Source: Nanobdellota archaeon (lineage in GTDB: Archaea > Nanobdellota > Nanobdellia > Parvarchaeales > Parvarchaeaceae). Taken from it: a DNA stretch of 64,000 nt. The DNA is taken from the NCBI GenBank assembly GCA_021802105.1, contig JAKAAW010000002.1, forward strand, positions 993 through 64,992. Direction: 5' to 3'. Within the stretch, counting starts at the first letter, position 1. Each line of letters starts with the position of its first letter. Positions 1-64,000 of the stretch are shown piece by piece. The translations under genes were made by a program, and so were the position numbers. Below the pieces are notes generated by a model. It was not told the origin of the DNA. It ran no database searches and worked only from the letters and a program-made list of their open reading frames with translations.

Positions 1-30
1 CCAGAGGGAAGGAAAGCCACCGGCAGGAAA

Positions 31-546
31 TTGATAATCTCTGATTTTGATGATACTCTATTCTTCACTGAGCACAGCATAGCTTTTGCATCTCATGAAC
101 TTTTTGGGGTTGGCATGACAAGAAAGGAAGTGAGAAACCTGGACAAGCCAATCATATCAAAGATCTATGACTTGGCTTTCTCTAAATACAAGGATAACTT
201 GGAGCCGAATACGAAGCTGATGGACAAATATGCGCGTATGATGACCGAAGGCTATGAATTCATGATCCTAAGCGCTAGGGGTGAACAGTTAAGAGAGGAG
301 GTAAAATACGGTCTAAGATTATACGATATAAAGTGCGAGAAGATAGTTCTATCTAATAACGACCGGCGCGTAAGCGATGAAGAATGGAAATCCAACTTTA
401 TAAAAGATTACATAAGTGATTATGACGAGATACTGTTCTTCGATGACAAGATAGAAAATTTAAACATGGTAAGAGAAAAAGTAACCGACAGCCGGATAAG
501 ACACTTTCTCGTGGACAGGAAGGGAGAAAAAGAGCTAAAGGATTAG
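31..546 (+). CDS. HAD-superfamily hydrolase/phosphatase. The reading frame is open to base 1, so the true start may lie upstream of the window.
   Basis: N-terminal DxDxT motif (ISDFDDTLFF). Size and alpha/beta-like composition fit small HAD phosphatases. The start is a TTG. Confidence 0.55.
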   Translation: MIISDFDDTLFFTEHSIAFASHELFGVGMTRKEVRNLDKPIISKIYDLAFSKYKDNLEPNTKLMDKYARMMTEGYEFMILSARGEQLREEVKYGLRLYDIKCEKIVLSNNDRRVSDEEWKSNFIKDYISDYDEILFFDDKIENLNMVREKVTDSRIRHFLVDRKGEKELKD

Positions 547-551
547 TCTTT

Positions 552-1466
552 ATGATAACAGCGCTTCTATCATCGAAGGAAGTAAGTAGTGAAGTCCTAA
601 ATTCTGTGATATCTAAGAAACTCGATAGCGTAAACAATCTACAGATAGCTCTGGACAAAGAGGGGGGAATTGTCGTCTATCCTCTCGATTATCCCTCTTC
701 TATAAATGCCATGATACGGGCAATATCGATGGCTGATAGGGTGCTAATGGTCATAAATGAGGAGATAACCGCTGTAGATGCGGAGATTGCACTAGCGATA
801 GAGAATTCCCGGATAGACATAGGCACGACTCTGCGTACGGAATATTCTGATGAGGGCAGCTTCTCAAAGTTTTTTGAAAAATATAAAGTAGGAAAGTTCA
901 AGGTATTAAGACCAGGCGAGCAGCAGTCCGACGATTCAGGCAAAGCAAAGAATCCCAGTTTCTCATACATATCAATAGATAAGCACTTCATAGTGAAAGG
1001 CATAGGCAGTGTCATAATAGGCTTCAACCTCGGCGGCTCGATAAAGAAGGGTGATAGGCTCCGTCTTCTGCCTTCTATGAAAGAGGTCTCTATAAAGAGC
1101 ATACAGATAATGGACATCGATTCTCCCTCAGCGGAGAACGGCCAGCACGTCGGCCTGGCTTTGAATAATATAAATGAAGGTGACCTGTCGTCTAACTACG
1201 CGGTGTCATCTCTTGGAGAACTCGCAGAAAACCGCTCCTGTAAGGTAATTATATCGTCTCTTTATAAGGGAGACTTGACGCAGGAAAAGGACCTTGGATG
1301 TGCGATGCTTGGAAGGAACTTCAGTATATCCATCACAGGATCTGGAACGTCTACCACCATAACGTTCAACAGACCTGTGGCAAAAATAGGCGGCAGACAT
1401 CTGATTATGGACGCAAGCCTTTCCGTGGGAAAGAACAGGGTAGTCGGAAGTTTTGAGTTCAGCTAG
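552..1466 (+). CDS. EF-Tu/SelB-like protein with a degenerate G domain (no P-loop) and an EF-Tu domain-2 beta-barrel
   Basis: The segment FIVKGIGSVIIGFNLGGSIKKGDRLRLLPSMKEVSIKSIQIMD...AENGQHVGLAL fits the EF-Tu domain II pattern. The N-terminal part resembles the G3-G4 region (DYPSS..MIRAISMADRVLMVIN). No GxxxxGK[ST] or NKxD motif is present. Confidence 0.45.
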   Translation: MITALLSSKEVSSEVLNSVISKKLDSVNNLQIALDKEGGIVVYPLDYPSSINAMIRAISMADRVLMVINEEITAVDAEIALAIENSRIDIGTTLRTEYSDEGSFSKFFEKYKVGKFKVLRPGEQQSDDSGKAKNPSFSYISIDKHFIVKGIGSVIIGFNLGGSIKKGDRLRLLPSMKEVSIKSIQIMDIDSPSAENGQHVGLALNNINEGDLSSNYAVSSLGELAENRSCKVIISSLYKGDLTQEKDLGCAMLGRNFSISITGSGTSTTITFNRPVAKIGGRHLIMDASLSVGKNRVVGSFEFS

Positions 1467-1527
1467 CAGCCCACGAAAGCTTTATATAGTATATATCTTC
1501 ATTATAGGGTAGTAAAAATAATACAAT

Positions 1528-2415
1528 ATGGTAGTAAAAAACACGCGAATGGATAATAAGGAACAGGATACTGTTACAAATAAAAAAGTCAGTCTAGAAG
1601 ACGTTTTAAACGCTAGCAATTTTGAAGTCTATCAGCTGGCTGCTGCGGCTATAGATAAATACTCAAGGATGAAGGATCATCCAGGTTTCAGCGTCAAATC
1701 CACCGGAGAATTATTCTATAACGCTCTTGTGAAAATGTCCCAGGAAGCTTCGGATGAAAATATAAAGAAAGCACTTGAGCTGAAGGCGGATGCGATGGTC
1801 CGAAACGTAAAGGACGGCACCCTAACCAAGGATTCGCTCAACAGCACGTCCGAATACATGAAAAGCTTTTTGCCGTCCTATATAAACAGGATAAAAGACA
1901 ATGTTCAGCCAGAGCACCACAACATGATGGCGTTGGGCATAATAATGAACAAAGACAGATTCCCCGATGAGTTTAACAAGTTATCAGCGATTCCTGGTGG
2001 AGCAAGGCCCGTACAGTTAGGAATAATACTAAATACGCTTAAGGAAGACATGGCAAACAACAACACTTCCAACCTGCCGTCTTATTATGAAAAGCTGACT
2101 CCTTTGGACATAGTAAAATCATATATGAATATAGGTATGACGCAAGACCAGGCAAAGGCTACCGTTGCTGCAGGAAAGAAGTGCTACACTGATCTGGTTA
2201 ATTCTCTTGGTGACTCCTCTAAAGCAGAGCACATGATGTACGTCCAGAAAGTAGTGGAGAGAGATCTTGCAGTGCAGAGCAAGAAAATAGATGGGGGAGA
2301 GTTAAAAAAGCTCGTGGAAGGATCGGATCCGGTTAACTATCTAAATATGCTGTCCGCCCCCTTGGGGATAAATAGGGCGCTCAGACAGCAGCAAGAATCT
2401 CCGTATACGGAATAA
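1528..2415 (+). CDS. Hypothetical protein (295 aa, soluble)
   Basis: Long ORF with no competing ORF on the other strand. I recognise no motif. Confidence 0.5.
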   Translation: MVVKNTRMDNKEQDTVTNKKVSLEDVLNASNFEVYQLAAAAIDKYSRMKDHPGFSVKSTGELFYNALVKMSQEASDENIKKALELKADAMVRNVKDGTLTKDSLNSTSEYMKSFLPSYINRIKDNVQPEHHNMMALGIIMNKDRFPDEFNKLSAIPGGARPVQLGIILNTLKEDMANNNTSNLPSYYEKLTPLDIVKSYMNIGMTQDQAKATVAAGKKCYTDLVNSLGDSSKAEHMMYVQKVVERDLAVQSKKIDGGELKKLVEGSDPVNYLNMLSAPLGINRALRQQQESPYTE

Positions 2416-2425
2416 AAGTGTCTTA

Positions 2426-2532
2426 CTTTACGCCTAGTATATATTTTAGCTTTAGAACCTTGTCAATGTGAGCGGAAAACCACCTCTTTAGAGAAGATAT
2501 ATATCACAATATCCCACCCCTATGCCTTCAAT
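2426..2532 (+). repeat. Copy A of a conserved three-copy intergenic element (core 2463-2509); candidate small ncRNA or MITE-like relic
   Basis: The core TCAATGTGAGCGGAAAACCACCTCTTTAGAGAAGATATATATCACAA is collinear with the copies at 10361-10407 (+) and 44238-44288 (-). The flanks also align with copy B (CTTTAcGCC.. / ..TGCCTTcAAT). Confidence 0.6.
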
Positions 2533-2579
2533 AGGAGCTGGAAGCGCATGAATTTATCTATAGAAGTACACCACTATCA

Positions 2580-3995
2580 ATGAAAAGTGAGAAGACAGAA
2601 ATGAAAAAGGGGAAAAAAGGGCGTCCTTACGCAGCTCCTTTCCTTATGTGGATAATCGGCGTGTTAACCATGATAGTTGGCGTGCTTACTCTATTCATAG
2701 GCATATTAGTGACTTTAGGAGTGCGCATTCTGGACGCAGTTCTACCGCACTCTGTTTCGGCGTATATATTTCCCGACACTCTTAGTTTTATCGGCGCTTT
2801 GATCATAGTTTTAGGCATATCGGCGATAGTCGTTAGCCGCCTATTCCATCTTAGCGGAAGATGGCTCAAGGAAAATCAGATGAAAGGGGCGGTGCTTGGG
2901 ATGGCGTTGTGCGTGAGCGCTTTGATGATACTTTTTGTTTTTGGCACGTCTTTCTTCAGTACCTTTATAAGTTATCTGCTGTATATTGGTATATCCCTAT
3001 ATACAGCTTTGCTACTCTTGATAATTTTATCTCTTAATGGTTTGGAGAGCGGCCTGAATGGACTTTCTTATGGGTTGACTGCCTTCTTTGTAGGAGGTAT
3101 AATCATAATCGTAAGCTTTTTGGTTGTATATATGATGTTTCCGTCGCAATTGTCGTCAGCTTACTCTTTAGGCAGTTCCTCAGTATTCTCTGTCCTCTCA
3201 ATCCAGAATCATCTGAATAAGTTTTCCTCCAGCTCGTTGAATTATTCTTATCCAGCTAGTATGACATCAATAAATCTCAATAGTGTGGCTTCTTTTGTAT
3301 CGTCGTACATAGGAGTTGGAAACAAGATCAACAATTCTAATACTAGCAGAAGTTCGTTTACGAATATGACGATAACTGTTCTGCTGCCGTATCAGTTCAT
3401 ATTATCCGCAATCGGGGATGCGCCTTCTATGGTCAACAGTGTAAAGTCTTTTAATCTTTCCAGTACAGCCTCAGAATATTTGAAACAGAACAACTCAGAA
3501 GCAGCTAGAAAATATCTAGAGTCGGAATTTCCTCCTCTTAAAGACCTGTCCTTGATAGTAGTAGGCTCGCAATTGCTTAACACGTCCCATTCGAATCTTA
3601 GTCTCTTCAAGCTATCACCTTCAGCTTTTCAGCGTTATTTGAGCGGCTTAAACGTCACTGGTATCAATAGGACCTTCCCTATAAACATAACCGGTTACAT
3701 GCTGTCGCAGATGAAAAAAAATACTGTGAATAACAGTTCCTTAGCTGCTGTTCTGCCGTCGGAAATATTGCTGGTCAACATCTCAAATCATGTGGGGTTC
3801 CAGTTAAGTTACTCCAATAACAAGATATTCAACTTGACACGCATTCCTTTTTCCGGTTTTTCTGCGGCATTCTACATACAAAACTATACATTGTGTTTCG
3901 AAGTCGGTGCAGTATTCCCAAGCAGAATGACTGGCAGTTTTTATACCAGTTTCTTTGACGTGGAAAAAAGTATGAGATGCAGCGATCACAGCTGA
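2580..3995 (+). CDS. Integral membrane protein with a Ser/Asn-rich, sequon-rich extracellular C-terminal domain
   Basis: The N-terminal half has about 6 hydrophobic helices. The C-terminal half has many N-x-S/T sequons (NYS, NLS, NNS, NTS, NMT, NVT, NIT ...). Confidence 0.6.
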   Translation: MKSEKTEMKKGKKGRPYAAPFLMWIIGVLTMIVGVLTLFIGILVTLGVRILDAVLPHSVSAYIFPDTLSFIGALIIVLGISAIVVSRLFHLSGRWLKENQMKGAVLGMALCVSALMILFVFGTSFFSTFISYLLYIGISLYTALLLLIILSLNGLESGLNGLSYGLTAFFVGGIIIIVSFLVVYMMFPSQLSSAYSLGSSSVFSVLSIQNHLNKFSSSSLNYSYPASMTSINLNSVASFVSSYIGVGNKINNSNTSRSSFTNMTITVLLPYQFILSAIGDAPSMVNSVKSFNLSSTASEYLKQNNSEAARKYLESEFPPLKDLSLIVVGSQLLNTSHSNLSLFKLSPSAFQRYLSGLNVTGINRTFPINITGYMLSQMKKNTVNNSSLAAVLPSEILLVNISNHVGFQLSYSNNKIFNLTRIPFSGFSAAFYIQNYTLCFEVGAVFPSRMTGSFYTSFFDVEKSMRCSDHS

Positions 3996-4032
3996 CTGAT
4001 TCCCATGCTTTCTTAGCAGTAAGCAATGGATA

Positions 4033-4067
4033 AAAGCGTAAGTCAATAACTAGAATATGTACGCTTT
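4033..4067. terminator. Hairpin between convergent genes, followed by a T-run; possible bidirectional terminator
   Basis: AAAGCGTA (4033-4040) and TACGCTTT (4060-4067) form a perfect 8-bp stem around a 19-nt loop. It is followed by TTTT on the + strand and lies between the 3' ends of the 2580-3995 (+) and 4117-4803 (-) genes. Confidence 0.3.
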
Positions 4068-4116
4068 TAGGTTATGTGTTGCTAATAGATTAGGCTATTC
4101 AGTTAGCACAGCTAGC

Positions 4117-4803
4117 TTATTTAAGAAGATAGCTTTCTAGGTCTTCCGCGTTTATTATTGGTTTATCAAGCTTCTCGGAATCGTCTATCGCGATCCTCTG
4201 GCATGCTGTGTTTATGAAAACGTCTATATCCCTAAATTCATTAAGCCTTGAGTAGTTTATCTCATCCTGGACCACGGAGTATATCTTTGCGCCGCGCTTC
4301 GCAAGCGCTTCCTTCAACAGCTTTACTCCGTATATCTGTCCGACTTTAGTGGATTCTATAAACATTACATTCTTGGAGGTTAGGGCTATGCCTACACCTT
4401 GCAGAGACTTTGTCCTGTATTTTTCAGCTAGCTCCTTGTCCACTATCTCTATAGTCTCGCTTTCAGGGTCAGCGTTTATGACACTCTTTCCATATTTTAT
4501 TGGAATACCTAGCACGTGGAACATACCCTGCGTGAACGAGAGCGTTGCGTCACAGTCGGGACAGTCTGCCGCATAGACGTCGCACCCGAGGATCTGCCCT
4601 GGATACCTAGCCCTATATTTAGAGCTCTTTACTATGAACTCCTTTTCTGGAGTTTTCTCTATGAATTCGTTCATCTGGTCAACGAACTGTACCGCACACA
4701 CGGTGTTTACCTTTTTGTACGGCGCTATGGTTTCCTTTATTTTCCTGATGAACTCTTCGCTCATGTGGCCTCTGAACCTTGCTTCTATAAACATCATTTC
4801 CAT
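4117..4803 (-). CDS. dph2: Diphthamide synthesis Dph2-like protein (2-(3-amino-3-carboxypropyl)histidine synthase), short form
   Basis: The motifs YPGQILGCD and FINTACQRIAIDD match the conserved Dph1/Dph2 Cys-containing motifs. The protein is only 228 aa, and an in-frame TAA lies 4 codons upstream of the ATG. Confidence 0.6.
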   Translation of the reverse strand: MEMMFIEARFRGHMSEEFIRKIKETIAPYKKVNTVCAVQFVDQMNEFIEKTPEKEFIVKSSKYRARYPGQILGCDVYAADCPDCDATLSFTQGMFHVLGIPIKYGKSVINADPESETIEIVDKELAEKYRTKSLQGVGIALTSKNVMFIESTKVGQIYGVKLLKEALAKRGAKIYSVVQDEINYSRLNEFRDIDVFINTACQRIAIDDSEKLDKPIINAEDLESYLLK

Positions 4804-4862
4804 ATCAACGTATTATTTAGGAACAAACGTATTTATATACTCGTTGAAATTTAATGTAATCT

Positions 4863-5243
4863 ATGGAAACAAAGATTGTAATAAGCGACCCGAAGACTGG
4901 AAAATCTTACAATAAGACATTATCACCCGATGAGAACACATCCATAATGAGCAAAAAACTCGGAGAGGAGATAGATCTGTCTTTCATCGGATTGGAGGGA
5001 TACTCAGCTGTGATAACCGGCGGAAGTTACATGACAGGTACGCCTATGCGAAAAGAGATAGACAGCATAGGACTTAAACCAGCCTTAATAAGTGGAGGAG
5101 TCGGGAACAGGCAGGGTATAAGGAGGCGGAAGAGCGTAGCTGGTAACACCGTGAGTCAGTTCACCTCTCAGATAAACTTTAAGATAGTGAAGTACGGTCA
5201 GAAGTCCCTCGACGAGATTTTCATAGCGAAGACTGAGAATTAG
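4863..5243 (+). CDS. rps6e: 30S ribosomal protein S6e (eS6)
   Basis: KIVISDPKTGKSY...GGSYMTGTPMRKEI...RRRKSVAGNTV matches the eS6 family signature. Its position upstream of aIF2-gamma is the usual archaeal arrangement. Confidence 0.9.
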   Translation: METKIVISDPKTGKSYNKTLSPDENTSIMSKKLGEEIDLSFIGLEGYSAVITGGSYMTGTPMRKEIDSIGLKPALISGGVGNRQGIRRRKSVAGNTVSQFTSQINFKIVKYGQKSLDEIFIAKTEN

Positions 5244-5244
5244 A

Positions 5245-6435
5245 ATGGTCAAGGATATAGTAATAGATATAATAGGGAGCTTTGCGGATGGAAAAACGAC
5301 TCTCGTCAGAGCCCTTACAAGTGAGTCTACCCTTAGGCATAGCGAAGAGAAAAAAAGAGGCATCACTATAAGACTTGGGTACGCGCACTTCCTCCTTTAC
5401 AAATGTAAGAAGTGTTCCTCCTCCAGCAGACATGAGAAGTGCGAGATTTGCGGCGGAGATTCGGAACTGTTCTACAGGGTCTCGATAATAGACTCTCCCG
5501 GGCACAAGACGCTGATGACGATAATGCTTAGCGGTGCACCACTCACTAGCGGTGCGGTACTTGTTATAGCAGCGAATCAAACCTGCCCACAGCCGCAGAC
5601 CGAAGAACATCTGGAAGCCATAAAGATAATAGGTGTGAAGAACTTAGTTGTCGCGCAGACAAAGGTAGATATTGTCGGTGCTGAGAGAGCCAGGCAGAGC
5701 AAGGCAGAGATAGAGGAGTTCCTTGCTAAAAATGGCTTCAAGGACATAAAGGTAATCCCAGTCCTGTCGGTTCATGACATTAACATAACAGAGCTTATAC
5801 AGGAGATAGGCAAATTTGCTTCGTTGGAATACGACAGCAAAAATCCTAAGATGCTAGCTGTAAGAAGCTTCGACGTAAACAAGCCTGGCACGGAAATAAA
5901 CGATCTGAGTGGAGGTGTTTTAGGAGGCGGACTTAAAGCGGGAGAATTGTCACTGGGAGACGACATTCTGATTTACCCAGGTATATTCGTGAACAACGTA
6001 TGGAAACCTATAAAAACAGAAATAAAGGAAATCCAGAGCGAATTCGGAAAGGAAAAGAAAGCAGTACCTGGCCTGATGGTGGGCGTAAAAACGAATATAG
6101 ACCCTTCTCTAGCAAGGAGAGATAGTCTTGCAGGGAGCCTTATAGTATCGACTGAAAATCCTCCAGAGTTCAAGGATAGAATCTCCATAACTTATATCCC
6201 TCTACAGGAGAAAGAGAAAAATGTATTCAAAAAACAGCTTCAGAAAAATGAAGTCGTTCTCTTGAATGTTCTTGCTTCAAAGATATTAGGCACGGTAACA
6301 CTCATACAGAACGATAAGGTAACTATAGCTTTCACCAACGCACTACTGCCTTACTATATAGGAGACAGGGCGATAATCTCGAGAAAAGTTGACAACGTAT
6401 GGGTGCTTGCCGGTTCTGGAACCGTGTATGCTTAG
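5245..6435 (+). CDS. eif2g: Translation initiation factor aIF2 gamma subunit
   Basis: P-loop GSFADGKTTL, RGITIRLGY, zinc knuckle CKKC...CEICG, DSPGH and QTKVD (NKxD-like), followed by EF-Tu-like domains II and III. Confidence 0.9.
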   Translation: MVKDIVIDIIGSFADGKTTLVRALTSESTLRHSEEKKRGITIRLGYAHFLLYKCKKCSSSSRHEKCEICGGDSELFYRVSIIDSPGHKTLMTIMLSGAPLTSGAVLVIAANQTCPQPQTEEHLEAIKIIGVKNLVVAQTKVDIVGAERARQSKAEIEEFLAKNGFKDIKVIPVLSVHDINITELIQEIGKFASLEYDSKNPKMLAVRSFDVNKPGTEINDLSGGVLGGGLKAGELSLGDDILIYPGIFVNNVWKPIKTEIKEIQSEFGKEKKAVPGLMVGVKTNIDPSLARRDSLAGSLIVSTENPPEFKDRISITYIPLQEKEKNVFKKQLQKNEVVLLNVLASKILGTVTLIQNDKVTIAFTNALLPYYIGDRAIISRKVDNVWVLAGSGTVYA

Positions 6436-6781
6436 GGTGCTCATAGATACAAACGCGCTGGTGTACACTTTCGATGGTAAAAAGGACATATACTCCATCT
6501 TTGATAACAGCGTTGGGGAAGCGTTTAGATTCTATACTCTGGATTCATGCATGGATGAGCTTGAGATGTTAGGAAGGAAAGACGTGGTAAAATGGGTCAA
6601 TGTCAACAAGATAGAAGTAATAGGTACAAAACTTGGAGGAAAGACAGATGATAAGATACTTAATGAAGCATCAGAACACGATTTCGCTGTGCTGACAGAG
6701 GACAAGGAACTTATAGATAGGTCTCTGTCAAAAAAGTTGAAAGTTATACGCATAACCGGCAACAGCCTCGTCACGCTGTGA
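6428..6781 (+). CDS. PIN-domain protein (Fcf1/Utp24-like, COG1412-type)
   Basis: MLRVLIDTNALVY (first acidic PIN residue), LTEDKELIDR. The ATG at 6428 overlaps the aIF2-gamma stop, which suggests coupling. A PIN gene downstream of aIF2-gamma is a conserved archaeal neighbourhood. Confidence 0.75.
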   Translation: MLRVLIDTNALVYTFDGKKDIYSIFDNSVGEAFRFYTLDSCMDELEMLGRKDVVKWVNVNKIEVIGTKLGGKTDDKILNEASEHDFAVLTEDKELIDRSLSKKLKVIRITGNSLVTL

Positions 6782-6826
6782 TAATTCGAAAAGCTTTAAA
6801 TATTTACAGCTTAAACCTATAGCGAT

Positions 6827-7096
6827 ATGGAGAACGATACAATCTTCATAGGAAAGAAACCTGTGATATCTTATGTGTTGGCCGTTTTAACGCACGTTAA
6901 TTCCGGACATGATTCTGTCGTGCTGAAAGCAAGAGGTTTAATGATATCAAAAGCTGTCGACGTCTCACAGCTGATAAAAAGGAAATTCTCAAAAGATCTA
7001 AATTTAGGTAGGATAGATATAGGTACTGAAGAGATAGCATCAGATGATGGAAGGAAACGCAACGTTTCTTTTATATCCATAGAGATGAAGAGATAA
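6827..7096 (+). CDS. albA: DNA/RNA-binding protein Alba
   Basis: IFIGKKPVISYVLAVLT...VVLKARGLMISKAVDVSQLIKRKF is a near-canonical Alba (Sso10b) sequence. Confidence 0.9.
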   Translation: MENDTIFIGKKPVISYVLAVLTHVNSGHDSVVLKARGLMISKAVDVSQLIKRKFSKDLNLGRIDIGTEEIASDDGRKRNVSFISIEMKR

Positions 7097-7099
7097 TAT

Positions 7100-7747
7100 A
7101 TGATGAATGAAAATGATTTTATATTGATAGATTTTGTTGGGAGGATAAAGTCCTCTGGTAAGATATTCGATCTGACAAAGAAAGACATCGCGGAGAAGGA
7201 AGGTATTGACAGCAAAGAATTCAATTTTTCACCTGTGCTAGCCATACCAGCATCAAATTACGTGCTTAAAGCAGTAGCTAATTCACTGTTGAACAAGGAG
7301 GTGGGAGCTAAATACACACTCGAAGTAAAAGCAGAAGATGCTTTCGGCAAGTTCGATCCAAAGCTCGTGAAGACGCTTGGTCTAAATGTATTCAGGCAGA
7401 ACGGTGTAAATCCATCTGTAGGTGATGTTCTCATGCTGGACAACGCTCTTGCGACAGTTCTTTCGGTAAGCGGTGGGAGGGTGATGGTCAGCTTTAACAA
7501 TCCTCTAGCTGGCAAAGATTTAGTTTACGATATAGATATAGTCAAGGTCTTGGATGATGTGAAGGACAAGTGCTCTGCTATTTTTGAACACTACATCGGC
7601 AAAAAGCCAGACTCATTGGATATCAGCGAGAACAAAGTGAAGATCTCATACAAAGGAGAAGTCAAACCCTACACAAGGGACGCTATATCGTCTGACATAA
7701 AGAAATATGTTGGCAAAGACCTTAATACGGAGGTATCTGGCGCGTAA
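7100..7747 (+). CDS. FKBP-type peptidyl-prolyl cis-trans isomerase (long archaeal type with insert)
   Basis: DFILIDFVGRIKSSGKIFDLT at the N-terminus and NNPLAGKDLVYDIDIVKV, the typical FKBP/SlyD end motif. Confidence 0.65.
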   Translation: MMNENDFILIDFVGRIKSSGKIFDLTKKDIAEKEGIDSKEFNFSPVLAIPASNYVLKAVANSLLNKEVGAKYTLEVKAEDAFGKFDPKLVKTLGLNVFRQNGVNPSVGDVLMLDNALATVLSVSGGRVMVSFNNPLAGKDLVYDIDIVKVLDDVKDKCSAIFEHYIGKKPDSLDISENKVKISYKGEVKPYTRDAISSDIKKYVGKDLNTEVSGA

Positions 7748-7834
7748 ATGTCGTGGTTCACGCTTTTATAATGCAGTATATAAGGGTACATTTATATATT
7801 ACAATGTACAAAAATAAAATATCAGGATTAAACT

Positions 7835-8956
7835 ATGGAACTTGATTCAAATATATCATCGCAGGGGATTAAAGCGCCAAAATTCGATGAGAGTAAGACG
7901 AAAGAGTTTGATAAAGCGCTTGAAGATTTGATAACTTCTAGAAGAACAAGCATAAAGGTAGTTGGAGTCGGTGGTTCTGGAAACAATACTATAAACAGGA
8001 TGTTCGAAGTCGGGATAAAAGGAGCAGAACTTATAGCCATAAACACAGACGCTGCAGACCTCCTTTGCACCCCTGCTGATAAGAAGATACTGATAGGTAA
8101 GGAGCTTACTAGCGGTCTCGGAGCTGGTGCGGATCCTTCCGTGGGGGAGGCTGCTGCAAAAGAGCAGGAACAAGAAATAAAAGAGGCTCTGCAGGGGGCC
8201 GACATGGTCTTTATATGCAGCGGTATGGGAGGAGGAACGGGAACTGGTGCAGCTCCGGTAGTCGCGCAGGTAGCAAGGAAACTAAACGCTCTTACTATAG
8301 CAGTAGTGACTCTTCCTTTCAAAGCAGAAGGAAAGAGGCGCATGAACTCCGCGCTTGGAGGGGTGGAAAAGCTCAAAGCTTCAGTCGATACATTGATAAC
8401 AGTACCTAATGAAAAACTCCTGGCGATAGCGCCTGGTCTTCCTTTTGCTATAGCTCTTAAGATAGCAGACGACGTTCTTACTAGTGCAGTAAAAGGGATA
8501 ACAGAACTTATAACAAAGCCTGGTCTGATAAACGTAGACTTTGCGGATGTAAAACGCATAATGGCAAATGGAGGAGTTGCCTTGATAGGAACAGGAGAGA
8601 GTGACGCAAAGGACAAGAAGCTAGAATCTGTCGTGGAGAAGGTGCTGAATAATCCTCTGATAGATGTAGATACTTCGACTGCCAGGGGCATGCTTATAGA
8701 CGTTGCTGGTGGTCCCTCAATGACTCTCGACGAAGCTAACAAGATTGTGGAACTGGTAAACAACAAGTTGCCTGAAGAGATAAATATAATATGGGGCGCT
8801 CACATCTTTCCAGACCTAAAGAACACAGTAAAAGTCTTGGCTATAATAACTGGGGTCAGCTCAAAGCAGATAAGCGGCAAATCCATATACGAAGAGAAGG
8901 AACTAAAAGAGCGCAAGGAAGTGGAAGAAGAGCTCGGCATAACCTTTTTGAGTTGA
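7835..8956 (+). CDS. ftsZ: Cell division protein FtsZ
   Basis: VVGVGGSGNNTINRM, GLGAGADPSVG, and the tubulin signature GMGGGTGTGAAPVVA. Confidence 0.95.
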   Translation: MELDSNISSQGIKAPKFDESKTKEFDKALEDLITSRRTSIKVVGVGGSGNNTINRMFEVGIKGAELIAINTDAADLLCTPADKKILIGKELTSGLGAGADPSVGEAAAKEQEQEIKEALQGADMVFICSGMGGGTGTGAAPVVAQVARKLNALTIAVVTLPFKAEGKRRMNSALGGVEKLKASVDTLITVPNEKLLAIAPGLPFAIALKIADDVLTSAVKGITELITKPGLINVDFADVKRIMANGGVALIGTGESDAKDKKLESVVEKVLNNPLIDVDTSTARGMLIDVAGGPSMTLDEANKIVELVNNKLPEEINIIWGAHIFPDLKNTVKVLAIITGVSSKQISGKSIYEEKELKERKEVEEELGITFLS

Positions 8957-8968
8957 GCTTATACGCAT

Positions 8969-9385
8969 ATGGACGAAAAGAAAAGTCTCGCAGATGCGAA
9001 CATCCAACAGGAGCACATCCTCCCTCAGGCTGAACCCGTAGAAGAGAAACATGCTGAGACAAAAGCCGTTGAGCCTGTCATGAAAGAACCGTCTGAACGG
9101 AAAATAGATGTCAAACCGCCGGAGCATAAGACAGAAGAGCACCCACGGCATGTTAAACGCAGGAGAATATCCATCAGCAAGATAGCTTCAAAAGCAAAAA
9201 TTCTCCACCCTCTTCACGTAAAGCAGAAACTCAGCCACTACAGGGTTGAGTACAGCAGGGTTCTTCACCTAGCCAGAAAACCGACCAGATCAGAGTACAA
9301 GGAGCTGGCTATAATGGTGGCCATAGGTACGTCAATTATAGGCGTAATTGGTTTCATAGTGCAGATGATAATACAGTTCATCTGA
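8969..9385 (+). CDS. secE: Protein translocase subunit SecE/Sec61-gamma with a long charged N-terminal extension
   Basis: The C-terminal 50 aa (YSRVLHLARKPTRSEYKELAIMVAIGTSIIGVIGFIVQMI) match archaeal SecE. The gene sits immediately downstream of ftsZ, as in many Euryarchaeota. Confidence 0.7.
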   Translation: MDEKKSLADANIQQEHILPQAEPVEEKHAETKAVEPVMKEPSERKIDVKPPEHKTEEHPRHVKRRRISISKIASKAKILHPLHVKQKLSHYRVEYSRVLHLARKPTRSEYKELAIMVAIGTSIIGVIGFIVQMIIQFI

Positions 9386-9497
9386 GGCGCAGACTAACTT
9401 AAAATATAAATAGGTTTCATGTCTGATAAACTAGATATTAAATGAGTATTACTGGATTGCTATAACGATAACCGTCATAGCATTCACTTCGATAAAC

Positions 9498-10313
9498 TTG
9501 TTTTCAAAGGCTTTTCTCAACAAAAAGAACTTGACAATATCATACAGGTCATTCATTCCTTTTTATCTCGCGTTTTCAGCCGCAGCAGCAGTTATAGTTG
9601 CCCTGTTTCTTGTTCATAGCATATCTATAAGCCCGGATGGGTTAGCATACGCCGCTTTGATGGGATTTATATACACTGTAGCTGCCTATCTGGTTTTTTA
9701 CAGCTTGGAAAATGAACAGGTTATGATAATAACCACAATAACCTCCTCCCAATTCATAATATTGTCTTTCCTTTCGGCAGTTATATTCATCCGAGCCCTT
9801 GTCCTCAAGGACACGATGCTTACAGTATTGATGCTTGCAGGCGTAATACTGCTTTCTATCGATAGAAAAAGAAAATTAAAGCTATCAAAATTTGCTCTTC
9901 TGACTTTTTTAGGAACAGTGGCGTGGGTCATAATGTGGCTTATATTCTACGCTACAATAGAGACGGGCACCTCTCCGTTCGTGTATTATACATGGCTGGC
10001 GATTTTTGCCGCTATTTTCTCCGTTGTGTTCTCCGTCGTCCTTGGGGTAAAGATAGCGGACCTTAAGTCTCCGATAAAGTCGAGAAAACTGACATCTTAC
10101 ATGCTGTCAGCAGGCGTAGCAAGCGGGGTTGGCACATTGATGTTCTCCTTTGCTTACAGCATGAACAGCGTCCTAAGTCCACTTTTTACTCAAATAAGCA
10201 TACCCTCCGTAGCGATACTAGCCTTTCTGCTGTTTAGAGATAGGATAAAGGTTACTGAAATAATTGGTGCGGCGGCGATAATAGTCTCTGTATTTTTACT
10301 GGTTCTGGCCTAA
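9498..10313 (+). CDS. DMT/EamA-family transporter. The N-terminal helix appears to be encoded upstream of the called TTG start.
   Basis: About 9-10 TM helices in two EamA-like halves. The frame is open from 9435 and encodes a further helix (EYYWIAITITVIAFTSINLF) with no canonical start codon. Confidence 0.6.
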   Translation: MFSKAFLNKKNLTISYRSFIPFYLAFSAAAAVIVALFLVHSISISPDGLAYAALMGFIYTVAAYLVFYSLENEQVMIITTITSSQFIILSFLSAVIFIRALVLKDTMLTVLMLAGVILLSIDRKRKLKLSKFALLTFLGTVAWVIMWLIFYATIETGTSPFVYYTWLAIFAAIFSVVFSVVLGVKIADLKSPIKSRKLTSYMLSAGVASGVGTLMFSFAYSMNSVLSPLFTQISIPSVAILAFLLFRDRIKVTEIIGAAAIIVSVFLLVLA

Positions 10314-10320
10314 TCAGGCT

Positions 10321-10420
10321 CTTTAAGGCATTACTATACCAATACTTATCTATAATTTTATCAACGTGAGCGGAAAATCAATCTCTTTAGATGTGGATGA
10401 TATCACATGTACAAGTACCT
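10321..10420 (+). repeat. Copy B of the three-copy intergenic element (core 10361-10407)
   Basis: TCAACGTGAGCGGAAAATCAATCTCTTTAGATGTGGATGATATCACA. The ends are inverted-complementary: TTAAGGCA at 10323-10330 and TGCCTT(T)AA at 10411-10419 (one extra T on the right arm). Confidence 0.6.
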
Positions 10421-10430
10421 TGCCTTTAAT

Positions 10431-11093
10431 CTAAACAAAAGGTATGCCTATGTCCGCTATTATTATCTCACCGCACGCGTTTCTGCTTTCTCTACTCTTC
10501 AACATCCCTTTCTTTGGAGCGTGCATTGTGACTGTATAATCTGAGATAACAGAATGATCACAGACCCCGCTGTCCGCTTCCATCCCAGACGGTATATCTA
10601 CGCTGACCTTCGTCGCCGATTTTATGGAGTTTATAAAATTTATGGTCCGCATATGCAGCTGTCTTGGGATTCCTTTGAATCCGGTACCGAACAGTCCTAT
10701 TATTATAACATCACTGGCGACAATCATATTTTCAAGTGTCTTAAGTTCATTGAGTTCTTCGATGACATTTATCCTTACCCCATTTGTCTTCCTGAGAATC
10801 TTCCAGTTAACTTTGGCTTCTGGTGACGTTATCTTCTTTTTACTGCCTACAAGCGCTACATCAACGTCCAGACCATGGTAAAGTAGATGTCTGGCTGCGA
10901 CAAACGCGTCACCGCCGTTGTTTCCAGTTCCGGCCACTACGAGAACTCTTCTTCTGCCTGAAACTTTGCATAGATTATTGACAAGGTCAGATACGCTTTT
11001 ACCTGCGTTCTCCATCATTATTAGCCTTGATACGCCAGCTTTTATTGCAGCATCCTCTATTTCATGCATTTTGCCCGAAGTTACAGCTTCCAT
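10431..11093 (-). CDS. NAD(P)H-hydrate epimerase (YjeF N-terminal domain protein)
   Basis: LIMMENAGKSV...VLVVAGTGNNGGDAFVAARHL is the YjeF_N signature. Confidence 0.8.
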   Translation of the reverse strand: MEAVTSGKMHEIEDAAIKAGVSRLIMMENAGKSVSDLVNNLCKVSGRRRVLVVAGTGNNGGDAFVAARHLLYHGLDVDVALVGSKKKITSPEAKVNWKILRKTNGVRINVIEELNELKTLENMIVASDVIIIGLFGTGFKGIPRQLHMRTINFINSIKSATKVSVDIPSGMEADSGVCDHSVISDYTVTMHAPKKGMLKSRESRNACGEIIIADIGIPFV

Positions 11094-11160
11094 GTGATGT
11101 GCTCAATGTATTTTATTATGCCGTACGATTTAAATTTTCAAATTTTTTAGCCCTCTTGCT

Positions 11161-11613
11161 TCAGTTCATCCTGAGCACTTCGCAGATCCATCCATTTGGA
11201 AGGTTCTTTTTCATTAGCTCAGAGACGTCACCTTTGAATGTCGCGTCAATAATAGGATAGATGTCCGATTCCTCTGTTAGGTTATGACTCTTCAATACTC
11301 TAATAAGGGATTCGGAACGTCGTGTAGCCAGATCAATGTCCCCAGTTTTTATCGCGTGTCCTATTATATCAAGAAGTTTCCATATAGCACCGTGCTCCAT
11401 CTCCAATCCTACCACTCTATTTCTGAACTCTTCTGAAAGATTTGGAAACAGTGCAGTCTCCTCAAGGAATATATGTGTCTTTAAGTCGTTCGCTATATCC
11501 TCGAAAATTGGCACAGCATTTGTGTTATTCTTTAATTCAACCACAAGTTCGCTCAGCATAGAACCAACTTTGTCGTGGTCTTTCGTCAAAAGTTCACTTA
11601 TGCCAAATCCCAA
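11161..11613 (-). CDS. Hemerythrin-like (HHE cation-binding) domain protein
   Basis: LTKDHDKV, HIFLEETALFP, MEHGAIW and H..EE spacing typical of hemerythrin-like domains. Confidence 0.6.
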   Translation of the reverse strand: MGFGISELLTKDHDKVGSMLSELVVELKNNTNAVPIFEDIANDLKTHIFLEETALFPNLSEEFRNRVVGLEMEHGAIWKLLDIIGHAIKTGDIDLATRRSESLIRVLKSHNLTEESDIYPIIDATFKGDVSELMKKNLPNGWICEVLRMN

Positions 11614-11617
11614 GGAA

Positions 11618-12154
11618 TCACCCTCTATTTATAAAAGCAGTCGTCTGTGCTGTCTTTGGTTTTATACTGAGTGCGTCAACGAATTTTTCGTCATATCCGC
11701 TGTATTTCATTATCCTGCCGCCTGTCCCAATAAATAGGTATATTCTGGTCTTGTCATATCCGAACTGCAGAGGAGGTATCAGTCCTCTCGAATCCTTAAG
11801 TCTTCTGAAATTCTGATCGTACGCCACTTTCAGAGAATTCATCTTATTCTTATTGACTGAGAACTGTTCGTTCATATCTTGGTCATAGAATATCAGTCTG
11901 CTGTCGCCAACTTCTATGAATCCAGCATGTTTGTGCAGGGGCTTTCCGAAAGGCTGCGATAAGTGGACACTTATCCATTGTTCATACATCCCTGCTTTCG
12001 GGATCTCATCCTTGAATATCCACAGCGCACTGAATAGATTCGTCCTCTCGCGTATATAATTCTCGATGAATTTGCTTCTTGGCACGTCTCCCCTGTGCGA
12101 ATCTACGAATCTTATTAGATGCTCATCAAGTGTTATGCTTATCTTCTCCTTCAT
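11618..12154 (-). CDS. Protein with an N-terminal ribbon-helix-helix (CopG-like) domain and an unknown C-terminal domain
   Basis: KISITLDEHLIRFVD....RSKFIENYIRE fits an RHH pattern. The remaining roughly 140 aa are unrecognised. The gene lies 4 nt upstream of the hemerythrin gene. Confidence 0.4.
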   Translation of the reverse strand: MKEKISITLDEHLIRFVDSHRGDVPRSKFIENYIRERTNLFSALWIFKDEIPKAGMYEQWISVHLSQPFGKPLHKHAGFIEVGDSRLIFYDQDMNEQFSVNKNKMNSLKVAYDQNFRRLKDSRGLIPPLQFGYDKTRIYLFIGTGGRIMKYSGYDEKFVDALSIKPKTAQTTAFINRG

Positions 12155-12440
12155 GAGACATAGAAATCAGGCAAAATACTTAAGCATATCATTTAAGAGT
12201 CATAAAAGCGGAGCGATCGGACTTATTAATAATATATGGTTTTAGACCAACATAGGCGGCTTTCTTAACAAAGTTCGCTAATAAAGTTATATATGGTAGA
12301 TTAATACTTTATTGTCAGAAATGGTTATACTAACAAAGCCAACATTGATGGCTTTGCACATAAACTAAGCCTATCCTTTAATTAAAGTCGAATTTGTGTT
12401 CACCGAGCCCAATAAATGTGCGTACACTCCCATAATCTTC

Positions 12441-12995
12441 TTATCTTTTATTCCGCATTTTTTCTAGTTCATTTAAGATTGCAACCAGTTTCTTATCTTT
12501 TATTCTGGTTCTTGCAGTCGTATAGAACTCTTCAAGATCTAATCCGTATTTGCTTTCATATTCATATGCCTGGATAGCCATTTCCAGTTTATCCAGCTGT
12601 TTCACAAATCTAGCCTCTGGCGTCCTGTCCTCTTCAAACTCATCAAATAGTTTTATGTACTCTTCTCCTTCTTTGCTGAGAGATGAAAATATCCGTTTTA
12701 TAGCCCTGCTTTCTTTTTCTTTTTTTGATTGTGCCAAGTTTTCAGATATTTTTGTTCCTGCTCTTTCAGTAACTATGTCTCCTATTATAGATTCTCCGAT
12801 ATCGTGTATGAGTGCCATTTTAATCGATTTAAGTGGGTCAACATTCATCTCTTTAGCTAATAACATAGCTAAAATCCCGGTTCTAAAAGAATGCTCTGCT
12901 ACACTTTCTGGGTGAGGGATGTTATTCCTTACCCAACCTGTTCTTTCGATTGTTTTCAATATGCCGATGAATTTGTTGAACTTAATAATATCCAT
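12441..12995 (-). CDS. HD-domain phosphohydrolase (YfbR-like 5'-deoxynucleotidase family)
   Basis: RTGWVRNNIPHPESVAEHSF and ALIHDIGESIIGDI provide the H...HD...D metal ligands. Confidence 0.8.
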   Translation of the reverse strand: MDIIKFNKFIGILKTIERTGWVRNNIPHPESVAEHSFRTGILAMLLAKEMNVDPLKSIKMALIHDIGESIIGDIVTERAGTKISENLAQSKKEKESRAIKRIFSSLSKEGEEYIKLFDEFEEDRTPEARFVKQLDKLEMAIQAYEYESKYGLDLEEFYTTARTRIKDKKLVAILNELEKMRNKR

Positions 12996-13165
12996 CTATA
13001 CAATAGAGCACAGATACTTCTTAAAGTTAATTTAGGAGTTTTTATTAACAATTTGGATTTATGTGCAGGAAGCCTAATTTGTGTGTAGGGGAAGGCTTTC
13101 TTTAATTGATGTGCAAAGCCAACATTGATGATAGCTTTAAATACTTTCGGCTGTTATACTTGAAT

Positions 13166-14518
13166 ATGGCGAAGTCTGCTTACACAGCACTGGATACAGC
13201 CAAAACAAGCGGAGAACACCTTAGAATAACGCTGTTATCCGTCGCAGGAACATTTCTTGATGGTTACGACATTTCTATAATTGGTGTAGCACTTACTATC
13301 ATAACAGCCCTTTCAGCTTTCAGCTATGCAACCACACCCTTAGGAAAGGGACTTATGGCGGCATCGACGACGATAGGTATGCTTTTTGGTGCCCTTTCAA
13401 TAGGTTACATAACCGACCTAAGGGGGAGAAAGTTCATGTACCTTTGGGATATGGTTATATTCATAGTCTTCACAGCTGCAATATCCTTATCGTTCAATTT
13501 CTGGTCTCTGTTTATATTCAGGCTCATCCTCGGTCTCGCTATAGGTGCAGATTATGCTATAGGTGCGACAATAATATCAGAATTTACTCCAAAGAAGTCC
13601 AGAGGAAAATTCCTCGCCAGTGATGGCCTTGCATGGTGGGTCGGAGCTGCCTTCGCTTTTGTAGTAGGCTACCTTCTATTGCCATTCGGAGACAATTCAT
13701 GGCGCTGGATGTTCGCTATAGGAATCATACCCGCAATAATAGTCCTTGTGCTTAGAAGAACCGTCCCAGAATCAGCGAGATGGCTAGCAACCCATGGGGA
13801 GATAGCAAAAGCCAGACAGACTGAGAAGATAATAACCGGTAAATCCGACATACTGAAGGTCTCAAGGCAGAAAGTTTCGTTCTGGACCCTTTTCGAAAAG
13901 AAATACATAAAGAACACGGTTTATTTCGGATTGGCGTGGTTCTTCTACGATGTAGCCTTTTATGGGATAGGACTTTTCACTCCGACCATACTGATACTTT
14001 TAGGACTAAGCCACTCGCTGTCTATCTTAGGTTCGGCGATATTCTCATCGCTGGCTATAATAGGTAGCGTGATGTGTATACTCACTGTCGATAGATGGGG
14101 TAGAAAGCCCATTACGATACTCGGGTTTGCAGGTATGTTTATATCACTTCTGGTGCTTGCTGTAATAGCGATGCTTGTACCTACGGATGCTTTCGCTGCA
14201 GGATTCACGGGAATCGCGATAGCTGCTATGTATATACTGTTTGAAGTTACGCAATCATGGGGCATGGGCAGCACAGACTTCGTTTACGGTCAGGAACTTT
14301 TCCCCACTACTATACGTGCAACCGGACAAGGTTGGGGTACTTCAGTCAGCAGGATAGGTGCGATACTTGGTCTTACTACGTTCCCTACTATTGTGGCCCT
14401 TTATGGTCTAGGCTATGGTCTGCTTTTCTTCGCGATAGCTGGTCTCATAGGGATGCTGCTCACAATCTTTATGGCCCCGGAGACTAAGGAGAAGTCGTTA
14501 GAGGAGCTCACAGAATAA
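13166..14518 (+). CDS. MFS transporter, sugar-porter/metabolite:H+ symporter type
   Basis: 12 TM helices, DLRGRKF loop motif, PESARWL. The start was moved to the ATG at 13166 (MAKSAY..) because the track's N-terminal 20 aa overlap the leader and repeat. Confidence 0.8.
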   Translation: MAKSAYTALDTAKTSGEHLRITLLSVAGTFLDGYDISIIGVALTIITALSAFSYATTPLGKGLMAASTTIGMLFGALSIGYITDLRGRKFMYLWDMVIFIVFTAAISLSFNFWSLFIFRLILGLAIGADYAIGATIISEFTPKKSRGKFLASDGLAWWVGAAFAFVVGYLLLPFGDNSWRWMFAIGIIPAIIVLVLRRTVPESARWLATHGEIAKARQTEKIITGKSDILKVSRQKVSFWTLFEKKYIKNTVYFGLAWFFYDVAFYGIGLFTPTILILLGLSHSLSILGSAIFSSLAIIGSVMCILTVDRWGRKPITILGFAGMFISLLVLAVIAMLVPTDAFAAGFTGIAIAAMYILFEVTQSWGMGSTDFVYGQELFPTTIRATGQGWGTSVSRIGAILGLTTFPTIVALYGLGYGLLFFAIAGLIGMLLTIFMAPETKEKSLEELTE

Positions 14519-14526
14519 GAATCTGG

Positions 14527-15252
14527 ATGGATATAAAATTTTTGGGTAGATGGAGTTCAAACATTGTTAAAAACCAGAGGAATATCTCTTTTGTTCTTGA
14601 CAATAAGATAGCTTTCGACTTTGGGCCTCACGCCTTAGAGTCGCTACTTGACTTCGGAATAGACCCGACTAAGATAACGATGCTCCTAATAACGCACATG
14701 CATCTTGACCATTACGCAGGAGTGGCCGAGCTTCTCTGGTATAGATCGATACACAAAGCTAGGGACCCTCTTTTGGTGCTAGGGCCAAAAGGCATAAGGA
14801 AAAACACGCATAAGCTGATGAAAGCTCTGAAAACTCCTGAGAATTGGTATAAAGAACAGATAGACACGAACACGGACTATATAGAAAACAAAGGCACCGA
14901 TTTTATACAAGTCTTTCATGCCGACCACCTTATACCAGATAATGGCTACAGAGTCGATTATAAAGGGAAGGCTATATTCTATTCCGGGGACACAGCTTAC
15001 TCCAAGAATGTAGTGGATGGAGCTAAGGATGTTGATATCCTTCTTCACGAGATGACCTACACTGAGAAGGACAGAAAAGCGGCAGATTTCTGGCGCCACT
15101 CCACATACAGCGATACGATGAAGGTTTTCAGGGAGAGCAATGCTAAGAAACTTATACCAGTCCATCTTTCAGGTTCGTCAAGCGCCTTGGCATGGAATGT
15201 CTCAAAAAAGATGAAGAATGTGGTATATCCTCCGAAGATTTTGAAGTTATAA
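14527..15252 (+). CDS. Metallo-beta-lactamase-fold hydrolase (RNase Z/ElaC-like small form)
   Basis: LLITHMHLDHYAG (HxHxDH), with later H and D ligands (SGDTAY, LLHE). Confidence 0.75.
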   Translation: MDIKFLGRWSSNIVKNQRNISFVLDNKIAFDFGPHALESLLDFGIDPTKITMLLITHMHLDHYAGVAELLWYRSIHKARDPLLVLGPKGIRKNTHKLMKALKTPENWYKEQIDTNTDYIENKGTDFIQVFHADHLIPDNGYRVDYKGKAIFYSGDTAYSKNVVDGAKDVDILLHEMTYTEKDRKAADFWRHSTYSDTMKVFRESNAKKLIPVHLSGSSSALAWNVSKKMKNVVYPPKILKL

Positions 15253-15285
15253 AAATAAAAAAAAGGATTAATTCACGCGTGTAGT

Positions 15286-16095
15286 TTGACTGTTATGAAG
15301 ACCAAATCATTCAGCGATTTCTTCGCCTCAAAGAAGTTCGTTATATTTGACGGCGATGGCACATTGTACCTGGACAAAAATCCTATAGACGGTTCTAAAA
15401 GACTTCTCTCTCTTCTGGATATGACCGGAAAAGGCTTTGTTATCATAAGCAACAATGATTCAATTTCGTATAATTCAAGATTAAAACTGGTAAGAAAGAT
15501 ACTTGGAGTAAACATCCCCTCATCAAGATTTATTCTGCCGACTCAACCTACAATAGAATATCTAAAAGAAAAAGGGGTAAAATCTTTTGATGGGCTGGTC
15601 ACAGATGGGCTGAGACGGGACATTATCAATGGAGGCATAAGATATGATACTAACTCACCTCAGATAATAATTATAGGCTTTGACACGCAGCTTACATATG
15701 AAAAGCTCAGGAGAGTGGTATCACACATAAACAACGGAGTTGATTATCTGGTTACACACACAGACCCACTCTGTCCAGTTAAGAGTGGATCGATGCCGGA
15801 TGCTGGTTCGATATTCCAGCTTATCAGGGCTGCGACCAGAAAGGAGCCAGTTGTTATAATAGGAAAGCCATTCCGAAGAATAATAGATTACGTGCTGAGG
15901 GAGAACAGGCTAGACAAGAAAAACGTGCTGATAGTGGGAGACAGGGCGGATACGGACATAAAAATGGCTGAATCTAACTGCATAGACTCAGTCCTTATAG
16001 CTAGAGAGAAAGGTGAGCTAAGGAAACTCAGAGAACTTAAACTTTCCCCATCATACGTTTTTGATTCCCTGTCTGATATGTTAAAGGAGACATAA
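15286..16095 (+). CDS. HAD-superfamily hydrolase, subfamily IIA (NagD-like)
   Basis: VIFDGDGTLY, ISNN, GKP, VGDRADTDI. Confidence 0.75.
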   Translation: MTVMKTKSFSDFFASKKFVIFDGDGTLYLDKNPIDGSKRLLSLLDMTGKGFVIISNNDSISYNSRLKLVRKILGVNIPSSRFILPTQPTIEYLKEKGVKSFDGLVTDGLRRDIINGGIRYDTNSPQIIIIGFDTQLTYEKLRRVVSHINNGVDYLVTHTDPLCPVKSGSMPDAGSIFQLIRAATRKEPVVIIGKPFRRIIDYVLRENRLDKKNVLIVGDRADTDIKMAESNCIDSVLIAREKGELRKLRELKLSPSYVFDSLSDMLKET

Positions 16096-16140
16096 GCACT
16101 CCTTAGATAATTATTTATCTAAGCGATTACTCAGCTTGAA

Positions 16141-17445
16141 ATGGACACTCCAAATATTGTAGTTATAGGCGGAGGGTCTGTAGGTTCTTTTATAGCTCAT
16201 GATCTCTCATTGAGGGGTCTTAGAGTAACCCTAGTGGAAAAGGGAAATATTCTGGGGGGCACTAGCGCCAGGTTTCACGGCATGCTTCATAGCGGTGCGA
16301 GATATGCAGTAAACGATGTGAACGAAGCAAGAAAAGTGATGGAAGACAATAGAGTAATATCTGATATAGCGCCGCACTGCATAGAGGACACAGGGGGGAT
16401 CTTTGTAGGCTTAGACAATGATGATCTAGATTATGCGTCAAAATTCACCGCAGGATGTAATCAGGCAGGAATAGACGTTAAGGATATTGAATTGGATAAA
16501 CTTAGAGAAAGAGAACCATTCATAACAAAAGATGCGAAAATAGCCCTCGGTGTTCCTGACAAAGTGATAAACTCTTTTAGATTGGTAACAAGCCTTATGT
16601 TGACTGCGAAGGCTGAAGGCGCAAGAATACTTCTCAGCAGTGAGGCTATAGGCTTTGAAACAGAAGGGAAACATGTAACTGGTGTTAAGGTAAGAGATTC
16701 TTCAGGGGTTTCCACACTGAAGAGTGATCTAGTCATAAACGCAAGCGGGCCGTGGATAGGTAAAGTTATGAGCGAGCACCTTGGCATAAATAGCATAGAT
16801 ATGATAATGTCTGCAGGTACAATGGCCGTTATGGAGAGAAGATTTACAAAGTCGATAGTCAATAGGTTAAGGCTCCCTTCAAATGGAGATATAATCGTCC
16901 CTTATTTCACAGAATCAATAATAGGAACGACGGCTTTTATAATAGGTGATCCGGATAACTTCGAGATAGACAAGGATGACGTAGATTTCCTCGTTGAAGA
17001 AGGGTCAAAGATGATACCTGCGATTAAAAACAGCAGGGTTAAGAGACATTATGCAGGTGTCAGGGCGCTGATATCATCCTCCAGTGACGGTAACGGAGAC
17101 AGGAACATAAGTAGGGATTTTAAGATATTTGATCATGAAACCGCGGATGGGGTAAGCGGCATAGCAACAGTAGGAGGAGGGAAGCTTAGCACCTCTAGGA
17201 TTATGGCAAAAAAAGTAGGGGATTTCGCATGCGGCAAGTTCGGAATAAGGGATGAATCGAAGACAGATTCCATAAAGCTTACTTGGCCAGAACTAAAAGA
17301 AGATAATATAGAGGAGATAACAAAAAAGACAGGCGTGTCTTCTCAGATACTAAAGGAACTCATTTCCGAGACTTCAGCAAAAACCTATAGCGACTTATAC
17401 TCACCAACAATGGACCTTGTTTATTCAAGGATGCTTTTTGATTGA
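16141..17445 (+). CDS. FAD-dependent glycerol-3-phosphate dehydrogenase-like oxidoreductase
   Basis: VVIGGGSVGSFIAHDLSLRG (dinucleotide fold) and GGTSARFHGMLHSGARY (GlpA/GlpD-type motif). Confidence 0.6.
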   Translation: MDTPNIVVIGGGSVGSFIAHDLSLRGLRVTLVEKGNILGGTSARFHGMLHSGARYAVNDVNEARKVMEDNRVISDIAPHCIEDTGGIFVGLDNDDLDYASKFTAGCNQAGIDVKDIELDKLREREPFITKDAKIALGVPDKVINSFRLVTSLMLTAKAEGARILLSSEAIGFETEGKHVTGVKVRDSSGVSTLKSDLVINASGPWIGKVMSEHLGINSIDMIMSAGTMAVMERRFTKSIVNRLRLPSNGDIIVPYFTESIIGTTAFIIGDPDNFEIDKDDVDFLVEEGSKMIPAIKNSRVKRHYAGVRALISSSSDGNGDRNISRDFKIFDHETADGVSGIATVGGGKLSTSRIMAKKVGDFACGKFGIRDESKTDSIKLTWPELKEDNIEEITKKTGVSSQILKELISETSAKTYSDLYSPTMDLVYSRMLFD

Positions 17446-17446
17446 T

Positions 17447-17914
17447 ATGGAAACACAAGGGGAATTTGAAGTCAAATCAGCTCCAGAGAAAGTATGGAAT
17501 TCCATATCCGATGCCAAGGAGTTTTCCAAGTCTCTGCCGAATGTAAAAAACATAGAGACAAACGGGGACAAGTTCATGATAAAATTTGAAGTGGATATAA
17601 GAAAATACACAAGCAGATTTCTTGGAGCTTCATATCTTTCAAATATGAACACAAAGTTTGAAGGAGAGTTAAAAGACAAGGTCCAGAACAAGCACGTGGC
17701 CATTGATGGGACTGGTTATGCTATGGGTATGAAATTTTTCATATCTCTAAGCGTGGACATATTTCCGTCGCAGAACGGTACAAAGATAATATGGAAGGCA
17801 GAGATAGGCGCAGGAGGCTTAGCCAAGATATTTGGAGAATCCACCATGGAAGCAGCGGTAAAGGACACGGTCGGTCAGATAATAACCAACATAGAGGATA
17901 GGCTCAACGAGTAG
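17447..17914 (+). CDS. SRPBCC/CoxG-family protein
   Basis: GEFEVKSAPEKVWNSISDAKEFSKSLPNV resembles the CoxG (COG3427) N-terminus. The start was moved to the ATG just after the upstream stop. Confidence 0.5.
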   Translation: METQGEFEVKSAPEKVWNSISDAKEFSKSLPNVKNIETNGDKFMIKFEVDIRKYTSRFLGASYLSNMNTKFEGELKDKVQNKHVAIDGTGYAMGMKFFISLSVDIFPSQNGTKIIWKAEIGAGGLAKIFGESTMEAAVKDTVGQIITNIEDRLNE

Positions 17915-17987
17915 GTCATTAATTTATTCTATAAATTTTAACTATTTTGTAATGATTAAAAAGTATTTATATTAGGTACTATCACAT

Positions 17988-18695
17988 ATGGATAATATGG
18001 TTCTGAAAGAAATCGGGTCAGCCATTGAAAAAATATTGAACGATGATGTAATAATCTCGACTAAGAAATCCTATAATAATATAACGGATAGCGACATACA
18101 CGATATTTACTCCAATATTCAGTCAGCAGTCGGGAAAGACAACCTGATACTTTTCGGCGGTTGCGCACTTTTGCATTACATAAAACACAAGCCATCAGAT
18201 GTGGATGTCATAATCCGCTATGGTGGTGATATAAAAGCTCTAAGCCAAAAACTCTCCGATAAGTTTGATAAACTTGAGATGGTATCTCATCCTTTCCTAA
18301 ATGCAAAAGTTTACAAAACTATCTACACTAGTGATTCCGGTCAAAAAATACCCGTGGATATGTTCACTAATCCTCCGTCCAAGCGTGTTTCAATCGATGG
18401 CGTTTTCAGCCGTGGAAAGCGTGCCTATACGGACGGCATGCTCGTCAACGTAGCTAATCAGCGTGATCTTGCAGAATTCGCGTACGCCTCATGGAAAAAC
18501 CGTTTGTTCAATGGCAGGGGCGATAAAGATCACGAATATCTTGTTAATCTTGACCGAAAATTCGGTGATTCAACAGTACCTCCTCAGTATATATCTGGAA
18601 CACACAGCAATCCAGCATCCAGATTGAAGAGCGTTCTCGGCGTTTACATTGCCGGCGCGATGCGCGATAGGATAAGAAAGGAAGCGCGATATTAG
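17988..18695 (+). CDS. Nucleotidyltransferase-fold protein (orphan)
   Basis: LFGGCALLHYIKHKPSDVDVII fits the minimal NTase pattern G[GS]x9-13 DxD. Confidence 0.4.
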   Translation: MDNMVLKEIGSAIEKILNDDVIISTKKSYNNITDSDIHDIYSNIQSAVGKDNLILFGGCALLHYIKHKPSDVDVIIRYGGDIKALSQKLSDKFDKLEMVSHPFLNAKVYKTIYTSDSGQKIPVDMFTNPPSKRVSIDGVFSRGKRAYTDGMLVNVANQRDLAEFAYASWKNRLFNGRGDKDHEYLVNLDRKFGDSTVPPQYISGTHSNPASRLKSVLGVYIAGAMRDRIRKEARY

Positions 18696-18899
18696 CAGCT
18701 GGCAGTATTCGATGTTCCTGTTGTTATTTCTCAGCAGGGTAATCGCAATCCTCTCTGACCGAGCAGCGGAGCGTCCTATTCCCAATATAGCATTTTATAT
18801 CAAAACTTGTATCTAAATAAGATTACCACTCTTACACAAAAGAAAATTGGTAAAGTCCAAAAACGAAGCTTTTAAATATGATTAAGTTTTTATATTCCT

Positions 18900-20222
18900 A
18901 TGTCGGTGGGCGGAAGCGTTAATCTCAAGACAAGACACAGTTCTCATCTTAAATCTATATACCCGGGTGCGTTGTCCGGCTGGATAATGGACTCATTCGA
19001 TCTCAGCATGATGTTCCTATTGGTCCCAACACTCGCAGAGGTGTTTTTCCCGTCTAATTACGGTTTAGCTCTAATCGGAGTATGGAGCATTTACACTACG
19101 ACATTCGTTTTCAGACCGGTAGGAGGGCTTCTTTTCGGCAGGTTAGGAGATAAAATAGGTCGTAAAAGGGCTATGATAATAACTTTAACAGGCCTTGGAA
19201 TTATAATATTCGCTACAGGGTTCCTTCCCACTTATGCCGCAATAGGCATAGCTGCTCCAATACTTCTTTTCATATTCAGGATAATAACAGGTATATTCGG
19301 AGGCGGAGAGTACGGAAACAGCGCCTCTATAATCATGGAGTCAGTAAGGAACAGCAAGAGAGGGTTCTGGAGTGGCGCTATACAGTCTGGTTATCCTATA
19401 GGTTACACGCTTGCAGCAGTCCTTTTCCTAGGGCTTAATTTCTATTTTGGACATGCTATATTCTTTGTAAGCGGCTGGAGATGGATGTTCTACATAGGTA
19501 TAATCCCAGTCATCATAGGCCTTATTATACGTCTGAAAATGCCAGAATCGGCGCTTTGGTCGGATATCTACAAGAAATCAAAAGTAAGTCGTGCTCCTAT
19601 AAGGGAAGTGTTCAGGAACGCAATCATGAGGAGAGGAGTCCTCGAGGGTGTGTTGGCGATGACAGGTATAGCATGGGTATATGGCCTTACATTAGGGTTC
19701 TTTCCTACAATACTTTCGATTAACAACTTCATAGCTTTCCCTACATTCCTTTATATAGTCATAGCAGCGATACTTACGTCACTTGTGGGTTACTTCATAT
19801 CTGGAGCAGCAAGTGACCGTATTGGAAGAAGAAATACCATGATAGCGTTCTCACTGGCAGCCATGCTGTTCTCAGTGCCTTTCGCTTACATGACAATGAA
19901 CCATATGGGAGGAGTATATAGCATAGGTATCTTTGCTGCGGTAATAGCATTCTTTACAACGGGGATATATGGTGTAATACCTGCATTCCTCAGCGAGAAA
20001 TTCCCTACAAAAACTAGGAGTACTGGTGTTGGTATCGGTTTCAACGGCGGCTTCATACTAGGTAACTGGAGCACGGTTTTCCTGCTCCTTTTGACTACTA
20101 CTACAGCAGCCGCTTTCTTCGGATGGTGGGCATATTTCATAGTGATAGGAGAGGTCTTCATACTGGTGGCTGCAGTTATCTCCAAAGAGACGAAAGGGAT
20201 AGATCTGACAGAAATGAAGTAA
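18900..20222 (+). CDS. MFS transporter
   Basis: 12 TM helices, with GRLGDKIGRKR between TM2 and TM3 (MFS signature). Confidence 0.8.
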   Translation: MSVGGSVNLKTRHSSHLKSIYPGALSGWIMDSFDLSMMFLLVPTLAEVFFPSNYGLALIGVWSIYTTTFVFRPVGGLLFGRLGDKIGRKRAMIITLTGLGIIIFATGFLPTYAAIGIAAPILLFIFRIITGIFGGGEYGNSASIIMESVRNSKRGFWSGAIQSGYPIGYTLAAVLFLGLNFYFGHAIFFVSGWRWMFYIGIIPVIIGLIIRLKMPESALWSDIYKKSKVSRAPIREVFRNAIMRRGVLEGVLAMTGIAWVYGLTLGFFPTILSINNFIAFPTFLYIVIAAILTSLVGYFISGAASDRIGRRNTMIAFSLAAMLFSVPFAYMTMNHMGGVYSIGIFAAVIAFFTTGIYGVIPAFLSEKFPTKTRSTGVGIGFNGGFILGNWSTVFLLLLTTTTAAAFFGWWAYFIVIGEVFILVAAVISKETKGIDLTEMK

Positions 20223-20593
20223 TCTTTTTATCCAGCTTTTCTATATACCACAGTTTTTATATGGATCCTTTGACATTTATAAGCACATATCTATTTTATT
20301 GATAGTCCAACTGTCAAAAGTAGGATAAGTAGGATAAATACTACTTAATAGGCACTAGGGAGACTTTTCTCAACAATTAATTTAATGTTATTTTAACATT
20401 ATTTAGTGCTATAATTAATATGTTAATATATCAATATTAGTATAATTAGTTTGAAGTAAATTATTGCTATTTAATTAATAATAATACAAACAATACTTAT
20501 ACTTTTATACTAAAGTTTATATTATTATAGAAACTATATATATGTTAATATAGAACAGCTAAAAAATAAATAGAAACAACTACTAACACTGGT

Positions 20594-21013
20594 ATGGATA
20601 AAAGAAATCATAGACGTAACGGTTACAAGAATTCCCCCGAGTTCGGTGATTGGCGCCATGGTCCGTTCAGGATGGTCTTTTCTTTCTTATGGGTGATGTT
20701 TTTTGTTCTTGTTTTCCTGTCTATGATAGCGCTGGTTCTTAATTATATAATTGGAATACCAATTAGCTGGCTGGGAAATGCTTGGGGAGCATGGGGTGGA
20801 ATCTGGATATTTTTATTGATATTATTCTTTTTTATGAGGCCATGGGGCTGGATGTACTACTGGAAGTATAATGACCCGCGAATATGGAGGCGTCAGGGGT
20901 ATGGTGACCATTTTGATGACTATGCTCTTTATATAGCAAGAAAACGTCTAGCGCATGGCGAGATTACAGTTGAACAGTATAGGAAGATCGTCAATGAGCT
21001 AAAAAGAAAGTAA
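20594..21013 (+). CDS. Small membrane protein with a C-terminal SHOCT domain
   Basis: Two or three Trp/Gly-rich TM helices. The C-terminus ARKRLAHGEITVEQYRKIVNELKR matches the SHOCT pattern (RxARGEIxxEEYxxxKxxL). Confidence 0.6.
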   Translation: MDKRNHRRNGYKNSPEFGDWRHGPFRMVFSFLWVMFFVLVFLSMIALVLNYIIGIPISWLGNAWGAWGGIWIFLLILFFFMRPWGWMYYWKYNDPRIWRRQGYGDHFDDYALYIARKRLAHGEITVEQYRKIVNELKRK

Positions 21014-21264
21014 AATTACGTATACATATGGTGTTCTTTGCAATTGATAAAGTACCAGCGCTTCCGCAGCTTATGGACTGATGACGCAGTGCAGCAATGT
21101 TCTAGTGCATATCATCTCAGAGTGTTCGGCGTTCAGATCCAGACTTTATTGCTAAAAAACACAGCTTTGATTATTATGATATTATAACATAAGTATTGTT
21201 ATTCAATTTTTATCCCTTTTTTCCACTCACAAACTTTAAATATTATAACCACTTATAACTTGTT

Positions 21265-21699
21265 ATGGCGACTACAATACAGATAAGCGACGAGGTTAAG
21301 GAAAAGTTAGAAGGACTGAAAATCCACAAAAGACAACCGTTTAATGAAGTTCTTTTAGAGTTAATAAGGGACAAAGAGGCTGGTAAAAACACAGAAGAAA
21401 GGCAAAAGCAGGTGGTAAACAGCCTTGAAGAGATTAAAAAATTAGCCGCTCCTATATTAAGGAACCACAGGATAAAGAAAGCCGCCGTATTCGGGTCATT
21501 TGCAAGGGGCGATTTTGATGATAAAAGTGATGTAGATATATTAATAGAGCGGCCGGATAAATTCTCTTTATTTGATTTAGCTGGCCTACATCTTGACTTA
21601 GAAGGAGCATTGGGTAGGAAGGTGGATATAGTTATATACAATAGTGTAAATCCTCTGATAAAAGGTAGGGTAATGAAAGAAAAAAAGGACATAATATGA
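21265..21699 (+). CDS. mntA: RHH-fused minimal nucleotidyltransferase (MntA-type antitoxin)
   Basis: N-terminal TIQISDEVKEKLEGLK (RHH/antitoxin-like), then VFGSFARGDFDDKSDVDILI (GSx10DxD). Confidence 0.8.
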   Translation: MATTIQISDEVKEKLEGLKIHKRQPFNEVLLELIRDKEAGKNTEERQKQVVNSLEEIKKLAAPILRNHRIKKAAVFGSFARGDFDDKSDVDILIERPDKFSLFDLAGLHLDLEGALGRKVDIVIYNSVNPLIKGRVMKEKKDII

Positions 21700-22037
21700 G
21701 AGAAGGGCAGGATAAGGTGCTATTAACTGATATTTTATCAGCAATCGAGTGGATTAAAAATCACACGAAAGGAATCAACGAAGAAGAATTTAAGAAAAAT
21801 GATGTTTTGGTGTATGCGGTAATAAAGAATATGGAAATAATTGGTGAAGCGTCATCGAGTCTTTCGGAGTATACTATAAATAAAAATCAACAAATTGAAT
21901 GGCAGAAGATAAAGGACATGAGAAATGTACTTGTGCATGCCTATTCTAAGATTAATTTAGAAACACTTTGGGATACCATAATAAATGATCTGCCTAGATT
22001 AAAAGATCAGATAAGACATATCAAGAAAAATGAATAA
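21696..22037 (+). CDS. hepT: HEPN (DUF86) toxin HepT
   Basis: MRNVLVHAYSKINLETLW contains the Rx4H HEPN motif. An ATGA start/stop overlap links it to the upstream MNT gene. Confidence 0.8.
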   Translation: MREGQDKVLLTDILSAIEWIKNHTKGINEEEFKKNDVLVYAVIKNMEIIGEASSSLSEYTINKNQQIEWQKIKDMRNVLVHAYSKINLETLWDTIINDLPRLKDQIRHIKKNE

Positions 22038-22164
22038 TTATTCTTTTGAGAGGAACCTATAGTTTCGCTAATTATTTAGAGAGTTAAAAGTAAAAATCGA
22101 TATTATTAGTTATGGCCTATGAACCGACGAAGGATCGCATAATGAAAGGGACGTAAGCCACTTT

Positions 22165-22314
22165 ATGGATAAAAATTCAAAAGATGATAAGGAGTTAATT
22201 AGGCACATGATTAATCTAATAATATATCAATACTTCAGAATAAACGCAAAAGAGATATGGAATATTGTATGGAAGGACTTACTTCAACTCGAGAAGAAAC
22301 TTAAGCAATCTTAA
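22165..22314 (+). pseudogene. Decayed C-terminal fragment of a third HEPN/DUF86 gene (49-aa ORF)
   Basis: My translation is MDKNSKDDKELIRHMINLIIYQYFRINAKEIWNIVWKDLLQLEKKLKQS. It aligns with ..MRNVLVHAYSKINLETLWDTIINDLPRLKDQI of the neighbouring HepT, but the R and H of Rx4H are replaced. Confidence 0.3.
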
Positions 22315-22450
22315 TAGTTTCAGTTCTCCTAACATATCGTAGAATTTACATCAAACTTGAAAAGTAAAATTTAGTTAAAAACTGGTTCTATAAGCTATAA
22401 TTTGGTGGTATACCGCTAAACTTAAATAATCAAACTAATCAATATGCTTT

Positions 22451-22939
22451 ATGACTGAAAAGATAGACTGGAAAGAGCTTGATAAATTCATAAGAAAATG
22501 CCTGAAAGTAATGACATCTGTAAACAGTATGAAAGCATTTATAGCCAAAAGAGACGGATCAAAGACAAGATTTTACAAGTGGCGAAAGTGGAGATACCAT
22601 GACAATTTCATAACCAGAAACGGATATGTTGCTGGCCAGGGCATACTTTATTATGACAAAAGACCGGTATTTTCAGCGGTTTACTACTATTCCTTTGCTG
22701 AAGATGCGGGCTTAAAACTGCTAAAATTCTTAGGGGAAGCAGTACTCGATAGCTATGATTACTTTTCAAAAAACCCTTCAAAAACGAAATTCTGTTTTAA
22801 AAACAAACAATTTGAATACTCAAGAACCATGAAAAAGGCTAATGAGATGGATACTTTAACATCTGAAAACAGCGTAAAAATCAAGGAAAAAGGCAAAACT
22901 GTTTACTTTGCAAAGGATATAAGCGGATACTTAATTTAG
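22451..22939 (+). CDS. Hypothetical protein (162 aa)
   Basis: Clean ORF in the accessory region. I recognise no motif. Confidence 0.5.
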   Translation: MTEKIDWKELDKFIRKCLKVMTSVNSMKAFIAKRDGSKTRFYKWRKWRYHDNFITRNGYVAGQGILYYDKRPVFSAVYYYSFAEDAGLKLLKFLGEAVLDSYDYFSKNPSKTKFCFKNKQFEYSRTMKKANEMDTLTSENSVKIKEKGKTVYFAKDISGYLI

Positions 22940-23001
22940 AAGAGAAAACTATAAATAGTATATAAGTTTATATAATAATATTAATAAGTATTATAACAGT
23001 T

Positions 23002-23274
23002 ATGACAAAGAATGTAAATGAGGTATTGCATTACCCCAGACTTGATACAGTATTGATGGTTGAGGAGGCGATAAAAAATGCTAAAGAGTACTCCTCAAAA
23101 AGACAACTTTGGCTTTCATTGAAGAAAAAGGTCATGTATCAAACTTTTAACATAGTTATAGATTATTTGGTAGAGTCAAACAAAGTGGTCATCGATAAGG
23201 AAGGCAAGGTTATTTGGATATGGGATCCAGAAGGCGTAAAAAAGTATATGAAAGAGGGAGTAATAATACGATGA
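23002..23274 (+). CDS. Putative antitoxin / small winged-helix-like protein
   Basis: 90 aa. Its stop overlaps the ATG of the RelE-like gene (ATGA at 23271-23274). Confidence 0.45.
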   Translation: MTKNVNEVLHYPRLDTVLMVEEAIKNAKEYSSKRQLWLSLKKKVMYQTFNIVIDYLVESNKVVIDKEGKVIWIWDPEGVKKYMKEGVIIR

Positions 23275-23597
23275 GGCAAATAAATGTGGTTCTAGTTGAT
23301 AAAAAACTTGAAAATTTATTGAATAAAGCTAAAAATGATGAACCGCAAGTTTATAAATTTCTAAATCGGGCATTTGATGACTTAAAGAAAGATCCAACCT
23401 GCGGTATACAGATACCAAAAAATTTGATACCTAAATATTATATACAAAGGTATGGTATAGATAATTTGTGGAAATATAACCTGCCAAATGCCTGGCGTCT
23501 GATGTACTCAATAAAAGGATCCGATATTTCTATTCTTACAGTGGTTTTAGAATGGTTACCACATAAGGAATACGATAGAAGATTCGGATACTTATAA
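23271..23597 (+). CDS. RelE/ParE-superfamily toxin-like protein
   Basis: LWKYNLPNAWRLMYSIKGSDISILTVVLEWLPHKEYDRRFGY resembles the RelE/YoeB-type C-terminal core (W/R..Y.i....i.v..i..H.eY). Small and basic. Confidence 0.6.
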   Translation: MRQINVVLVDKKLENLLNKAKNDEPQVYKFLNRAFDDLKKDPTCGIQIPKNLIPKYYIQRYGIDNLWKYNLPNAWRLMYSIKGSDISILTVVLEWLPHKEYDRRFGYL

Positions 23598-23885
23598 TAA
23601 GGATTTCATAATTTAAGTCATGGGTAAGTATCTTTCTCCTTTTGGGAGAAAAGGGAAGCACTTGATTTCGTTATTTTACGATTTACCCATCAAAGGTATC
23701 CTGCGACGAATGATGGGGATCAAACGCCACTTAAGTATAATTCTATGGCTTTTCGTATGTTTTTTATGTGTTTTTTAGCGATTTTGAGGCCTCGATTTCT
23801 ACCCTTACAGGGTATCCAGATTACACTTAAAGACTAATTGAGATGGGAAAAACTACTAAATTTGCTGTTTTTACTTCAATTATAT

Positions 23886-24359
23886 CTATTTATTAACCAT
23901 CTTTTGGGCTTTTCTAATCAAAGCTTCACCCCAGTCCCCATACCCACTTACCGAGTATTCCTCTACATTTAAATTGCCGTCTCTAGTTTTTTCAACATCG
24001 AATACTAATCGGTAATCCGGACCTGGCTGACCTAAACTTATTTTCAGGTGAGGAGAACCGCAATTATAATAACTAAGCTGAAGTGGATAGCTATAAGCCT
24101 TATCCTTACTCACAAGAAAATATTTAATGGAATATACAGCAGCCCGTCCATTACTAAGAGAGAATACCTCCCCTTTACCTTTTTCAATGCCTTTATTCAG
24201 CAAAACTATTGCGCTCTCATATAAATTTAAGATATTTGACCGAATTTTAATTGTTTCCATACGCAGTATTTCATCCAATTTTTCTTCTTTTTTCCGTATA
24301 TGGTCATCTTCTTTTTTCTCTATATAGCCACCACGCTCTTTAGTATCCAAAGCTCCCAT
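23886..24359 (-). CDS. Hypothetical protein (157 aa), with a charged N-terminal helix and a beta-rich C-terminus
   Basis: Clean ORF with no recognised motif. Confidence 0.5.
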   Translation of the reverse strand: MGALDTKERGGYIEKKEDDHIRKKEEKLDEILRMETIKIRSNILNLYESAIVLLNKGIEKGKGEVFSLSNGRAAVYSIKYFLVSKDKAYSYPLQLSYYNCGSPHLKISLGQPGPDYRLVFDVEKTRDGNLNVEEYSVSGYGDWGEALIRKAQKMVNK

Positions 24360-24456
24360 AATTTATACCTTCTACTCACTACTATTCAATACTATAGAAA
24401 ATAAGTTATATAAATACTTGTTTTTATGGTTATGGGTACACTTACAGCTAAAATGC

Positions 24457-24978
24457 CTATTTTTTGACTATTTTTACGCCCTTTTTATGCCACATGCTCC
24501 TGCTCTTTTTAATCAGGTTCTCAGTCGTACTCTCCATCCAAATCGAATCGATATACTTGCCTTTTATTTTTAGAACATTTTTTATCAGCCCAGCTCTCTT
24601 TCCACCGCAGTTCTCGAAAAGGGCAATTGAAGCTTTGTTGTCAGGGGTGGTGCTGATAAGCGTTATCTTTATACCTTTATTTAGTGCCGTCTGAGCTGTT
24701 TGGAACATCATAAAGTAGGACAAGCCACTGCCTCTGAACTTCTTTGATACAAAATAGCCGATTTCGCCGACATGTCTGCTGTAATAATTCCCATGAACAG
24801 TTGTTGGGCGGCGAATGTTGTAGTTGGCTATATTCTTAGAATCGTAATAAGCGCTTAGTATATAGTTGTTAAGTGAATATCTTGTTGTTTCTTTGCCGGT
24901 AACTAGTTTGTATAAGGGTTTCTCGCTCTCTACTCTGCTTATACTTACCACTCTGCCGTCCTTCAGCTGAATCAACAT
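24457..24978 (-). CDS. GNAT-family N-acetyltransferase
   Basis: FRGSGLSYFMMFQTAQTALNKG (acetyl-CoA-binding R/QxxGxG/A-like segment) and NKASIALFENCGGKRAG. Confidence 0.75.
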   Translation of the reverse strand: MLIQLKDGRVVSISRVESEKPLYKLVTGKETTRYSLNNYILSAYYDSKNIANYNIRRPTTVHGNYYSRHVGEIGYFVSKKFRGSGLSYFMMFQTAQTALNKGIKITLISTTPDNKASIALFENCGGKRAGLIKNVLKIKGKYIDSIWMESTTENLIKKSRSMWHKKGVKIVKK

Positions 24979-25423
24979 ACTTAAGTTAAGCAGTTTTGGC
25001 TATTAAGTTTGTCTATGTGCATGCTAAAAACGCCATCCTTAGTGCCTTTTAGCTAGTCTTCTTCATCCATATAACATTCGGATAGTTAGAAGACTAACTA
25101 AAATCACGGAAAATACTAAAATTACCTTCTTATAGTCATAGTTTTCTTACAAATAGATTTAGTTTCATTTTTTATATTTTATTATTTTATCTAATATATT
25201 AATATTAATTATTTAGGTATAATATCATTAATAGTACATTCTAAAAATAAGTAATATTATCATATTATATAATACTATTTTTATATTTTAATTAGCAATA
25301 ATTTTATGTTAAGTTATAATCAGCCAGTGAAAATATGGATAAAATCGCATCGATTTGCTAGAAGTATAAATCTATATATCAAAGTAACTAAAGGTATTTA
25401 TACCTTTATAACCTTATATCTGT

Positions 25424-25930
25424 ATGGCACAGATGAAAAGCTATATCCCGAACGACATAGATAAAAAGCTAAGGATCCAAGCGATGGTAAGATTCGGTTA
25501 CGGCAGGGGATCCATAAGTAAGGCTGTGGAAGAGGCGTTAATGCAGTGGTTAAAGAAGGAGGCAGTAATAAATGATGTGATACAGAGGATAATTGAACAC
25601 GGGAAGGAGGATAAAAACATAACTGCGATAATACTATTTGGAAGCTATGCAAGAAAGGAGCCTGGCTTCAATGACGTTGACGTGGGTTTTTTGGTGAAAA
25701 TCAGCGAAGAATTCGATATATTAAAATACATCAATCTGCTTGAGGGCGAAGCTGCAAATCTTTTTCAGATGACGGTCATAAACAGTTTCCCAGAATGGAC
25801 ACAGGTACATATAATCGACGAGGGAGTGCTCCTGCAGGTGAATGACAGGAGCGAATTATATGGCTATACTTCCAAGCTTATACGCAATTTTTCTGACAAC
25901 GCACATATAGCGGCGCTGCTTAGAAGCTGA
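25424..25930 (+). CDS. mntA: RHH-fused minimal nucleotidyltransferase (second MntA-type antitoxin)
   Basis: N-terminal SYIPNDIDKKLRIQAMVRFGYGRGSISKAVEEALMQWL (CopG/RHH-like), then LFGSYARKEPGFNDVDVGFL. Confidence 0.75.
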   Translation: MAQMKSYIPNDIDKKLRIQAMVRFGYGRGSISKAVEEALMQWLKKEAVINDVIQRIIEHGKEDKNITAIILFGSYARKEPGFNDVDVGFLVKISEEFDILKYINLLEGEAANLFQMTVINSFPEWTQVHIIDEGVLLQVNDRSELYGYTSKLIRNFSDNAHIAALLRS

Positions 25931-25932
25931 TT

Positions 25933-26364
25933 ATGGAATACGATATGCGTGACAGGATAATCGATAAACTAAATGAGATAGATGTACATTTAAACCGGAT
26001 AAAAAGTATACGTGTAAATAGTTTTGAAGATTACAAAAACGCGGACCCGAATATAAAGTATTCAACGGAGAGGAACCTGCAGCTGATAAGCGACGCAGAG
26101 CTGGACGTAGTTGTCCTAATGTACAAAAAATTCGGCAGGGACGTAGCAGGGGGCCTGCCATCGATGATAAAATCGTTAAAATCCGTGTTGAGCAGTAGCC
26201 TGCTTGGATATTTTGATAAACGGAGGGAACTTAGGAACAGATTGGTGCATGTATATAAGGAATTTTCATTCGATAAGGAAGTCTTTGAATCCAGCAGGGA
26301 CACAGCAGATATTGAAGCGTTTGTGCAGGAAATTAAAAAAATAATAGACAGGGATTGGACTTAA
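25933..26364 (+). CDS. hepT: HEPN (DUF86) toxin (second HepT)
   Basis: RRELRNRLVHVYKEF contains Rx4H. The gene starts 2 nt after the MNT stop. Confidence 0.75.
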   Translation: MEYDMRDRIIDKLNEIDVHLNRIKSIRVNSFEDYKNADPNIKYSTERNLQLISDAELDVVVLMYKKFGRDVAGGLPSMIKSLKSVLSSSLLGYFDKRRELRNRLVHVYKEFSFDKEVFESSRDTADIEAFVQEIKKIIDRDWT

Positions 26365-26486
26365 AGCTGCGGGACTAGAGTTTTATATCTGGCTCCTCAG
26401 CATTTTGCACGGATGATCTTTGTCTTGCTATTTGTTTCCTAGACTCATATCTCTTTATTTTCGGATCGGCCAGCGCAATTAGACGC

Positions 26487-26504
26487 CATATGCAAAGGCA
26501 TATG
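26487..26504. promoter_or_regulatory. Perfect 7-4-7 palindrome upstream of the mer operon; candidate operator
   Basis: CATATGC-AAAG-GCATATG, about 76 nt upstream of the first mer-operon ATG (26580). Confidence 0.35.
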
Positions 26505-26550
26505 CACCCTATAACAAGTAATTATGTACACCCTGTGAAATGTGGCAGAT

Positions 26551-26574
26551 TTATATATGATAAAAATATCATAT
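26551..26574 (+). promoter_or_regulatory. TATA-like box plus an overlapping 8-4-8 palindrome directly upstream of the mer-operon start; candidate promoter/operator for a leaderless transcript
   Basis: TTATATAT at 26551-26558 lies about 25 nt upstream of the ATG at 26580. ATATGATA-AAAA-TATCATAT spans 26555-26574. Confidence 0.35.
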
Positions 26575-26579
26575 AATCA

Positions 26580-27101
26580 ATGATTCGAGACATAAAGAAA
26601 GTTATATCTTTGAGAGTATACGCATTCCTTTTTTCTATCCTTTTTACCTCAATATTTATTATTTACTTCTACCTACTGGAGAGCTCTGCAACTGGTATAA
26701 TGGACTTTAAATCATACTATATCTACTTTGATATATTGTCTGCGCTCATAATTTCATTTTTAGTGGGCTTAGTTATAACGCTCAACGTCTATTCTTATAG
26801 GTTAAAAACTAAGACAAGCAAAAAGCTGACTTTAAGCTCAATAATAGGTGCAATACTACCAAGCAGTCTATGTTGTACCAGCGTGATACCTTCATTGATG
26901 GCAGCGCTTGGGTTTTCAACATCTTTTATAGTCGGAAACACCGGAAAATTGCAGTCATTTTTTTCCTTGTATAGCCCGGGATTTATTGTGGCAGGGGCTG
27001 CAATAGCATTTTTTGGGCTTGTTCAGGTAACAAAAAATATAAACGCAAATTGTAGAATAACCAAAAATTCAAAGAATGATCGTTGCGAGGTTAAGGAATG
27101 A
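26580..27101 (+). CDS. Membrane protein with a MerT/MerF-like vicinal-cysteine helix (putative Hg(II) uptake protein)
   Basis: 4-5 TM helices. LPSSLCCTSVIPSLMAALGFS resembles the MerT TM1 sequence ..ACCLGPLVLIALGFS. It is the first gene of an operon that ends with merA. Confidence 0.5.
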   Translation: MIRDIKKVISLRVYAFLFSILFTSIFIIYFYLLESSATGIMDFKSYYIYFDILSALIISFLVGLVITLNVYSYRLKTKTSKKLTLSSIIGAILPSSLCCTSVIPSLMAALGFSTSFIVGNTGKLQSFFSLYSPGFIVAGAAIAFFGLVQVTKNINANCRITKNSKNDRCEVKE

Positions 27102-27652
27102 AAATCAGAATAAAATACTTGTTGTATATCGCCGTTTTGGTAATCGCCATGTTTATATTGTTGAATTTTTTAGTGCTGAACAATGCAAAATCCGGTGAGT
27201 ATCTCTCAGTAGGGGAAACCGCCCCAAATTACACCTTTCAACTTGCTAATGGCAGCACACAAAGCCTAAGCAGCTACAGTGGGAAACCGCTTATTTTATG
27301 GTTTGTAGCTACATGGTGCAGCAGTTGCGCACAGGGCAACACTGCAGTAGCAGAGAATCTTGGTTTCTTCAAAGAGCATAACGTCAAGATTGTAGAGCTG
27401 GAGCAGTACAATGACCTTGGAAGTGCAGGAATGTCAATCTCTAAGTTTATTTCTGAATACGGAAATAACAACACTTATATAACTGGGGGAATTGCAAGCT
27501 ACAACATGACACTGGCTTATAACACTCCTCCAAGTTTACAGCTTGACATATATTATCTGATAAGCCCGAATGGAAAGATACTAAATATAGGAGAAGGAAT
27601 CGCTGGCGGGATAGGAAATCTGGAGAATACAATATTAAAAGATGGCCTATGA
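27098..27652 (+). CDS. Membrane-anchored thioredoxin-fold protein (TlpA/ResA/redoxin-like)
   Basis: N-terminal TM anchor, then GKPLILWFVATWCSSCAQ (the WCxxC thioredoxin motif). ATGA overlaps occur at both ends of the gene. Confidence 0.7.
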   Translation: MKIRIKYLLYIAVLVIAMFILLNFLVLNNAKSGEYLSVGETAPNYTFQLANGSTQSLSSYSGKPLILWFVATWCSSCAQGNTAVAENLGFFKEHNVKIVELEQYNDLGSAGMSISKFISEYGNNNTYITGGIASYNMTLAYNTPPSLQLDIYYLISPNGKILNIGEGIAGGIGNLENTILKDGL

Positions 27653-27972
27653 AAAAAGCAACTGATTTTTTCTTTGACGCATTAGCAAACAAAAACAGAT
27701 TCAATATACTTATGCATCTCAGAAATAAAGAGATATGTGCAGGTGAGCTTCAAAAGAATCTTGGGATAGGACAGACTAACCTGTCGCATGACTTGAAATG
27801 CCTGCTTAATTGTGGGTTTATAATCATGAGGAAGGACGGGAGAAAAAGAGTTTACAAGATAAACACTGAAACAAAGGGATTAGTAGATGAAGTGGCAAAG
27901 CACGTTAAAATTTATGAAAGGTATTTGAAGAAATGTGGTATACTAAAGGAGGAAAAAAATGGAAGAATATGA
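27649..27972 (+). CDS. ArsR/SmtB-family metal-responsive transcriptional regulator
   Basis: NRFNILMHLRNKEICAGELQKNLGIGQTNLSHDLKCLLNCGFIIMRKDGRKRVY is a typical ArsR wHTH, with Cys candidates at EIC and CLLNC. Confidence 0.8.
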   Translation: MKKATDFFFDALANKNRFNILMHLRNKEICAGELQKNLGIGQTNLSHDLKCLLNCGFIIMRKDGRKRVYKINTETKGLVDEVAKHVKIYERYLKKCGILKEEKNGRI

Positions 27973-29374
27973 ATACGCAGTAGTGGGACACGGAGCTGCT
28001 GCCTTTGCTGCTGCATTGAAAGCGGATGATGCAGGGATAAAAACAGTGATGATAGGAAAAAATGAAACCGCCGGAGCAATTCTCGGTGGAACCTGCGTAA
28101 ACGTGGGATGCGTTCCTAGTAAAAGACTTATAACATTAGGAAATTTATTAGACAAAATAAATTACAGGAGATTTGATGGTTTATCCTACCTTACAAGGAT
28201 AGAAAATTTTAGCAAGATAATGCAAGATAAAGAATTTCTTGTTGAAAGTATGCGTTTCTCAAAATATAAGAAGGTACTTGGTAAATTAAAAAACGTGAAG
28301 TATGTGAACGGCTTTGCAAGCTTTAAAGATAAGAACATATTAATGGTAAACGGGCAAGAGATAAGAGCAAAGAAAATACTGATTGCAACTGGTGCGAGAG
28401 CAAAAATACCTAGAATAGACGGAATAGAAAAGATAAGATACTTGACAAATGAAGAGGCACTTTCACTGGAAAAACTTCCAAAGTCAATTATAATAGTAGG
28501 CGGAAGGGCATTGGGCCTTGAATTTGCGGAGTTGTTCGCTCATTTAGGAGTACAGGTTACTTTGTTGCAGAGAAGCGATAGAATACTGCCTGACTGGGAG
28601 CCTGAAGTTAGTTATTATCTTGAGCAGTACCTGAAGGAGGATGGGATAAATATAATAACTAATGTTAAAATAGATGAGGTTTCAAAGATTAAAGGGCTTA
28701 TAAACTTAACATTTTCCGTAAAAGGAATCAAAAGGGAATCAAAGGCAGAAGAGATTCTGCTGGCAACTGGCAGAATGCCGAACATAGAGAAATTGAATTT
28801 AAACAACATTGGAATAAAACTCGACAAGGATGGCTTTATAAAAATAAACAAGTACCTGGAAACTTCTGTCGAGGGGATTTATGCTGCTGGAGATGTAACA
28901 GGAGAGCCCATGCTTGAGGCATTGGCAGCCGCGGAGGGGAATAAAGCAACCATAAATGCATTCGGCGGCAAAAAAGTAGCAATTGACCTAAATTCTGTAC
29001 CTTCTGCTGTTTTCACATTTCCGGAAGCTGCGAGGGTTGGATTGACTGATAAAGAAGCGAACAACAATGGAATAAAGTGTGCCTGTCGGCCGGTGATGTT
29101 TAAAGATCTAGCCAAGGCAGGTATAATAAAAGATACTAGAGGATTGATAAAGATGGTAATAAACGCTAAGACTAAACGTATATTAGGCGTAGAAATAGTC
29201 GGAGAAAATGCAGCCGATCTAATACACGAATCTGTACTAGCTATAAAATTCAAGCTTACAATAGACGACATAATTGATACTGTTCATATATTTCCAACTT
29301 TAAGCGAGATAACGAAACTTGGAGCTCTATCATTTTATCATAACATAGATGACTTAAGCTGCTGCAGTGAATAG
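27959..29374 (+). CDS. merA: Mercuric reductase MerA (core enzyme, no NmerA domain)
   Basis: FAD fold VVGHGAAAFAAALKA, redox-active GGTCVNVGCVPSK, C-terminal vicinal Cys pair ..DDLSCCSE (MerA hallmark), and GGAGG 8 nt upstream of the ATG. Confidence 0.8.
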   Translation: MEEYEYAVVGHGAAAFAAALKADDAGIKTVMIGKNETAGAILGGTCVNVGCVPSKRLITLGNLLDKINYRRFDGLSYLTRIENFSKIMQDKEFLVESMRFSKYKKVLGKLKNVKYVNGFASFKDKNILMVNGQEIRAKKILIATGARAKIPRIDGIEKIRYLTNEEALSLEKLPKSIIIVGGRALGLEFAELFAHLGVQVTLLQRSDRILPDWEPEVSYYLEQYLKEDGINIITNVKIDEVSKIKGLINLTFSVKGIKRESKAEEILLATGRMPNIEKLNLNNIGIKLDKDGFIKINKYLETSVEGIYAAGDVTGEPMLEALAAAEGNKATINAFGGKKVAIDLNSVPSAVFTFPEAARVGLTDKEANNNGIKCACRPVMFKDLAKAGIIKDTRGLIKMVINAKTKRILGVEIVGENAADLIHESVLAIKFKLTIDDIIDTVHIFPTLSEITKLGALSFYHNIDDLSCCSE

Positions 29375-29761
29375 ACAAGAATTTAAGTTTATTTTAAGAT
29401 CATACGACGATGTCAGTCACTTGTGTAGTTTTCTATTTGATTAGATAGATAACATATAGGTAAAGATTAATTGAAATAGACAAAAAATCGGAAAAAATAG
29501 CTGTTTTGCACGGGTTATCTATGATTTTGATTCTTTATCCCCGATTATGACTCCTACTATAAGCAGTATAGCACTAAGAACCACCTCGAAGACTATAAGT
29601 TTCGGAAGGGAGATGTCCCTTGATTTAAAGTAAGCCAGAGCGCTTGTCACTCAGGCTATTACCAATCCGATGCCGACACCCAAAAAGTATCTCGCTGGAA
29701 GGGTATAGAAAGTAAGCCGAGTACCGTCCACGCTTATAATACACAGGTACCTTACACAAGT

Positions 29762-29998
29762 ATGACAGACGAAAGACAGCAGGAGGACAATTCCGCTAGA
29801 AAGAGCTCTACAAAAAAGAAGGTAGTCGTCATGACGATAACGGCGCTGTACTTCGTATTCGGGTTTTTCGCGCTTGTTATCTTGTTGGGGAGGGTCATCA
29901 ACCCGAACTACGCGGGACTCATAGGTTTAGTGTACCTAGCGCTAGGTTGGTATTTCTTGGTGAAGAGGCGCACGCTTATACACTTGATGAAACACTGA
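29762..29998 (+). CDS. Small two-TM membrane protein (hypothetical)
   Basis: 78 aa with a charged N-terminus and two hydrophobic helices. It lies in a region otherwise full of decayed fragments. Confidence 0.35.
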   Translation: MTDERQQEDNSARKSSTKKKVVVMTITALYFVFGFFALVILLGRVINPNYAGLIGLVYLALGWYFLVKRRTLIHLMKH

Positions 29999-30355
29999 AC
30001 AACTTGTGTATGTTTTTTACCGAAGCCGAAGTTATATTTATATATAACATCAGTGTCCTTAGCGAGTTCAACGTTTGTTTCATTTAATTCGGCACTGTGC
30101 TCCAGAAATCCCATGTTAGCAGTTGTGCAATACTAAGCTGTTATTTCATTTTTAATTGCCTACATAAATGCATTCATTATTGTTTCCTTGGCTTTATACC
30201 CTACACTTTATATTCTAATTGGGCTAAGATTACTGCAAGAGTCGTGTGTGTATCATGCCAAATTTATCTTATTTTCATTTGTTCTGCCCACTGATAATAG
30301 TCATTTCCTAAGAGAACACGGTGGTTATACCAATGTCGTGATTTCTTCTTTAATA

Positions 30356-30817
30356 TTACCAGAAAGCACTGAATTTGTCGTAACGACCGATTGCATGATA
30401 TATAGTGTTCATATCCTTCTTTAGAGCATTTAAACCGTTCTCATCTGGGCTATAAGCCACTTTTATTTTTTCTGCATAGTTGTTCTTATCTATCTCAGCT
30501 TTAACTCCATTGTCCAGCAAGTCTAGATATAACTTCGAGAATTCTGCGCTGGTCTTGTCTGTGGGATTGTTTATGGTAAGGAAAATACTCATAGGTCTGT
30601 CAACTATGCGTTTCTTTCCTCTTAGGTCATACTGGACGGTAAACTGTGCGAAACGCAACTCACTGTGAAAGATATGCATGTTGCATGGAAGCATTAGTAC
30701 CTGATTCACTCGGCCTGGATCTATGTTCGGGTATGCCTCATGGTACAGCATGAGTTTTCTTAGCTCTGCCTTGTTGACAGCATCCAACACATCTTCTAGA
30801 AGTATCTGTTTTGCCAT
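30356..30817 (-). CDS. Hypothetical protein (153 aa from the MAKQILLEDV start)
   Basis: Clean ORF. TTATATATATAAA sits about 25 nt upstream of the ATG at 30817, which suggests a leaderless start. No recognised motif. Confidence 0.5.
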   Translation of the reverse strand: MAKQILLEDVLDAVNKAELRKLMLYHEAYPNIDPGRVNQVLMLPCNMHIFHSELRFAQFTVQYDLRGKKRIVDRPMSIFLTINNPTDKTSAEFSKLYLDLLDNGVKAEIDKNNYAEKIKVAYSPDENGLNALKKDMNTIYHAIGRYDKFSAFW

Positions 30818-30878
30818 ATAACTTATGATAGATTTATATATATAACCTTTAAACATCATCAATTAGATATAGGTAACC

Positions 30879-31313
30879 CTACTGGTTTACACCAGCAACC
30901 TTTATCTCGAAGTTGAGCGTCTTGCCTGCCAATGGGAAATTGAAGTCTATTGTGACGTCCTCTCCAGCTACCTCAGTTATTAGTCCCCTGTGCCCTTGAC
31001 TGGAATTAGCAGCCATCCCTACCTTGACTTCCTGACCATTAAACTGTTTCTTCTGAACTTTGGCTATCAGATCCTTCCTTGGCTGTCCATACGCGTCTTC
31101 AGGAGCGATGCTTACACTCTTTGTTTCTCCAATTTTCATACCTATTACAGCTTTATCAAAGCCCTTTATGACATGCCCAGAGCCAACCTCAAATTTCAAA
31201 GGCTCTTTTCCTTCGTTAGAATCGAAAACGGTCCCATCTTCAAGCGTACCTTTATAGAATACACTGACATTATCCCCTTTCTTTACAACACTGTTGTTTG
31301 TTTCCTCTGCCAT
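30879..31313 (-). CDS. FKBP-type peptidyl-prolyl isomerase (SlyD-like, short)
   Basis: VSVFYKGTLEDGTVFDSN, FEVGSGHVIKGFDKAVIGMKIGE, NFPLAGKTLNFEIKV. Confidence 0.8.
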   Translation of the reverse strand: MAEETNNSVVKKGDNVSVFYKGTLEDGTVFDSNEGKEPLKFEVGSGHVIKGFDKAVIGMKIGETKSVSIAPEDAYGQPRKDLIAKVQKKQFNGQEVKVGMAANSSQGHRGLITEVAGEDVTIDFNFPLAGKTLNFEIKVAGVNQ

Positions 31314-31407
31314 CGCTCTCACCTCATAAAATTCCAATATATTATCAGGAACCACCCTTTAAAAAGAGAAGTTAAAACCCTTATTTTGATATTATCTATT
31401 TATCAGA

Positions 31408-33288
31408 TTAACTTGCAGTCACAACAGTTTCTGCATGTGCACCGATTTTTCCAAATAGATTTATACTATAAGAATCTCCTGAAATAAGCACGGCAAAAGG
31501 AGATGGTATCTTTACACCATTGTCACTTTGTACCTGCTGGGACGGTCCTAAATTCAATAAGCCACTGAGGGTAAACGTAATCGAATCTCCAGGCATAAGG
31601 GTATAACCTTTAGGTATCTGGTCCGGGTTTATCGTGACATTCGTATTGGTCGCGCCGTTGGCAATTGTATTCAATGCCGCGCCGTTCGCACTCGTCGAAT
31701 TAGAAACTACCTTTGTGCTCATCGCGTACATTGGTGGGAATCCAAGCGTACCGTTCGGGAATATCATGCGACCTATAGGGAACTTAGCTGCTCGTAAAGT
31801 TATCTGCAGCGGTGGAGTTACAGTCGGTGGTGCCATGCCGGCCGGGAATTGTATATAGAGCGTCGTTCCAACAGGAAGCGTTACCGCCGTGGCTCCAGAT
31901 GGTATAGTGACATTCAGGGCAGGCCCTTGCTGAGAACCATTTTGCTGGATAGTGTGTGTAAATTGCGGCATTGTAGTAGTTTTATAAACTATATCACCGC
32001 TGACATTGACAAGTGCTCCCGTTGAGTTTAATGATATTGCATGCGCTGGTGTGACTATTTTCAAGAAATAGAAAGTTCCATTTAATGTAATATTCAGAGA
32101 TACTGTACTATTTGTGCTGTTAATATAACCTGTACTATTTGACGTTTTTGTATTTGTACTGTTAATAGCACTTTTGTTAATATAACTTGTGCTAATAGAG
32201 GGTGTTATATTTGTACTGTTAATAGCACTTTTGTTAATATAACCTGTACTATTTGACGTTTTTGTATTTGTACTGTTAATCGGAGGTCGAGTCGGTATAG
32301 AAGGCAACGTAAACGTTGATGTTGTGTTCATTATCGTGCCATTGGGGAATGTTATCACCATCTTTGGAGGAGGTATAAAACCAGATGGGGTTAGCACGCC
32401 CGCTGGTGGAGTTATAGGGAGTTGCATGATCATGGATGGAAGACGGAAGAGCTCACTCATTGGAGGTTGTGGGAAATACACTTTTTTGAGCCCATTTATC
32501 ATTATACCGTTCAGCTGCACGCTATCATTCCCAGTGTTCTTTACGGTTACACTAAGATTGGTATAGTTACCGTCGATGGATATTGACGCAGAAGTAACAT
32601 TTATGGTAGGCGTTACATTGTTGAACAATTTACCTAAGCTTACATTGGAAGAAAAGTTCACCTTAGAACCTACTGGAGGAAGAGACTGTATTATTCCATG
32701 CTGCACACTAGAGGATCTGCTTAAAAATATGTTTGGTGGAGTTATGACAGCTCTCACATTAGCAGTCAAAACGTACACAGTCTTATCTACCGTTTCTATG
32801 GCTGTGACTGAAGGAATTAAGTCGACAAGCGCGTTTTTCTGCCCAGATATTGAATTGTTGGACGTTACATTTATCGTCAGTGTCCTTTCGCCTATCACGA
32901 CAGTATAGTTTTCGCCGCCTATCGTTATAATAGCATTGGATATATTAATTTTTATCTGCGTGACTTTAGAACCATTAAGAACGTTTGTTGATGCTAACAC
33001 TATCGATGAATTTTGCAGGCTTAGCACGTTTACGGTACCACTTCCTGGAAGTGTCTGCGTGCTTACGCCGCCACTATGCGAAATCTGGAGTTGCAGAGCA
33101 GAATATGTCACGAACAGCGCCGTGGTCCCTTGTGGCACTGTTGCAGGATCAGTAAGACTAAGGAAGAAATTTTTCTGTAAAGGAACTGAACTGGTCGTTG
33201 GGAACAAATTGTTAAAGATCATATACCCTGCGACAATAGCTATTACCGCCACAACGGTGACCATCATTAAGTAGGTTTTCGCACCCAT
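31408..33288 (-). CDS. Large secreted or membrane-anchored, heavily sequon-rich surface (S-layer-like) glycoprotein
   Basis: N-terminal anchor MGAKTYLMMVTVVAVIAIVAGYMIF. Dozens of N-x-S/T sequons and Thr/Ser/Asn/Pro-rich repeats. Confidence 0.6.
   Translation of the reverse strand: MGAKTYLMMVTVVAVIAIVAGYMIFNNLFPTTSSVPLQKNFFLSLTDPATVPQGTTALFVTYSALQLQISHSGGVSTQTLPGSGTVNVLSLQNSSIVLASTNVLNGSKVTQIKINISNAIITIGGENYTVVIGERTLTINVTSNNSISGQKNALVDLIPSVTAIETVDKTVYVLTANVRAVITPPNIFLSRSSSVQHGIIQSLPPVGSKVNFSSNVSLGKLFNNVTPTINVTSASISIDGNYTNLSVTVKNTGNDSVQLNGIMINGLKKVYFPQPPMSELFRLPSMIMQLPITPPAGVLTPSGFIPPPKMVITFPNGTIMNTTSTFTLPSIPTRPPINSTNTKTSNSTGYINKSAINSTNITPSISTSYINKSAINSTNTKTSNSTGYINSTNSTVSLNITLNGTFYFLKIVTPAHAISLNSTGALVNVSGDIVYKTTTMPQFTHTIQQNGSQQGPALNVTIPSGATAVTLPVGTTLYIQFPAGMAPPTVTPPLQITLRAAKFPIGRMIFPNGTLGFPPMYAMSTKVVSNSTSANGAALNTIANGATNTNVTINPDQIPKGYTLMPGDSITFTLSGLLNLGPSQQVQSDNGVKIPSPFAVLISGDSYSINLFGKIGAHAETVVTAS
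32100..32285. repeat. Tandem repeat of 57 nt (19 aa), about 3 copies, inside the surface-protein gene
   Basis: GTTAATATAACCTGTACTATTTGACGTTTTTGTATTTGTACTGTTAAT occurs exactly at 32119-32166 and 32233-32280, with a diverged copy between. The protein reads INSTNTKTSNSTGYINKSA / INSTNITPSISTSYINKSA / INSTNTKTSNSTGYIN. Confidence 0.85.
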
Positions 33289-33451
33289 AATGTTATTGTA
33301 ACAATGCACTAATTTAAATACCTATCTGCAATAAACTCATGTTTACTGCACGATTCTTCAAGAACCGTTCAAGACGCTTATTCCTGGCTGTAGAATGCCC
33401 ACTGTTCATCTTTGCTTCCATTTTTTATTGATTATCCGTACTAAATGTAAT

Positions 33452-34012
33452 TCAGTAAGATGAGAAGGATATCTTTATCTTCTCCATTTTCCTGTAGAAA
33501 TCCCCCTCTTCAACCTCCTCTTTCGGCTTGTATATAAGGTGTTCAAAGCCGGTCCAGATACTGAACCAGCTTGCCGGCGTTAGGACTATGCCTATGACGT
33601 CTGTCAGCAGAGAACCGATATCAAAAGTAGTAGGTGCTGACAGGGCGATGGCTTCTACAAGACCAATGGCTATTCCTATAATTATGAGCAGTATCGCTTG
33701 ATTTTTGTATGCTATCAGGGCGTCACGCACGTTTATATAGTGCTTTCTGAAATGTCTTCTGAGCCTGTTCTTTATCACAGTTTCCTGAGCAATATTCCTT
33801 GTGTCCTTAGGGATCAGGAAACGAAGCTCAAGGTTCTCATCTTTGTCTCGCGCAGCGCGTTTCGCTTCCGCTAAGAAATCTTCTGAAAGGGCACGTTCGT
33901 TATATGGTCTCGGATCAAAGTCTGAGAATATGTCATCATAGGTGTCTAGGATAATACTTATCTCAGTCTCATTTATAATACCCTTAATGGCTTCCTGTAT
34001 CTCTTCTACCAT
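33452..34012 (-). CDS. Hypothetical membrane protein (cytosolic N-domain plus two C-terminal TM helices)
   Basis: Clean 186-aa ORF with hydrophobic segments AILLIIIGIAIGLVEAIAL and VIGIVLTPASWFSIW. Confidence 0.5.
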   Translation of the reverse strand: MVEEIQEAIKGIINETEISIILDTYDDIFSDFDPRPYNERALSEDFLAEAKRAARDKDENLELRFLIPKDTRNIAQETVIKNRLRRHFRKHYINVRDALIAYKNQAILLIIIGIAIGLVEAIALSAPTTFDIGSLLTDVIGIVLTPASWFSIWTGFEHLIYKPKEEVEEGDFYRKMEKIKISFSSY

Positions 34013-34075
34013 ACTATTAGTATCAATGGGTAATTTAAACCGTTAATATTGATATTCCTGTCTTAAAATTTCTTT

Positions 34076-34515
34076 TTAGTTATACCGGTTTATTATTTTA
34101 TCTATAGCCTTATCAAAGTCTTTGGTAGTGTACGTGCGTTTGCCAGTTGATGACAATAACTTTTTGATTTTGTCATTGTCGTAATTATATCTGCAGATCC
34201 GCTCCTAATGCACTTCAGAATAGTCATTAGATAATTGTTTCTCAAGTTCCTGCTCCAACTCCTCACTTAAATTGTTATGATGCGGATACCCGGACAGTTT
34301 GTGCGTTAGTTCATGAAGACATTTTTATCCACTTCTAAAAGAGTCCTGTTCAAAAGCTCTGTATCAACACATTCATCGAATTTTTCTCTCGCGTTGATTC
34401 TTCTGCCGCTCTCAACGAATCTGAGCAGTTCTACGCTTTCATCCCATGATTTAAACCGTGGGTTTTCCCGCTCACACTTTATAAATACTTTGTCAGCAGA
34501 CCACGCTGATTGCAA
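34076..34515 (-). pseudogene. Disrupted HExxH metallopeptidase-like gene (frameshift at an A-run plus an in-frame TAG)
   Basis: The 69-aa ORF (34306-34515) ends ..LLEVDKNVFMN*. The adjacent frame continues (K)CLHELTHKLSGYPHHNNLSEELEQ...SEVH*, then a further 42 codons to the TAA at 34076-34078. Confidence 0.4.
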
Positions 34516-34540
34516 TAAGTTCTGCTAACTCAAACAGTAG

Positions 34541-35017
34541 TCATCGTCTTTTTAATCTGGTTCCGTTTCTCACATAGAAAAACAGGATCAGGTATAGGAT
34601 TATGGACAAAACAAGGTCCACCATCAGTTCTACGTAGAAAGTGGTGGCGCTGAAACCAGACTCAAAAAAATTAACGCTGTCTATAGTTGCTCCGATTATC
34701 ATCATAAGCGACAGTCCCGAGAATGTAATGTTCCATAACCCCCTGCGTACAGATACCGCAAAAATGGCAGCCGCTACTGCTATAATAGCCAATCCAAGAA
34801 CTATGTGGGCTTGTTCAAGCGGGGAATTATCCAGGAATATCGCAGTTACAACTCCTATTGAGAATATCCTTGTGGGAGATACGGATGGTAAACCCGTGAT
34901 AAATTTCATGACGAGGTTAAGCGCGATCTGCGACGCAGAGGCTGCTATAGCTGCGGCTATCATGACACTGTATATGGTATCTCTCTTATAGGACTTCCTT
35001 ACGTTTTTCTTAGCCAT
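34541..35017 (-). CDS. Hypothetical integral membrane protein (4-5 TM)
   Basis: 158 aa, predominantly hydrophobic helices. Confidence 0.5.
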   Translation of the reverse strand: MAKKNVRKSYKRDTIYSVMIAAAIAASASQIALNLVMKFITGLPSVSPTRIFSIGVVTAIFLDNSPLEQAHIVLGLAIIAVAAAIFAVSVRRGLWNITFSGLSLMMIIGATIDSVNFFESGFSATTFYVELMVDLVLSIILYLILFFYVRNGTRLKRR

Positions 35018-35295
35018 TGACTAACTCTGTGACATACTCCCACAACGAATTCGATGGGCTTCTTTTCGCACGACCGCCTCTGAAGAGACCTTTCAGCCTG
35101 CCGTAAATCGGCGATAGATCAAATCGCGAGAACTGCCTTTAAATGCACTCTCTACCAAAGAGTTTCCCGTCAAAGTTTTTGCTCTTTCCACACTTATATA
35201 TCTTTATTTTTGCTTTCATCTCAAGATTAAAATCGTTGACTTTCGCGCGCACATCCTAAAGAAATTGTAATATCTAACCACTCGCAATCTATTCT

Positions 35296-36444
35296 TCAGT
35301 CTCTAAACGCAGTTTTGAAATCTGACACTGCTTTTGAATCGGAGGCTTTCCAATCCATAAATCTCCTGCACTCCACATCTGGTGCAGTCTTGTACTTTGA
35401 GAAGTCCCTCTTTTGATTCAAACCTATCTCAGTTCCGTAATACACTATCGAATTGCTTGTCCTGGAAATAGAAGTCACGGCTTTTCCAGCTCTCTCACGG
35501 TCGCCCCCTGTTATCCAGCTTATCCTCTGCATATCATGGTTGTCTGCGAAAATGAAATCCTTTTCGAAAGTAGGTTTATACACTTCTCCTGAACGGGCAG
35601 CCTTTCTCAGGTAGAAATTCTCCACGAAATTTATAGAAGTGCTGAACATGTTCTTCATCGCAGAAAGCGCAAGTTTTTCCCCCTCAGGTTCACTTATCTG
35701 ATCCCATTGTTTGTCCCTGTTCTTCTCCAAGACAGGTCGCAGCATGTCTAGGGTCTTATCATCAAGGGCCCAAAGGGTGTTCATGTACTGAGGAGCTATG
35801 CCTGCGGTCCATAGCTCGGGCAGCAGCAGGAAATCTTCCCTCGCACTGCGGCACTCTTTTGTGAACTGATTCCAGAAGGTCATTGATGGCCCTATCGCGT
35901 GGTCAAGACGGTAACCGTCTATGTCAAAGTTCTTTATCCAGTAAAGTGCGGCTTCTATAAGATAATTTATAACGTCTTGGTTCATAGTGTTTAGCTTTAC
36001 CAAGTTTCTCATCCCAAGAAAATGCATGTAGTCCTTGGTTTTTTCATCAAAGAAGAACCAGTCTTTGTACCTGCTCCTTGGATTTTTTCTTGCGGATGTG
36101 AAGAACCTGTGCCTGCTCGATACGTGATTTGGCACGAAATCAAGTATGACCTTGATTCCTAAAGAATGCGCTTTTTTAACAAGTGAGTATAAAATCTTAT
36201 CTGAACCGAAATGCCTGTCTATACTGTGGAGATTAAGAAGAGAGTATCCATGATAGCTGTCAGAAACGAAGATAGGAGTGAGCCAGATCGCATCGAAACC
36301 AAGGTCTTTTACATAATCAAGTTTCTTTATCACTCCATTTAGATTCCCCCCTATTCGAGCATTGGAGGTCTTTAATCTAAGCGCCGCGTCTTTCGCACTG
36401 CTGCCGGTTGAGAATCTGTCGACAAGGATTTCGTAAACTCTCAT
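35296..36444 (-). CDS. GH13 alpha-amylase-family glycoside hydrolase
   Basis: The four GH13 regions are present: DAIWLTPIF..SYHGY, KVILDFVPNH, DGYRLDHA, LLPELW and FADNHD. The start was moved to MRVYEILVDRF (36444) to avoid overlapping the divergent gene. Confidence 0.85.
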   Translation of the reverse strand: MRVYEILVDRFSTGSSAKDAALRLKTSNARIGGNLNGVIKKLDYVKDLGFDAIWLTPIFVSDSYHGYSLLNLHSIDRHFGSDKILYSLVKKAHSLGIKVILDFVPNHVSSRHRFFTSARKNPRSRYKDWFFFDEKTKDYMHFLGMRNLVKLNTMNQDVINYLIEAALYWIKNFDIDGYRLDHAIGPSMTFWNQFTKECRSAREDFLLLPELWTAGIAPQYMNTLWALDDKTLDMLRPVLEKNRDKQWDQISEPEGEKLALSAMKNMFSTSINFVENFYLRKAARSGEVYKPTFEKDFIFADNHDMQRISWITGGDRERAGKAVTSISRTSNSIVYYGTEIGLNQKRDFSKYKTAPDVECRRFMDWKASDSKAVSDFKTAFRD

Positions 36445-36502
36445 GCAATAATTATACGCTGTACCTAAATAAAGATAAATATGCTGAAAGCATAGAGAAT
36501 AA

Positions 36503-37585
36503 ATGGTCAAGGTTCTACTAAGGAACATCTACAAATCATTCAAACACAAGAAAAAGGTCGTTGACGTTCTCAGTGGAGTCGACTTGAAGATTCCTGACGG
36601 GAAATTTACAGTGATTCTCGCCCCTTCTGGGGAAGGGAAAAGTACTCTCTTAAGGATAATAGCCGGTCTTGAAGTGCAGGATAAGGGTGATGTCTTAATA
36701 GACGGAAGAAACGTCAACGATTTTCCGCCTAAGGACAGAGATCTTGCCATGGTTTTCCAGAATTACGCGGTGTATCCATTTCTGAGCGTCTACGACAACA
36801 TAGCTTTTCCCCTAAAAATAATGCACCTGCCGAAAGAGCAGATAAACAAAAAGGTAAGGGACATAGCAAAGATGCTGAGGATAGATCCTCTGCTCGACAG
36901 AAAACCTATGCAGCTGTCTGGTGGACAGAGACAAAGAGTGGCTATAGCTAGGTCGCTTGTAAAAGGCACAAAACTCCTTCTTATGGATGAACCTTTATCC
37001 AATCTTGACGCGCAGCTAAGGACTCTTGCAAGGGCAGAGCTGAAGCAGCTCCAGAAGAGACTCGGTATAACTATAGTTTACGTTACGCACGATCAGAGCG
37101 AAGCTATGGTTCTTGCGGATTACGTTGCGATACTTCACGCTGGTAAGATAGAGGATATAGACAATCCTCTGACCATCTATAAAAGACCAGTTGACACATG
37201 GGTGGCTGGTTTTATAGGGAATCCTCCAATGAACCTTATAGAGGGGAAACTGGAAAAAAAGCACTCTTTCGTTTTTGAGAAGCACAAGGTGATGATTCCC
37301 CCATCAGTCGCAAAAAGGCTAAAATCAAAAGGGAGCAGAGTTATATTTGGTATAAGACCTGAAGACGTAAAGCTAGGCTCCGGAAGCATAAAAGGGAGAG
37401 TGACACTTGTCGAGCCGTTAGGTTCGCAGACGCTCCTTCACGTAGCCGTTGGAGACGTAAAGATACAGATAATAGCGTTCCACACTCGCTTAATAGAATT
37501 AAACAAAGAGGTAAATATAGATCTCTCCAGCGAAAACGCTGTATTTTTCAATGATAAAACCGGTAGAACACTGATGGAAAAATAG
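36503..37585 (+). CDS. Sugar ABC transporter ATP-binding protein (MalK/UgpC-like)
   Basis: Walker A SGEGKST, signature LSGGQRQRVAIARSL, Walker B LLLMDEPLSNLD, and a C-terminal TOBE-like regulatory domain. Confidence 0.9.
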   Translation: MVKVLLRNIYKSFKHKKKVVDVLSGVDLKIPDGKFTVILAPSGEGKSTLLRIIAGLEVQDKGDVLIDGRNVNDFPPKDRDLAMVFQNYAVYPFLSVYDNIAFPLKIMHLPKEQINKKVRDIAKMLRIDPLLDRKPMQLSGGQRQRVAIARSLVKGTKLLLMDEPLSNLDAQLRTLARAELKQLQKRLGITIVYVTHDQSEAMVLADYVAILHAGKIEDIDNPLTIYKRPVDTWVAGFIGNPPMNLIEGKLEKKHSFVFEKHKVMIPPSVAKRLKSKGSRVIFGIRPEDVKLGSGSIKGRVTLVEPLGSQTLLHVAVGDVKIQIIAFHTRLIELNKEVNIDLSSENAVFFNDKTGRTLMEK

Positions 37586-37726
37586 GGGGATCCTTAAACC
37601 GACATCCAAAGGCACAGTATTCTAATCTATTTATAACTCATAGAAGCAACACGTACATTGCGGCAGACTAATGCAATTGCAAGATAGTCTCCAATTCTGT
37701 CATAGTAATAAGCCATGAATAGCACG

Positions 37727-37930
37727 TTATAACTTATGGTGGCGTCTGTCCTTTGGAATCTTGAGGTAGTGATTATAAGCTGTCATGGCAGAAAAAGTCC
37801 CAGCTGCGTACATTATTAAAGATAAAATGGCGTTGTTAGTAGCTACATAATACGCACCCAAACCATATTCTGCGATAGAAAGGGCAAATTGAGTATATGA
37901 ATCTCTCAAATGATCATCATGTTTGTACAA
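37727..37930 (-). CDS. Small hydrophobic protein (67 aa), uncertain
   Basis: Two predicted helices. TTG start overlaps the stop of the upstream small ORF. No homology recognised. Confidence 0.25.
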   Translation of the reverse strand: MYKHDDHLRDSYTQFALSIAEYGLGAYYVATNNAILSLIMYAAGTFSAMTAYNHYLKIPKDRRHHKL

Positions 37931-38112
37931 GTCGCCAACTGCCCCTTTTGAGAAATTTTTGTGCGGGTTATGTCTTCCTCTACTGATTTGCAGCCGATGA
38001 TATAACTTTCTGAACCTTTTGTACTATCTCCCGGCAATCTTCCCAATAAGTTTTCCAATAATTTCATAAATTTACCTCCCTTAACTACCTTATAACTGCC
38101 ATTAAACTTCAC
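37906..38112 (-). CDS. Small hypothetical protein (53-68 aa), uncertain
   Basis: ORF downstream of the permease genes on the same strand. No motif recognised. Confidence 0.2.
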   Translation of the reverse strand: MKFNGSYKVVKGGKFMKLLENLLGRLPGDSTKGSESYIIGCKSVEEDITRTKISQKGQLATCTNMMII

Positions 38113-38234
38113 CGTTACAAACTGCTTAAATTATTACTACTGTATGAGTAGTAATAATATATAAAGCTTTACAATGCTCATGCGGTTGCATAACTCATTA
38201 GTAGGATGGAGGTTTTTATAATGGTAGCTTCTAA

Positions 38235-39104
38235 TTATTTTATACCGCTTACAGAGTACATCTGTGTGAGGTATTTCTGGAAGACTATATAGAGCACGAT
38301 TATCGGCAGACCCATAAGGATGGAGAATGCTGCAAATATGTTAAGGTTTACCGCGAATGTTTGGCTTCCCGAAGCCGTTGCGGAAACGTGGTAAAGACCT
38401 AGCATGAGAGTGTATAAGGACCCGTGTGTGACCAGGACGTTTATTACCGCGTAGTCGGTGTACGCTCCTATGAAGGCTATTAGGGCGAGGAAAACAACAA
38501 CAGGTCTAGCTATTCTGAATAGGATTGTGAAGAGTGCCCTAAATCTGCTCTCACCATCAACCATAGCCGCTTCTTCGTAGTCCTTCGGTACGCTGTCTAT
38601 AAATATCTTGGCCATATAAGCTCCGAAGATAGCAGTACCACTAGAGTATATCAGTATAAGCCCTAGGAAGTTGTTTAGGAGCCTGAGATGTGCAAAGCCA
38701 AGGTAGACTGGAATTACTATAGAGGTAAACGGGAAGAAAGTCAATATATAAAGAGATATTATCAGTGCCTTTTTACCAGGTACATGAAGCCTGGCGAGGG
38801 CCACGCCTGCTATAAAGGCCACTAATACAGCCACGATGACTGTACCGAAGGCAAGTATAAGACTGTTAGCCAGCCACATGAAAAAAGGACTTGCAGCAAC
38901 TGCCTGATACGCAGAGAGGGTGAAGGTAGAGAAATTTGGTATCATCGAACTAATGGTTATATTAGATATGGAAGGTATCTTGCTGAATGATAGCAGTACG
39001 ACGTAATAGAGAGGAAATATAGCAAACAGCACCACTACAGCTATTATAGAGTATGACGCCACCCATTTCGCCGCATCCAATGCTCTGTATTTGCTTATCT
39101 TCAT
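38235..39104 (-). CDS. Sugar ABC transporter permease (MalG-like)
   Basis: 6 TM helices and the EAA loop EEAAMVDGESRFRALFTILFRIARP. Confidence 0.85.
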   Translation of the reverse strand: MKISKYRALDAAKWVASYSIIAVVVLFAIFPLYYVVLLSFSKIPSISNITISSMIPNFSTFTLSAYQAVAASPFFMWLANSLILAFGTVIVAVLVAFIAGVALARLHVPGKKALIISLYILTFFPFTSIVIPVYLGFAHLRLLNNFLGLILIYSSGTAIFGAYMAKIFIDSVPKDYEEAAMVDGESRFRALFTILFRIARPVVVFLALIAFIGAYTDYAVINVLVTHGSLYTLMLGLYHVSATASGSQTFAVNLNIFAAFSILMGLPIIVLYIVFQKYLTQMYSVSGIK

Positions 39105-39110
39105 AGTCCC

Positions 39111-40022
39111 TCAGCTTATCATATCCAGCACTTTCGTGTACTTCAGCATAAATACAGCCATTATCGCGAGTATTATCACGGATACCACTGAAAGAGCTGC
39201 ACCAAGCGAATAATTGTAGAAAGAGAACGCCTGCGAGTATGAGTAAACGGTAAGGGAATATGTGCTTGTTCCGGGCCCCCCTCCCGTCAGCAAGTATATC
39301 GGGTAGAAGTTGTTCCATGTGTATATAAAACCGCTTATCGAAGCGAAAGCTACGGCGCCTTTTATTGATGGCCACGTGATTTTAGAAAATCTCTGAAACA
39401 TGTTCGCACCGTCCACTTTGGCAGACTCATGAAACTCGTCCGGTACACTCTGCATTGAAGATAGGAAAAACGTCGTGTAATAAGAGAATGACAGCCACAA
39501 GTTCGTTATTATAAGGGCGCCCCACGCAGGTACGGTTTTGAACAGCCAGTTGACTTTTGCTATACCGAGAAGAGCTAGGAACTGATTGATTATACCAAAA
39601 TTAGTGTTCCACATGCCGACCCATATGAGCAAGGATATGAACGCTGGGAATGCCCATGGGAGCAGGATCACGGTGAATATTGGCACTTTCAGCTTGAATC
39701 CTTTCTGGTTGAGTATAGTTGCAACAAGCATCCCGAGCAATACCATGGGGATTATACTACCAACAGTCCATATCAGTGTCTGTAAGATTATAGGGTAGAT
39801 CACACCAGTTCTGAACAGAGTTTCATAGTTCTGGAATCCTATTAGTGTTGCGTTAAAAAAATGCTGAAGACTAAAGTTCGTGAAGGATATGTAGACTCCA
39901 TACGCGATAGGGTATAAGAAAATAAAAAGGACGAGACCGATTATTGGCAGTAAGTAAAGATAGTTTGTAAGGAATCTCTTGAGGTTATCGTCGGATATCT
40001 CATTAGAGAAAGCCCGTTTCAT
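39111..40022 (-). CDS. Sugar ABC transporter permease (MalF-like)
   Basis: 6 TM helices and the EAA loop HESAKVDGANMFQRFSKITWPSIK. Confidence 0.85.
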   Translation of the reverse strand: MKRAFSNEISDDNLKRFLTNYLYLLPIIGLVLFIFLYPIAYGVYISFTNFSLQHFFNATLIGFQNYETLFRTGVIYPIILQTLIWTVGSIIPMVLLGMLVATILNQKGFKLKVPIFTVILLPWAFPAFISLLIWVGMWNTNFGIINQFLALLGIAKVNWLFKTVPAWGALIITNLWLSFSYYTTFFLSSMQSVPDEFHESAKVDGANMFQRFSKITWPSIKGAVAFASISGFIYTWNNFYPIYLLTGGGPGTSTYSLTVYSYSQAFSFYNYSLGAALSVVSVIILAIMAVFMLKYTKVLDMIS

Positions 40023-40097
40023 TGGATTCTAACAATCTCATTGGATATAAAACTAATATTTTAACAAGCTACAGTCTATTACGGCACAGGTCAAAAC

Positions 40098-41501
40098 TTA
40101 ACTGCAGCTTGGAAGGACCGTTGTTCCATTGCTGGCAATGAAAGCCTGCACACAGCTTGCTACAGCTTGCGCAGTTATGGTCTTGTTAGTGTAGTAAAGG
40201 CCGAGCTCTGTATGCATATCTGCTAGGCCGCTGTAGTAATAATTCATCTGAGGCGTACTAGGTGTAGGTGATGTATAACCTGACATCTGCTGTAATATCC
40301 CTTTTTCTACTGTACTGAACTCAGAAGCAGTAAGGTTCTGCGATTGCGCAAAAGATGGAAGAAGTGTACCTGCGTTTGCTGAAGTTATAAGTGATGATAA
40401 AGCAGCTGCGTTTGAAGGCAGGTCCCCAGTTCCATTGTACATCCACAGTTCAGCCTGTGGCGATGCAAGAAACTGTGCAAATAATATGGAAGCGTTTATC
40501 TGCGCTGCAGTCGCCCCACTTGCTTGTGAACTAGATACTGCTATGGCAGTTGCTCCCAGTAGAGGTGCGAAGTGTTGACCAGTTGATGATACCATAGGCT
40601 CTGGGGCAGTACCAAGGTTTGTACCTAATGCCTGAATCAAAGGAACAAGATCCCAAGGTCCATCAAACATCACGGCAGCCTTGCTCGTTTCAAAGAGCTG
40701 ACCCTCTAATCCCGTAGCAAAACTGACGCCGGCACCAGAACCAAGAGGAGCGTTTATATGATCTTTATAAGTGACATTATACCAAAACTCCAAAGCATTA
40801 ATCATGGCTGAGGTGTTGAGAGTTGGAGCGCCATAAGTCTTGTATTGGAACAGCTGACCGCCAAAGCCAGGAAGCCATCCTGCGAATCTGTAACCATATG
40901 TGGAGCCTACACCATAAGCGAATCCCCATACATGCTGCGTCTGATTAAGAGTAGTCAAATCGGCGAGGAGTGCACTTGTGTTTCCGGGTATTCCATTAGG
41001 GAAGAAATGTTTGTTGTAATACATTAAGACCCCATTCTCATTCACAGGCAGACCAAAAACGACCGTATTATTGGCCTGTGAAACAGAGCTTAAAGGACCG
41101 GGTGCAAAGCTGTTAAAGTAAGTCGAATTAATGTGATTCTTTAAATTGACAAGTAAACCGCCTGAGTAAAGATTGCCTTCATCGTTGCTTGAGTCATAAT
41201 ATACATTAGGAGCATTACCAGCCGCTGCTGCAGTGGCGTAGTTGGTGGTGGATAGGGTGACGTTTGTTATATCAACATGTATATTAGGATACTGTGCCTC
41301 GAAAGCAGGCAGTATCTTTGTAATGAAAGCGCTATATTCTTGAGGTGAATATGCCTGCCAGTAGGTTATTGTAACCCCGGAAGTAGTTACTGGTTTGTAA
41401 ATTGAATAAAAGTAATAAACTCCTACAGCAACTACAACGATAATCGCAACAACCGCAACAATCGCCCACGTCGCAGAGCTTCTCATAATTGGTTTAAGCA
41501 T
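40098..41501 (-). CDS. Sugar ABC transporter substrate-binding protein (family 1), membrane-anchored
   Basis: N-terminal TM anchor. Size, position upstream of the two permeases, and periplasmic-binding-protein-like composition with many sequons. Confidence 0.75.
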   Translation of the reverse strand: MLKPIMRSSATWAIVAVVAIIVVVAVGVYYFYSIYKPVTTSGVTITYWQAYSPQEYSAFITKILPAFEAQYPNIHVDITNVTLSTTNYATAAAAGNAPNVYYDSSNDEGNLYSGGLLVNLKNHINSTYFNSFAPGPLSSVSQANNTVVFGLPVNENGVLMYYNKHFFPNGIPGNTSALLADLTTLNQTQHVWGFAYGVGSTYGYRFAGWLPGFGGQLFQYKTYGAPTLNTSAMINALEFWYNVTYKDHINAPLGSGAGVSFATGLEGQLFETSKAAVMFDGPWDLVPLIQALGTNLGTAPEPMVSSTGQHFAPLLGATAIAVSSSQASGATAAQINASILFAQFLASPQAELWMYNGTGDLPSNAAALSSLITSANAGTLLPSFAQSQNLTASEFSTVEKGILQQMSGYTSPTPSTPQMNYYYSGLADMHTELGLYYTNKTITAQAVASCVQAFIASNGTTVLPSCS

Positions 41502-41697
41502 CTCAGTCTTTATAAATGTATTATAACAGCATTAATCTTTTTTTAGCTACTGCAACTTAGTAATACTTTAAGATATATTTTCTGTAATCCACTTTGTGAA
41601 AGAAAAAACCAACTATAGAAAGGACAACTGCTACTATCAATTTTACGCATCAAATGCCTTTAGTAAGAGATTTAACTTATAATGTCATATTCACTAT

Positions 41698-42588
41698 ATG
41701 GATAACGTCGTAGTTATAGCCGGAACAGCATCCAATGGCATAGCGAAGAATGTGGCCAGACTGATAAAATCAGAGCTCATACACATCCAATCCAAGATAC
41801 TGCCTGATGGAGAATCTTATGTAAGGATACCTGAAGAAGTGGCTAACAAGATCGTTGTTATAGTACAGTCACTATATCCTCCACAGGACAAGCACATAAT
41901 GGAGCTTCTTCTTATGATGGATGCGGCGAAAGGTTACGGCGCGTACAAGATAGTCCTGGTCGTACCTTATCTCGCTTATGCTAGGCAGGATATGAGGTTC
42001 CTGCCGGGCGAACCGGTCAGTATAGAATTACTTTTAAGAGTATTACATAGAGAAGGCGCAGAAATGATAATAACTGTTGATCCGCATAAGCCGGATTCTC
42101 TAGTCGCTTTTGCAGGAAAGTATGTTATAATAAAGCCAACGAAACTTTTTGCAGATGCGATAAAGGAAAATCCTAATGATATTGTGGTTCTCGCACCAGA
42201 CGGTAAGGCAATAGCAGCTGCGCAGGAGCTATCCTCTATATTGAAGACACAGTACACGTTCGTGGAGAAGGAAAGGGATAGGGCGACAGGTGAGATAATG
42301 CTAAAAAGCGTCAGGCCATTCGATTTCAAGAACAAGAAAGTGATCATTATAGACGATATAATAAGCACTGGCAAGACTATGGCACAGGCAGCGAAGTTCG
42401 CAAAAGAGAACGGCGCTGGAGACGTGATCGCTGCAGCCACCCACCTAATAACTTCCGGGGAATGCTGTGAACTGATGAAAGCCAGTGGGATCTCCAGGAT
42501 AATAGGCACAAACACTATCCCGAATGATAAGGCGGAGCTGATAGATATCTCGGGGATGATAGCAGAAAGCATCCTCAAAGGATTGTGA
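41698..42588 (+). CDS. prs: Ribose-phosphate pyrophosphokinase (PRPP synthetase)
   Basis: VPYLAYARQD, TVDPHK, and the PRPP-binding loop VIIIDDIISTGKTM. Confidence 0.85.
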   Translation: MDNVVVIAGTASNGIAKNVARLIKSELIHIQSKILPDGESYVRIPEEVANKIVVIVQSLYPPQDKHIMELLLMMDAAKGYGAYKIVLVVPYLAYARQDMRFLPGEPVSIELLLRVLHREGAEMIITVDPHKPDSLVAFAGKYVIIKPTKLFADAIKENPNDIVVLAPDGKAIAAAQELSSILKTQYTFVEKERDRATGEIMLKSVRPFDFKNKKVIIIDDIISTGKTMAQAAKFAKENGAGDVIAAATHLITSGECCELMKASGISRIIGTNTIPNDKAELIDISGMIAESILKGL

Positions 42589-42696
42589 CACCATCTTTCT
42601 GTTTATATCAAAATTAGTTCCCTTTTATTTAAAAGCTTTTAAATCTGCGGACATCTCGCCCATAGTTGGCAATCGTACAAAAGTTCTTGAATGACT

Positions 42697-44217
42697 TTAT
42701 CTGTTTCTTCTGTTCTTCCCCTTCTTATACTCTGGTATAGTAAACCTGTTCCAGAAGAGCTTGTGCAGCCGGAGCTTATCTGGTATCTTATTCAGGTATG
42801 GTATAAACGGAAATAGTATCAGCAGCACAAAGAAACCCAACGCTATCATGCCTCCATCGAAATCTGCGTTTGGATCATTACTGAGTATCGTTATATCTAG
42901 CAGATTGTATGGGGCGACCCACCAGCTGCCGGGCGGCCACAGTCCCGGGTTGTTTTTTATCATACCGAATTGCTGAAGCTGCAGTCCATCCTTAGTCGCA
43001 ATTGTATTCATTGTCCCAGTGTCTGAAAGGAATCTTAGGATGTATGTCTGGTCAAAACCGCTTGTTTCCTGGTAGCTTAGACTGCTCTGGTACAGACCGC
43101 TCTTAGCCATCAGGACCAGAGAGCTTATCACAGCTATCAGAGGATTGCTTGGATTGACAGAGGCATTTATTGTACCATTATCTCTAAAATAGGCATAAGC
43201 GCTGTTTATGTTTGTAGACTGCTCTGATATATTCTCGGAGTTGAAGAGGGCTTCCGCGTCCGTGCTGCCCGAAATGTTGATGTACTGATTATAAGGTATG
43301 GTCACATAAACGGTGCGTGTGTTAAAGGTGTAGGGATCTATAGTGTCTAGATACGTGGCTGTGCCGGATGTGTGGTTGAATTCCTGCAAGAGAGTCATAG
43401 CTACTATGTTTGGAGAAGATTGTGCGACACTCTGTATTGTGACAGGTGCCACATAAGGTGCCCTGAAGAAAAGCGCGAAAAGAATTATTATGGCAGTCAG
43501 AACGAGCGCCCTTTGATATAACTTCTTGTGGCTTGCTTCTACCATAGAGTAAGGGATATCGTTTCGATAAGGAGTAGATATTCCTCTCCTCTTGACTAGC
43601 GAGAAGTGCACAGCTATAAGTATCATAAGTATAAGCGGTATTATAGCTATATGCCACCCATATAACGCCCCCCAATTCAGAGGGTTTACCCAATAGCCGA
43701 GTCCGATGCCGTTCCAGAGATCAGCCGCCGATAAATCGTTCCATTGAGATACAAAATCACCTCTTATACCCAGGCCGAAAGCTTCCTCCAAAAGCACCAA
43801 AAATAGGAGGATAGAGCCTACCATCCAGACTAGCTTTCTCTTTAAGAAAGCTGACGTGGAAAACGTGACGAAGACATGCAAAATGAGAATGGTTCCAAAC
43901 GCAAACGCCGCCCACATGTGTATGCTCCTTACAAAAGTCCCCCATGTTGTCGTGTTCCACCAGAACGGACCAAAAATAACCATTATTATCCCAGATAGGG
44001 CGAGTATTACAAAAGTTACAAGAAGAAGAAATCCAAGAGAATAGAACACGCTGTTCCCATATGATGGTACTTTCCTTATGTAAACGGATTGCACGAGTCC
44101 TTTTATCTCACCGAGCAACGACGGGTCCTCTTCTTTTCTTTTTCTTGCGCGACTTGGCATATAGCTATCTAATAAAGGATTATCTAAGAATTTAAGGGTT
44201 TTAGCCGCCGTTTTCAT
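42697..44217 (-). CDS. Cytochrome b-family membrane protein fused to a large C-terminal extracytoplasmic domain
   Basis: FVRSIHMWAAFAFGTILILHVF and YGWHIAIIPLILMILIAVHF give two His pairs with cytochrome b spacing. The C-terminal roughly 250 aa are Ser/Asn/Thr-rich and end in a final TM helix. Confidence 0.6.
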   Translation of the reverse strand: MKTAAKTLKFLDNPLLDSYMPSRARKRKEEDPSLLGEIKGLVQSVYIRKVPSYGNSVFYSLGFLLLVTFVILALSGIIMVIFGPFWWNTTTWGTFVRSIHMWAAFAFGTILILHVFVTFSTSAFLKRKLVWMVGSILLFLVLLEEAFGLGIRGDFVSQWNDLSAADLWNGIGLGYWVNPLNWGALYGWHIAIIPLILMILIAVHFSLVKRRGISTPYRNDIPYSMVEASHKKLYQRALVLTAIIILFALFFRAPYVAPVTIQSVAQSSPNIVAMTLLQEFNHTSGTATYLDTIDPYTFNTRTVYVTIPYNQYINISGSTDAEALFNSENISEQSTNINSAYAYFRDNGTINASVNPSNPLIAVISSLVLMAKSGLYQSSLSYQETSGFDQTYILRFLSDTGTMNTIATKDGLQLQQFGMIKNNPGLWPPGSWWVAPYNLLDITILSNDPNADFDGGMIALGFFVLLILFPFIPYLNKIPDKLRLHKLFWNRFTIPEYKKGKNRRNR

Positions 44218-44237
44218 TATGGGATGAATAGTAACTC

Positions 44238-44288
44238 TTGTGACATCCTCCTACCTCTAAAGAGATGGGTTTTCCCTGATTAGGTCGA
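44238..44288 (-). repeat. Copy C (core only) of the three-copy intergenic element
   Basis: The reverse complement reads TCGACCTAATCAGGGAAAACCCATCTCTTTAGAGGTAGGAGGATGTCACAA. It ends about 20 nt upstream of the ATG (44217) of the cytochrome b-like gene. Confidence 0.55.
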
Positions 44289-44452
44289 TAAAATTTGTAA
44301 ACCAGTCCAATACCGACGATTTGGTCATGCTTCGGGAAATAGCACGTCGATGACATCTTATTTTTTAGTAGTGCCCGGCGGAAAAAGCTGGTAAGCGGTG
44401 TAGGAAGTGGGAAATTTAAAAAGAATAAAAAAGACGGCTGTTTCAGATTGAT

Positions 44453-45229
44453 ATGCCAGAAATAAGTATAATATCAAAGAGAAACTATTCGAAACTGAAA
44501 AAACTGTACAAATCTTTTAGTGTTTCCAAGAGTGGAAGCATCTGCCTTGCGATAGGGGGCGACGGAACCTTCATCAAAGCCGCTAGCGAATTTGAAGGAC
44601 CTATACTTCCTATAAGGAGTAATGAGAAAAACAGCACTGGATATTATGCTGATGTAAGTCTTGACGATATGGACAGGGTTATAGACTGTCTCAAGAAGAA
44701 AAGATATAATATAGAGGAACTCAGCAGAAAGATAGAGCTGACCTACGACGGGAAAAGATATTATGGGGTGAACGAGATTCTGTTGAGGAACGTGCGCGAG
44801 GAGATATATTTCAGGCTTAATTATAGAGAGCATGGCGAACTCAAGAGTCTCTATCCTTACATAATCAGCGGGGATGGTTTTCTGGTCACCACAAACGTGG
44901 GTTCTACTGCTTATAACAGGACCTCCAATGGGCCTATAATATTGGATAATAGGGTGTTATGCCTTACTCCTCTATCAATAGAGAATCCTCTCAGGAACCC
45001 TATAATCTTGAGAAACGATGAAATAATAGAGGCAACGGTAGAGAAGGGAAGAGGAGAACTCAGCTTTGACGGTATAGGCGTGGCCAGTGTGGGAATGGGT
45101 AGCAAATTCTCGATAAGACTTTCAAACAAGAGGGTAAACATAGTGAAACTTGACGGAATGAAGGAAGACTTCTCCGAGAAGCTCCTGAGGATAATAAAGA
45201 GCAAGATGAACGAGAACCATGTCGCGTAA
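44453..45229 (+). CDS. nadK: NAD kinase
   Basis: GGDGTFIKAA, NEILL, SGDGFLVTTNVGSTAYNRTSNGPIL. Confidence 0.85.
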   Translation: MPEISIISKRNYSKLKKLYKSFSVSKSGSICLAIGGDGTFIKAASEFEGPILPIRSNEKNSTGYYADVSLDDMDRVIDCLKKKRYNIEELSRKIELTYDGKRYYGVNEILLRNVREEIYFRLNYREHGELKSLYPYIISGDGFLVTTNVGSTAYNRTSNGPIILDNRVLCLTPLSIENPLRNPIILRNDEIIEATVEKGRGELSFDGIGVASVGMGSKFSIRLSNKRVNIVKLDGMKEDFSEKLLRIIKSKMNENHVA

Positions 45230-46032
45230 AATCTGCAAAGCTTATAAATTCTGCCAGTCTTATAATAGCATGGAGTCGGGCGAAACGTATAGATTTTCTG
45301 TAAATAGGCCTATTCATAAGAATAATAATAACTGGTAATAATCACCAGTTGAGTGTTCGCAAATAGTTTTAGTCGTACGCTTATTTTGGATTTTTGGTAT
45401 TTTTTCCGCCGCAAGAAAACAAAAGGAGGTCTAAAATGGAAGGAGATGTTGGGAGAGGAATGAGTGGATCGTCGGTGCTTATTGCACAAGGTCTCGCAGT
45501 AGAATACAGAAGGCCATACAACCACAGGTACAACAGCTCATGGCCTATTAAGACTCTCCTTGGGTCTCCTAGAGATTCTATCTAGTGCGCAGGAAAGCCA
45601 GGTTTTTGGTGGCATGGCGTTTATTTTCCGGGAAATCGCTGTGTCTCCAGCACTGGCGATAGCTTCGCTGGTGATAAGTTTGGCCATGTTTCTGGTGCTG
45701 GAAAAAACTGAAGGAGGTGGGGAGTATATCTGCACGCTATTTGTGTTTTTGTTATTTATACAGGTATCTGTGCTAGGTTAGGCAGTAGACCCGATGATTC
45801 TTTTGATGAGGGTCTGTGCGCTTCTTCCAGAAGGAGATAAAGAGTACAATTTGGACTGTGTGCATGGAAAAGAAAATAGTATAATAACTTTAGCGGCTTC
45901 TAGGATGGGTAATCGCAATGTACGTGTTCAAGCAGAAACGATTACGATAATCTCAACTTGATACTGAGCCTTTTGGATAGTATCCCTTTCTAATTGGAAA
46001 AGGCTTAAATATTTCCGTGTAGTATCCTAGGT

Positions 46033-46434
46033 ATGGTTAGTAGCAGCGCTAAGCGACCTCATAAGAAACATCCGTCGTCTAAAAAATCAGCTGCAGTCAG
46101 ACATGCTGCATCTTTGAGAAAAATATCTGAGGAGAGGGATCTCCATAATATGATAAGACTCATAGGCGCGCTGTTCCCGGAGAGACGAGATAAGGACACT
46201 AAAAAAGCCCTAATGGCACTTTCAGACCTGTCAAAAAAGAGAGGGTTCAAAAGCCTTTACGGCGTTGTACAGGGATTGCTCGCAGAAAATCTGAGTTCCA
46301 GAAACTTGGAGAAAGCATCCGACATCGTTACTAATCTGTTCAAGAAGGAATCTGGCATTGACCTTGCTGAAAAACAACATCCAAAACACCAAAAGAAAGT
46401 TATATCTGCTAGGGACCTATTGAAAGGACTCTAA
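46033..46434 (+). CDS. Hypothetical basic protein (133 aa)
   Basis: ORF with a Lys/Ser-rich N-terminus. No motif recognised. Confidence 0.4.
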   Translation: MVSSSAKRPHKKHPSSKKSAAVRHAASLRKISEERDLHNMIRLIGALFPERRDKDTKKALMALSDLSKKRGFKSLYGVVQGLLAENLSSRNLEKASDIVTNLFKKESGIDLAEKQHPKHQKKVISARDLLKGL

Positions 46435-46640
46435 ATATAGCAAACAGTCGCAGGGTATCACAATAAGCTCTTTTGTTAATCTCAGGCTTATCTTAAGGAT
46501 ATCAGATTTAAACTCTCTTTTGGATAGCTTACGCATATCTTATGAGAGCATCTTTATTCTAATACAGCGTGAAATCATTGCCTGATACTAATATCTTAAT
46601 TTGTGTGTAGATATTTATTATCCTATCTTATACAGTATCT

Positions 46641-49376
46641 ATGGTCGATTACGATTTCAAGAAAATAGAAGAAAAATGGCAGGAAGAATGGCGCAAAGAG
46701 AGGCTCTTTGAACCTGAGGTAGACACAGCACAGAAAAAGATATTCATCTCTGTCCCGATACCTTATCCCAGCGGCCAGCTTCATCTGGGGCATATGTACA
46801 CATGGGGAAGAGCGGACGTTTACGCCAGGTTTATGAGGATGAGGGGCTACAATGTGCTGTTTCCACAGGCTTTCCACTTCACGGGTGGGCCTATAATGGG
46901 GCTGCGTGACCTAGTAAAAAGAGGGGACCAGAAGACGTTGGACAGACTCAGAGCCCAAGGGGTCTCGGAAGAGGATATAAAGAAGTTCGGGGAGGATGCG
47001 AAGTACATATGTCAATATTTCTCAAAAAAGGCCATGGACGATCTTACTTCGGCAGGCATGTCGATAGACTGGAGAAGAAGGTTCTTTACTACACAGCTTA
47101 ATCCTTATTACTCAAAATTCATAGAATGGCAGTTCAGAAAACTGAAAGATTTGGGTGTAGTGTACAAAGGAACCCATCCTGTAGTATGGTGCCCCAACGA
47201 GAAAACGCCCATAGGGGACCATGATAGATCTGAAGGTGAGGGAGAATCTCCTGTAAGGTACACAATAATAAAGTTCACAATCGGAAACGTGATTCTTCCT
47301 GCTGCCACTCTTAGACCAGAAACGGTTTACGGCGCCACAAACCTATGGATAAACCTAAAAGGAGAGTACCTAAAACTCGATGTAAACGGAGAAGAATGGA
47401 TAGTCGTAAAATCGGCAAAAGAAAAGCTAGAGAGCCAGCTAAAGAACGTGAAAGACCTCGGTTACTTCGACGTAAGCGAGATACTCAACAAAACAGTTAG
47501 AAATCCCGTAACAAACGAGGAGATTCCTGTGTTTTCTGCTGATTTCGTTGACATGAAGATGGGAACAGGGGTAGTTATGAGCGTACCAATGCATGCACCG
47601 TTTGATCTCGATGCGCTTGACAGATTGGTGCAGGAAAATCTTTCGTCAATAAAGCCTATACGAGTTGTGAACGTAGCTGGCGAGGACAACTTGGTCGAAG
47701 CATCAATAAAGAAATTTGGAAAAACGAAAGAGGGGCTGGAGAAAGCCACAAGATTCGTCTATAAAGAGGAGTTAAACAAGGGCGTGATGGCCGAAAACTG
47801 CGGAGATATAAGCGGTCTGCGGGTCGCTGAAGGCAGGGAAAAAATAGAGGGCGTCCTAAAAGAAATCAACGCCAACGACAGCATATACGAGATAACCGGC
47901 AGGGTAGTTTGCAGGTGCGGTTATGAGGGGATAGTGAAGGTGGTGGAGAATCAGTGGTTCCTAAAATATTCTGATCTCTCTTGGAAGGAACTCGGGCGAA
48001 AGATGATAGAACGAATGAACATTTACCCTGAGGAACTCAAGACACAGTTCCTAGCCGTTATAGACTGGCTGGATGACAAGGCTGCGACAAGGAATGGGGG
48101 GCTTGGCACTCCACTGCCGTGGGATGAAAGTCAGGTGGTAGAGCCCCTTAGCGACTCCACTATATATATGGCATATTACACCATAGCTCACCTGATAGAG
48201 AATATCCCTATAAAGGATATAAATGACCAGCTGTTTGAACACGTTTTCTTCGGCAAGGAGACAAATGACAGGAAACACGAGAAGATTATAAAGAGGATGA
48301 GAAATGAATTCGAGTACTGGTATCCTCTTGATATGAGAATAACAGCAAAGGAGCACATAACGAACCACCTACCTTTCTTTATAATGAACCACGCAATTCT
48401 ATTCCCCGAGAGCAAGTGGCCAAGAGCCATAGCGGTTAACGGCTGGCTCACGATAAACATGGAAAAACTATCTAAATCTAAGCATGCCGCCCTCACGATA
48501 GAGAAGCACGTCAGGGAATATGGGGCTGATAGGTTGAGACTTGTAGTCGGAGCGGGAGAAAAGATAGACGATGCGAACTGGAGCACAGACAATATAAATG
48601 GACTGGATCAGAGAATAGGATTCCTCATGCAGACTGCTGAGATGTTAGGCACGTTCGGCGACGAGATAAAGATGATTGATGAATACCTAAAATCGGCTCT
48701 GAACAATATAATTCAAAAGACTACGGAGAACTATGAGTCTCTCAATCTTAGGACTGGACTATTCTACGCCCTGTACGAATCTATAACATCTATAAAATTA
48801 TATCTGGATCTTGGAGGTAGGAATAAGGAAAATGTCCGCTGGGCCATTGAAACCGTAACTAAGCTAATTCATCCTGCCTTTCCGTACATTACTGAGGAGA
48901 TATACAGCAGACTCGGCCACAAGGGTCTGATAGAAAAAGAGGACTGGCCCGCTGTTGATAAAGAGGCTGTGAGTGAAGCCGTCGAATCCGAGATAGCCAT
49001 CTTAGAAAAAACAACAGGAGACATTAGAAAGATAATAGCAATGCTAAGAAAGAAAGGAAACAAGCCAAAAGAGATAATACTCACGATTGCTGATAAGAAC
49101 GCTTTTGAAGTATACAACAAGATAGCGGACATAGCTGCTGAAATAAAAGATCCTAATAAGATAAGAGAAAGACTTGGCATAAAAGGGGCGCTAGTCGAAA
49201 GCCTTACAAGCAAAGTGAACAGGTTACCTAACAGAACCCTTTATGCAGAAGAAGAATACAGAGTATTTTCAGAATCCAAAGAATGGTTGGAAAAAACGTT
49301 CGGATGTAAGGTCGAGATAAAGAAAGGAGGAGACGATAAAGCCACACCCGGAAAACCCGCGATAAAGATAATCTAA
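46641..49376 (+). CDS. leuS: Leucyl-tRNA synthetase (archaeal type)
   Basis: PYPSGQLHLGHMYTW (HIGH), KLSKSK (KMSKS), a CP1 editing-domain insertion, and 911 aa. Confidence 0.95.
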   Translation: MVDYDFKKIEEKWQEEWRKERLFEPEVDTAQKKIFISVPIPYPSGQLHLGHMYTWGRADVYARFMRMRGYNVLFPQAFHFTGGPIMGLRDLVKRGDQKTLDRLRAQGVSEEDIKKFGEDAKYICQYFSKKAMDDLTSAGMSIDWRRRFFTTQLNPYYSKFIEWQFRKLKDLGVVYKGTHPVVWCPNEKTPIGDHDRSEGEGESPVRYTIIKFTIGNVILPAATLRPETVYGATNLWINLKGEYLKLDVNGEEWIVVKSAKEKLESQLKNVKDLGYFDVSEILNKTVRNPVTNEEIPVFSADFVDMKMGTGVVMSVPMHAPFDLDALDRLVQENLSSIKPIRVVNVAGEDNLVEASIKKFGKTKEGLEKATRFVYKEELNKGVMAENCGDISGLRVAEGREKIEGVLKEINANDSIYEITGRVVCRCGYEGIVKVVENQWFLKYSDLSWKELGRKMIERMNIYPEELKTQFLAVIDWLDDKAATRNGGLGTPLPWDESQVVEPLSDSTIYMAYYTIAHLIENIPIKDINDQLFEHVFFGKETNDRKHEKIIKRMRNEFEYWYPLDMRITAKEHITNHLPFFIMNHAILFPESKWPRAIAVNGWLTINMEKLSKSKHAALTIEKHVREYGADRLRLVVGAGEKIDDANWSTDNINGLDQRIGFLMQTAEMLGTFGDEIKMIDEYLKSALNNIIQKTTENYESLNLRTGLFYALYESITSIKLYLDLGGRNKENVRWAIETVTKLIHPAFPYITEEIYSRLGHKGLIEKEDWPAVDKEAVSEAVESEIAILEKTTGDIRKIIAMLRKKGNKPKEIILTIADKNAFEVYNKIADIAAEIKDPNKIRERLGIKGALVESLTSKVNRLPNRTLYAEEEYRVFSESKEWLEKTFGCKVEIKKGGDDKATPGKPAIKII

Positions 49377-49481
49377 AAGGAACAACGAAAATCTTTGCGG
49401 CAAATCACTTGCTATTGTGTTTTTGATGGCGAATTAATGTCAATGGCGTTCGCTTTCAAGTTATGCCATTCCTTGGATACA

Positions 49482-50342
49482 TCAATTGAACTCCTTATGT
49501 TCGAACAGTATCAGGCCGGTGACAAGCGACACTATAAAATACCCTATCATTATTATCAGCCCTTCCGGTACGGTAGCGTTATATGAGGTTACAGTTATAC
49601 TCTGACCATGTGGCAGAGGAGCCGCTGTCGTCTGAGTTGATGGAGGATATGGGTTCATAAGAACATTGTTTATTATCTGCGCACCATAAGTGACGATAAA
49701 CCACGGCTCGTAGTGTGCCAGATTCGCCACAAGGCTCTGCATAAGCGAAAAAACAAACAGCATCAGTATTATCGTAACTACTATAGCGGTTGAGTTTGTC
49801 TTGAATATAGAGCTGAAAAAGAATGTCATGCCAATTGCAGTGGCGAGGTAAAGAACTGAGAAGCTAAGAGACTCCCAGAAAAGGTTGGTGACACCACCAA
49901 AATAGTATAAGCCGTTGCCTATAGTCATTGCCGTGAATACTAGAAGCATTATCAGAGCCCCACAGAAAGCTGCCAGAAATTTTCCAAGATATATGCTAGA
50001 GCGTCTTATAGGATTTCCTACTAAAAAATATCCTGTTTTGTTTTGAAATTCGCCAGATATTGCGTCACCGCCGAAAAAAACTGCGGAAAGTATTATTATG
50101 AACGTCACCGTCTCTCCCCACCAGTTTGCATAGAATGACTGTTCGCTGACGAGGAAGCTTTGTGGCCGGTAGTACGCCACTACACCCGTCAGCAGCATGC
50201 CAATCGCTATTGTTATAAGGAGCAGTATGAAAAATCTTCTTGATCTGACGTATTCCAAGAAAGAATACAACATCATAATAGTTATATGATAAAAGCTATT
50301 TGGCACGATAGTTTTCTCCTCAAATTTCAATTTTTGTGCCAT
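49482..50342 (-). CDS. ABC-2-type transporter permease
   Basis: 6 TM helices, located immediately downstream of an ABC ATPase. Confidence 0.7.
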   Translation of the reverse strand: MAQKLKFEEKTIVPNSFYHITIMMLYSFLEYVRSRRFFILLLITIAIGMLLTGVVAYYRPQSFLVSEQSFYANWWGETVTFIIILSAVFFGGDAISGEFQNKTGYFLVGNPIRRSSIYLGKFLAAFCGALIMLLVFTAMTIGNGLYYFGGVTNLFWESLSFSVLYLATAIGMTFFFSSIFKTNSTAIVVTIILMLFVFSLMQSLVANLAHYEPWFIVTYGAQIINNVLMNPYPPSTQTTAAPLPHGQSITVTSYNATVPEGLIIMIGYFIVSLVTGLILFEHKEFN

Positions 50343-50343
50343 A

Positions 50344-51291
50344 TTAAACTGTCTCCTTAAACATACTAAGATAAGTCTCCTCGAGAGCTGACGAGGACTG
50401 CTTGAACCCTACAATACCAAGCTTTATTCTCACAAGCCTAGACAGTACTTCTTCCTGGCCCTTCAAACCACCTATTACCTGTAATAGAACCGTCTTAGAA
50501 TCAACCTTCTTCACGCTTCTCACGCCTTTTATATTACGCAGCCTGTCTATGGTATCTCCCGTTACAGGGCGGAACAGGTTTACTTCCACCTCGACTGCGC
50601 CGACTTTCGAGAATTTCTCAACTATCTTCTCTATAGGACCGTAAGCTAGCAACTTCCCATGGTTTATCATTGCGACATCATCGCATATTTCTGACACCTC
50701 ACTCAAGAGGTGCGAACTCATGAATATCAGTCTGTTCTCCTTTTTTAGGTCTTTTATGATATCCCTGACCTCGCTCATGCCCCTTGGGTCCAAACCAGAG
50801 GTAGGCTCATCTAGGATAACTATTTCTGGGTTTCCGAGTATGGCCGCAGCTATGTTTATTCTCTGCTTCATACCTTTTGACATTTTCTTTATTTTCTGGT
50901 TAAGTAGCCCTTTCATTTTGACTAGCTCGCTGACATCTTCTACGCTCTTCCTGACCGAAGCTCTGGATATACCTTTTATTTCAGCTATCATAGACAGTGC
51001 CTCTCTTGCACTAAGCGAACCATATATTTCTGGAGTTTCTATGAGAACTCCAACCGATTTCAGCGCCTTCTTTTTTTCTTTATTAACGTCTATTCCGTTT
51101 ATCAGCGCCATGCCTCCAGTCGGTCTGATCATGTCTGTGAATATTTTTAGGGTCGTCGTCTTACCGGCACCGTTAGGGCCTAGAAAACCAACACATTTTG
51201 AACCCTCTAATTTCAGATTCAGTTTTGACAATGCTGTGAACGAACCGTACTTTTTCGTCAAGTTTATAGCTTCAAGAGAAGGTAAGGTCAT
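50344..51291 (-). CDS. ABC transporter ATP-binding protein (ABC-2/drug-exporter type)
   Basis: GPNGAGKTTTLKI, MSKGMKQRINIAAAIL, VILDEPTSGLD. Confidence 0.9.
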   Translation of the reverse strand: MTLPSLEAINLTKKYGSFTALSKLNLKLEGSKCVGFLGPNGAGKTTTLKIFTDMIRPTGGMALINGIDVNKEKKKALKSVGVLIETPEIYGSLSAREALSMIAEIKGISRASVRKSVEDVSELVKMKGLLNQKIKKMSKGMKQRINIAAAILGNPEIVILDEPTSGLDPRGMSEVRDIIKDLKKENRLIFMSSHLLSEVSEICDDVAMINHGKLLAYGPIEKIVEKFSKVGAVEVEVNLFRPVTGDTIDRLRNIKGVRSVKKVDSKTVLLQVIGGLKGQEEVLSRLVRIKLGIVGFKQSSSALEETYLSMFKETV

Positions 51292-51324
51292 ATTATGACT
51301 TGTCTCTCTTTGTATAAAAATGCC

Positions 51325-52746
51325 CTATCTGACTGCAGCGCGTCGCTTCTCTTTCCCTTTTAGGAAGGAAAACATCCCTGCCACGAATAGGACGAAAAGA
51401 GAGGCTAGAAGTGCAGCATGTAGGCCTACTACAAATTCACTCGATATATTTCCTATTACGTGTGATGTTCCGATGAAGATGCTGAATGCCACGCTCCTTG
51501 GTATTGCGAAAGCAGCTATTGAAATCGTCAGAACAAAACTCATGAGAGCACCTATGCTGCCCATCGTCCTCAAGAGCCCAGAAGTAGCACCATATGCCGT
51601 TTTCTCCGCGTTCGCCATGACCGCGCTGTTGTTAGCAGGATAGAACATCGCAGCGCCTATACCTGACATTATCGATGCGCCTATTATCAGGAACACATAG
51701 TCGGGAGTTAATGCGCTCAGTGACAGATAGACCATCACAGCAGCTACCATCAGCGCCACGCCTATAGTCGTAAGCGCCCTCGATCCAAATCTGTCTGAAA
51801 ATTTTCCCATTATTGGCGCGAGAAAACTGCTGAGTATATAGCCAGGGATGAGTATTACTGACGCATAGAGAGGGGTCAACCCTCTGACGCCCTGCAGGTA
51901 CATTATTATCATGAAAAGGACGGATAAGTAACCAAGACTCTGGAAGAAGGAGGCCGTTATCGAAAAGCGTAACACCCTATTCTTGAAAGCGTCAAAATCA
52001 AGCATAGGGGCGTCTGTGTGTTTTTCCCATGCTACAAAGAACGGGATTAGGATAAGACCTGCTGCTATCAGGCCGGCGTTAAAAAGAGTTAAAGATTCGG
52101 ATACAAAATCTATCGCACCATACACCACAAACATCAGCAGGGTGGTAAGAAGTGCCATACCTGCATAATCTAGCCTTCTTTTCTGCCCGGCGTTGTTAGT
52201 TATATACTTAAGACCAAATGCAAACGCCACTATCCCTATAGGCACGTTTATGAAGAATATATACCTCCATCCGAGAAAGGTCGTTATCAGTCCGCCTAGT
52301 ACTATCCCCAACGTAGCTCCCATATTCCAGCCAAGTGCAAGGAAACCATATGCCCTTCCTCTTTTGTTAGGTTCAAAAGTGTCCGCTATTATAGCCCCGC
52401 TGTTGGCCGTTATCATTGCGCCTCCCACGGCCTGAATGGCCCTGAAGGCGATGAGTGAGACGTCAGAAAAAGCGAAACCACACAGTGCGGATCCAATGGT
52501 GAACGTGAGGAAACCCAGATTGAATATTCTGCTCCTCCCATATATATCCCCTATTTTACCCAGCTGCGTCATAAAGACGGCGGTTATAAAAAGATATATC
52601 AGTATAACCCACAGGATGTTTACCAGGTTGGAGTGCAGACCTGATACTATGTCTGAAAAAGCAAGAAGTACTATGGTGCTGTCGACAGCGGCCATAAGAG
52701 TACCGACCATTAATATAGCGACTATAATATTCTGTTTATTCGCCAT
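51325..52746 (-). CDS. MFS transporter, DHA2 (EmrB/QacA-like, 14-TM) type
   Basis: 14 predicted helices, GKIGDIYGRSR motif, 473 aa. Confidence 0.8.
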   Translation of the reverse strand: MANKQNIIVAILMVGTLMAAVDSTIVLLAFSDIVSGLHSNLVNILWVILIYLFITAVFMTQLGKIGDIYGRSRIFNLGFLTFTIGSALCGFAFSDVSLIAFRAIQAVGGAMITANSGAIIADTFEPNKRGRAYGFLALGWNMGATLGIVLGGLITTFLGWRYIFFINVPIGIVAFAFGLKYITNNAGQKRRLDYAGMALLTTLLMFVVYGAIDFVSESLTLFNAGLIAAGLILIPFFVAWEKHTDAPMLDFDAFKNRVLRFSITASFFQSLGYLSVLFMIIMYLQGVRGLTPLYASVILIPGYILSSFLAPIMGKFSDRFGSRALTTIGVALMVAAVMVYLSLSALTPDYVFLIIGASIMSGIGAAMFYPANNSAVMANAEKTAYGATSGLLRTMGSIGALMSFVLTISIAAFAIPRSVAFSIFIGTSHVIGNISSEFVVGLHAALLASLFVLFVAGMFSFLKGKEKRRAAVR

Positions 52747-52792
52747 TTCTATTACCTAACCAAAGTTCTTATGTCTCTGAAGCATGCTACCC

Positions 52793-53092
52793 TTACAAGA
52801 ATTTTTTCTTTAGAATCTCCATGGCCTCTTTCTCGTCCTTGGCTTCCCCTTTTCTTATCATTTCTAGTATTAAGTAGTTCACTTTTTTCTCAAAATCACC
52901 ATGTCCTTCCGGCTTTCTTTCAACGCTTTTTATTTCAGAAAGAGGCATTTCTCTATGTTCTCCCTTGGTTGTGTCAAGGTATGCCCTACCTCCTTCCACT
53001 TTTTCAAGTTTTCCCGCAGTGCGTTTTTTCCCGTGAAGAAATAGAGTGATTTCAGAGCCGACATATGAAGACAAGATATCCTCAGAGACCAT
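52793..53092 (-). CDS. Hypothetical small protein (99 aa)
   Basis: Clean ORF. The N-terminal half is beta-rich and the C-terminus is helical and charged. Confidence 0.4.
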   Translation of the reverse strand: MVSEDILSSYVGSEITLFLHGKKRTAGKLEKVEGGRAYLDTTKGEHREMPLSEIKSVERKPEGHGDFEKKVNYLILEMIRKGEAKDEKEAMEILKKKFL

Positions 53093-53116
53093 ATAGTATA
53101 AGCGCCAGCGTGCTAT

Positions 53117-54958
53117 TTAACCATTTTTCTTTACTTCATTATTGTTTGAATTTGTTTTGCGCACACTACTAGACACATTAAAACTTCCACTCGATATCCT
53201 CAGTATTGCTGCCATCAATCCGACGTGAGAAAGGCCCAGCGGATAGTTTCCTAGATACTTTTTTTCGTTCAGGCTGATCTCTTCTGGAAGAAGGTGAAGA
53301 CCGTTGAAGAATGTTAACAGTTTGTTTAAGCCATCCTTTGCCTTTTTTATATCTCCCATAAGGAAAAGGTCCTCTATATACCAGAAGGAAACTAGAAGGA
53401 ATCCATTGTCTGATAAGTCTAAACCCCTATCAGTCTCGTATCTCCTGAAAAGGAAATCAGTTACTAGAAGTCGCTCCTCTATTCTCTTTATAGTGTTCAT
53501 AAAGATAGGGTCCTTAATATCACAGAATCCTATCATTGGGAGCCTGAGCAGCGCGGTGTCTACCCTGTCGCTTCCAAAATACTGTACATAGAATTTTCCA
53601 GTGCTGTCAACACCCCTCCGATTTATAGTTTCCTTTATCTTTCCAGCCGTCCGTATTATTTCCTCAAGTTCTTCCTTAGTAGATGCGTCAGCCAGAAGTA
53701 CAGCCGCGTTGTTTAATGCTTCCCACGCTATCACCTTGGAGTAAACATAGTGCCTGTCTTCTTCTCTTATCTCCCATATGGATCTATCCGGCTCATCCCA
53801 CTTCTCGATTAGTTTTTTCGCAGTTGTCTTTACAAGATCAAGTATCTCAGAGGTCAATACCGCTCCGTAATTGTGCGCAACACTCACAGCATTTATTAGA
53901 GAACCATACTGGTCCAGTTGGAACTGATCAGATGCGGCGTTTCCAAACCTAACCGGCTTTGACCCATTGTATCCGTTCAGATCAGTCTCTCTTTCGACTA
54001 TAGCCTCTGGATTAGATATAGGGTATACGGATTTTATGTCGCCGTTATCCCTCTGTATCTGGCTTATCAGACTATAAAAGAACCTAAGCGCCTCATCGGT
54101 GTATCCAAAAGATGAAAGAATGTCTATGACGTAGGATGTGTCCCTAACCCACATAAACCTATAATCCCAGTTGCTTTCTCCACCCGTCACTTCCGGCAGC
54201 GATGCGGTTGGGGAGGCTGCCATAAAATAAGTAGGCTCAAAAAAGAGCCCTTTCAAAACCAGAAGGGAGCGATCCACAATTTCCTCAAAAGGACCGGAGT
54301 ATTTTCCTTTATACAGCCATTCTTTCCAGAACGAGATTGTCTCCGAGAGCCTATTCTCGCTGTCGAAGCTCTTTAAATCGTGGCTTTCATTAACGCTATT
54401 AGAGCTTACAAACCACTTCACTTCACTCTTAGCCATGCGGAACGTACCGGAGACTCCTTTATTGTCCTTCTCTAATTTTAGATTGGTTGAAAGAGTCTGC
54501 GTCATGTCATGCGATCTAATCAGATAACCTCTATCTGGAAATTCTTGTATTTCTCTGTCTTGACTAAGGTTAAAAGGATTAAATGTTATTTTCACGAGCA
54601 GGTCGTTCTGGAATGACTCTATGCGCCTATGGATATCTGATGCAGTTGCCCCTGGCTGGCCTAACATCGGAAGAAAATCAACCAGGTTCATGGCAAGTTC
54701 TCCATTGTAGAAGAAGCTAGTGACCAAAACGTTTGTCTTATCTTCATACGCCTGAGACGAAGTATAACCTTCAACCGCCGGTTCTATTGTGAATTTCCCG
54801 CCTATATCCCTGTCCAAAATGGAAAAGAACACCGGGTCAGAATCGAAATTGGGGAAGCAGCCCCAGTCTATTTCACCGAATTTGGAAACTAGAGAAGCGG
54901 TTCTGTTATTAAACAACACACCATGATCTTCTATCTTTGGAAAATCCGATACTACCAT
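53117..54958 (-). CDS. GH15 glycoside hydrolase (glucoamylase/trehalase family)
   Basis: NWDYRFMWVRDTSYV (GH15 catalytic-domain motif), an N-terminal beta-sandwich plus an (alpha/alpha)6 domain of the right size. Confidence 0.8.
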   Translation of the reverse strand: MVVSDFPKIEDHGVLFNNRTASLVSKFGEIDWGCFPNFDSDPVFFSILDRDIGGKFTIEPAVEGYTSSQAYEDKTNVLVTSFFYNGELAMNLVDFLPMLGQPGATASDIHRRIESFQNDLLVKITFNPFNLSQDREIQEFPDRGYLIRSHDMTQTLSTNLKLEKDNKGVSGTFRMAKSEVKWFVSSNSVNESHDLKSFDSENRLSETISFWKEWLYKGKYSGPFEEIVDRSLLVLKGLFFEPTYFMAASPTASLPEVTGGESNWDYRFMWVRDTSYVIDILSSFGYTDEALRFFYSLISQIQRDNGDIKSVYPISNPEAIVERETDLNGYNGSKPVRFGNAASDQFQLDQYGSLINAVSVAHNYGAVLTSEILDLVKTTAKKLIEKWDEPDRSIWEIREEDRHYVYSKVIAWEALNNAAVLLADASTKEELEEIIRTAGKIKETINRRGVDSTGKFYVQYFGSDRVDTALLRLPMIGFCDIKDPIFMNTIKRIEERLLVTDFLFRRYETDRGLDLSDNGFLLVSFWYIEDLFLMGDIKKAKDGLNKLLTFFNGLHLLPEEISLNEKKYLGNYPLGLSHVGLMAAILRISSGSFNVSSSVRKTNSNNNEVKKNG

Positions 54959-55076
54959 AACAAATATAGAGCGTAAAAGTTAAAAAACGTATCTACAAAC
55001 GAACAGTTTGTATCCTAACTGACAAGTTTTTGTCTGCGCCGATGATTTTTATATAATGCTTGATTATTGTTATCAT

Positions 55077-55217
55077 ATGGAAAAAGATATAGTCTGTGGA
55101 ATGGAAGTTGATGAAGGTTCGGATTGCAATAGTCTAGTTAATGGAAGGATATTCTATTTCTGCTCAGAAGAATGCAAGAATAAATTCGACAAAAATCCAA
55201 TAAAATACATTAGATAA
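55077..55217 (+). CDS. Small TRASH/YHS-domain metal-binding protein (46 aa, below the ORF-track cutoff)
   Basis: My translation is MEKDIVCGMEVDEGSDCNSLVNGRIFYFCSEECKNKFDKNPIKYIR (CGM...FCSxxC). Its TAA overlaps the ATG of the ATPase gene (TAATG). Confidence 0.7.
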   Translation: MEKDIVCGMEVDEGSDCNSLVNGRIFYFCSEECKNKFDKNPIKYIR

Positions 55218-57262
55218 TGCCAACAGATCCTGTATGCGGAATGTACGTTCCGCAGAGTTCGAAGATAACAACTGAACAGGGTGGACAGAGGTATTATTTC
55301 TGCTCTACGACCTGCAGTGTAAAATTCCAAAAACCAGAACAAGAGAGCAGGCGCGAGAAGAAAGCCCTGGCAATTGCGTGGGTATTTTCTATACCCCTTA
55401 TCGTGATAAACTACAGTTTCTTTTTCGCATACAGGAATTATGCGATGCTCGCTCTCGCGCTGCCAGTGCAATTCTATTCTGGGTTACTTTTCTACAAAGG
55501 CGCTTACCAGTCGCTAAAGATGAGATCCGGTAATATGGATCTCCTAATAAGCGTAGGGACACTGACCGCTTTCTTTTTCTCACTATTTATAACCCTGTAC
55601 CCTTCTGTTATGCAAGGGTCACCGGTGTATTTCGATGCGTCAGTGTCTATAATATCACTTATACTGACTGGGAATTACATTCAGAGCGTTACAGAGATTA
55701 GGGCCAACGACGCGGCAAACAAACTATTGAATAGGATTCCTTCGAGAGCCCATCTTATAATCGGCGGAAAAGTCAGGGACGTAGAAACGTCAACTTTGAA
55801 GAAAGGAGATATAATAATGATAAAACCGGGTGAAAATATACCAGTCGATGGTACTGTCATCAGTGGAAAAACGGAAATCGATGAGTCTATGCTTACAGGA
55901 GAAGCTGAACCAGTGGTAAAGATAAATGGGGCACTCGTGACTTCAGGGACATTAAACATAAACGGCGCGATAAATGTCAGAGTAGTAAACACCGGTAGGG
56001 ACACTATTGTAAACAAGATGTACTCTCTTATAAAGAGTGCCGCTGCGGGAAAGCTAAGAGTACAGAGACTCGCAGATTTGTTCGCGTCATACTTCGTTCC
56101 GATAGTTATAATAGCTGCTGTTGCTTCTGCCCTTATATGGTACACTCTGCTGAGTTCGACCGGCAACGCACTCGTGTACGATGTGACCGTGCTTGCGTTC
56201 GTTTCTGTCATAGTGATAGCGTGTCCGTGTGCGATAGGGCTTGCCACGCCGATAACGTTGCTGATTGCGTCTAATGTATCTTCTGAACGATCCATACTTA
56301 TGAAAAACGTTAGCGGTCTCGACAGACTGTCTAAGATAGACATTGTTGTGTTTGATAAGACAGGTACTCTTACCGAATTAGTACCAAATGTCATAGAAAT
56401 AGTCCCTATAAACAGGTCTTATAATAACAAATTTGTCCTGAGCTATGCCTCTTCGCTGGAACAGTACTCAAATCACCCTATCGCCAAAGCTATTATGGAG
56501 TATGCAAAGACTGGAAAGATAAATCTACTGGACGTGGTAGATGCAAAAGAAAAACCCGGCATAGGCGTGTCCGGAATGATAAACGGAGAGCTCGTTGAGA
56601 TAAGCAGGGGTTCCGACAAAAACACGGTAAACTTATACATCAACAGGGCACTTTTCGGTGTGATAACGCTGTCATATGGAATAAAGAGGAATGCAGCAGA
56701 GGTAGTAAGGAGATTTAAATCCGCAGGAATAAAAACTGCCATAATAACAGGAGATAAGTATGAGGAGGCAAAGCGTATAGGTGACGCAATAGGCGTAACT
56801 GATATACATGCAGAAGTCACTCCAGAAAAGAAGGCAGATATAATAAAAGACTACCAGAAGAAGGGGAGATATGTAATGTACGTCGGAGACGGCATCAATG
56901 ATGCGATAGCGATAGAGACCGCCGATTTCGGCGTTGCTATGGGAAGTGGGAGTGATATAGCAAAAGAGAGCGGTGACGCAGTGCTTCTTAAAAATGATCT
57001 TATGCTGCTCTATGATCTTTATATCATAGGAAAATCAGCAATATCTAAGGTTAAGCAGAATATAGGCTGGGCTGTCGGCTATAACATTGTCCTTATACCC
57101 GTAGCAGGAGGAGCGCTTGTACCTGTTTTTGGCCTTGGGATATACTCATTTCTTCCTATACTCGCAGCGGCAGCAATGGGCATGAGTTCGGTCAGTGTGG
57201 TGGCGAATTCTCTGCTCTTGAAAAGCAAAGTAAGCAAAAATTTGTCAAGATTTAACAGCTAA
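55217..57262 (+). CDS. copA: Copper-translocating P1B-type ATPase with an N-terminal TRASH domain
   Basis: N-terminal DPVCGMYV...YYFCSTTCSVKF, TGE, CPC (IACPCAIGLATP), DKTGTLT, GDGINDA. Confidence 0.9.
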   Translation: MPTDPVCGMYVPQSSKITTEQGGQRYYFCSTTCSVKFQKPEQESRREKKALAIAWVFSIPLIVINYSFFFAYRNYAMLALALPVQFYSGLLFYKGAYQSLKMRSGNMDLLISVGTLTAFFFSLFITLYPSVMQGSPVYFDASVSIISLILTGNYIQSVTEIRANDAANKLLNRIPSRAHLIIGGKVRDVETSTLKKGDIIMIKPGENIPVDGTVISGKTEIDESMLTGEAEPVVKINGALVTSGTLNINGAINVRVVNTGRDTIVNKMYSLIKSAAAGKLRVQRLADLFASYFVPIVIIAAVASALIWYTLLSSTGNALVYDVTVLAFVSVIVIACPCAIGLATPITLLIASNVSSERSILMKNVSGLDRLSKIDIVVFDKTGTLTELVPNVIEIVPINRSYNNKFVLSYASSLEQYSNHPIAKAIMEYAKTGKINLLDVVDAKEKPGIGVSGMINGELVEISRGSDKNTVNLYINRALFGVITLSYGIKRNAAEVVRRFKSAGIKTAIITGDKYEEAKRIGDAIGVTDIHAEVTPEKKADIIKDYQKKGRYVMYVGDGINDAIAIETADFGVAMGSGSDIAKESGDAVLLKNDLMLLYDLYIIGKSAISKVKQNIGWAVGYNIVLIPVAGGALVPVFGLGIYSFLPILAAAAMGMSSVSVVANSLLLKSKVSKNLSRFNS

Positions 57263-57268
57263 TTGGAT

Positions 57269-57904
57269 TCAATTGTTTATCGCGGCTATCTTAATCTCAA
57301 AATTCAACGTGTCGCCTACAAGGGGAGAGTTGAAGTTTATGGAAACTTTTGTGTAATTTCCCCATACTGTGCTATTTGTTCCGTTAACAACAACACTTGG
57401 ATTCAACTTTCCTGTGATATTCGTTCCATTTATCGCCATTATGACACCGTGTGAAATACCGTTGTATACCTGCTCTCCATCATGGATAGATTCATTTCTG
57501 AATACAGATGCATTGACTGTGAGGACAAGTGATGAATTGAAGTATCCGTACGCCTCACTCGGAGATAAAGTCACGTTCTTTATCTGGCCGACTTTCATCC
57601 CTATAACTGCTCGGCTAAACCCTGGAATCATCTGATTCGAGCCTGCTATGAAGCTGAATGGAGTACTGCCCATGTTTGAACCGAAAACAGTACCGTTTGC
57701 GAAACTCCCTGTGTAGTATACGCTCACATTGTCACCAGCAGCTATGACAGGTGAAGATCCGCTTAAATAAGGCAGGACAAAGAATACTGCAGCAATTACC
57801 GCGGCCACTGCGATCGTAGCGATGCCGTAAATGATCTTGAACCCGAAAGTTTTCTTCTCTTCTCTAGGCTCTGAAGGTTCTAATTGCTTTGTCTTCTCTT
57901 CCAT
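57269..57904 (-). CDS. Membrane-anchored (extracytoplasmic) FKBP-type PPIase
   Basis: N-terminal TM helix IIYGIATIAVAAVIAAVFFVL, then VSVYYTGSFANGTVFGSN, IPGFSRAVIGMKVGQ, NSPLVGDTLNFEIKI. Confidence 0.65.
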   Translation of the reverse strand: MEEKTKQLEPSEPREEKKTFGFKIIYGIATIAVAAVIAAVFFVLPYLSGSSPVIAAGDNVSVYYTGSFANGTVFGSNMGSTPFSFIAGSNQMIPGFSRAVIGMKVGQIKNVTLSPSEAYGYFNSSLVLTVNASVFRNESIHDGEQVYNGISHGVIMAINGTNITGKLNPSVVVNGTNSTVWGNYTKVSINFNSPLVGDTLNFEIKIAAINN

Positions 57905-57969
57905 ATTTAGTTATTTATTCCAGAAATAAGCCATTATAGTATATTAAACTTTCTATCCGTCTAAATCGG

Positions 57970-59304
57970 TTAGATCATGCCTTTAGAAGAGGGGAGATCT
58001 TTCCGTATCGCTGCAAAGTTTACCCTACAGTCTAGCTGTTCTTTCACGTAAAGGAGGTCATTTAGCGCGTTATTCAGGCATGAGGAGGCTCCAGGAGACG
58101 GCGTTATATTGAACAGTATATTGGAACCCTCAACTCTAGCCTCTCCCATTATCAGTCTCTTCTTCTTTTCGTCTATTATTTGCGGTCTTATACCCCCTGC
58201 TTGCGTGTCTCGCGTCAAATCCGATGCTTTAAGCAAGGGGACTATCTTTCTCACTTCCTTCTCTGCAAACTCGTCTCTGCCTATAATGGGGAATTTGTAT
58301 AGTAGGTTCTTAGAGAGTATGCGCTGTATGTCCCTATGAAACAAAAGATGGAATAGACTCTCGAAAGTGCCAATGTCGAAATCGAAAGATTTCATGTATG
58401 GTATGAATGAACCAAGCTTGCCTTTCTCAAGAAAAGGGTAGATATCTACAGTCGGGCCGAATCTGCTCCTGCTAGGATAATTTATATCAGGATCCCCGTG
58501 TATCGCGGCGAAAGGTATATCCCCCATCTGGATTCTGTAGACCTTACCGTTGAGAACCTTGGGTGAGTGATAAAATCCACCCCCTACTGACAGGATTGAC
58601 ATTTCTCCCGCGTAGCCCATAGACTTAGCAAACATAAGGCTATACGCACCAGCCGCGAATATCACCATTCGCGCGCTTATCTCACCATGTGCAGTATAAA
58701 GGATATAAGAGCCTCCTTTCCTTTTTATCTTTTTTACTTCAGTATTGAATCGTATTTTTACGGCATCTCTTTTCGATAGATTTATGAATGAACGTGCCAA
58801 GCCCCCAAAGTTGACCATATATCCTTCAGGAGAACGGATGGCCTTTATATTTTCATCAGGATCTCTCCCTTTGACAACGTTAGGCTCGTAAATGGCTATC
58901 TCATTTTTGTCTATGAGCTTGAGTTTTGGGAATAGACTCCGTATGCCGGAGTAATATCTCGTCTCTAGTGCTTTGATCTCCTCTTCGCCGACAGCCAGCG
59001 CCATCTTTTCGCAGCCCTGTACTAGTTTTCTTCTAAGCGTCGGTTTTAACCCTGCTACATAATCTAATAGCATGTGAGCGGCTGTGCTTGTCTTCTGCGC
59101 CTTTTTTACGGGATAATTAGTCTCTATATCGCCGAAATGGAGAGTCTGGCTGTTGTTGTGGCTATCCGAGTTCAGTGGTGCCGGTGCACCATATTTTTCC
59201 AGTAACAGTATTCTTCCTACGTTGGAATACTTGCTCAGCATGTAAAGTGCAGAGGTTCCTACGACACCTGCCCCTATTATGACGACATCATATTCATTTT
59301 CCAT
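57970..59304 (-). CDS. FAD-dependent oxidoreductase, malate:quinone oxidoreductase-like
   Basis: YDVVIIGAGVVGTSALYML (FAD fold). SDSHNNSQTLHFGDIETNY resembles the Mqo motif S.WNNAGTGH...ELNY. Confidence 0.55.
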   Translation of the reverse strand: MENEYDVVIIGAGVVGTSALYMLSKYSNVGRILLLEKYGAPAPLNSDSHNNSQTLHFGDIETNYPVKKAQKTSTAAHMLLDYVAGLKPTLRRKLVQGCEKMALAVGEEEIKALETRYYSGIRSLFPKLKLIDKNEIAIYEPNVVKGRDPDENIKAIRSPEGYMVNFGGLARSFINLSKRDAVKIRFNTEVKKIKRKGGSYILYTAHGEISARMVIFAAGAYSLMFAKSMGYAGEMSILSVGGGFYHSPKVLNGKVYRIQMGDIPFAAIHGDPDINYPSRSRFGPTVDIYPFLEKGKLGSFIPYMKSFDFDIGTFESLFHLLFHRDIQRILSKNLLYKFPIIGRDEFAEKEVRKIVPLLKASDLTRDTQAGGIRPQIIDEKKKRLIMGEARVEGSNILFNITPSPGASSCLNNALNDLLYVKEQLDCRVNFAAIRKDLPSSKGMI

Positions 59305-59401
59305 CTACTTAAAGAGATGTCAACAATAAGTTATAAGACTACCCATTGATTCTAGTTCGCATAGAAAATGCAGTTTAATTTAAATTTTAAACTTATCTAT
59401 T

Positions 59402-60184
59402 TTAGGCGTTTGGTCTCCAGCTGCGATCCCTGAGAGGGTCTACAAGTTTCAGCTGTAGATACTCCCTTCCAGAATACAGCCCAAGTTCGCTTCTGCCCGT
59501 GCCGTCAAAGTTTGTCGCCACATTATGCAAAGTATTTCTTATGGATTCCCAATTTTGGTTGTATTTTCCATTCCCAGTAACTACGTGTTCTACTATATTC
59601 AGCACTGTGCCTTTTCTTGTTTGTTCTGTATACATATGCCAGCATAGTGACGTTTCATCTGGAAAGATTATCGCATTAGGGATTATGTACTCCCTACCTG
59701 CTTCCACACGGCTGTCCATGCTGTTCCTGTCCTCTAGATAAAGCTTGTGCAGGAATATTTTATTGCGCTTGTAGTACTCTATCAACCCCTTCTCATCATA
59801 TCTCTTGTCTATGTTATTATCCGTCATGAATCTCTTCATCGTCTGGGTACAGAAACCTATGCTGAGAGGAAGTACAAAGTCAGAAAAGATTTTGGTATCG
59901 TCTCCACGTGAAAACTTATCCACTAATGGGGTCAGTTTCACGTCCAGAAGATAATATGAAGCCTTAGTCGTGGATTTGTATGCGTGGTATCTGTGCATTT
60001 CCCCATCTTTGTTTTCACGGAACATCTTGTCTCCTCCGTACGGTACCTCTGTGCCGTTTTTAGGTCGAAATTCAAGCAGCGTTGCTTCCAAGATGCTGTC
60101 ATCATAACTCATCTTGTTATCCCACAAATCCGATAGATACATGGATGAAAGAATAGAACGCAAGCCCTTCGGATACGTTACCAT
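59402..60184 (-). CDS. Hypothetical protein (260 aa)
   Basis: Clean ORF with no recognised motif. Confidence 0.5.
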   Translation of the reverse strand: MVTYPKGLRSILSSMYLSDLWDNKMSYDDSILEATLLEFRPKNGTEVPYGGDKMFRENKDGEMHRYHAYKSTTKASYYLLDVKLTPLVDKFSRGDDTKIFSDFVLPLSIGFCTQTMKRFMTDNNIDKRYDEKGLIEYYKRNKIFLHKLYLEDRNSMDSRVEAGREYIIPNAIIFPDETSLCWHMYTEQTRKGTVLNIVEHVVTGNGKYNQNWESIRNTLHNVATNFDGTGRSELGLYSGREYLQLKLVDPLRDRSWRPNA

Positions 60185-60269
60185 AATAATTGTATGATTG
60201 GATAAGTTATTTAAACGTTAGCTGAAACATAATGATAAAGTTTATTAACACCGTTATACTATCAGAAGC

Positions 60270-60848
60270 ATGGAAAAAATAAAAATAGTAGGCATAATAG
60301 GCAGTCTAAGAAAACAATCTTACAATAGGATGCTAATGAACGCAGCAATAAAACTCAAACCTGACAACTGCGAGATAGAAATCGCCGATATATCAGAAAT
60401 CCCTCCATACAATCAAGACATCGAGAATTCCGCACCGGAATCTGTCGTTGTGCTCCAGAAGAAAATAAAGGAGGCGGACGCGGTCCTAATATCTACACCA
60501 GAGTACAACTATTCTGTCCCAGGAGTTCTTAAAAACGCGATAGACTGGGCCTCAAGACCGTACGGTTCCGATGCTTTCACAAGCAAAGCAATAGGCATTA
60601 TGAGCGCATCCATAGGACAGATAGGGGGCGCTAGGGCGCAGTACCATCTCAGGCAGTCTTTTGTATATCTGGACGCTTTCACAGTGAACAAACCAGAGGT
60701 TATGCTAAGTTTCGCAAACGAGAAATTTGACGATAAGGGCGAGCTGAAGGACGAAAAAACCAAAGAGCTAATACGATTGTTATTGACTAATATAATCTCC
60801 CTTGCCAGACTTATGGAGAAGAATGAAAAGACCGTTGAAGCTCTTTAG
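60270..60848 (+). CDS. NAD(P)H-dependent FMN reductase (ChrR/SsuE-like)
   Basis: IVGIIGSLRKQSYNRMLMNAA and ISTPEYNYSVPGVLKNAIDWASR. Confidence 0.8.
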   Translation: MEKIKIVGIIGSLRKQSYNRMLMNAAIKLKPDNCEIEIADISEIPPYNQDIENSAPESVVVLQKKIKEADAVLISTPEYNYSVPGVLKNAIDWASRPYGSDAFTSKAIGIMSASIGQIGGARAQYHLRQSFVYLDAFTVNKPEVMLSFANEKFDDKGELKDEKTKELIRLLLTNIISLARLMEKNEKTVEAL

Positions 60849-60886
60849 ACAGTTTATATATATACTGTACACTGCGAGGTTAGTAC

Positions 60887-61222
60887 ATGCTTGATGCCAG
60901 AAAAGGAAAACTTGAAGACCTGATAAGAGAGCTAGGAGCACCGGAGAGATTATCAACAAAGAAGGATGTGGCTATATACAGCACAAAGAAAAGTTTACTC
61001 AGGATCCCTAATAGAGTGTACATAACAGGATACGTAAAGAGCGACTCAAGACCATTGTACTTCCACAGCGTGGCTATAACGTATATCCCTGGAAAAAGGA
61101 CTGCAAACAGGGGAGAATGCAGCTGCGAATCATTCGAATACAGGGGATTCCCGTGCAAACACGCAGTTAAAATGAAGGATGCGTACGTCGCATGGCTTGC
61201 AATCGAGCGAAAAAATCGATAA
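60887..61222 (+). CDS. SWIM zinc-finger domain protein
   Basis: CSCESFEYRGFPCKHAVKM fits CxCx(n)CxH. Confidence 0.6.
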   Translation: MLDARKGKLEDLIRELGAPERLSTKKDVAIYSTKKSLLRIPNRVYITGYVKSDSRPLYFHSVAITYIPGKRTANRGECSCESFEYRGFPCKHAVKMKDAYVAWLAIERKNR

Positions 61223-61405
61223 AACTTTGTATAAAGCGCCATTATCAAAAATAGTTGTTATTTGGTGGGAGCATATCAAAATTTCATAATGGGCTTGAGA
61301 AGGCAGCCAGTTTTGTATGGCTTATCATAGGTGCATGAGGTTATTATGCGCGACAGTTTAGATTTATAAATTGGAAATAACTATGTTATATTAGAGGTGT
61401 AACAT

Positions 61406-61924
61406 ATGTTAAAAAGAATTTTTAGTTTGGCAGATAAAGTATTCGGGGGGAAAGTTGTCTATGCGCACTGTGATATCCCATGCGGGATATATGACCCTCA
61501 CACTGCACAGCTGTCAGCCCATACAGTGATAAGGATGGATGCTCTGATAGAGAAGATGCCGAAGATAGGGCCCTCTCCCAGCAACGATGAATTCAGAAAA
61601 TACATACATGATCTTACGAGATACACTGATGTGAAGGAGGAACACGCGGAGAAGATAAAGAGTGAAGTAAGGATACTTTGGGGTGATTACTTCAAAGACG
61701 ACCATGCCAAACAGTTCCCCGAACTCGAAGGGCTCGTTCTTCAAGCACTTAGACTTGGTTCAAAGGTAAAACAGGAAGTCGATCCAAAATCTGCGCAGGA
61801 ACTCCTCGAGACCATTAACAAGATAGCCGAGATATTCTGGAAGACTAAGGGAATAGAGACAAAGAGGGTAAAGGTCACGTTCTGGCCCACCGATTCAGAT
61901 CTCGTTATTCCAATACTTAACTGA
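61406..61924 (+). CDS. sodN: Nickel-containing superoxide dismutase precursor (SodN)
   Basis: A 20-aa leader is followed by HCDIPCGIYDP (the Ni-hook HCDLPCGVYDP). ILWGDYFKDDHAKQFPELEGLV and IAEIFWKTK match Streptomyces SodN blocks. GAGGTG lies upstream of the ATG. Confidence 0.9.
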   Translation: MLKRIFSLADKVFGGKVVYAHCDIPCGIYDPHTAQLSAHTVIRMDALIEKMPKIGPSPSNDEFRKYIHDLTRYTDVKEEHAEKIKSEVRILWGDYFKDDHAKQFPELEGLVLQALRLGSKVKQEVDPKSAQELLETINKIAEIFWKTKGIETKRVKVTFWPTDSDLVIPILN

Positions 61925-62217
61925 TGGTTTTTTTCCTGAAGAGATTCAGGGTGTCTGAAGAAAGCATGTTGCCCGGGATAAAGCCCGGTGATTACATCAT
62001 CGTAGACACTCTGCGCTATAAGCTTAGGTCCCCTAAGAATGGTGATATAATAGTCTTCAGGCACGATGGAATGGAGATGGTTAAAAGAATTTCCGCAAAC
62101 GATGGTGGCTCTTATACCGTACTCGGAGACAACCTAAACAAGAGCGTTGACAGCAGGAGATTCGGACCGATAAAAAAAAGGGATGTGGTAGGCAAAGTTA
62201 TCTGGATAGCTAAGTGA
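61924..62217 (+). CDS. sodX: S26-family signal-peptidase-like NiSOD maturation protease (SodX)
   Basis: SMLPGIKPGD (catalytic Ser box), VKRI (Lys box), GDNLNKSVDSRRFGP. A TGATG overlap links it to sodN. Confidence 0.75.
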   Translation: MVFFLKRFRVSEESMLPGIKPGDYIIVDTLRYKLRSPKNGDIIVFRHDGMEMVKRISANDGGSYTVLGDNLNKSVDSRRFGPIKKRDVVGKVIWIAK

Positions 62218-62259
62218 TAACGCCACAAAAATAAATATAAGGTCCTCCAATACTATTGT

Positions 62260-62460
62260 ATGACTGAGATAGGAAAAATCGTTGAGTTCGTCAGCACCTC
62301 CAAGGTAAGCTTTGAGGACGCTGTTAAGAAAGCCGTCGAGGACCTCTCTAAGAAAGAGTCGGACGTTAGAGGCTTCAAAATAAAGAATGTCAGCGTGCAG
62401 ACCAAGAACGGAAAGATAGTAGGATGGCGCGTAAACCTTAAGGGTTCGGCCAGCGTTTAA
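62260..62460 (+). CDS. Dodecin-family (flavin-binding) protein
   Basis: 66 aa. KIVEFVSTSKVSFEDAVKKAVEDLSK...VRGFKIKNVSVQTKNGKIVGWRVNLK parallels the dodecin pattern. Confidence 0.65.
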   Translation: MTEIGKIVEFVSTSKVSFEDAVKKAVEDLSKKESDVRGFKIKNVSVQTKNGKIVGWRVNLKGSASV

Positions 62461-62518
62461 CGCTAGACAAATGCAGCGGATTAACGTTTAGTTCACTTAG
62501 TCGTCTCTCTCGACTGCT

Positions 62519-63028
62519 TCAGTACAGTTCCCTTATGCCCGTGGATTCGAGTATGTTTGTGTAGTCAAGGAACACCTGTTTATTGATGCTCTTTCCAAGA
62601 TTTCTCAGAAGCATGAAGAGATATTTTTTTTCGTATGTGTACAGTTTTATGTACGGTCTTGACATAAAGCCTCCTCTTTTTAGCTTTATTCTTCTGATCT
62701 GAGAGTATGGGAGAGCAAAACTACCTTTATGCGTACTGAGTATAGTGATTGGGTCTACACTTAGCAGGCGGTGTGATTCGTCAGCGACATTCTTTACCAT
62801 ATTCTTGAATCTGAATCTTGGATCCGGTAAATGACCTATTCCGTCGATTCCATCTATGACAGCCAATCTTAAAAGTGATTCTGATTCAGCTGCGAGCAAC
62901 GTCGCAATGACCCTCTCCGATGTGAAAACAAGAGAATAGACTGGCTTGTTTTCTTCAGCCGGAAACTGCGCATTGTCTATGACGCCCAGAATCTTTTCAG
63001 GTTCAATCTCTTCTTGCATAATACACAA
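62519..63028 (-). CDS. Hypothetical protein (about 166 aa)
   Basis: Clean ORF with no recognised motif. Confidence 0.45.
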   Translation of the reverse strand: MCIMQEEIEPEKILGVIDNAQFPAEENKPVYSLVFTSERVIATLLAAESESLLRLAVIDGIDGIGHLPDPRFRFKNMVKNVADESHRLLSVDPITILSTHKGSFALPYSQIRRIKLKRGGFMSRPYIKLYTYEKKYLFMLLRNLGKSINKQVFLDYTNILESTGIRELY

Positions 63029-63065
63029 GATCTAAAGCGTTTTTGATAAATAAATTTTTACACGC

Positions 63066-64000
63066 CTAATTTCTTGGCCCCTGGCCCCTGTTGTTGTGTC
63101 CGGGTCTTCCGTGCCTACTATGGCCGAAACTCTGTCTCCTGCCACCACCATAGCTATCTCTCGCGCCGCCGCGGCCGAAACCGGGATGCCCGAATCTGCG
63201 CGTGCCGTACATCGGCATTCTTGGTCTCTCGTGCTCGGGAAATCTGCCCCTGTAACTCTCAATATCCAGACTTATCTTCTCGAATTTTATGTTGGCGATG
63301 GCCTCGATATCAAATAGCATGTATCTTTGTCCCCCGCTTATTATCGTGACGGCCCTGCCGTTCTTTCCCATTCTGGCTGATCTACCAACCCTGTGTATGT
63401 ATACGTTCGGGTCCTTTGGGACGCCGAAATTTATAATGTCTGTTATATCCGCAATGTCGAGGCCCCTCGCGGCTACGTTGGTCGCAATAAGGAACTGTAT
63501 GTTCTGTCTAAATTTCGACAAGGAATGCTCCCTCTTAGACTGACTAAGACCTCCATGAAGAAGAGCAACGTTATAACCACCATCTTTCAGTGCGAAATAC
63601 ACTCTGTTAGCGTCCATCTTGCTCTCCACAAATATTATCGCTTTGTCCGGCTTGTAAACGTCTATATAAGCAGCAAGGGCAGCCATCCTGTCTTTGTAGT
63701 CGGCTACAGTGTACATGTGCGAAATCGTAGTTACTGTGATTTCCTCCTCTTTCCCGACCACTATATGGGATGGATTCTTCATATACTTCTCTGAGATCTT
63801 CACGACTGCTGTTGGCATAGTCGCAGAAAAAAGAAGTGTTTGCGATCTGTTGGTCAGTTTTGAGATTATGAATTCTATGTCCTCTATAAAGCCCATGTCA
63901 AGCATAGTGTCGGCTTCGTCCAGCACGAGATATTTGACGTCGGACGGCACTATCGCACGTCTCTCCATCATGTCTATTATCCTCCCCGGTGTACCTATTA
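63066..64000 (-). CDS. DEAD-box ATP-dependent RNA helicase (5' end outside the window) with an RGG-rich C-terminal tail
   Basis: GTPGRIID, VLDEAD, SAT (LFSATMP), ARGLDI, HRVGRSARMG. The tail reads GFGRGGARDSYGGGRRQSFG. The frame is open to the window edge. Confidence 0.9.
   Translation of the reverse strand, partial: IGTPGRIIDMMERRAIVPSDVKYLVLDEADTMLDMGFIEDIEFIISKLTNRSQTLLFSATMPTAVVKISEKYMKNPSHIVVGKEEEITVTTISHMYTVADYKDRMAALAAYIDVYKPDKAIIFVESKMDANRVYFALKDGGYNVALLHGGLSQSKREHSLSKFRQNIQFLIATNVAARGLDIADITDIINFGVPKDPNVYIHRVGRSARMGKNGRAVTIISGGQRYMLFDIEAIANIKFEKISLDIESYRGRFPEHERPRMPMYGTRRFGHPGFGRGGARDSYGGGRRQSFGHSRHGRPGHNNRGQGPRN

Follow-up and report, generated by a model that had tools for sequence, protein, structure and literature searches.

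Palindrome-associated transposable elements (PATEs) are derived from transposons of the IS200/IS605 family. The transposase TnpA of IS608 cuts 3′ of TTAC, 19 nt 5′ of the left hairpin foot, and 3′ of TCAA, 10 nt 3′ of the right hairpin foot, and its guides are the four bases 5′ of each foot, which pair with the cut sites (AAAG with TTAC; PMC3201880). In ISNph18, ISHwa24 and the PATE HqIRS54, the left end reads TTAC, ..GAAAG, palindrome, ATGAA.. and the right end ..GGGAAT, palindrome, AGGATGTCAA (PMC3119063, Table S9). Deletion from one near-terminal palindrome to the other has been described to shrink a transposon of 1500 bp or a PATE of 390 bp to a "terminal-only" element of 52 bp (PMC3119063).

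Here we analyzed a 64,000-nt stretch of an archaeal contig (the window), with 9.4 kb of L059 added upstream and 7.9 kb of L063 added downstream. We find a dispersed family of intergenic repeats whose copies are, with high confidence, non-autonomous remnants (PATEs) of IS605-type transposons of the IS1341/tnpB group within the IS200/IS605 family.

Three core copies and a wider repeat family

The first-pass annotation of the window had reported one element in three copies, A (2463-2509, + strand), B (10361-10407, +) and C (44238-44288, −), situated between tandem, convergent and divergent genes, respectively. Re-reading the window reproduced these coordinates and letters exactly and confirmed the settings of the neighboring genes. 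Shuffling, blastn and leave-one-out nhmmer tests all agree that the resemblance is far above chance. The pattern GGAAAAN{3,6}CTCTTTAGA has 3 matches in the window, compared to 0.00 expected from 100 dinucleotide-preserving shuffles, and an all-against-all blastn over 81 kb pairs C with B (E = 9e-4) and A with B (E = 0.04). Each copy was the best non-training match in its leave-one-out nhmmer search (A, 14.9 bits; C, 23.6 bits; B, 25.6 bits), while the best unrelated match in the same searches reached 5.9–7.8 bits.

Read as terminal-only PATEs, the three copies have slightly shifted boundaries. Copy B spans 10362-10406 (+), with the target TTAT at 10358-10361, the guide AAAA at 10374-10377, the palindrome at 10378-10397 and the right-end TCAC at 10403-10406. 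Copy C spans 44240-44287 (−), with TTAT at 44291-44288, the guide AAAA, the palindrome at 44269-44250 and the 10-nt tail AGGATGTCAC (last base 44240); a TATA box lies on one side of it and the start codon of a cytochrome b gene on the other. Copy A (2464-2507, +) is the most decayed short copy: it retains the guide AAAA (2476-2479) and the right-end TCAC (2504-2507), has a decayed palindrome (2480-2496) and is preceded by a mutated target, TTGT (2460-2463). The contigs of three other assemblies of the same population stop at most ~1.3 kb from copy B, namely at window positions 10349 (L061, right at the target box of B), 9814 (L062) and 11166 (L060); these ends could reflect assembly breaks caused by the repeat, or chance.

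The family extends beyond the three copies claimed. Iterating the profiles over the extended sequence yielded nine solid members in ~81 kb, with D, H and F inside the window and E, I (both in L059) and G (L063) just beyond it, and one more member resides in a related metagenome-assembled genome (MAG). The latter, the L012 copy, was found by a pattern scan of species-representative genomes in the MAG "Nanoarchaeota archaeon MAS3.bin115". Two forms can be distinguished: form 1 comprises A, B, C, E (L059 6637-6695) and the L012 copy, and form 2 comprises D (34430-34485, −), H (35206-35262, −), G and I. Common to both are TTTAT(C), ~18 nt with GGGAAAA as their last bases and a palindrome whose outer arms are CCCAC/GTGGG, whereas the inner palindrome (CTC-TTTA-GAG in form 1, GATTT-AAATC in form 2) and the tail (AGGATGTCAC in form 1, ATGAAAGCG in form 2) are specific to each form. 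Long forms can be aligned over their first ~70 nt only, and pairwise identity among copies is 52–83%. A covariance model built from form 2 alone (left-end model R1) recovers form-1 copies, with 32.8 bits for the L012 copy and 21 bits for B.

Copy D (34430-34480, −) has the layout of a left end, TTAT followed by AAAGTGTGAGCGGGAAAA, CCCACGGTTTAAATCATGGG and ATGAAAGCG, with the palindrome at 34462-34443 and a leave-one-out score of 31.1 bits. On the same strand, ~115 nt downstream, a piece at 34314-34343 (CTCTTTTAGAAGTGGATAAAAATGTCTTCA; rank 8 of all matches, p about 0.02) is probably, if tentatively, the decayed right end of D, which would give a PATE of ~167 bp. The arrangement of left end plus decayed right end replaced a previous reading of D as a long form with an intron or insert. 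Copy H (35206-35257, −), composed of GTGCGCGCGAAAG, TCAACGATTTTAATCTTGA and GATGAAAGC, is a decayed left end and scored 18.8 bits (E = 3.5e-4) with a profile of D and G and 12.4 bits in the leave-one-out search. Copy F (35029-35062, −; 7.0 bits, rank 4) has the layout of a right end, with the guide GAAG followed by CCCATCGAATTCGTTGTGGG and the 10-nt tail AGTATGTCAC, and stops 11 nt short of the ATG-side start of a gene for a 158-aa membrane protein, counted to its start codon. Together, H and F would make a PATE of ~229 bp. Mutated targets or decayed stems are found in A, H and I.

Two weaker matches are listed tentatively. Copy K at 21208-21245 (−; TTTAAAGTTTGTGAGTGGAAAAAAGGGATAAAAAT; 16.7 bits, E = 0.79) is possibly a family remnant that has lost its hairpin, and a piece at about 615-665 of L059 may be a further member. 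At least three nucleotidyltransferase (MNT)/HepT-like toxin–antitoxin pairs are present within ~50 kb (window 21243-22037 and 25424-26364; L063 16730-17649); one MNT gene has left end G directly upstream of it, and another adjoins remnant K.

Block order matches the ends of tnpB transposons

A sensitive blastn search against plasmids with the L012 copy as query returned matches on haloarchaeal megaplasmids, and a search with its Halobacterium noricense relative returned 68 records, mostly from Halobacteria. In Halobaculum roseum and Halopiger xanaduensis an annotated tnpB is followed by the match at a distance of 15 nt, in Natrinema pellirubrum it is the 5′ portion of the query that matches, upstream of tnpB, and a weak match in Streptomyces finlayi (E = 0.3, 77% identity) runs across the tnpB stop codon. 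The Halopiger element has the left end TTAT, AGAGATTTCGAGGCGAAAA, CCCACGGCTTTAGCCGTGGG, ATGAAGCC, a near block-for-block parallel to copy D, and the right end GGGAAT, CCCACCCCTTCAGGGGTGGG, AGGAGGTCAA. The layout of D is that of the left end upstream of tnpB in Halopiger, and also that of ISNph18 and HqIRS54. The tnpB neighborhoods and the Halopiger ends thus identify form 2 as a left end and the 3′ half of form 1 as a right end.

A covariance model built only from the left ends of the window detects a Natronorubrum copy (31.8 bits, E = 7e-5). The solo copy of Halobacterium noricense shows the fusion of two ends directly, since it combines the Natrinema left-end flank (GACACGTAGCGAGCGGAAG) with the right-end tail AGGATGTCAA. 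Furthermore, the Rfam model sot0042 matches the Halopiger element with 98 bits, and its last stem-loop is the right-end palindrome. This sense-overlapping transcript covers part of haloarchaeal tnpB at its 3′ end and is now recognized as the guide-RNA scaffold of TnpB. The ~81 kb of this genome contained neither tnpA nor tnpB (Pfam on scanned window ORFs; gene tables for the flanks). Given this and the divergence among copies, we regard them as old relics.

Guide, target and hairpin geometry

Within the window family, the target lies 16–18 nt 5′ of the hairpin foot and the cleavage tetranucleotide ends 10 nt 3′ of it. At this distance B, C, D, E and the L012 copy have TTAT and G has TTAC, while A (TTGT) and I (TCAT) are each one mutation off; a former idea of TTAC anywhere upstream was replaced by this target at a fixed distance. 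The right tail measures 10 nt in C and L012 (AGGATGTCAC) and in F (AGTATGTCAC), 9 nt in B and 11 nt in A, and is decayed in E.

Target and guide change together. The guide AAAA accompanies TTAT in B, C, D, E, L012, the Natronorubrum bangense copy and the Halopiger element, and AAAG accompanies TTAC in G, ISNph18, HqIRS54, ISHwa24 and IS608. At right ends, GAAG is combined with TCAC in F and GAAT with TCAA in five other elements; GAAT/TCAA is also the right-end pair of IS608. Under the simplest base-by-base pairing scheme, which was derived from the observed pairs and not from crystal structures, GAAG/TCAC of F would be a second matched change.

This geometry accounts for the blocks that the first-pass annotation had listed as invariant: the guide lies within GGAAAA, CTCTTTAGA forms the palindrome tip, and TCAC(A) is the right-end cut site with the first flanking base. 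The supposed archaeal TATA box in front of the copies is better read as the TTAT insertion target, which is external to the element and covaries with the guide. The CTC-TTTA-GAG center, proposed to form a short hairpin, is the tip of a longer imperfect palindrome (CCCAC...GTGGG). At its fixed position, hairpin potential exceeds the genomic background (p = 1.6e-4; folding energy against random 22-mers) and is equal on both strands. Pairing in the left-end helix amounts to 84%, with a single compensatory pair; in A and H the stem has decayed.

Alignment of the copies with their flanks, along with inspection by eye, revealed no terminal inverted repeats and no target-site duplication. The suggestion of a "MITE-like relic" was correct in pointing to a non-autonomous transposon remnant, but as both of these features are absent, the type is a PATE and not a MITE.

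Proposed origin of the copies

The left end of a full element of this family comprises the target tetranucleotide, ~18 nt with a 4-nt guide as their last bases, an imperfect palindrome and ATGAA..., and the right end comprises a 4-nt guide, a similar palindrome and a 10-nt tail that closes with the cleavage tetranucleotide. Both palindromes are bound as single-stranded DNA hairpins by the Y1 transposase TnpA, which locates the cut sites by base pairing with the guides and releases a single-stranded circle; this circle is re-inserted 3′ of a target without duplication. D, G, H and I represent left ends, and F represents a right end. The short copies (A, B, C, E and L012) are terminal-only elements of 44–48 nt, made up of the left-end flank, one palindrome and the right-end tail, the DNA that separated the two similar palindromes having presumably been deleted. 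Homology, geometry, the covariation of guide and target and the reconstructed insertion site are shown by the analysis, and the deletion route is inferred from them.

The copies would now be immobile fossils without a function of their own. They occur in any intergenic context, in both orientations and in graded states of decay, and, with their 52–83% identity, this fits decaying repeats. By our own estimate from the pairwise identities, the conservation of blocks among copies does not exceed the expectation for neutral decay. In the fused short copies, the lone guide AAAA fits the left TTAT and mismatches the right-end TCAC, so that the published rule does not account for cleavage at the right end. 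Fused copies are therefore probably no longer cleavable at that end, which agrees with fossils but would be at odds with the rule had they ever moved in this form.

Host and related lineages

The first-pass annotation had placed the host near Thermoplasmata, which was wrong: the host is an ultra-small DPANN archaeon of the Parvarchaeales/Micrarchaeota-like type. Uncultured-archaeon MAGs encode proteins identical to the cytochrome b adjacent to copy C, and the nearest relatives beyond these (~60% identity) bear the annotations Parvarchaeum, Micrarchaeota or Marsarchaeota. The window has a G+C content of 41%.

Assemblies of 99.9%-identical strains all carry the copies without presence/absence polymorphism; this similarity is too high to reveal constraint or mobility. 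No copy was present in ~140 kb read from related Parvarchaeales/Micrarchaeota-like (DPANN) contigs, nor at the orthologous cytochrome b and M20-peptidase loci of the relatives. Exact-pattern scans of species-representative genomes, JGI metagenomes and viral contigs gave only chance matches apart from L012, using a pattern too strict for the haloarchaeal relatives.

The L012 contig and the window both have a G+C content of 41.0%, and their tetranucleotide correlation (0.92) nearly equals that of window pieces among themselves; no gene is common to the window and the 8 kb of L012. L012 probably represents a sister lineage in which this repeat family was likewise inherited. On this contig, a tRNA-Pro with the unusual anticodon AGG (6059-6132, −; ARAGORN; Rfam tRNA 55.9 bits) lies 20 nt from the repeat copy in convergent orientation.

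A nickel superoxide dismutase gene (PF09055) is directly followed by an S24/S26-type peptidase gene (window 61406-62217, +); such a peptidase is the usual maturation protease of nickel superoxide dismutase, and the pair is bacterial-style although the host is a DPANN archaeon. A 626-aa ORF (DUF4382-like) contains a perfect 49-nt direct repeat (32118-32166 and 32232-32280, 114 nt apart), which probably reflects an internal protein repeat. In a large hypothetical gene ~6.3–6.8 kb past the window end (L063 18866-19383) there are two direct-repeat pairs, one of 54 nt at 93% identity and one of 92 nt at 85%, ~260 nt apart. A related contig (L080 1535-4030, GCA_014874295.1) carries a SufB gene with a faint intein-splicing match and a LAGLIDADG homing-endonuclease domain.

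Copy C and the cytochrome b promoter

Genes in the window are mostly leaderless, with a TATA-like hexamer starting 27–31 nt before the ATG. In silico excision of copy C, from behind TTAT to behind TCAC, joins ...AAATTTTAT to AAGAGTTACTATTCATCCCATAATG and creates a seamless TTTATA at −27 of the cytochrome b ATG at 44217. The restoration of this box at the normal leaderless distance supports the predicted element boundaries and shows that insertion took place downstream of the cytochrome b TATA box and upstream of the gene start. More generally, insertion after TTAT places elements in or beside archaeal TATA boxes. The simplest inference is that cytochrome b is now transcribed with a leader of ~50 nt, predicted to include the hairpin and a GGAGG Shine-Dalgarno-like run.

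The cytochrome b-like protein (42697-44217, −) has ~19 extra N-terminal residues compared to its homologs, and translation may instead start at Met20, which has a weak TTAAAT box at −35. The outcome of the excision favors the upstream ATG over Met20 as the original leaderless start.

Copies C and F raise the question of whether some relics have been put to use, either by rewiring the expression of respiratory or membrane genes or in that the 45-nt fused forms might still be mobilized in trans. The position of C in front of cytochrome b and that of F close to the membrane-protein gene are the cases for the first half of this idea. We consider such co-option unlikely overall, and prefer to see the copies as fossils of PATEs.

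Alternative readings of the repeat

Much less probable is that the copies are independently transcribed small RNA genes, an option also offered initially; each would have its own TATA box and a hairpin RNA of ~30–60 nt. Most copies are preceded by a TTTATC box resembling the local TATA consensus, their hairpin potential is above background, and some reside in convergent regions, where neither an mRNA leader nor a terminator fits. However, the A/T box is accounted for by the TTAT target and its covariation with the guide, and a transcript beginning at the usual 27–31 nt from a TATA box would start within the palindrome and exclude its 5′ arm. Pairing is also without strand bias. Comparison of the window copies with Rfam gave no match at gathering or relaxed thresholds, single-sequence folds of both strands were not better than shuffles (z 0.05 to 1.8), and the copies have no terminator in common. 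Of the 174-nt sot0042 scaffold, only the last stem-loop is present, and no window copy matches the full ~174-nt scaffold at E up to 5–10. C/D-box and H/ACA RNAs were rejected as well, with neither a C/D nor an ACA-with-pocket layout apparent by inspection and no hit in Rfam; K-turn, hammerhead, frameshift-signal, integron attC, replication-origin box and Phr/NrpR operator were dropped after a check by eye.

A protein-binding site had been a further suggestion. In its most explicit version, each copy would be a promoter-plus-operator cassette, a TATA box followed by a palindromic repressor site, defining a regulon of cytochrome b, membrane proteins, NUDIX and others. The palindrome would indeed straddle the predicted transcription start, and 6 of ~9 copies are oriented toward a downstream gene. 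Yet the three genes downstream of A (471 aa), E (NUDIX) and G (nucleotidyltransferase) have each retained a TATA box of their own at the normal distance of about −30, and several copies are without a target gene, with B, I and L012 facing the 3′ end of a gene or a tRNA. Two unrelated inner palindromes cannot suit one DNA-binding protein, and the same blocks flank tnpB in other archaea. We therefore give the cassette hardly any credence.

The copies are almost certainly not pseudogene fragments of a small protein. In favor of such a reading, the frame F-I-K-C-E-R-E-N-P... is common to D, E and L012, the third codon position accounts for several of the differences among copies, and a 69-aa ORF over D is annotated by gene callers. 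However, indels disrupt the frame in B and stop codons do so in C, H and I, A and E have no start codon, and no relative of the ORF turned up in 5.8 billion proteins or in 1.84 billion cluster representatives. This ORF (34306-34515, −; TTG start; publicly called as P0121) spans left end D and its decayed right end and is most likely a spurious call over transposon debris. The gap in which it lies (34013-34540, 528 nt) contains two more open stretches in a different frame.

Comparison with known systems

Reading the family as PATEs removes a false lead, as a hairpin-bearing, TATA-preceded motif that resembles a small RNA or a regulon turns out to be transposon debris. It also implies that IS200/IS605 (TnpB-type) elements once spread in a roughly 1-Mb DPANN genome, leaving ~1 relic per 9 kb. 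As the TTAT target overlaps archaeal TATA boxes, insertions can displace promoters, for example that of cytochrome b. For annotators, the signature to mask is TTAT, 18 nt ending in AAAA, a CCCAC...GTGGG palindrome and then AGGATGTCAC, and masking would prevent spurious ORF calls such as that on copy D.

The closest counterparts are the terminal-only PATEs of Haloquadratum walsbyi (HqIRS46 "core del" and the 52-bp ISHwa23 derivative; Dyall-Smith et al. 2011, PMC3119063), which like the copies here are ~50 bp long and gene-less. They likewise consist of a left-end flank, one near-terminal palindrome and a right-end tail, have no inverted repeats or target duplication, are scattered between genes and derive from IS605-type elements by deletion between similar palindromes. 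In contrast, the present host is a DPANN archaeon with 41% G+C and not a haloarchaeon, the target and right end are TTAT/TCAC instead of TCTAC/TTAC and TTCAC/TCAA, and the copies are old (52–83% identity), with no strain-specific insertion seen.

Block-for-block similarity at both ends extends to ISNph18, ISHwa24, HqIRS54 and unnamed elements on Halopiger xanaduensis pHALXA01 and Halobaculum roseum plasmids. These elements and the window share ..G(C/A)GA(G)..AAA(G/A), a CCCAC-stem-loop-GTGGG and ATGAA(G/A)C on the left, and the palindrome followed by AGGA(T/G)GTCA(A/C) on the right, with distances of 18–19 nt and 10 nt. The elements compared carry tnpB, whereas the window copies are gene-less, and the inner stem sequences differ. 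IS608 of Helicobacter pylori is alike in its subterminal imperfect palindromes, cut-site distances and 4-nt guides 5′ of the foot, but sequence similarity is undetectable beyond short motifs, and the main pair here is AAAA/TTAT. The right-end palindrome equals the terminal stem-loop of Rfam RF02656 (sot0042), of which only ~20 of 174 positions are present here.

MITEs and bacterial REP elements resemble the family as short, gene-less, dispersed intergenic repeats with hairpin potential. MITEs require inverted terminal repeats and usually duplicate their target; here, the only such trace is a weak 5-nt TGTGA...TCACA symmetry in A, which is not kept in C, E or L012, and the flanks are unduplicated. 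REPs need a GTAG head and RAYT transposases, and RAYT transposases are not known in archaea. In summary, the copies are a known kind of selfish DNA, and what is new for them is their occurrence in a DPANN lineage.

Follow-up and report, generated by a model that had tools for sequence, protein, structure and literature searches.

A patchwork accessory region with toxin-antitoxin genes and a mer cassette downstream of an MFS transporter gene in Candidatus Parvarchaeum

The window analyzed in this study is a 64-kb stretch of DNA from a metagenome-assembled genome (MAG) of 669 kb (G000), whose host is an acid-mine "ARMAN"-type archaeon, Candidatus Parvarchaeum, with a DPANN genome size of ~0.7–0.9 Mb. 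Downstream of an MFS transporter gene, the window contains an accessory stretch of ~10.6 kb (20223–30870) with the following features:

20223–20593: left border spacer, GC 0.218, with a 32-nt motif and hyper-AT tract 1 (20359–20558)
20594–21013, + strand: 139-aa membrane protein with SHOCT-like C-terminus, GC 0.407
21265–21699, + strand: MNT1, RHH plus nucleotidyltransferase, GC 0.37
21696–22037, + strand: HepT1, GC 0.32
22165–22308, + strand: HepT C-terminal remnant (PF01934 at 22.5 bits, below cut-off, profile positions 72–119)
22451–22939, + strand: 162-aa protein
23002–23274, + strand: 90-aa antitoxin candidate, upstream partner of the toxin gene
23271–23597, + strand: predicted 108-aa YoeB-family toxin, overlapping the 90-aa gene by 4 nt
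23633–23838: conserved non-coding element of ~200 nt, downstream of the YoeB toxin gene
23886–24359, − strand: 157-aa lineage-restricted protein of no known family
24457–24978, − strand: GNAT acetyltransferase (Pfam Acetyltransf_1)
24979–25423: spacer with hyper-AT tract 2 (25109–25308)
25424–25930, + strand: MNT2, GC 0.42
25933–26364, + strand: HepT2, GC 0.40
26547–29375, + strand: mer cassette, 2.83 kb, with the next four genes
26580–27101, + strand: mer membrane protein, 173 aa, its Cys-Cys pair (SSLCCTS) lying within a hydrophobic segment
27098–27652, + strand: membrane-anchored thioredoxin-like CxxC protein (redoxin domain match)
27649–27972, + strand: ArsR-family regulator (HTH_5 match)
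27959–29374, + strand: MerA
29463–29542: conserved non-coding piece of 80 nt
29519–29740, − strand: remnant of a small membrane-protein gene with in-frame stop (blastx)
29762–29998, + strand: 78-aa ORF with two predicted membrane helices, gene status uncertain
30356–30817, − strand: 153-aa accessory protein with no assigned family

The region has a GC content of 0.357 compared with 0.426 for the genome (35.7% vs. 42.6%), the lowest of 434 sliding 10.6-kb windows, and the tetranucleotide distance reaches its genome maximum at 21–26 kb (peak z = 5.7). Non-coding DNA accounts for 2,949 nt (28%) with a GC of 0.30, and 69% of the region lies in ORFs of 100 aa or longer, vs. 88% for the remaining window. 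A reading of the sequence alone (sequence-only reading) had pointed to long spacers with two hyper-AT tracts, and both tracts are indeed genome extremes: tract 2 (GC 0.13) and tract 1 (GC 0.16) are the lowest and second-lowest of all 200-nt windows of the assembly, followed by a window with a GC of 0.235. It had also described the coding sequence as more AT-rich than the flanks, which applies to several genes but not to others, since GC per gene is mixed (0.31–0.42). Low values (0.31–0.38) were obtained for MNT1/HepT1, the 162-aa, 90-aa, 108-aa and 157-aa genes, the mer membrane gene, ArsR and MerA, and native-like values (0.40–0.42) for the 139-aa gene, GNAT, MNT2/HepT2, the Trx-like gene and the 153-aa gene. 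The composition thus deviates from that of the genome, but heterogeneously from gene to gene.

The region also shows presence/absence differences among close relatives. With the genomes G021, G014 and G010, synteny stops at the stop codon of the MFS gene; non-synteny with the nearest relatives, deviant composition and accessory content together bear out the proposed accessory nature of the stretch. Of the borders drawn between the MFS gene and an FKBP gene, the right one is fuzzy, the variable zone of the close relative G010 reaching a 186-aa gene at 33.4 kb. Few counterparts of the 162-aa, 157-aa and 153-aa genes exist in the order or in databases.

Most gene identities proposed by the sequence-only reading stood. 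Pfam matches confirmed the two MNT/HEPN pairs with a HEPN remnant and the GNAT; E-values were 1e-14 (Polbeta/NTP_transf_2) and 3e-27 (HepT-like) for MNT1/HepT1, and 4e-8 (Polbeta) and 4e-9 (HepT-like) for MNT2/HepT2. The translations contain the HepT motifs RNVLVH and RNRLVH (Rx4H) and, in both MNTs, GS...DVD; the genes of the first pair overlap by 4 nt and those of the second lie 2 nt apart. Both are therefore adjacent pairs of a HepT (Rx4-6H) and an MNT (GSx(n)DxD) as in type VII toxin-antitoxin systems. HepT/MntA systems of this type are known, e.g., from Shewanella oneidensis, Aphanizomenon flos-aquae and Legionella pneumophila, which are among the examples in PMC11586414. By analogy with the family as treated there, the HepT RNases would be restrained by MNT nucleotidylylation.

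Copies of MNT1 and HepT1 on an ARMAN-5 scaffold share 75% and 72% protein identity, and other assemblies annotate the HepT remnant as a gene of 49 aa. The adjacent 162-aa protein matches DUF5680 at the borderline in a profile search (24.9 bits vs. a cut-off of 25), and the only traces of its gene elsewhere in the order are pseudogene pieces in G043 and a C-terminal fragment in ARMAN-5. The segment with MNT1/HepT1 and the 162-aa gene, which adjoins the YoeB segment, differs between strains: in the strain variant L069, the MNT1/HepT1 version is 74% identical, the gene order is different, and the 162-aa gene is missing or replaced.

Several other genes have relatives next to MFS genes of distant congeners. 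The name 'SHOCT' given earlier to the 139-aa protein amounts to a weak resemblance in the motif, as its score against PF09851 is 12.7 bits, below the cut-off of 27 (E 0.11); in G003, a protein of similar architecture and C-terminal motif (by eye, unaligned) adjoins GNAT and MFS genes. Among NCBIfam models, the GNAT comes closest to ArsN1, but weakly (36 bits vs. a cut-off of 170); orthologues with 58–59% identity occur in the MFS neighborhood of G003 and G049, and a homologue with 42% identity near the 186-aa gene in G021. The 157-aa protein, whose structure model is unusable (pLDDT 46), matches only 6 clusters among 1.84 billion representatives. Distant homologues were found in the MFS neighborhood of G012 and G001, and likely homologues, recognized by eye below the search threshold, beside GNAT and bPH genes in G003 and G049. 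MNT2/HepT2 has orthologues with ~60% protein identity on G010:C73, a short contig (3.7 kb) for which mis-binning is possible. In G003, G049, G013 and G012, an MFS gene 54–56% identical to the flanking MFS gene here is directly adjoined by an MNT2 homologue (41–44%) with its HepT partner. These are followed in G003, on one strand, by a SHOCT-like gene, GNAT, a bPH gene and a 157-like gene, with an FKBP gene upstream of the MFS gene. Together with their native-like or mixed GC, these MFS neighborhoods indicate that the SHOCT-like, GNAT, 157-aa and MNT2/HepT2 genes are old residents.

Some of the non-coding DNA also has relatives in other genomes. The 32-nt motif (20316–20347), which contains a tandem GTAGGATAA, occurs as single copies in G048 and G016 and is 94% identical on G010:C73, where the order is motif, 240-nt spacer, MNT2/HepT2 orthologues, 109-aa gene and 77-aa gene. 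This 240-nt spacer matches two separate places of the region: its left part aligns with AT tract 1, and its right end with 25386–25418. Of 40 Parvarchaeales genomes, 15, belonging to two genera, have the ~200-nt element downstream of the YoeB toxin gene at 81–92% identity (1–2 copies each), with some copies at contig ends and copies downstream of unrelated accessory genes; assemblies break inside it. It gave no RNA-structure signal and no Rfam match.

At the right end, ~1 kb of decayed fragments had been proposed. Two pieces could be assigned, and the rest has no detectable relatives. One is the remnant at 29519–29740, with 57% identity over 35 aa (blastx) to the 77-aa ORF of G010:C73, a stop replacing a W of G010; the 77-aa gene lies ~850 nt downstream of the HepT2 orthologue, past the 109-aa gene, with no mer in between. 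The other is the 80-nt piece, 91–92% identical to G049:C11 and G003:C19, which both have a bPH membrane-protein gene 50–130 nt further downstream; this gene is absent from the present region. The 78-aa ORF is called as a gene in 10 of 10 assemblies and has a GC3 of 0.66, unusual for the genome; a family search gave no significant match. Only 4 homologue clusters (52–56% identity) were found for the 153-aa protein, in unrelated contexts beside a Dam-type methyltransferase and a GNAT, and its model (pLDDT 68) weakly resembles a YbjN-like fold (TM 0.50, E 5e-3).

The pair at 23002–23597, earlier described as RelE-like, was confirmed as a pair, its toxin belonging to a large family (789 homologues) that the sources annotate as YoeB/Txe. 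PF06769 matches some members, including homologues 52–60% identical to the 108-aa protein, which itself has no Pfam match at E up to 5 and a PDB sequence match to YoeB at E 0.085. In Acidiplasma and several Parvarchaeum contigs, a partner gene of 87–90 aa overlaps or abuts the toxin gene, so that the partner is conserved. The YoeB-family protein would act as a ribosome-dependent mRNase neutralized by the 90-aa partner.

Both proteins of this pair show 98–99% identity with those of the ARMAN-5 scaffold G046:C55, a short contig (6 kb) with possible mis-binning. The segment 22841–23917 has 92.9% DNA identity over 1,083 nt with this scaffold, compared with only 67% for a core protein of the latter, and such a difference does not fit vertical descent. 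We infer that the YoeB segment was exchanged recently with an ARMAN-5-like lineage, in either direction. At 22934–23787, contig ends of other assemblies form a cluster. In L069, identity falls from 99.4% to 74–81% at ~22891, indicating that the strains differ by a recombination breakpoint near this position.

The four-gene mer operon recognized from the sequence was confirmed, with matches for the redoxin and ArsR-type proteins and 540.9 bits for MerA against TIGR02053 (equivalog cut-off 454.45). The MerA translation contains the redox-active CxxxxC (TCVNVGC) and the C-terminal Cys pair (SCCSE). The 173-aa membrane protein matches no family at all in Pfam and NCBIfam, and hence none of the MerT, MerP, MerC, MerF, MerE and MerH transporters, and no MerR-family regulator was detectable in the cassette. 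With ArsR-type control of the operon, Hg(II) may pass through the Cys-Cys membrane protein and the membrane-anchored CxxC protein to MerA, which would reduce it. Christakis et al. (2021, PMC8261052) had already included 10 genomes of Ca. Parvarchaeota in a list of MerA homologues.

In eight other genomes, mer is located at one conserved locus between orthologues of G000:C7:11441-12691 and C7:14434-15366, and this canonical locus is empty of mer in G000, G010, G014, G050 and ARMAN-5. DNA homology to the canonical-locus cassettes of other species spans exactly 26547–29375 (71–79% identity). The cassette has a GC of 0.376 in a genome of 0.426, whereas in the canonical-locus carriers mer and flanks have the same GC (0.37–0.40). 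Core flank proteins of G000 are 66–83% identical to those of the carriers (92–99% among themselves), compared with 81–85% for MerA (86–91% among carriers); with the close relative G010, MerA identity drops to 56%. In the core-gene tree, G000 groups with G010, G014 and G050 (support 100/100). As a proxy for the species tree, we used this one core gene together with the pattern of identities in three more, all taken from incomplete MAGs. In the MerA tree, G000 is nested among sequences of the other clade, G011 excluded (support 99–100). The approximately unbiased (AU) test rejects the vertical MerA topology (p 0.0015 and 0.0004) as well as a MerA clade of G000 and G050 (p 0.0095). Mis-binning is possible for the short contig G050:C23. 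These conflicts indicate that the cassette was acquired laterally from another Parvarchaeum lineage, separately from the YoeB segment and from a different source. As it is only 71–79% DNA-identical to any sampled cassette, either the donor lies outside the sampled genomes or the transfer took place long ago.

Purely vertical inheritance could be considered instead, with low GC resulting from relaxed selection and AT-biased mutation acting on long spacers and dispensable genes, and the mer location from rearrangement within the genome. The 28% AT-rich spacer lowers the GC of the region by itself, and part of the gene set is ancestral to the neighborhood. However, the AU tests, a MerA identity to the other clade far above core-gene expectation, the ARMAN-5 identity over 1.08 kb and the native GC kept by the resident genes all speak against this explanation, and we regard it as unlikely.

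A single ~10.6-kb mobile element (integrated plasmid, provirus or integrative element) that arrived in one event and has since lost its integrase would account for the strongest compositional outlier of the genome, the accessory content with many toxin-antitoxin genes, and decayed sequence at one end. Yet GC is mixed between genes, several genes are old MFS neighbors in distant congeners, and the mer cassette and the YoeB segment point to different relatives and divergences (71–79% vs. 92.9% DNA identity). A search for close viral relatives of the 162-aa and 108-aa proteins found none. As the sequence-only reading had stated, integrase, transposase and tRNA site are lacking: the 64-kb window contains no tRNA, the assembly has no Phage_integrase match anywhere, and no Pfam mobility domain, including relaxase, was found among the ORFs of the island. 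The TnpB-type matches of the assembly are all on other contigs, and a single one of them, on C9, scores above the cut-off. Within the window, neither tRNA-adjacent insertion nor a convincing or significant flanking or terminal repeat was found, matches between the two AT tracts having a shuffle p of 0.05–0.09. The mer cassette lies between the two copies of a direct repeat that agree at 17 of 20 nt (26403–26422 and 29504–29523; shuffle p ~0.025), which could reflect a site-specific event. Overall, a single element appears improbable. The proposal of an acquired island was thus right regarding accessory content and foreign-looking composition but not regarding a single acquisition, given an old MFS neighborhood and separately arrived mer and YoeB parts.

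The region is real and no assembly artefact. At least 10 independent assemblies contain it at >98% identity (22 contigs were read in a protein look-up, and 10 of these were compared with the window, 9 at 99.4–99.9% and one at 98.4%). A chimera of assembly or binning joining two co-occurring Parvarchaeum populations might be suspected for a MAG from a habitat shared by related species, the more so as several assemblies break within the region, but is highly improbable: at 99.75% identity, two independent assemblies from different samples (L065, L066) run from one flank through the entire region into the other, and 8 further assemblies cover most of it with identical junctions.

We therefore favor, as the probable explanation, a long-lived chromosomal plasticity hotspot downstream of the MFS gene over a single integrated element. 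In a first layer, the residents (SHOCT-like, GNAT, 157-aa and MNT2/HepT2 genes) would have been rearranged, a 4.8-kb block now lying within the AT-rich spacer that directly precedes MNT2 in G010. The second layer would be the 2.83-kb mer cassette from another Parvarchaeum lineage, placed between HepT2 and the now-remnant small membrane-protein gene, and the third the recently exchanged YoeB-type segment. As the region has neither a recombinase nor an attachment site, exchange would have occurred by homologous or illegitimate recombination between co-occurring relatives. In a genome as reduced as this one, the toxin-antitoxin modules plausibly guard the region against loss. What we observed are the identities of the genes, their distribution, the composition and the conflict between trees; recombination, biochemistry and a stabilizing role are inferred.

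More speculatively, the three conserved non-coding elements (23633–23838, the GTAGGATAA-repeat motif at 20316–20347, and 29463–29542) might be recombination or junction signals for the swapping of accessory cassettes, which we consider doubtful. Such signals would let co-occurring Parvarchaeales species swap toxin-antitoxin and mer cassettes without an element-encoded integrase, resembling an integron-like or homing-like system in DPANN archaea.

A patchwork accessory region of this kind is ordinary island biology. It shares sporadic distribution, deviant composition, accessory content (toxin-antitoxin modules, resistance operon, unknown proteins, remnants) and a mosaic, strain-variable structure with genomic islands and plasticity regions, including defense/toxin-antitoxin islands. 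It differs from them in having no integrase, transposase, tRNA target or flanking repeat, in a content that is partly ancient neighborhood rather than import, and in its small DPANN host genome. Like type VII HepT/MntA systems, its pairs are two-gene operons, MNT then HepT, with the characteristic motifs and Pfam scores above the cut-offs; unlike them, the MNTs carry an N-terminal RHH-like (VapB/DUF7557) extension, and two divergent pairs plus a remnant lie inside 5 kb. The YoeB-type pair resembles YefM-YoeB and Axe-Txe in the annotation of its toxin homologues, some with PF06769, and in a small upstream partner with stop/start overlap conserved across archaeal lineages; in contrast to these, the toxin itself is without Pfam match and the 90-aa partner matches no YefM/Phd-type protein in any search. 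The mer cassette, finally, has the MerA equivalog with its cysteine motifs, the compactness, the metal-sensing-type regulator and the lateral spread of known mer operons, but an unclassified Cys-Cys membrane protein and an anchored Trx-like protein in place of a MerT/P/C/F-family transporter, and an ArsR-family regulator in place of a MerR-family one.

The source Ca. Parvarchaeum MAG (G000; 669 kb in 25 contigs, 89% complete, GC 42.6%) carries at 20223-30870 an AT-rich stretch which a sequence-only reading had described as differing from its flanks in four ways, namely gene content, decayed fragments, long spacers and AT-richness, and all four were borne out. None of the 434 windows has a lower GC than the stretch, and its tetranucleotide deviation (z 5.7) is the largest in the genome. 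The long spacers amount to 2,949 nt (28%) of non-coding DNA with a GC of 0.30, and the two hyper-AT tracts (GC 0.13 and 0.16) are the lowest two 200-nt windows genome-wide, followed by one with 0.235. Concerning the gene content, both RHH-MNT/HEPN pairs scored above the Pfam cut-offs, the HEPN remnant was recovered as a HepT remnant, and the RelE-like pair corresponds to a 90-aa and a 108-aa gene. Also the GNAT gene, the three unknown proteins (162, 157 and 153 aa) and the four-gene mer operon were found, the latter with a MerA scoring 540.9 bits vs. an NCBIfam equivalog cut-off of 454.45. Two descriptions held in part. The SHOCT label of the membrane protein (139-aa gene, here SHOCT-like) comes from a sub-threshold match, and of the approx. 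1 kb of decayed fragments one remnant is demonstrable while the rest has no detectable relatives; when the region 29.4-30.36 kb was compared by blastx with the sequences of all relatives used here and with the remainder of the genome, this was the single match. The main features are:

20316-20347: 32-nt motif, tandem GTAGGATAA
20359-20558: AT tract 1
21265-22037: first toxin-antitoxin pair, MNT1/HepT1
22165-22308: HepT remnant
23002-23597: YoeB pair, 90-aa and 108-aa genes with a 4-nt overlap
23633-23838: conserved element of ~200 nt
25109-25308: AT tract 2
25424-26364: second toxin-antitoxin pair, MNT2/HepT2
26547-29375: mer cassette (membrane protein, Trx-like CxxC protein, ArsR regulator, MerA)
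29463-29542: 80-nt non-coding piece
29519-29740, minus strand: remnant of a 77-aa gene, matching an ORF on contig G010:C73 of a close relative, with a stop codon in place of the W of G010

The stretch is a mosaic, and per-gene GC falls into two groups. Values of 0.31-0.38 were obtained for the MNT1/HepT1, 162-aa, YoeB-pair, 157-aa, mer membrane-protein, ArsR and MerA genes, and native-like values of 0.40-0.42 for the 139-aa, GNAT, MNT2/HepT2, Trx-like and 153-aa genes. The 153-aa gene is accessory by distribution; the model of its protein is of moderate quality (pLDDT 68) and may resemble YbjN according to a weak match (TM 0.50). A fold for the 157-aa protein was also sought, but the model was unusable (pLDDT 46).

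The stretch is not an assembly artefact. The 157-aa protein occurs with an identical sequence on 22 contigs, which derive from many samples. Of these, ten were compared with the window, and nine are 99.4-99.9% identical, the other (L071) 98.4%; L065 and L066 each cover the entire stretch plus both flanks. Within this population, other assemblies have contig ends at 22934, 23078, 23404, 23755 and 23787, and in the variant L069 an identity of 99.4% changes at ~22891 to a 74-81% version with another gene order. From this strain variant and the clustered contig ends it follows that the toxin-antitoxin segment is under exchange now. Outside the stretch, 8 of the 10 contigs align in two pieces skipping or overlapping the interval 32166-32232 in a surface-protein gene (31408-33309). 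The sequon-rich protein is called with a length of 588, 633 or 649 aa in independent assemblies of the same population, which suggests that an internal repeat varies in copy number.

On the left, the stretch has a sharp border at the stop codon of the MFS gene and the 32-nt motif, while the right border is not sharp and the compositional signal fades at ~29.4-30.4 kb. In G010 the orthologue of the 186-aa gene, which lies at 33.4 kb in the window, has a HepT gene as its immediate neighbor. Some of the genes are old residents. In a lower-GC clade (G003, G049, G013 and G012) the MFS orthologue, 54-56% identical, is followed by an MNT2-like gene and HepT, and in G003 the same strand continues with a SHOCT-like gene, GNAT, a bPH membrane-protein gene and a likely 157-like gene; the FKBP gene lies there two genes upstream of the MFS gene. 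Since this neighborhood is shared by distant congeners, MNT2/HepT and the SHOCT-like, GNAT and 157-like genes are long co-travellers of the MFS gene. In G000 the residents are rearranged and the bPH gene has been lost; all that survives of it is its upstream region, the 80-nt non-coding piece, which shares 91-92% identity with its counterpart in G003 and G049.

A closer comparison was possible with the close relative G010 (core protein 87% identical). The order on its contig is:

G010:C73: 32-nt GTAGGATAA-repeat motif, 240-nt AT-rich spacer, MNT2/HepT2 orthologues, 109-aa gene, 77-aa gene (minus strand)

In an alignment, AT tract 1 corresponds to the left half of the spacer, and 25386-25418 to its right end. 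Therefore, relative to G010, the block at ~20.5-25.4 kb lies inside a G010-type spacer. In the same comparison, the mer cassette separates HepT2 from what remains of the 77-aa gene. A simple empty site was not found in any relative, since not even the closest genomes have kept the neighborhood in the same arrangement. On the other side, upstream of the MFS gene at 17988-18695, G000 encodes a 235-aa protein without a Pfam match, and at this position the relative G021 has an MNT/HepT pair (L021 8173-8912), so the far side of the MFS gene is also variable.

For the toxin-antitoxin segment, the 108-aa putative toxin has 789 homologues, which are annotated by their sources as YoeB/Txe and in some cases contain PF06769; the upstream partner of 87-90 aa is kept in Acidiplasma and on other Parvarchaeum contigs. 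PADLOC defence-system profiles gave a single match in the stretch, a weak CARF_RelE for the 108-aa protein. The ARMAN-5 genome (G046) contains the following counterpart (protein identities):

G046:C55 (GC 0.312): MNT1 75%, HepT1 72%, 133-aa gene, 162-aa fragment, 90-aa 98.9%, 108-aa 98.4%, 157-like 36%

At the DNA level this scaffold is 92.9% identical to 22841-23917, whereas the core protein of G046 is only 67% identical. The order MNT, HepT, 90-aa, 108-aa and 157-like gene (minus strand) recurs on other Parvarchaeum contigs beside restriction-modification and Shedu-type genes.

The mer cassette was imported into the stretch from a related lineage. Besides MerA, its products are a CxxC protein of the redoxin fold, a regulator of the ArsR type and an unclassified membrane protein carrying a Cys-Cys pair, and the same four genes occupy a canonical locus in G019, G012, G022, G002, G049 and three other genomes, bordered by orthologues of G000:C7:11441-12691 (plus a 200-aa gene) and C7:14434-15366. 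This locus is without mer in G000, G010, G014, G050 and ARMAN-5. In G000 it carries an extra DHH/DHHA1-family gene of 344 aa (G000:C7:12700-13734; L037 4701-5735), which is not at that position in G010 and G050, and a 214-aa gene. DNA homology with the canonical cassettes (71-79%) extends from 33 nt 5′ of the first gene to the MerA stop. The cassette has a GC of 0.376 vs. 0.426 for G000, and in the canonical-locus carriers mer and flanks have the same GC (0.37-0.40). Core flank proteins are 66-83% identical between G000 and the carrier clade and 92-99% within it; for MerA the corresponding values are 81-85% and 86-91%. In the core-gene tree G000 falls together with G010, G014 and G050 (100/100), and all other genomes, G011 among them, are on the opposite side (100/100); the MerA tree nests G000 in the sequences of the other clade with exclusion of G011 (99-100). 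The vertical alternative for MerA was rejected by the AU test (p 0.0015; p 0.0004 with G050 added), and so was a G000+G050 MerA clade (p 0.0095).

Further mer genes were found in G010 and G050. The MerA of G010 is 56% identical to that of G000; upstream of this divergent gene (L100, G010:C75, 137-2112) lies a different gene of 183 aa, and the other three genes of the cassette (membrane, Trx-like, ArsR) are absent. G010 therefore has a second, unrelated mer arrangement in the genus. A truncated module consisting of the 3′ part of the ArsR gene and MerA is present in G050 in a third genomic context (L139, G050:C23, 2509-4064); its MerA hardly differs from that of G019 of the other clade, which indicates that the transfer was very recent or that the contig was mis-binned. 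According to these differing sites, mer occurs in at least 4 contexts in the genus and moves repeatedly. MerA in Parvarchaeota is on record for 10 genomes (PMC8261052), and Chen et al. 2018 (PMC5864196) make no mention of mercury, toxin-antitoxin systems or islands.

Besides the 80-nt piece, two further non-coding elements are conserved. The ~200-nt element was detected in 15 of 40 Parvarchaeales genomes, which belong to two genera, with 1-2 copies each and a DNA identity of 81-92%. The accessory genes that precede it are unrelated (YoeB, HepT, MNT-like, GNAT, membrane proteins), and some copies lie at contig ends. Within the element there are a T-rich tract and an imperfect repeat (GGTATCC ... 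CACTTAAG.A.TAATT, twice). The element had no Rfam match, no fold beyond shuffles (z -0.81), one covarying pair and no consistent reading frame, and 1-nt indels speak against coding; it may have been left behind when cassettes were shuffled, or it may act as a functional signal at junctions. The 32-nt motif is 94% conserved in G010:C73 upstream of the MNT2 orthologue, and single copies with ≤3 mismatches are present in AT-rich intergenic DNA of G048 and G016, while a reversed-pattern control gave none. It may represent an operator or another protein-binding site.

As the sequence-only reading had stated, integrase, transposase and tRNA site are missing: a tyrosine integrase was not found in the whole assembly, TnpB-type matches are confined to other contigs, and the window contains no detected tRNA. 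Flanking repeats as attachment sites gave no matches above chance level, and inverted and direct matches between the AT tracts had shuffle p values of 0.05 and 0.09. A 17/20-nt direct repeat (TTTTGCACGG.T.ATCT.TG; 26403-26422 and 29504-29523; shuffle p ~0.025) is present on either side of mer, its copies being located 125-130 nt outside the ends of the cassette homology and missing from the relatives' mer loci. A viral origin was dismissed, as IMG/VR contains no close relatives of the 162-aa and 108-aa proteins, and an RNA gene in the stretch was dismissed, as Rfam gave no match at E up to 1.

Behind the observed gene identities, distribution, composition, phylogenetic conflict and strain polymorphism would stand homologous or illegitimate recombination, by which co-occurring relatives exchange DNA; we infer this because no recombinase is encoded. 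HepT would be neutralized by MNT in a type VII manner, as indicated for the family in PMC11586414, the YoeB-type toxin would cleave mRNA on the ribosome, and the toxin-antitoxin modules may stabilize the region. MerA would receive Hg(II) at its C-terminal cysteines from the membrane protein with the Cys-Cys pair and from the anchored CxxC protein, and would then reduce it.

DPANN archaea, whose genomes are tiny and streamlined, are believed to be host-dependent; Parvarchaeum and the Parvarchaeota are the ARMAN-4/5 group of these archaea from acid mines. A Parvarchaeum population of ~0.7 Mb still maintains a dedicated variable zone, in which toxin-antitoxin modules turn over between strains and mer was gained without a recognizable mobility gene, and the mer contexts are a concrete, testable case of gene flow among co-occurring acid-mine nano-archaea. 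In contrast to a classical genomic island, the stretch is a plasticity region or toxin-antitoxin island that has neither a mobility gene nor a tRNA or repeat border, and otherwise it represents ordinary genomic-island biology.

Follow-up and report, generated by a model that had tools for sequence, protein, structure and literature searches.

A Parvarchaeota-type mer operon with a MerT-like membrane protein and a thioredoxin-fold candidate for the MerP role

Bacterial mer operons of the Tn501/Tn21 type carry merT, merP and merA as neighbouring, translationally coupled genes. Their products provide an external CxxC binder, a vicinal CC pair in the membrane, a cytoplasmic Cys pair and the C-terminal CC pair of MerA. 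MerP of these operons is soluble and possesses an HMA fold, and the regulator is MerR. The Sulfolobus-type mer operon is composed of an ArsR-type "MerR", the TRASH-domain protein MerH, MerA and MerI, and by its description possesses no membrane or extracytoplasmic component. For S. solfataricus and S. lividans, it is established that an ArsR-type regulator represses mer (PMC3466566). Archaea are a group reported to be without mer transporters, and a later large survey covered only MerA and MerB (PMC8261052).

The window analyzed here, a stretch of 64,000 nucleotides from a tiny, acid-loving archaeon of the Parvarchaeota type (DPANN), contains four genes on the + strand, which we call g1 to g4. 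g1 (26580-27101) encodes a four-helix membrane protein of 173 aa, the presumed Hg(II) importer, and g2 (27098-27652) encodes an anchored thioredoxin-fold protein of 184 aa, its presumed extracytoplasmic Hg(II)-binding partner and MerP analogue. g3 (27649-27972) encodes an ArsR/SmtB repressor of 107 aa, the presumed Hg(II) sensor, and g4 (27959-29374) encodes a core MerA of 471 aa without the NmerA domain. The successive open reading frames overlap by 4, 4 and 14 nt (ATGA, ATGA and a 14-nt overlap), and a Shine-Dalgarno sequence, AAGGAGG (27946-27952, + strand), is located ahead of g4. The coordinates and overlaps reproduced the original prediction on this point, which had described four overlapping, translationally coupled genes. 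Similarity to the DNA of relatives begins at ~26536-26550 and ends at ~29370-29380, spanning the operator to the merA stop codon, and the flanking DNA differs. Therefore, the unit behaves as one module. We regard this self-contained set of 2.8 kb as a genuine mercury-detoxification operon.

As in the Tn501/Tn21 type, the genes are neighbouring and coupled, the same series of cysteine sites recurs, and g1 is, by profile comparison, a remote homologue of MerT. However, the binder g2 is anchored and has a ResA/TlpA thioredoxin fold, g1 is extended by two N-terminal helices and has no counterpart of MerT helix 3, g3 is an ArsR-type instead of a MerR regulator, and g4 lacks NmerA. The locus is also like the Sulfolobus-type operon in being archaeal and in combining a core MerA with an ArsR-type repressor, whereas the window contains no TRASH chaperone.

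Identities of the four proteins

The original prediction had read the four products as a membrane protein with a helix like the MerT vicinal-Cys site, a TM-anchored thioredoxin fold with WCSSC, an ArsR-type regulator and a core MerA. The motifs LCCTSVIPSLMAALGFS, WCSSC, GGTCVNVGCVPSK and C-terminal LSCCSE were each located in the four-gene set, and the comparisons described below agree with all four readings.

g4 scored 540.9 bits against the mercuric reductase equivalog TIGR02053 (cut-off 454.45), and its scores against all other flavoprotein models were under each model's own cut-off. The nearest solved structures were mercuric reductases (4ywo, 2e-112, followed by 5x1y and 1zk7), and dihydrolipoamide dehydrogenases scored >140 bits below them in the same PDB search. 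The redox-active pair C45/C50 is located in GGTCVNVGC and the vicinal C-terminal Cys pair in LSCCSE; the alignment with 4ywo extends as far as this CC pair. g4 is a core mercuric reductase, for which NAD(P)H-dependent reduction of Hg(II) is predicted.

g3 was identified as an ArsR-type regulator by its matches with NF033788 (78.8 bits, cut-off 55) and HTH_5 (PF01022; 39.7 bits, cut-off 22). It shares the winged-helix ArsR/SmtB architecture, a recognition-helix Cys-x3-Cys and a C-terminal Cys with CmtR and with the actinobacterial mer regulators of the ArsR type (pMM23 and Streptomyces lividans). In g3, these cysteines are C51-x3-C55 and, in the C-terminal tail, C95, a thiolate site of the CmtR type, and all three are kept in archaeal and bacterial cassettes. 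C51 and C55 were aligned with residues 57 and 61 of CmtR (2jsc), which we take to be metal ligands of that protein. g3 is 36% identical (E 3e-14) to the regulator of the ArsR type from the pMM23 mer operon of Mycobacterium marinum, and CLxxCG is present in both. g3 differs from CmtR in that it scored only 43.1 bits against the CmtR equivalog (cut-off 150), and in that the operator of the archaeal cassettes is missing from the bacterial ones.

No family was assigned to g1 in Pfam or NCBIfam. The profile search with the g1 family gathered 127 representative clusters. When the family profile was compared with MerT by hhalign, the C-terminal half of g1 aligned with MerT residues 5-85 with a probability of 86% (E 4.7e-6), and the probability was just 38% with a narrower profile of the close family. 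Both Cys pairs were in register in the alignment, in which C98/C99 fall on C24/C25 and C158 falls on C76. g1 itself did not match Pfam MerT (PF02411, gathering threshold 32.9 bits), and 11 of its 27 close relatives did so, every one below the threshold (best 25.7 bits, E 1.2e-5). In the AF2 model (pLDDT 77), g1 has four helices, and helix 3 is interrupted at the CC pair; no match to this fold was found in the PDB. C98-C99 in helix 3 is invariant, and C158 and C169 are located at the C-terminus. Since the K+R counts predict that both termini are inside, these C-terminal cysteines would be cytoplasmic. The model differs from the three-helix MerT topology, in which the CC pair is in helix 1. Based on the profile alignment and the cysteine pattern, g1 is a remote MerT relative and a predicted Hg(II) importer.

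Two other assignments of g1 were rejected. Mycobacterial MerH (pMM23) resembles g1 in size (171 aa), in possessing multiple helices with a CC pair, and in adjoining merA and an ArsR-type regulator. However, the CC pair of MerH is in its first helix, and the hhalign probability between pMM23 MerH and the g1 family was 0.4%. As for an electron transporter of the CcdA/DsbD families, no Pfam or NCBIfam match was obtained with g1 even at E up to 10, and the four helices of g1 differ from the six-helix architecture of these proteins.

g2 matched Redoxin (PF08534) with 44.2 bits (cut-off 26.6), and the closest solved protein was ResA (E 1e-9; profile E 4.8e-15; Foldseek TM 0.8). The scores against the NCBIfam models of ResA (57.7, cut-off 170) and TlpA (23.4, cut-off 230) were both under the cut-off. 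g2 agrees with ResA, TlpA and CcmG in its fold, in WCxxC and in possessing an anchor and a beta-hairpin at the N-terminus; the anchor helix comprises residues 5-28, and W-C74-S-S-C77 is invariant. The anchor helix is preceded by a positively charged stretch, MKIRIK. Therefore, by the same charge rule as for g1, the g2 domain is predicted to be extracellular. An assignment of g2 to MerP (HMA fold, GMTCxxC) was rejected because the fold is that of thioredoxin, and g2 would be a functional analogue at most.

In contrast to ResA, TlpA and CcmG, g2 has an acidic residue at the cis-proline position: Asp150, which is followed by strand beta3 (beginning at residue 151 in the AF2 model, pLDDT 86), was aligned with the cis-Pro of ResA. 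In addition, the position aligned with ResA Glu80 (position 80) is Gly, and in the genome g2 is accompanied by MerA instead of by CcdA or genes for the maturation of cytochrome c. According to the passage of PMC2757866 that cites Su et al. 2007, the cis-Pro of thioredoxins and ResA-type proteins is reportedly more conserved than CxxC, and possibly blocks metal binding by CxxC. The acidic residue at this position was invariant across the g2 family, and the D/E-[IV]-[YF]-Y-L motif and TWCxxC were unchanged in the homologues of all loci. Since a Pro is present directly ahead of the acidic residue in the bacterial homologues (PDIYYL), the argument from a lost cis-Pro is weaker for those. We regard Asp150 as sequence evidence for a hypothetical role of g2 in Hg hand-off or protection.

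Co-occurrence of the g1-g2 pair with merA

Genes for an ArsR protein and for a MerA-type protein, the latter defined by GGTC.N.GC plus a C-terminal CC, were neighbours of the g1-g2 pair in 37 of the 42 informative species genomes; in 6 of 7 further contigs, a MerA-type gene was likewise inside the cassette. Six divergent MerA partners of the pair passed the TIGR02053 cut-off. The genomes with pair, ArsR and MerA belong to Parvarchaeota, Micrarchaeota, the cultured crenarchaeon Caldivirga maquilingensis and several bacterial lineages. Homologues of g1 and g2 were adjacent wherever the locus has room, and their reading frames overlapped in most cases. In Parvarchaeota, Micrarchaeota, Caldivirga, Thermocladium, Marsarchaeota and several bacterial lineages from acid habitats, no genes accompanied MerA more constantly than g1 and g2. 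The two genes are currently annotated as "hypothetical protein" and "redoxin", respectively. The doubt raised with the original prediction, that the two families might show no association with merA elsewhere, is decisively contradicted by these counts. Such repeated neighbourhood with mercuric reductase, in dozens of genomes of Archaea and Bacteria, suggests that Archaea possess a module for mercury uptake.

In Caldivirga maquilingensis, the pair is transcribed divergently from a directly adjoining Sulfolobus-type unit of a TRASH gene and merA, and the operator described below, ATATGA-N8-TCATAT, is located between them. Two Parvarchaeota lineages, L024 (identical with L005/L006 and taken as a single lineage) and L028, possess an intact g1-g2-arsR trio without an adjacent merA. 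Since a cell that imports Hg(II) but cannot reduce it should be harmed, either merA is located elsewhere in these genomes or the trio has a role independent of MerA. One high-GC contig contained g1 and two redoxins, and merA was absent. The flavoprotein encoded next to the pair in three bacterial MAGs is not a MerA: its score is under the cut-off, it ends without a CC pair, and a TGA stands in place of its first active-site Cys. Neither an efflux pump nor any other metal gene was linked to the cassettes.

A proposed uptake route and its alternatives

We propose, at a probability of about 0.6, that the locus is a mer operon whose thioredoxin-fold protein, g2, fills the MerP role for the MerT-like importer g1. 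The CxxC pair of g2 would capture Hg(II) outside the cell and hand it to g1 at the vicinal Cys98-Cys99 of helix 3. g1 would move Hg(II) over the membrane to its own cytoplasmic C-terminal cysteines, from which it would pass to the C-terminal Cys-Cys of MerA, and MerA with NAD(P)H would reduce it to volatile Hg(0). In function, g1 and g2 together would correspond to MerT and MerP of bacteria, with g2 representing an unrelated fold recruited as MerP. A wider proposal falls a little short of even odds in our estimate: Archaea and some acidophilic bacteria may possess an overlooked, dedicated Hg(II) uptake system composed of a four-helix channel derived from MerT and a thioredoxin-fold metallochaperone, a former oxidoreductase in which the cis-proline was changed to an acidic residue.

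Alternatively, g1 and g2 may form a CcdA/ResA-like pair for thiol maintenance. Reducing equivalents of cytoplasmic origin would then reach the outer face: the C-terminal cysteines of g1 would pass them to its membrane CC pair, which in turn would supply the CxxC of g2. Such a relay would keep exposed thiols, possibly the transporter's own, reduced, or would strip Hg from surface proteins in an oxidizing, metal-rich acid habitat, and the entry of Hg(II) would be left to other routes or to a secondary activity of g1. In the classic CcdA-ResA arrangement, a cysteine-bearing membrane protein is located beside a membrane-anchored thioredoxin. The neighbourhood of g1 and anchored g2 resembles this arrangement, and the nearest kin of g2 by both sequence and fold are reductases (ResA, TlpA and CcmG). 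The trios without an adjacent merA in L024, L028 and L057 are also in agreement with a relay, as is the report that TlpA transcription is induced by Hg in Thermus (PMC6445937). However, g1 is similar to MerT and not to CcdA/DsbD, the cis-proline that ResA-type reductases keep is absent from g2, where Gly also occupies the ResA Glu80 position, and the genes to which the pair is tightly linked encode MerA and a thiolate-site metal sensor instead of proteins for cytochrome c maturation or general redox functions. We therefore consider the relay rather unlikely.

A broader module is quite improbable: ArsR-g1-g2 would sense and handle thiophilic metals in general (Cd, Pb, Cu(I), Ag and As(III)), with MerA as a frequent but optional member. 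CmtR is a Cd/Pb sensor, and the sensor site of g3 resembles that of CmtR. Trios lacking merA occur, and the three bacterial MAGs have a non-MerA flavoprotein as the neighbour. These cases are opposed by the presence of a MerA-type gene within the cassette in 37 of the 42 genomes and 6 of the 7 contigs counted above, by the Hg-specific MerT as the sole detectable homology of g1, and by the absence of a linked efflux pump or other metal gene. An incidental adjacency, in which g1 and g2 would be housekeeping genes without any connection to the neighbouring merA, is effectively refuted by the comparative data: overlapping frames recur, the association is kept over two domains despite reordered genes, and the unit moves between genomic contexts.

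If g1 and g2 truly form an uptake system for Hg(II), the view that archaeal mer operons are without transport functions would be overturned, and the pair would represent a second, independently evolved answer to the MerP role. If the function holds, a transporter family is missing from the mer gene catalogues behind environmental Hg-cycling surveys, and a role in Hg trafficking would be added for thioredoxin-fold proteins. How MerA receives Hg(II) in Archaea would also become testable, given the small cassette and its presence in cultured Caldivirga maquilingensis IC-167.

Promoter and operator upstream of g1

A TATA-like box, TTTATATA (26550-26557, + strand), is located ~23-30 nt 5' of the g1 ATG at 26580, and TTTAT(A) is kept at this position in Parvarchaeota loci. 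The spacing implies that g1 is leaderless or near-leaderless, as predicted from the sequence. The proximal palindrome, TATATGATA-N4-TATCATATA (26554-26575), is exact. Its core, ATATGA-N8-TCATAT (ATATGATA-AAAA-TATCATAT, 26555-26574), extends from within the TATA box to 5 nt ahead of the ATG. In 654 kb of related loci, 37 exact copies of this core were found, all just 5' of a g1 homologue, with a single copy per locus in 37 of 65 loci, several of which are duplicate contigs. The chance expectation is 0.02 copies per 64 kb, and the proximal palindrome is far beyond chance.

The operator is located 2-5 nt ahead of the g1 start in Parvarchaeota, Micrarchaeota and Caldivirga, which represent three archaeal phyla. 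Its inner arms vary symmetrically among the lineages (GATA/TATC, GAAA/TTTC, GAAT/ATTC and GATTG/CAATC). ATATGA-N8-TCATAT was absent from the bacterial cassettes; the archaeal operator is group-specific. It is presumed to be the binding site of the ArsR-type repressor g3. When Hg(II) is absent, a g3 dimer bound to the palindrome would cover the TATA box and the beginning of leaderless g1, and transcription would be blocked. Hg(II) bound at the Cys51/Cys55/Cys95 site would then release the repressor. The conserved operator and the repressor could double as an archaeal Hg-responsive switch.

The original prediction had pointed to two upstream palindromes and had connected the second, over the TATA-to-ATG interval, with repression by the ArsR-type protein. 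Both are exact, and the proximal one stood, being conserved upstream of g1. In contrast, the distal palindrome, CATATGC-AAAG-GCATATG (26487-26504), was missing upstream of 18 related loci and lies outside the DNA block common with relatives; it is specific to the window and of doubtful significance. In place of the distal palindrome, many Parvarchaeum loci possess single ATATGAAA half-sites upstream.

The four-gene unit and its surroundings

Four plus-strand open reading frames are chained in the window by overlaps of 4, 4, and 14 nt: g1 (26580-27101, 173 aa), g2 (27098-27652, 184 aa), g3 (27649-27972, 107 aa), and g4 (27959-29374, 471 aa). This arrangement exactly matches the original prediction. 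Shine-Dalgarno-like sequences precede the internal genes g2 (GAGGT, 27087-27091) and g4 (AAGGAGG, 27946-27952). The start of g1 lies 5 nt past a palindrome (ATATGA-N8-TCATAT, 26555-26574; proximal palindrome) and about 23-30 nt past TTTATATA. As read from the sequence, this spacing is what a leaderless archaeal operon would show. No RNA family was detected in the window by Rfam.

The g4 product had been predicted to be a core MerA. Its score with TIGR02053 was 540.9 bits (cut-off, 454.45), in agreement with this assignment, and all other flavoprotein models scored under their own cut-offs. The nearest solved structures are mercuric reductases (4ywo, 2e-112, followed by 5x1y and 1zk7), and dihydrolipoamide dehydrogenases gave 233 bits or less. 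The enzyme is of the core type, without the N-terminal metal-binding domain. The assignment of g3 as an ArsR/SmtB metalloregulator was likewise confirmed (NF033788, 78.8 bits versus 55). Because the alignment of g3 to CmtR (2jsc) is shifted by six residues, C51 and C55 of g3 fall on CmtR residues 57 and 61. These two residues and a C-terminal Cys are the Cd/Pb ligands of CmtR. C51, C55, and C95 are kept in the archaeal cassettes (g1-g2-arsR with merA) and in almost all bacterial ones. The ArsR-type regulator in the mer operon of the Mycobacterium marinum plasmid pMM23 shares 36% identity (E 3e-14) and the CLxxCG motif with g3. ArsR-type mer regulators are already known; mer repression by such a protein is documented in S. 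solfataricus and S. lividans (PMC3466566). The four-gene unit is almost certainly a mer operon.

The window between 20000 and 30000, which includes the mer cassette, is low in GC (0.31-0.38 versus 0.40-0.44 in the flanks). Two nucleotidyltransferase/HepT (MNT/HepT) toxin-antitoxin pairs (21265-22037 and 25424-26364) and a GNAT acetyltransferase gene on the minus strand (24457-24978) are located in this stretch, which resembles a variable or acquired region. At 31408-33309, the minus strand encodes a 633-aa Ser/Thr/Asn-rich protein with a weak DUF4382 match and internal repeats (…NSTNTKTSNSTGYINKSAI…), which is probably a glycosylated surface protein.

The MerT-like and ResA-like proteins

Pfam and NCBIfam assigned no family to g1, even at E up to 10. 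Its relatives, about 170 aa in length, make up a family with 38 close members, and a profile search found 127 representative clusters; all are annotated as 'hypothetical protein'. In this family, C98-C99 is invariant, C158 is invariant or nearly so, and most members have an additional C-terminal Cys or CC pair. Charge counts gave an N-in, C-in topology with the CC pair within helix 3, and this helix is interrupted at the CC pair in the structural model (pLDDT 77). The CC helix had been likened to the MerT/MerF Hg(II) entry site, and comparison of the g1 profile with one built from four true MerT sequences upheld the likeness to MerT (probability 86%, E 4.7e-6). In the alignment, g1 residues 78-170 correspond to MerT 5-85, with the membrane CC pair on C24/C25, ALGFS on ALGFS, and C158 on C76. 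Since the profiles match with the cysteines in register, g1 is a remote MerT relative with two extra N-terminal helices. Its position is outside the Pfam MerT family (best score among its relatives, 25.7 bits versus 32.9). The g1 profile matched no PDB sequence, and Foldseek with the g1 model gave no match under E = 3. We regard g1 as a likely importer. Mycobacterial MerH was also considered for g1, and was ruled out by comparison with the pMM23 MerH; the short 'MerT' of pMM23 matched g1 weakly (probability 12%). A tblastn search of plasmids with an actinobacterial-like g1 relative gave no match, and a word-index search with the Caldivirga g1 as query found nothing besides the query. An additional helix at the N-terminus of g1, carrying a separate LCC motif, is seen in one related locus (L064).

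The g2 protein contains a Redoxin/AhpC-TSA domain, and Bacillus ResA is nearest to it (E 1e-9; by profile, E 4.8e-15). In the AlphaFold model (pLDDT 86), residues 5-28 form an N-terminal helix and the fold is ResA-like (Foldseek TM 0.8), as expected from the prediction of a membrane-anchored thioredoxin-like protein. The CxxC is invariant. At the ResA cis-proline position, directly ahead of strand beta3, g2 has an invariant Asp, which is Glu in Caldivirga. A peroxiredoxin, suggested by the AhpC-TSA match, was ruled out, since the motif is CxxC and not T-x-x-C and the cis-Pro position has no Arg. The odds that g2 is an Hg binder are, in our judgement, even.

Distribution of the cassette and conservation of the presumed operator

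Scanning one genome per species yielded 45 loci (19 Parvarchaeota-type, about 14 Micrarchaeota, and about 12 bacterial MAGs, including Vulcanimicrobiota and Baltobacteraceae), a sample biased to members with the LPSSLCCT motif because a narrower g1 alignment was used for the scan. Because of this bias, a separate set of seven more distantly related members was examined. Wherever a locus has room, the g1 and g2 homologues lie side by side, their frames overlapping in most cases, and an ArsR gene adjoins the pair in nearly all loci. Archaeal cassettes are ordered g1-g2-arsR-merA and bacterial ones arsR-g1-g2-merA. The association of the pair with merA elsewhere was also found: a flavoprotein with GGTC[VI]N[VI]GC[VI]PSK and LSCC at the C-terminus lies within the cassette in 37 of the 42 informative loci, and six of the seven distant members lie beside a merA-type gene. 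Six divergent examples of this cassette flavoprotein score above the MerA cut-off. One of the six distant members is from Caldivirga maquilingensis IC-167, a cultured crenarchaeon with a complete genome (CP000852.1). In this locus (L065, 3734-5436), the g1-like and g2-like genes are divergent from a Sulfolobus-type TRASH-merA unit with a 55-aa TRASH-domain gene, and an ArsR gene is also present.

The window and its relatives are alike in DNA sequence from 26536-26550 to 29370-29380, with nothing in common beyond. The cassette is carried in one chromosomal slot in most Parvarchaeum genomes, and elsewhere in the window and several others. Since the similarity is confined to the cassette and the genomic slots differ, the cassette is a discrete module that can move.

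Two perfect palindromes had been noted upstream of g1, the second of which was taken to fit repression by the ArsR-type protein. Both were found exactly; the proximal one is conserved across archaeal loci, whereas the distal one (CATATGC-AAAG-GCATATG, 26487-26504) is not conserved among related loci and was ruled out as a conserved operator. A single copy of ATATGA-N8-TCATAT is present in each of 37 loci of Parvarchaeota, Micrarchaeota, and Caldivirga, and in every case it lies 2-5 nt ahead of the g1 start (chance expectation, about 0.02 per 64 kb). In Caldivirga, it is in the intergenic region common to the divergent units (L065, 3942-3961). The inner arm positions vary among lineages yet remain symmetric, which is what a site bound by a dimer should show. 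The motif is absent from the bacterial cassettes.

In many Parvarchaeum loci, one or two additional ATATGAAA half-sites are present upstream of the main operator, at 10-25 nt upstream of the TATA box in L001, L011, L013, L015, L017, L019, and L021. In the window, their place is taken by the unrelated CATATGC/GCATATG palindrome. An MFS transporter gene (18900-20222) is preceded, at a distance of 5 nt, by a one-mismatch operator copy (ATATGATTAAGTTTTTATAT, 18876-18895). As 0.28 one-mismatch matches are expected in the window, and two or more appeared in 3 of 100 shuffles, this copy is probably due to chance.

Proposed Hg(II) uptake or a possible reducing relay

MerA is already on record in Micrarchaeota and Parvarchaeota (PMC8261052). 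In the literature searched, no paper was found that presents the g1-g2 pair as mer genes. The pair is at odds with the published statement that Archaea are without mer transporters.

In an uptake model, to which we give an overall probability of about 0.6, the established part comprises protein identities and folds, cysteine patterns and topology, gene linkage, and conservation of the operator. We infer every binding and transfer step. Hg(II) would cause de-repression through g3, and the external CxxC of g2 would capture Hg(II). The metal would pass via the CC pair of g1 to its cytoplasmic cysteines and from these to the C-terminal CC pair of MerA, which would reduce Hg(II) to Hg(0). In the main rival explanation, g1 and g2 would act together as a reducing relay that protects or regenerates external thiols. 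The likeness of g2 to ResA speaks for such a relay, as do three cases without adjacent merA (L024, which is the same as L005/L006; L028; and L057). At the probability given, uptake by g2 and g1 with delivery to MerA is the reading that we prefer.

In L024 and L028, g1-g2-arsR is intact and merA is not adjacent, though the contig runs on; in L005, a convergent peptidase gene lies 76 bp after the arsR stop codon. L057 has g1 and two redoxin genes. Three loci from bacterial MAG bins FW021 (L055, at 8138-8140; L054; L047) have an in-frame TGA at the first redox-active Cys of the flavoprotein adjacent to the pair, in the context IGGT-TGA-MNVGCIPTK in all three. This protein has no C-terminal CC pair, scores under the MerA cut-off (347 versus 454), and is possibly a disulfide reductase with selenocysteine. 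At 9 nt past the TGA lies a 6-bp hairpin with a folding energy no better than that of shuffled sequence.

Other variants were observed. In L014 (8380-9748), merA is in two overlapping ORFs, by frameshift or assembly error, and the second active-site Cys of MerA is replaced by Gly in L042 (1865-3280; GGTCVNVGG). The L058 cassette is flanked by integrase and Y1 transposase genes. In the actinobacterial L056, MerA has 567 aa and is extended at the N-terminus; an additional 169-aa ORF separates the g1-like and ResA-like genes of this locus.

Follow-up and report, generated by a model that had tools for sequence, protein, structure and literature searches.

The window, by which is meant the whole 64-kb stretch of DNA analysed here, contains a gene for a nickel superoxide dismutase (NiSOD), sodN, followed by a gene for its putative maturation protease, sodX, on a contig that also carries archaeal housekeeping genes. 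This raises the question of whether the pair was recently imported from bacteria into a Thermoplasma-type archaeon normally using Fe/Mn-type enzymes, as in the original prediction, or whether it belongs to the host's established gene complement. The second reading is preferred, with a probability of about 0.88: a resident two-gene sodN-sodX operon of a Parvarchaeota archaeon, encoding a Chloroflexota-type long NiSOD and long established in its lineage. All positions given below are on the + strand.

The sodN gene and its product

sodN (61406–61924, stop codon included) encodes a NiSOD precursor of 172 aa, identified by profile matches, a PDB match and an AF2 model. The translation starts with MLKRIFSLADKVFGGKVVYA, followed by HCDIPCGIYDP. 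It matches Pfam PF09055 (Sod_Ni; E = 1.2e-39, 136 bits, cutoff 25), NCBIfam TIGR02753 (156.2 bits, cutoff 90, model positions 1–144 of 145) and, in a HMMER alignment, the Streptomyces NiSOD of PDB entry 1t6u (E = 5.5e-22). The family matches of both sodN and sodX are far above what would be expected by chance. Upstream, a candidate archaeal TATA box, TTTATAAA, can be read about 36–43 nt 5' of the ATG (61363–61370), and a Shine-Dalgarno-like GAGGTG (61394–61399) lies 6 nt ahead of the start.

The first 20 residues (M1–A20, 61406–61465), ending in V-Y-A, appear from the clade alignment to be a leader peptide, removal of which would expose His21. The predicted cleavage site fits the Ala-x-Ala rule of S26 peptidases; among 82 clade members, Ala is found at -1 in 80, and Ala or Val at -3 likewise in 80. 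The leader of the Streptomyces enzyme is shorter, at 14 aa. Immediately downstream of the predicted cleavable leader is the hook taken as diagnostic of NiSODs, His-Cys-x-x-Pro-Cys-Gly-x-Tyr, here H21-C-D-I-P-C-G-I-Y29 (61466–61492), which includes the metal ligands His1, Cys2 and Cys6 as well as Tyr9, and pairs with HCDLPCGVY of the crystallised enzyme in the 1t6u alignment. Its H, C, D, P, C, G and Y residues are invariant in all 82 homologues. The 20-aa leader and the hook are thus as originally described.

In the AF2 model (pLDDT 91) there are helices at residues 32–49, 60–95, 107–123 and 127–146, and the predicted fold is a right-handed four-helix bundle bearing the N-terminal hook. The best 16 Foldseek matches in the PDB are all NiSODs (target TM 0.89–0.93, E = 3e-8 to 4.5e-7). 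Residues 42–66 (61529–61603), covering the end of helix 1, the helix 1–helix 2 loop and the start of helix 2, are 13 residues longer than in Streptomyces by the HMMER alignment with 1t6u; in the model helix 1 stops at 49 and helix 2 starts at 60, leaving residues 50–59 as the loop proper. This longer form is found in most clade members. A C-terminal extension, residues 149–172 (61850–61921), which carries the conserved motif [YW]-P-T ... V-x-P, is predicted by AF2 to form a beta-hairpin (strands 152–156 and 165–169, pLDDT 80–93); conservation among 81 homologues is 90% or higher at Y160, P161, T162, V167 and P169. The alignment of 81 sequences has 28 invariant columns, and to judge from these, purifying selection on the clade is strong.

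The sodX gene and a proposed maturation pathway

sodX (61924–62217) encodes a NiSOD maturation protease of 97 aa from MEROPS family S26, recognised by its profile matches, motif conservation and linkage. Its ATG overlaps the sodN TGA by 1 nt (TGATG), and its product reads ...EESMLPG...VKRIS...GDNLNKSVDSRRFGP... The score against TIGR02754 (sod_Ni_protease) is 72.2 bits (cutoff 63.25), and Pfam Peptidase_S26 is matched at E = 2.2e-21, with S24 also matched; the 81.5 bits scored against the signal peptidase I model TIGR02227 are expected for a small S26 member. S14, K54 and G68-D-N...D76-S-R78 are all present, answering to the S-M-x-P, K-R and GDN...S-x-DSR boxes of such proteases, and the catalytic dyad of Ser14 (61963–61965) and Lys54 (62083–62085) is invariant in 72 of 72 sodN-linked homologues. 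Unlike general signal peptidases, SodX has no membrane anchor. The two genes adjoin each other in 73 of 80 other species. A TGATG-coupled S26-type protease had been predicted for this position, and these matches support it. SodX probably cuts the SodN leader just before His1, since the residues at -1 (Ala) and -3 (Ala or Val) look like a matching substrate motif.

In the pathway envisaged, SodN would be synthesised as the 172-aa precursor, with translation of sodX coupled to that of sodN through the TGATG overlap. SodX, acting as a cytoplasmic Ser14/Lys54 protease, would cleave on the C-terminal side of V-Y-A and take off 20 residues, so that His21 becomes the N-terminus. Ni(II/III) would then be wrapped by the free amine and imidazole of His21, the amide and thiolate of Cys22 and the thiolate of Cys26, forming the Ni-hook. 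Carried on the four-helix bundle, probably of a hexamer, the hook would convert superoxide to O2 and H2O2.

Prochlorococcus and Synechococcus likewise have a two-gene sodN-sodX unit, likened here by description; it differs in NiSOD clade and in its bacterial host. Work by Eitinger in 2004 is said to have demonstrated in E. coli that their protease is needed for His1 exposure. The NiSODs of Streptomyces coelicolor and S. seoulensis (1t6u, 1q0d) also have a cleavable leader, an HCDxPCGxY hook and an adjacent S26-type SodX, and share the four-helix-bundle core (Foldseek target TM about 0.9, 36–38% identity, with the AF2 model standing for the window SodN). They differ in having a mature length of 117 aa against 152 aa here, where the 13 residues around the helix 1–2 loop and the C-terminal tail of about 24 aa are added; in having Glu17 and Arg47 where the window SodN has Ser and His; and in not being archaeal.

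Clade membership and distribution

On its sequence, SodN belongs to a long, Chloroflexota-type NiSOD clade common to many DPANN, Thermoplasmata and Thaumarchaeota archaea and to Chloroflexi and CPR bacteria. It is not filed with the Actinobacteriota-type subclass (about 117 aa when mature, with Glu17 and Arg47) because its mature form has 152 aa and these two positions are occupied by Ser37 and His80. Across the clade, the Glu17-equivalent position is Ala or Ser in 95 of 100 sequences and the Arg47-equivalent position is His in 96 of 100; because of these substitutions, the fine mechanism may differ from that in Streptomyces. The same long form, with an AHCDIPCG hook and interspersed archaea and bacteria, characterises the Chloroflexota-type clade of Sutherland et al. 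(2021), which comprises Chloroflexota, Patescibacteria, Woesearchaea and other archaea (10.1101/2021.01.12.426412); the window SodN falls among these sequences. Parvarchaeota are not named as hosts in the available text of that study, and the window SodN forms a long branch. Archaeal sodN is likewise found in the Thermoplasmatota (Poseidoniales/MGII and Lutacidiplasmatales), where it carries the annotation K00518 and has been discussed as adaptive under oxidative stress (PMC10783094, PMC9287336). The MGII enzyme, unlike the window SodN, is of the Actinobacteriota/Cyanobacteria-type clade according to the literature.

A scan of the GTDB species-representative genomes, archaeal and bacterial, yielded at least 593 stretches encoding this type of SodN. 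Among the best 80 of them, 57 are archaeal, with carriers in the Micr-, Parv-, Nano-, Aenigmat- and Woesearchaeota, Thermoplasmata, Thaumarchaeota, Marsarchaeota and Heimdallarchaeota. The closest relatives of the window SodN are archaeal and at most 59% identical, a limit that only one database sequence exceeds. In uncultivated archaea the clade is no less common than in Chloroflexi and CPR bacteria. The view that NiSOD is unusual in archaea therefore does not hold, given these counts and the published record: archaeal NiSOD and inter-domain transfer have already been reported by Sutherland et al. (2021), Sheridan (2022) and Qu (2023) (10.1101/2021.01.12.426412, PMC10783094, PMC9287336). The original prediction had itself allowed that a wide archaeal distribution of sodN and sodX would tell against it, and the GTDB scan largely found one. 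Since such pairs are both published for archaea and present in many archaeal genomes, finding one here is ordinary. Papers on Parvarchaeota mention only sodA (Fe/Mn).

The length of the protein, also singled out earlier, is extra only relative to Streptomyces: the whole clade has it, Chloroflexi and CPR members included, with median mature lengths of 149 aa for the bacterial and 150 aa for the archaeal members. The tail motif [YW][PS][TS] is found in 11 of the 24 bacterial members and 43 of the 57 archaeal ones. Literature searches found no biochemical data for archaeal or Chloroflexota-type NiSODs, and members of the long-form subclass seem to be without biochemical or structural characterisation. 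That they form a mechanistically or structurally distinct subclass, with another His1 hydrogen-bond network or oligomer, and perhaps serve as the host's only SOD in place of Fe/Mn SodA, is doubtful.

Host lineage and assembly

Placement of the host was based on two marker proteins, LeuRS and aIF2-gamma. The latter is 81% identical to that of a Candidatus Parvarchaeota MAG; its named matches above 60% identity are all Parvarchaeota, with one Nanoarchaeota at 60% and Parvarchaeota again at 55%. For LeuRS the best named matches are Parvarchaeota and Parvarchaeum ARMAN-5, at 46–50% identity. No Thermoplasmata names occur among the top 120 matches for either protein, and the gene order diphthamide synthase-S6e-aIF2gamma-PIN is that of a Parvarchaeota MAG. 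Judging from these markers, the host is an uncultivated member of Candidatus Parvarchaeota (DPANN; ARMAN-4/5 group), tiny, acid-loving and genome-reduced, and not of the Thermoplasma type first suggested.

sodN shares its contig with genes for aIF2-gamma, S6e, diphthamide synthase, SecE and archaeal LeuRS. In the assembly collection, 38 blocks list the SodN protein, which was read on 24 contigs; the longest contig of its cluster measures 110.5 kb. Gene order around sodN is identical in all six loci shown, which come from different samples and from contigs of 21–97 kb, and composition is uniform across the junctions of the pair with the flanking DNA. The earlier judgement that the contig is archaeal and no bacterial mis-bin is upheld by the markers and the six matching loci.

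Neighbouring genes

Three genes near the pair had been grouped with it as a redox cluster. An NADPH-dependent FMN reductase-family gene (60270–60848; Pfam FMN_red, E = 1.6e-44) is adjacent without being a conserved partner. A SWIM zinc-finger gene (60887–61222; Pfam SWIM) is outside the SOD system and kept only in the sister lineage, and a lineage-specific dodecin gene (62260–62460; Pfam Dodecin, E = 2.7e-15) lies 43 nt 3' of sodX. In the sister locus, L095, where SodN is 79% identical, the order SWIM-x-sodN-sodX-dodecin-orf165 is kept. In tblastn searches of 81 other loci (L007–L087), the SWIM and dodecin genes had no match near sodN, and an FMN_red homologue was found within 3 kb of sodN at one, as a single weak match. 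The three genes do adjoin the pair, but the arrangement is not conserved beyond the immediate lineage, and a conserved redox module was rejected: the flanking ORFs are otherwise unmatched in these loci and the adjacency is kept only in L095. The dodecin gene is possibly co-transcribed with sodN-sodX; a bacterial promoter/terminator scan found no terminator-like site in the sodX-dodecin gap, such a scan being uninformative for an archaeal host.

Within the 64-kb window, neither a nickel importer nor an Fe/Mn SOD signature was found. A SlyD-like nickel chaperone was considered and dropped; there are three FKBP-type genes in the window, and the two that were translated lack a His-rich tail. Rfam and tRNA scans gave no matches.

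Phylogeny and history of the gene pair

Neighbor-joining (NJ) trees of SodN with bootstraps were built from alignments of 83 and 100 sequences. The ingroup consisted of sequences retrieved by the AHCDIPCG hook pattern and the root was Streptomyces, the sole non-clade sequence, so that the position of the window SodN inside the ingroup is no independent test of the clade. Archaea and bacteria are intermixed in the tree, with lineage-coherent clades. The SodN phylogeny called for in the original prediction gives a clear answer near the tips, where the window sequence pairs with P0002 at 100% support, and less further down, deep nodes around it having at most 27%. Soil Thermoplasmata sequences form two separate supported clades that exclude it, one of them with sodX divergently upstream.

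Rather than being inherited from the Parvarchaeota ancestor, the pair could have been acquired long ago by this Parvarchaeota sublineage, independently of other Parvarchaeota, with a DPANN, Thermoplasmata or Chloroflexi/CPR organism living alongside as the donor; the chance of this is put only a little short of even. Repeated transfers are documented for the NiSOD family (10.1101/2021.01.12.426412), and the window sequence and P0002 fall outside the L007/L087/L040 Parvarchaeota/Nanoarchaeota group, which they join in just 10 of 300 replicates; another Parvarchaeota sequence, Parvarch_JOPF222, is placed with Micrarchaeota. In the next Parvarchaeota relative, sodX is convergent to sodN and the gene context is different. 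Because of this arrangement and the lack of grouping with other Parvarchaeota, descent from a Parvarchaeota ancestor is not claimed here. Against a separate acquisition, the deep nodes are poorly supported on 148 columns, and identity to Parvarchaeota relatives is 59% for SodN, between 50% for LeuRS and 73% for aIF2-gamma, which is compatible with vertical descent and rearrangement; the three Parvarchaeota clusters compared may be from one genome.

A recent transfer of bacterial genes into a Thermoplasma-type archaeon is another matter and is very improbable. NiSOD was long held to be bacterial, only sodA is mentioned for Parvarchaeota, and the mixing of domains in the tree might be taken to point the same way, but the marker genes are those of Parvarchaeota, the nearest SodN sequences are archaeal with no bacterial donor in sight, synteny is kept in the 79%-identical sister lineage, and archaeal NiSOD is both published and widespread. 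Nor is the composition foreign: GC and GC3 are 0.443 and 0.486 for sodN, and 0.442 and 0.495 for LeuRS. The horizontal acquisition of the original prediction thus survives in that the literature attributes archaeal NiSOD to bacterial transfer, and fails as a recent import. That a bacterial sodN-sodX fragment was misjoined to archaeal DNA is scarcely credible even for a window derived from metagenome assemblies, with the same neighbourhood recovered from different samples, archaeal markers on the same contig and even composition across the junctions. It is also improbable, if somewhat less so than either of these, that the genes are present without a working Ni enzyme, SodX being a general peptidase or SodN having another metal or a non-SOD role in a host without Ni uptake. 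The missing Ni transporter in the window and the substitutions of Streptomyces Glu17 and Arg47 would fit such a case; the invariance of all metal ligands and Tyr9, the selection on the clade, the sodN-sodX linkage kept across phyla and the minimal, anchorless form of SodX argue for a functional pair. The preferred reading is therefore retained: sodN-sodX has belonged to this lineage for a long time rather than arriving recently, and the occurrence of the clade in archaea goes back, in the end, to old inter-domain transfers known from the literature.

The significance of the locus is small beyond bookkeeping. It adds a new Parvarchaeota sublineage to the archaea bearing NiSOD and corrects the idea that this enzyme is a bacterial speciality, and it fits the view of DPANN archaea from acid mines and sediments as oxygen-exposed organisms.

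The sodN-sodX gene pair

The sodN and sodX reading frames, the nickel hook, the protease motifs and the TGATG overlap lie exactly where the original prediction placed them, and its assignment of both products holds. The first gene (61406..61924, + strand) encodes a nickel superoxide dismutase (NiSOD) precursor of 172 aa with the N-terminus MLKRIFSLADKVFGGKVVYA-HCDIPCGIYDP. Family membership is solid, with matches to Pfam Sod_Ni (E 1.2e-39), the NCBIfam equivalog TIGR02753 (156.2 bits, cutoff 90) and 1t6u, the crystallised Streptomyces enzyme (E 5.5e-22). In an AlphaFold model that draws on 81 homologues (mean pLDDT 91), four helices (residues 32–49, 60–95, 107–123 and 127–146) and a C-terminal beta-hairpin (strands 152–156 and 165–169) are predicted; the model's 16 best PDB matches are NiSOD chains throughout (target TM 0.89–0.93). 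Two upstream elements read from the sequence, TTTATAAA at 61363 and GAGGTG at 61394, could serve as an archaeal TATA box and a ribosome-binding site, respectively.

The second gene, sodX (61924..62217, + strand; 97 aa, containing EESMLPG, VKRIS and GDNLNKSVDSRRFGP), has one base in common with sodN, the TGA of one running into the ATG of the other, and with this coupled start the two would be translated together. SodX scores 72.2 bits against TIGR02754 (nickel-type SOD maturation protease, cutoff 63.25) and matches Peptidase_S26 and S24 as well. The 72 homologues adjoining sodN all retain Ser14 and Lys54, with 83–93% conservation in the GDN..DSR box. None of the hook residues (H, C, D, P, C, G, Y, D and P) varies in 82 SodN sequences of the same clade, and the leader has Ala at position –1 in 80 and Ala or Val at –3 in 80, in agreement with the Ala-x-Ala preference of S26 peptidases. 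By analogy with the Streptomyces paradigm, SodX would cleave after Ala20, His21 would become residue 1 of the mature protein, and the hook would wrap nickel through the N-terminal amine, the Cys22 amide and the Cys22 and Cys26 thiolates; oligomer and activity would follow the same paradigm.

Host organism and gene neighborhood

Genes for aIF2-gamma, ribosomal protein S6e, diphthamide synthase, FtsZ, SecE/Sec61-gamma and an archaeal-type LeuRS show the window to be archaeal, as originally predicted. By its marker sequences, however, the host is a Parvarchaeota (DPANN) archaeon and not of the Thermoplasma type that had been supposed. A protein named Candidatus Parvarchaeota archaeon shares 81% identity with the host's aIF2-gamma, and Parvarchaeota names recur among the matches as far as 55%, interrupted by a single Nanoarchaeota name at 60%; under about 50%, other DPANN and other archaea take over. 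The best named LeuRS matches are Parvarchaeota and Parvarchaeum acidophilus ARMAN-5 (46–50%), followed by Rehaiarchaeum and Aenigmarchaeota, and no Thermoplasmata name appears among the best 120 matches for either protein. The order diphthamide synthase (– strand), S6e, aIF2-gamma, PIN_9 is identical in a Parvarchaeota MAG. The assembly collection lists the window's SodN protein in 38 blocks, with 24 contigs on which it was read; with six compared loci from different samples, one of them NCBI GCA_027370155.1, identical in gene order, a chimera is ruled out.

Beside the pair lie genes for FMN_red, SWIM and dodecin proteins, as described, but the redox cluster they were thought to form is not kept elsewhere: apart from one distant FMN_red match, none of them adjoins sodN in 81 loci of other species (L007–L087), and the SWIM and dodecin genes flank sodN/sodX in the sister lineage only. 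They are treated here as neighbors, not as parts of the SOD system. Between the SWIM gene and sodN the window has only a 183-nt spacer; the sister-lineage locus L095 has an additional ORF at this place (399–944; 181 aa, without a Pfam match). A 165-aa ORF of L095 has the position and orientation of the window's 169-aa ORF downstream of the dodecin gene (62519–63028, – strand), matched by place only. The latter has no Pfam family, nor do ORFs of 260 aa (59402–60184, – strand), 633 aa (31408–33309, – strand) and 471 aa (2580–3995, + strand).

Other oxygen- or metal-related genes encode a hemerythrin (11161–11613), a Redoxin/AhpC-like (peroxiredoxin-like) protein (27098–27652), a pyridine-nucleotide disulfide oxidoreductase with a dimerisation domain (27959–29374), cytochrome b (42697–44217), a Cu-type P-type ATPase that has a YHS domain at its N-terminus (55217–57262) and an Mqo/DAO-like flavoprotein (57970–59304). 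The set suggests an aerobic or microaerobic, oxygen-exposed life style for this DPANN archaeon. No Fe/Mn SOD signature, Ni importer, tRNA gene (ARAGORN) or Rfam family at gathering score was found within the 64 kb. There are three FKBP-type peptidyl-prolyl isomerase genes (7100–7747, 30879–31355 and 57269–57904); the two products translated lack a His-rich SlyD-like tail, and that of 57269–57904 is probably membrane-anchored or secreted, given its hydrophobic N-terminal segment and many N-x-S/T sites. Positions 20000–28000 (GC 0.32–0.38 vs. ~0.42 elsewhere) may be a genomic island, with several ORFs without a Pfam family, a DUF5680 protein (22451–22939), a GNAT acetyltransferase (24457–24978) and a nucleotidyltransferase/HepT-like (MNT-HEPN) toxin-antitoxin pair (25424–25930 and 25933–26364).

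Distribution in archaea

NiSOD was originally taken to be rare in archaea, but it is not unusual there. Nearly all of the best 120 database matches to SodN have the same long form (162–183 aa), with Thermoplasmata, Aenigmarchaeota, Thaumarchaeota and Parvarchaeota MAGs among those named. GTDB species-representative genomes hold at least 593 matching stretches coding for a relative, and archaea account for 57 of the best 80 (Micr-, Parv-, Nano-, Aenigmat- and Woesearchaeota, Thermoplasmata/'Methanobacteriota', Thaumarchaeota, Marsarchaeota and Heimdallarchaeota). In the count by taxon, which covers 81 sequences with locus L087 among them, the remaining 24 are from Chloroflexi, CPR/Patescibacteria, Elusimicrobia and 'Gammaproteobacteria'. 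The sodX gene adjoins sodN in 73 of 80, mostly directly downstream, and is divergently upstream in one Thermoplasmata/Chloroflexi group. Sutherland et al. (2021; bioRxiv 10.1101/2021.01.12.426412, later Geobiology) report NiSOD in 26 archaea of several clades and phyla, read this as multiple bacteria-to-archaea transfers, and describe a Chloroflexota-type clade with Patescibacteria and Woesearchaea. Marine group II NiSOD has been analysed, and the enzyme noted in DPANN, TACK, Asgard and Thermoplasmatota (Qu et al., 2023; PMC10783094); Ni-SOD is also among the traits of Lutacidiplasmatales (Sheridan et al., 2022; PMC9287336). The pair in the window is an archaeal Chloroflexota-type NiSOD with its SodX, a kind already published.

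Transfer or descent

The recent transfer implied by the original prediction finds no counterpart in composition or in sister-lineage synteny, where nothing points to it. GC is 0.443 for sodN and 0.442 for sodX, LeuRS and aIF2-gamma alike, and GC3 is 0.486, 0.531, 0.495 and 0.471, respectively. A sister lineage whose SodN is 79% identical, a divergence similar to that of aIF2-gamma (81–84%) and LeuRS (76–80%) from their nearest relatives, retains the order SWIM-x-sodN-sodX-dodecin-orf165. The SodN phylogeny that had been called for gives a firm answer only near the tip: in neighbor-joining (NJ) trees the window's SodN pairs with the database sequence P0002 at 100%, but the next node has at most 27% support, and other Parvarchaeota/Nanoarchaeota SodN join it in just 10 of 300 replicates. 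In the next Parvarchaeota relative, at 59% SodN identity, sodX is convergent to sodN and the gene context differs. In this pair (L087, 6001–7186; L089 and L090, 4001–5186) sodX is 105 aa, a 31-aa ORF is called between the genes, and dCTP deaminase, NUDIX and Rieske genes are nearby.

Outside the window's branch the clades are lineage-coherent, and Thermoplasmata form two distinct ones (supports of 96 and 93%), one nested among Dehalococcoidia/Chloroflexi (86%). These results agree with the account in the literature, in which old transfers between domains were followed by vertical descent. One Thermoplasmata clade and its Dehalococcoidia/Chloroflexi relatives (L037, L047, L049, L050, L060, L061, L069–L072, L077–L082, L085 and L086) have sodX ~600–690 nt upstream of sodN on the opposite strand, an arrangement that follows the SodN clade (86% NJ support). 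SodN of the 'bacterium clean3188' MAG (L071) falls inside a Thermoplasmata clade (81–93%), and those of three 'Gammaproteobacteria' MAGs (L019, L030 and L043) group with CPR sequences (88%); these placements reflect either transfer or errors in the labelling or binning of the MAGs.

Comparison with the Streptomyces enzyme

Against 1t6u, the insertion (13 additional residues, within 42–66) and the C-terminal extension (~24 residues past the end of the solved chain) are both seen as predicted. The claim that the protein is longer than bacterial enzymes does not carry over to its own clade, where the median mature lengths of archaeal and bacterial members are 150 and 149 aa, respectively, and conservation of at least 90% is seen for tail residues Y160, P161, T162, V167 and P169. 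The extra loop and tail therefore mark the Chloroflexota-type clade instead of being an archaeal peculiarity. The second-sphere residues Glu17 and Arg47 of the Streptomyces enzyme are replaced by Ser37 and His80, and among 100 clade sequences the first position is Ala or Ser in 95 and the second His in 96. Because this long subclass has, to our knowledge, no characterised member, the C-terminal hairpin and changed second sphere could conceal a modest mechanistic difference. NCBI already annotates NiSOD in one Parvarchaeota MAG, and since papers on that group name no SOD gene other than Fe/Mn-type sodA, the presence of NiSOD is a small addition to what is known of the Parvarchaeota.
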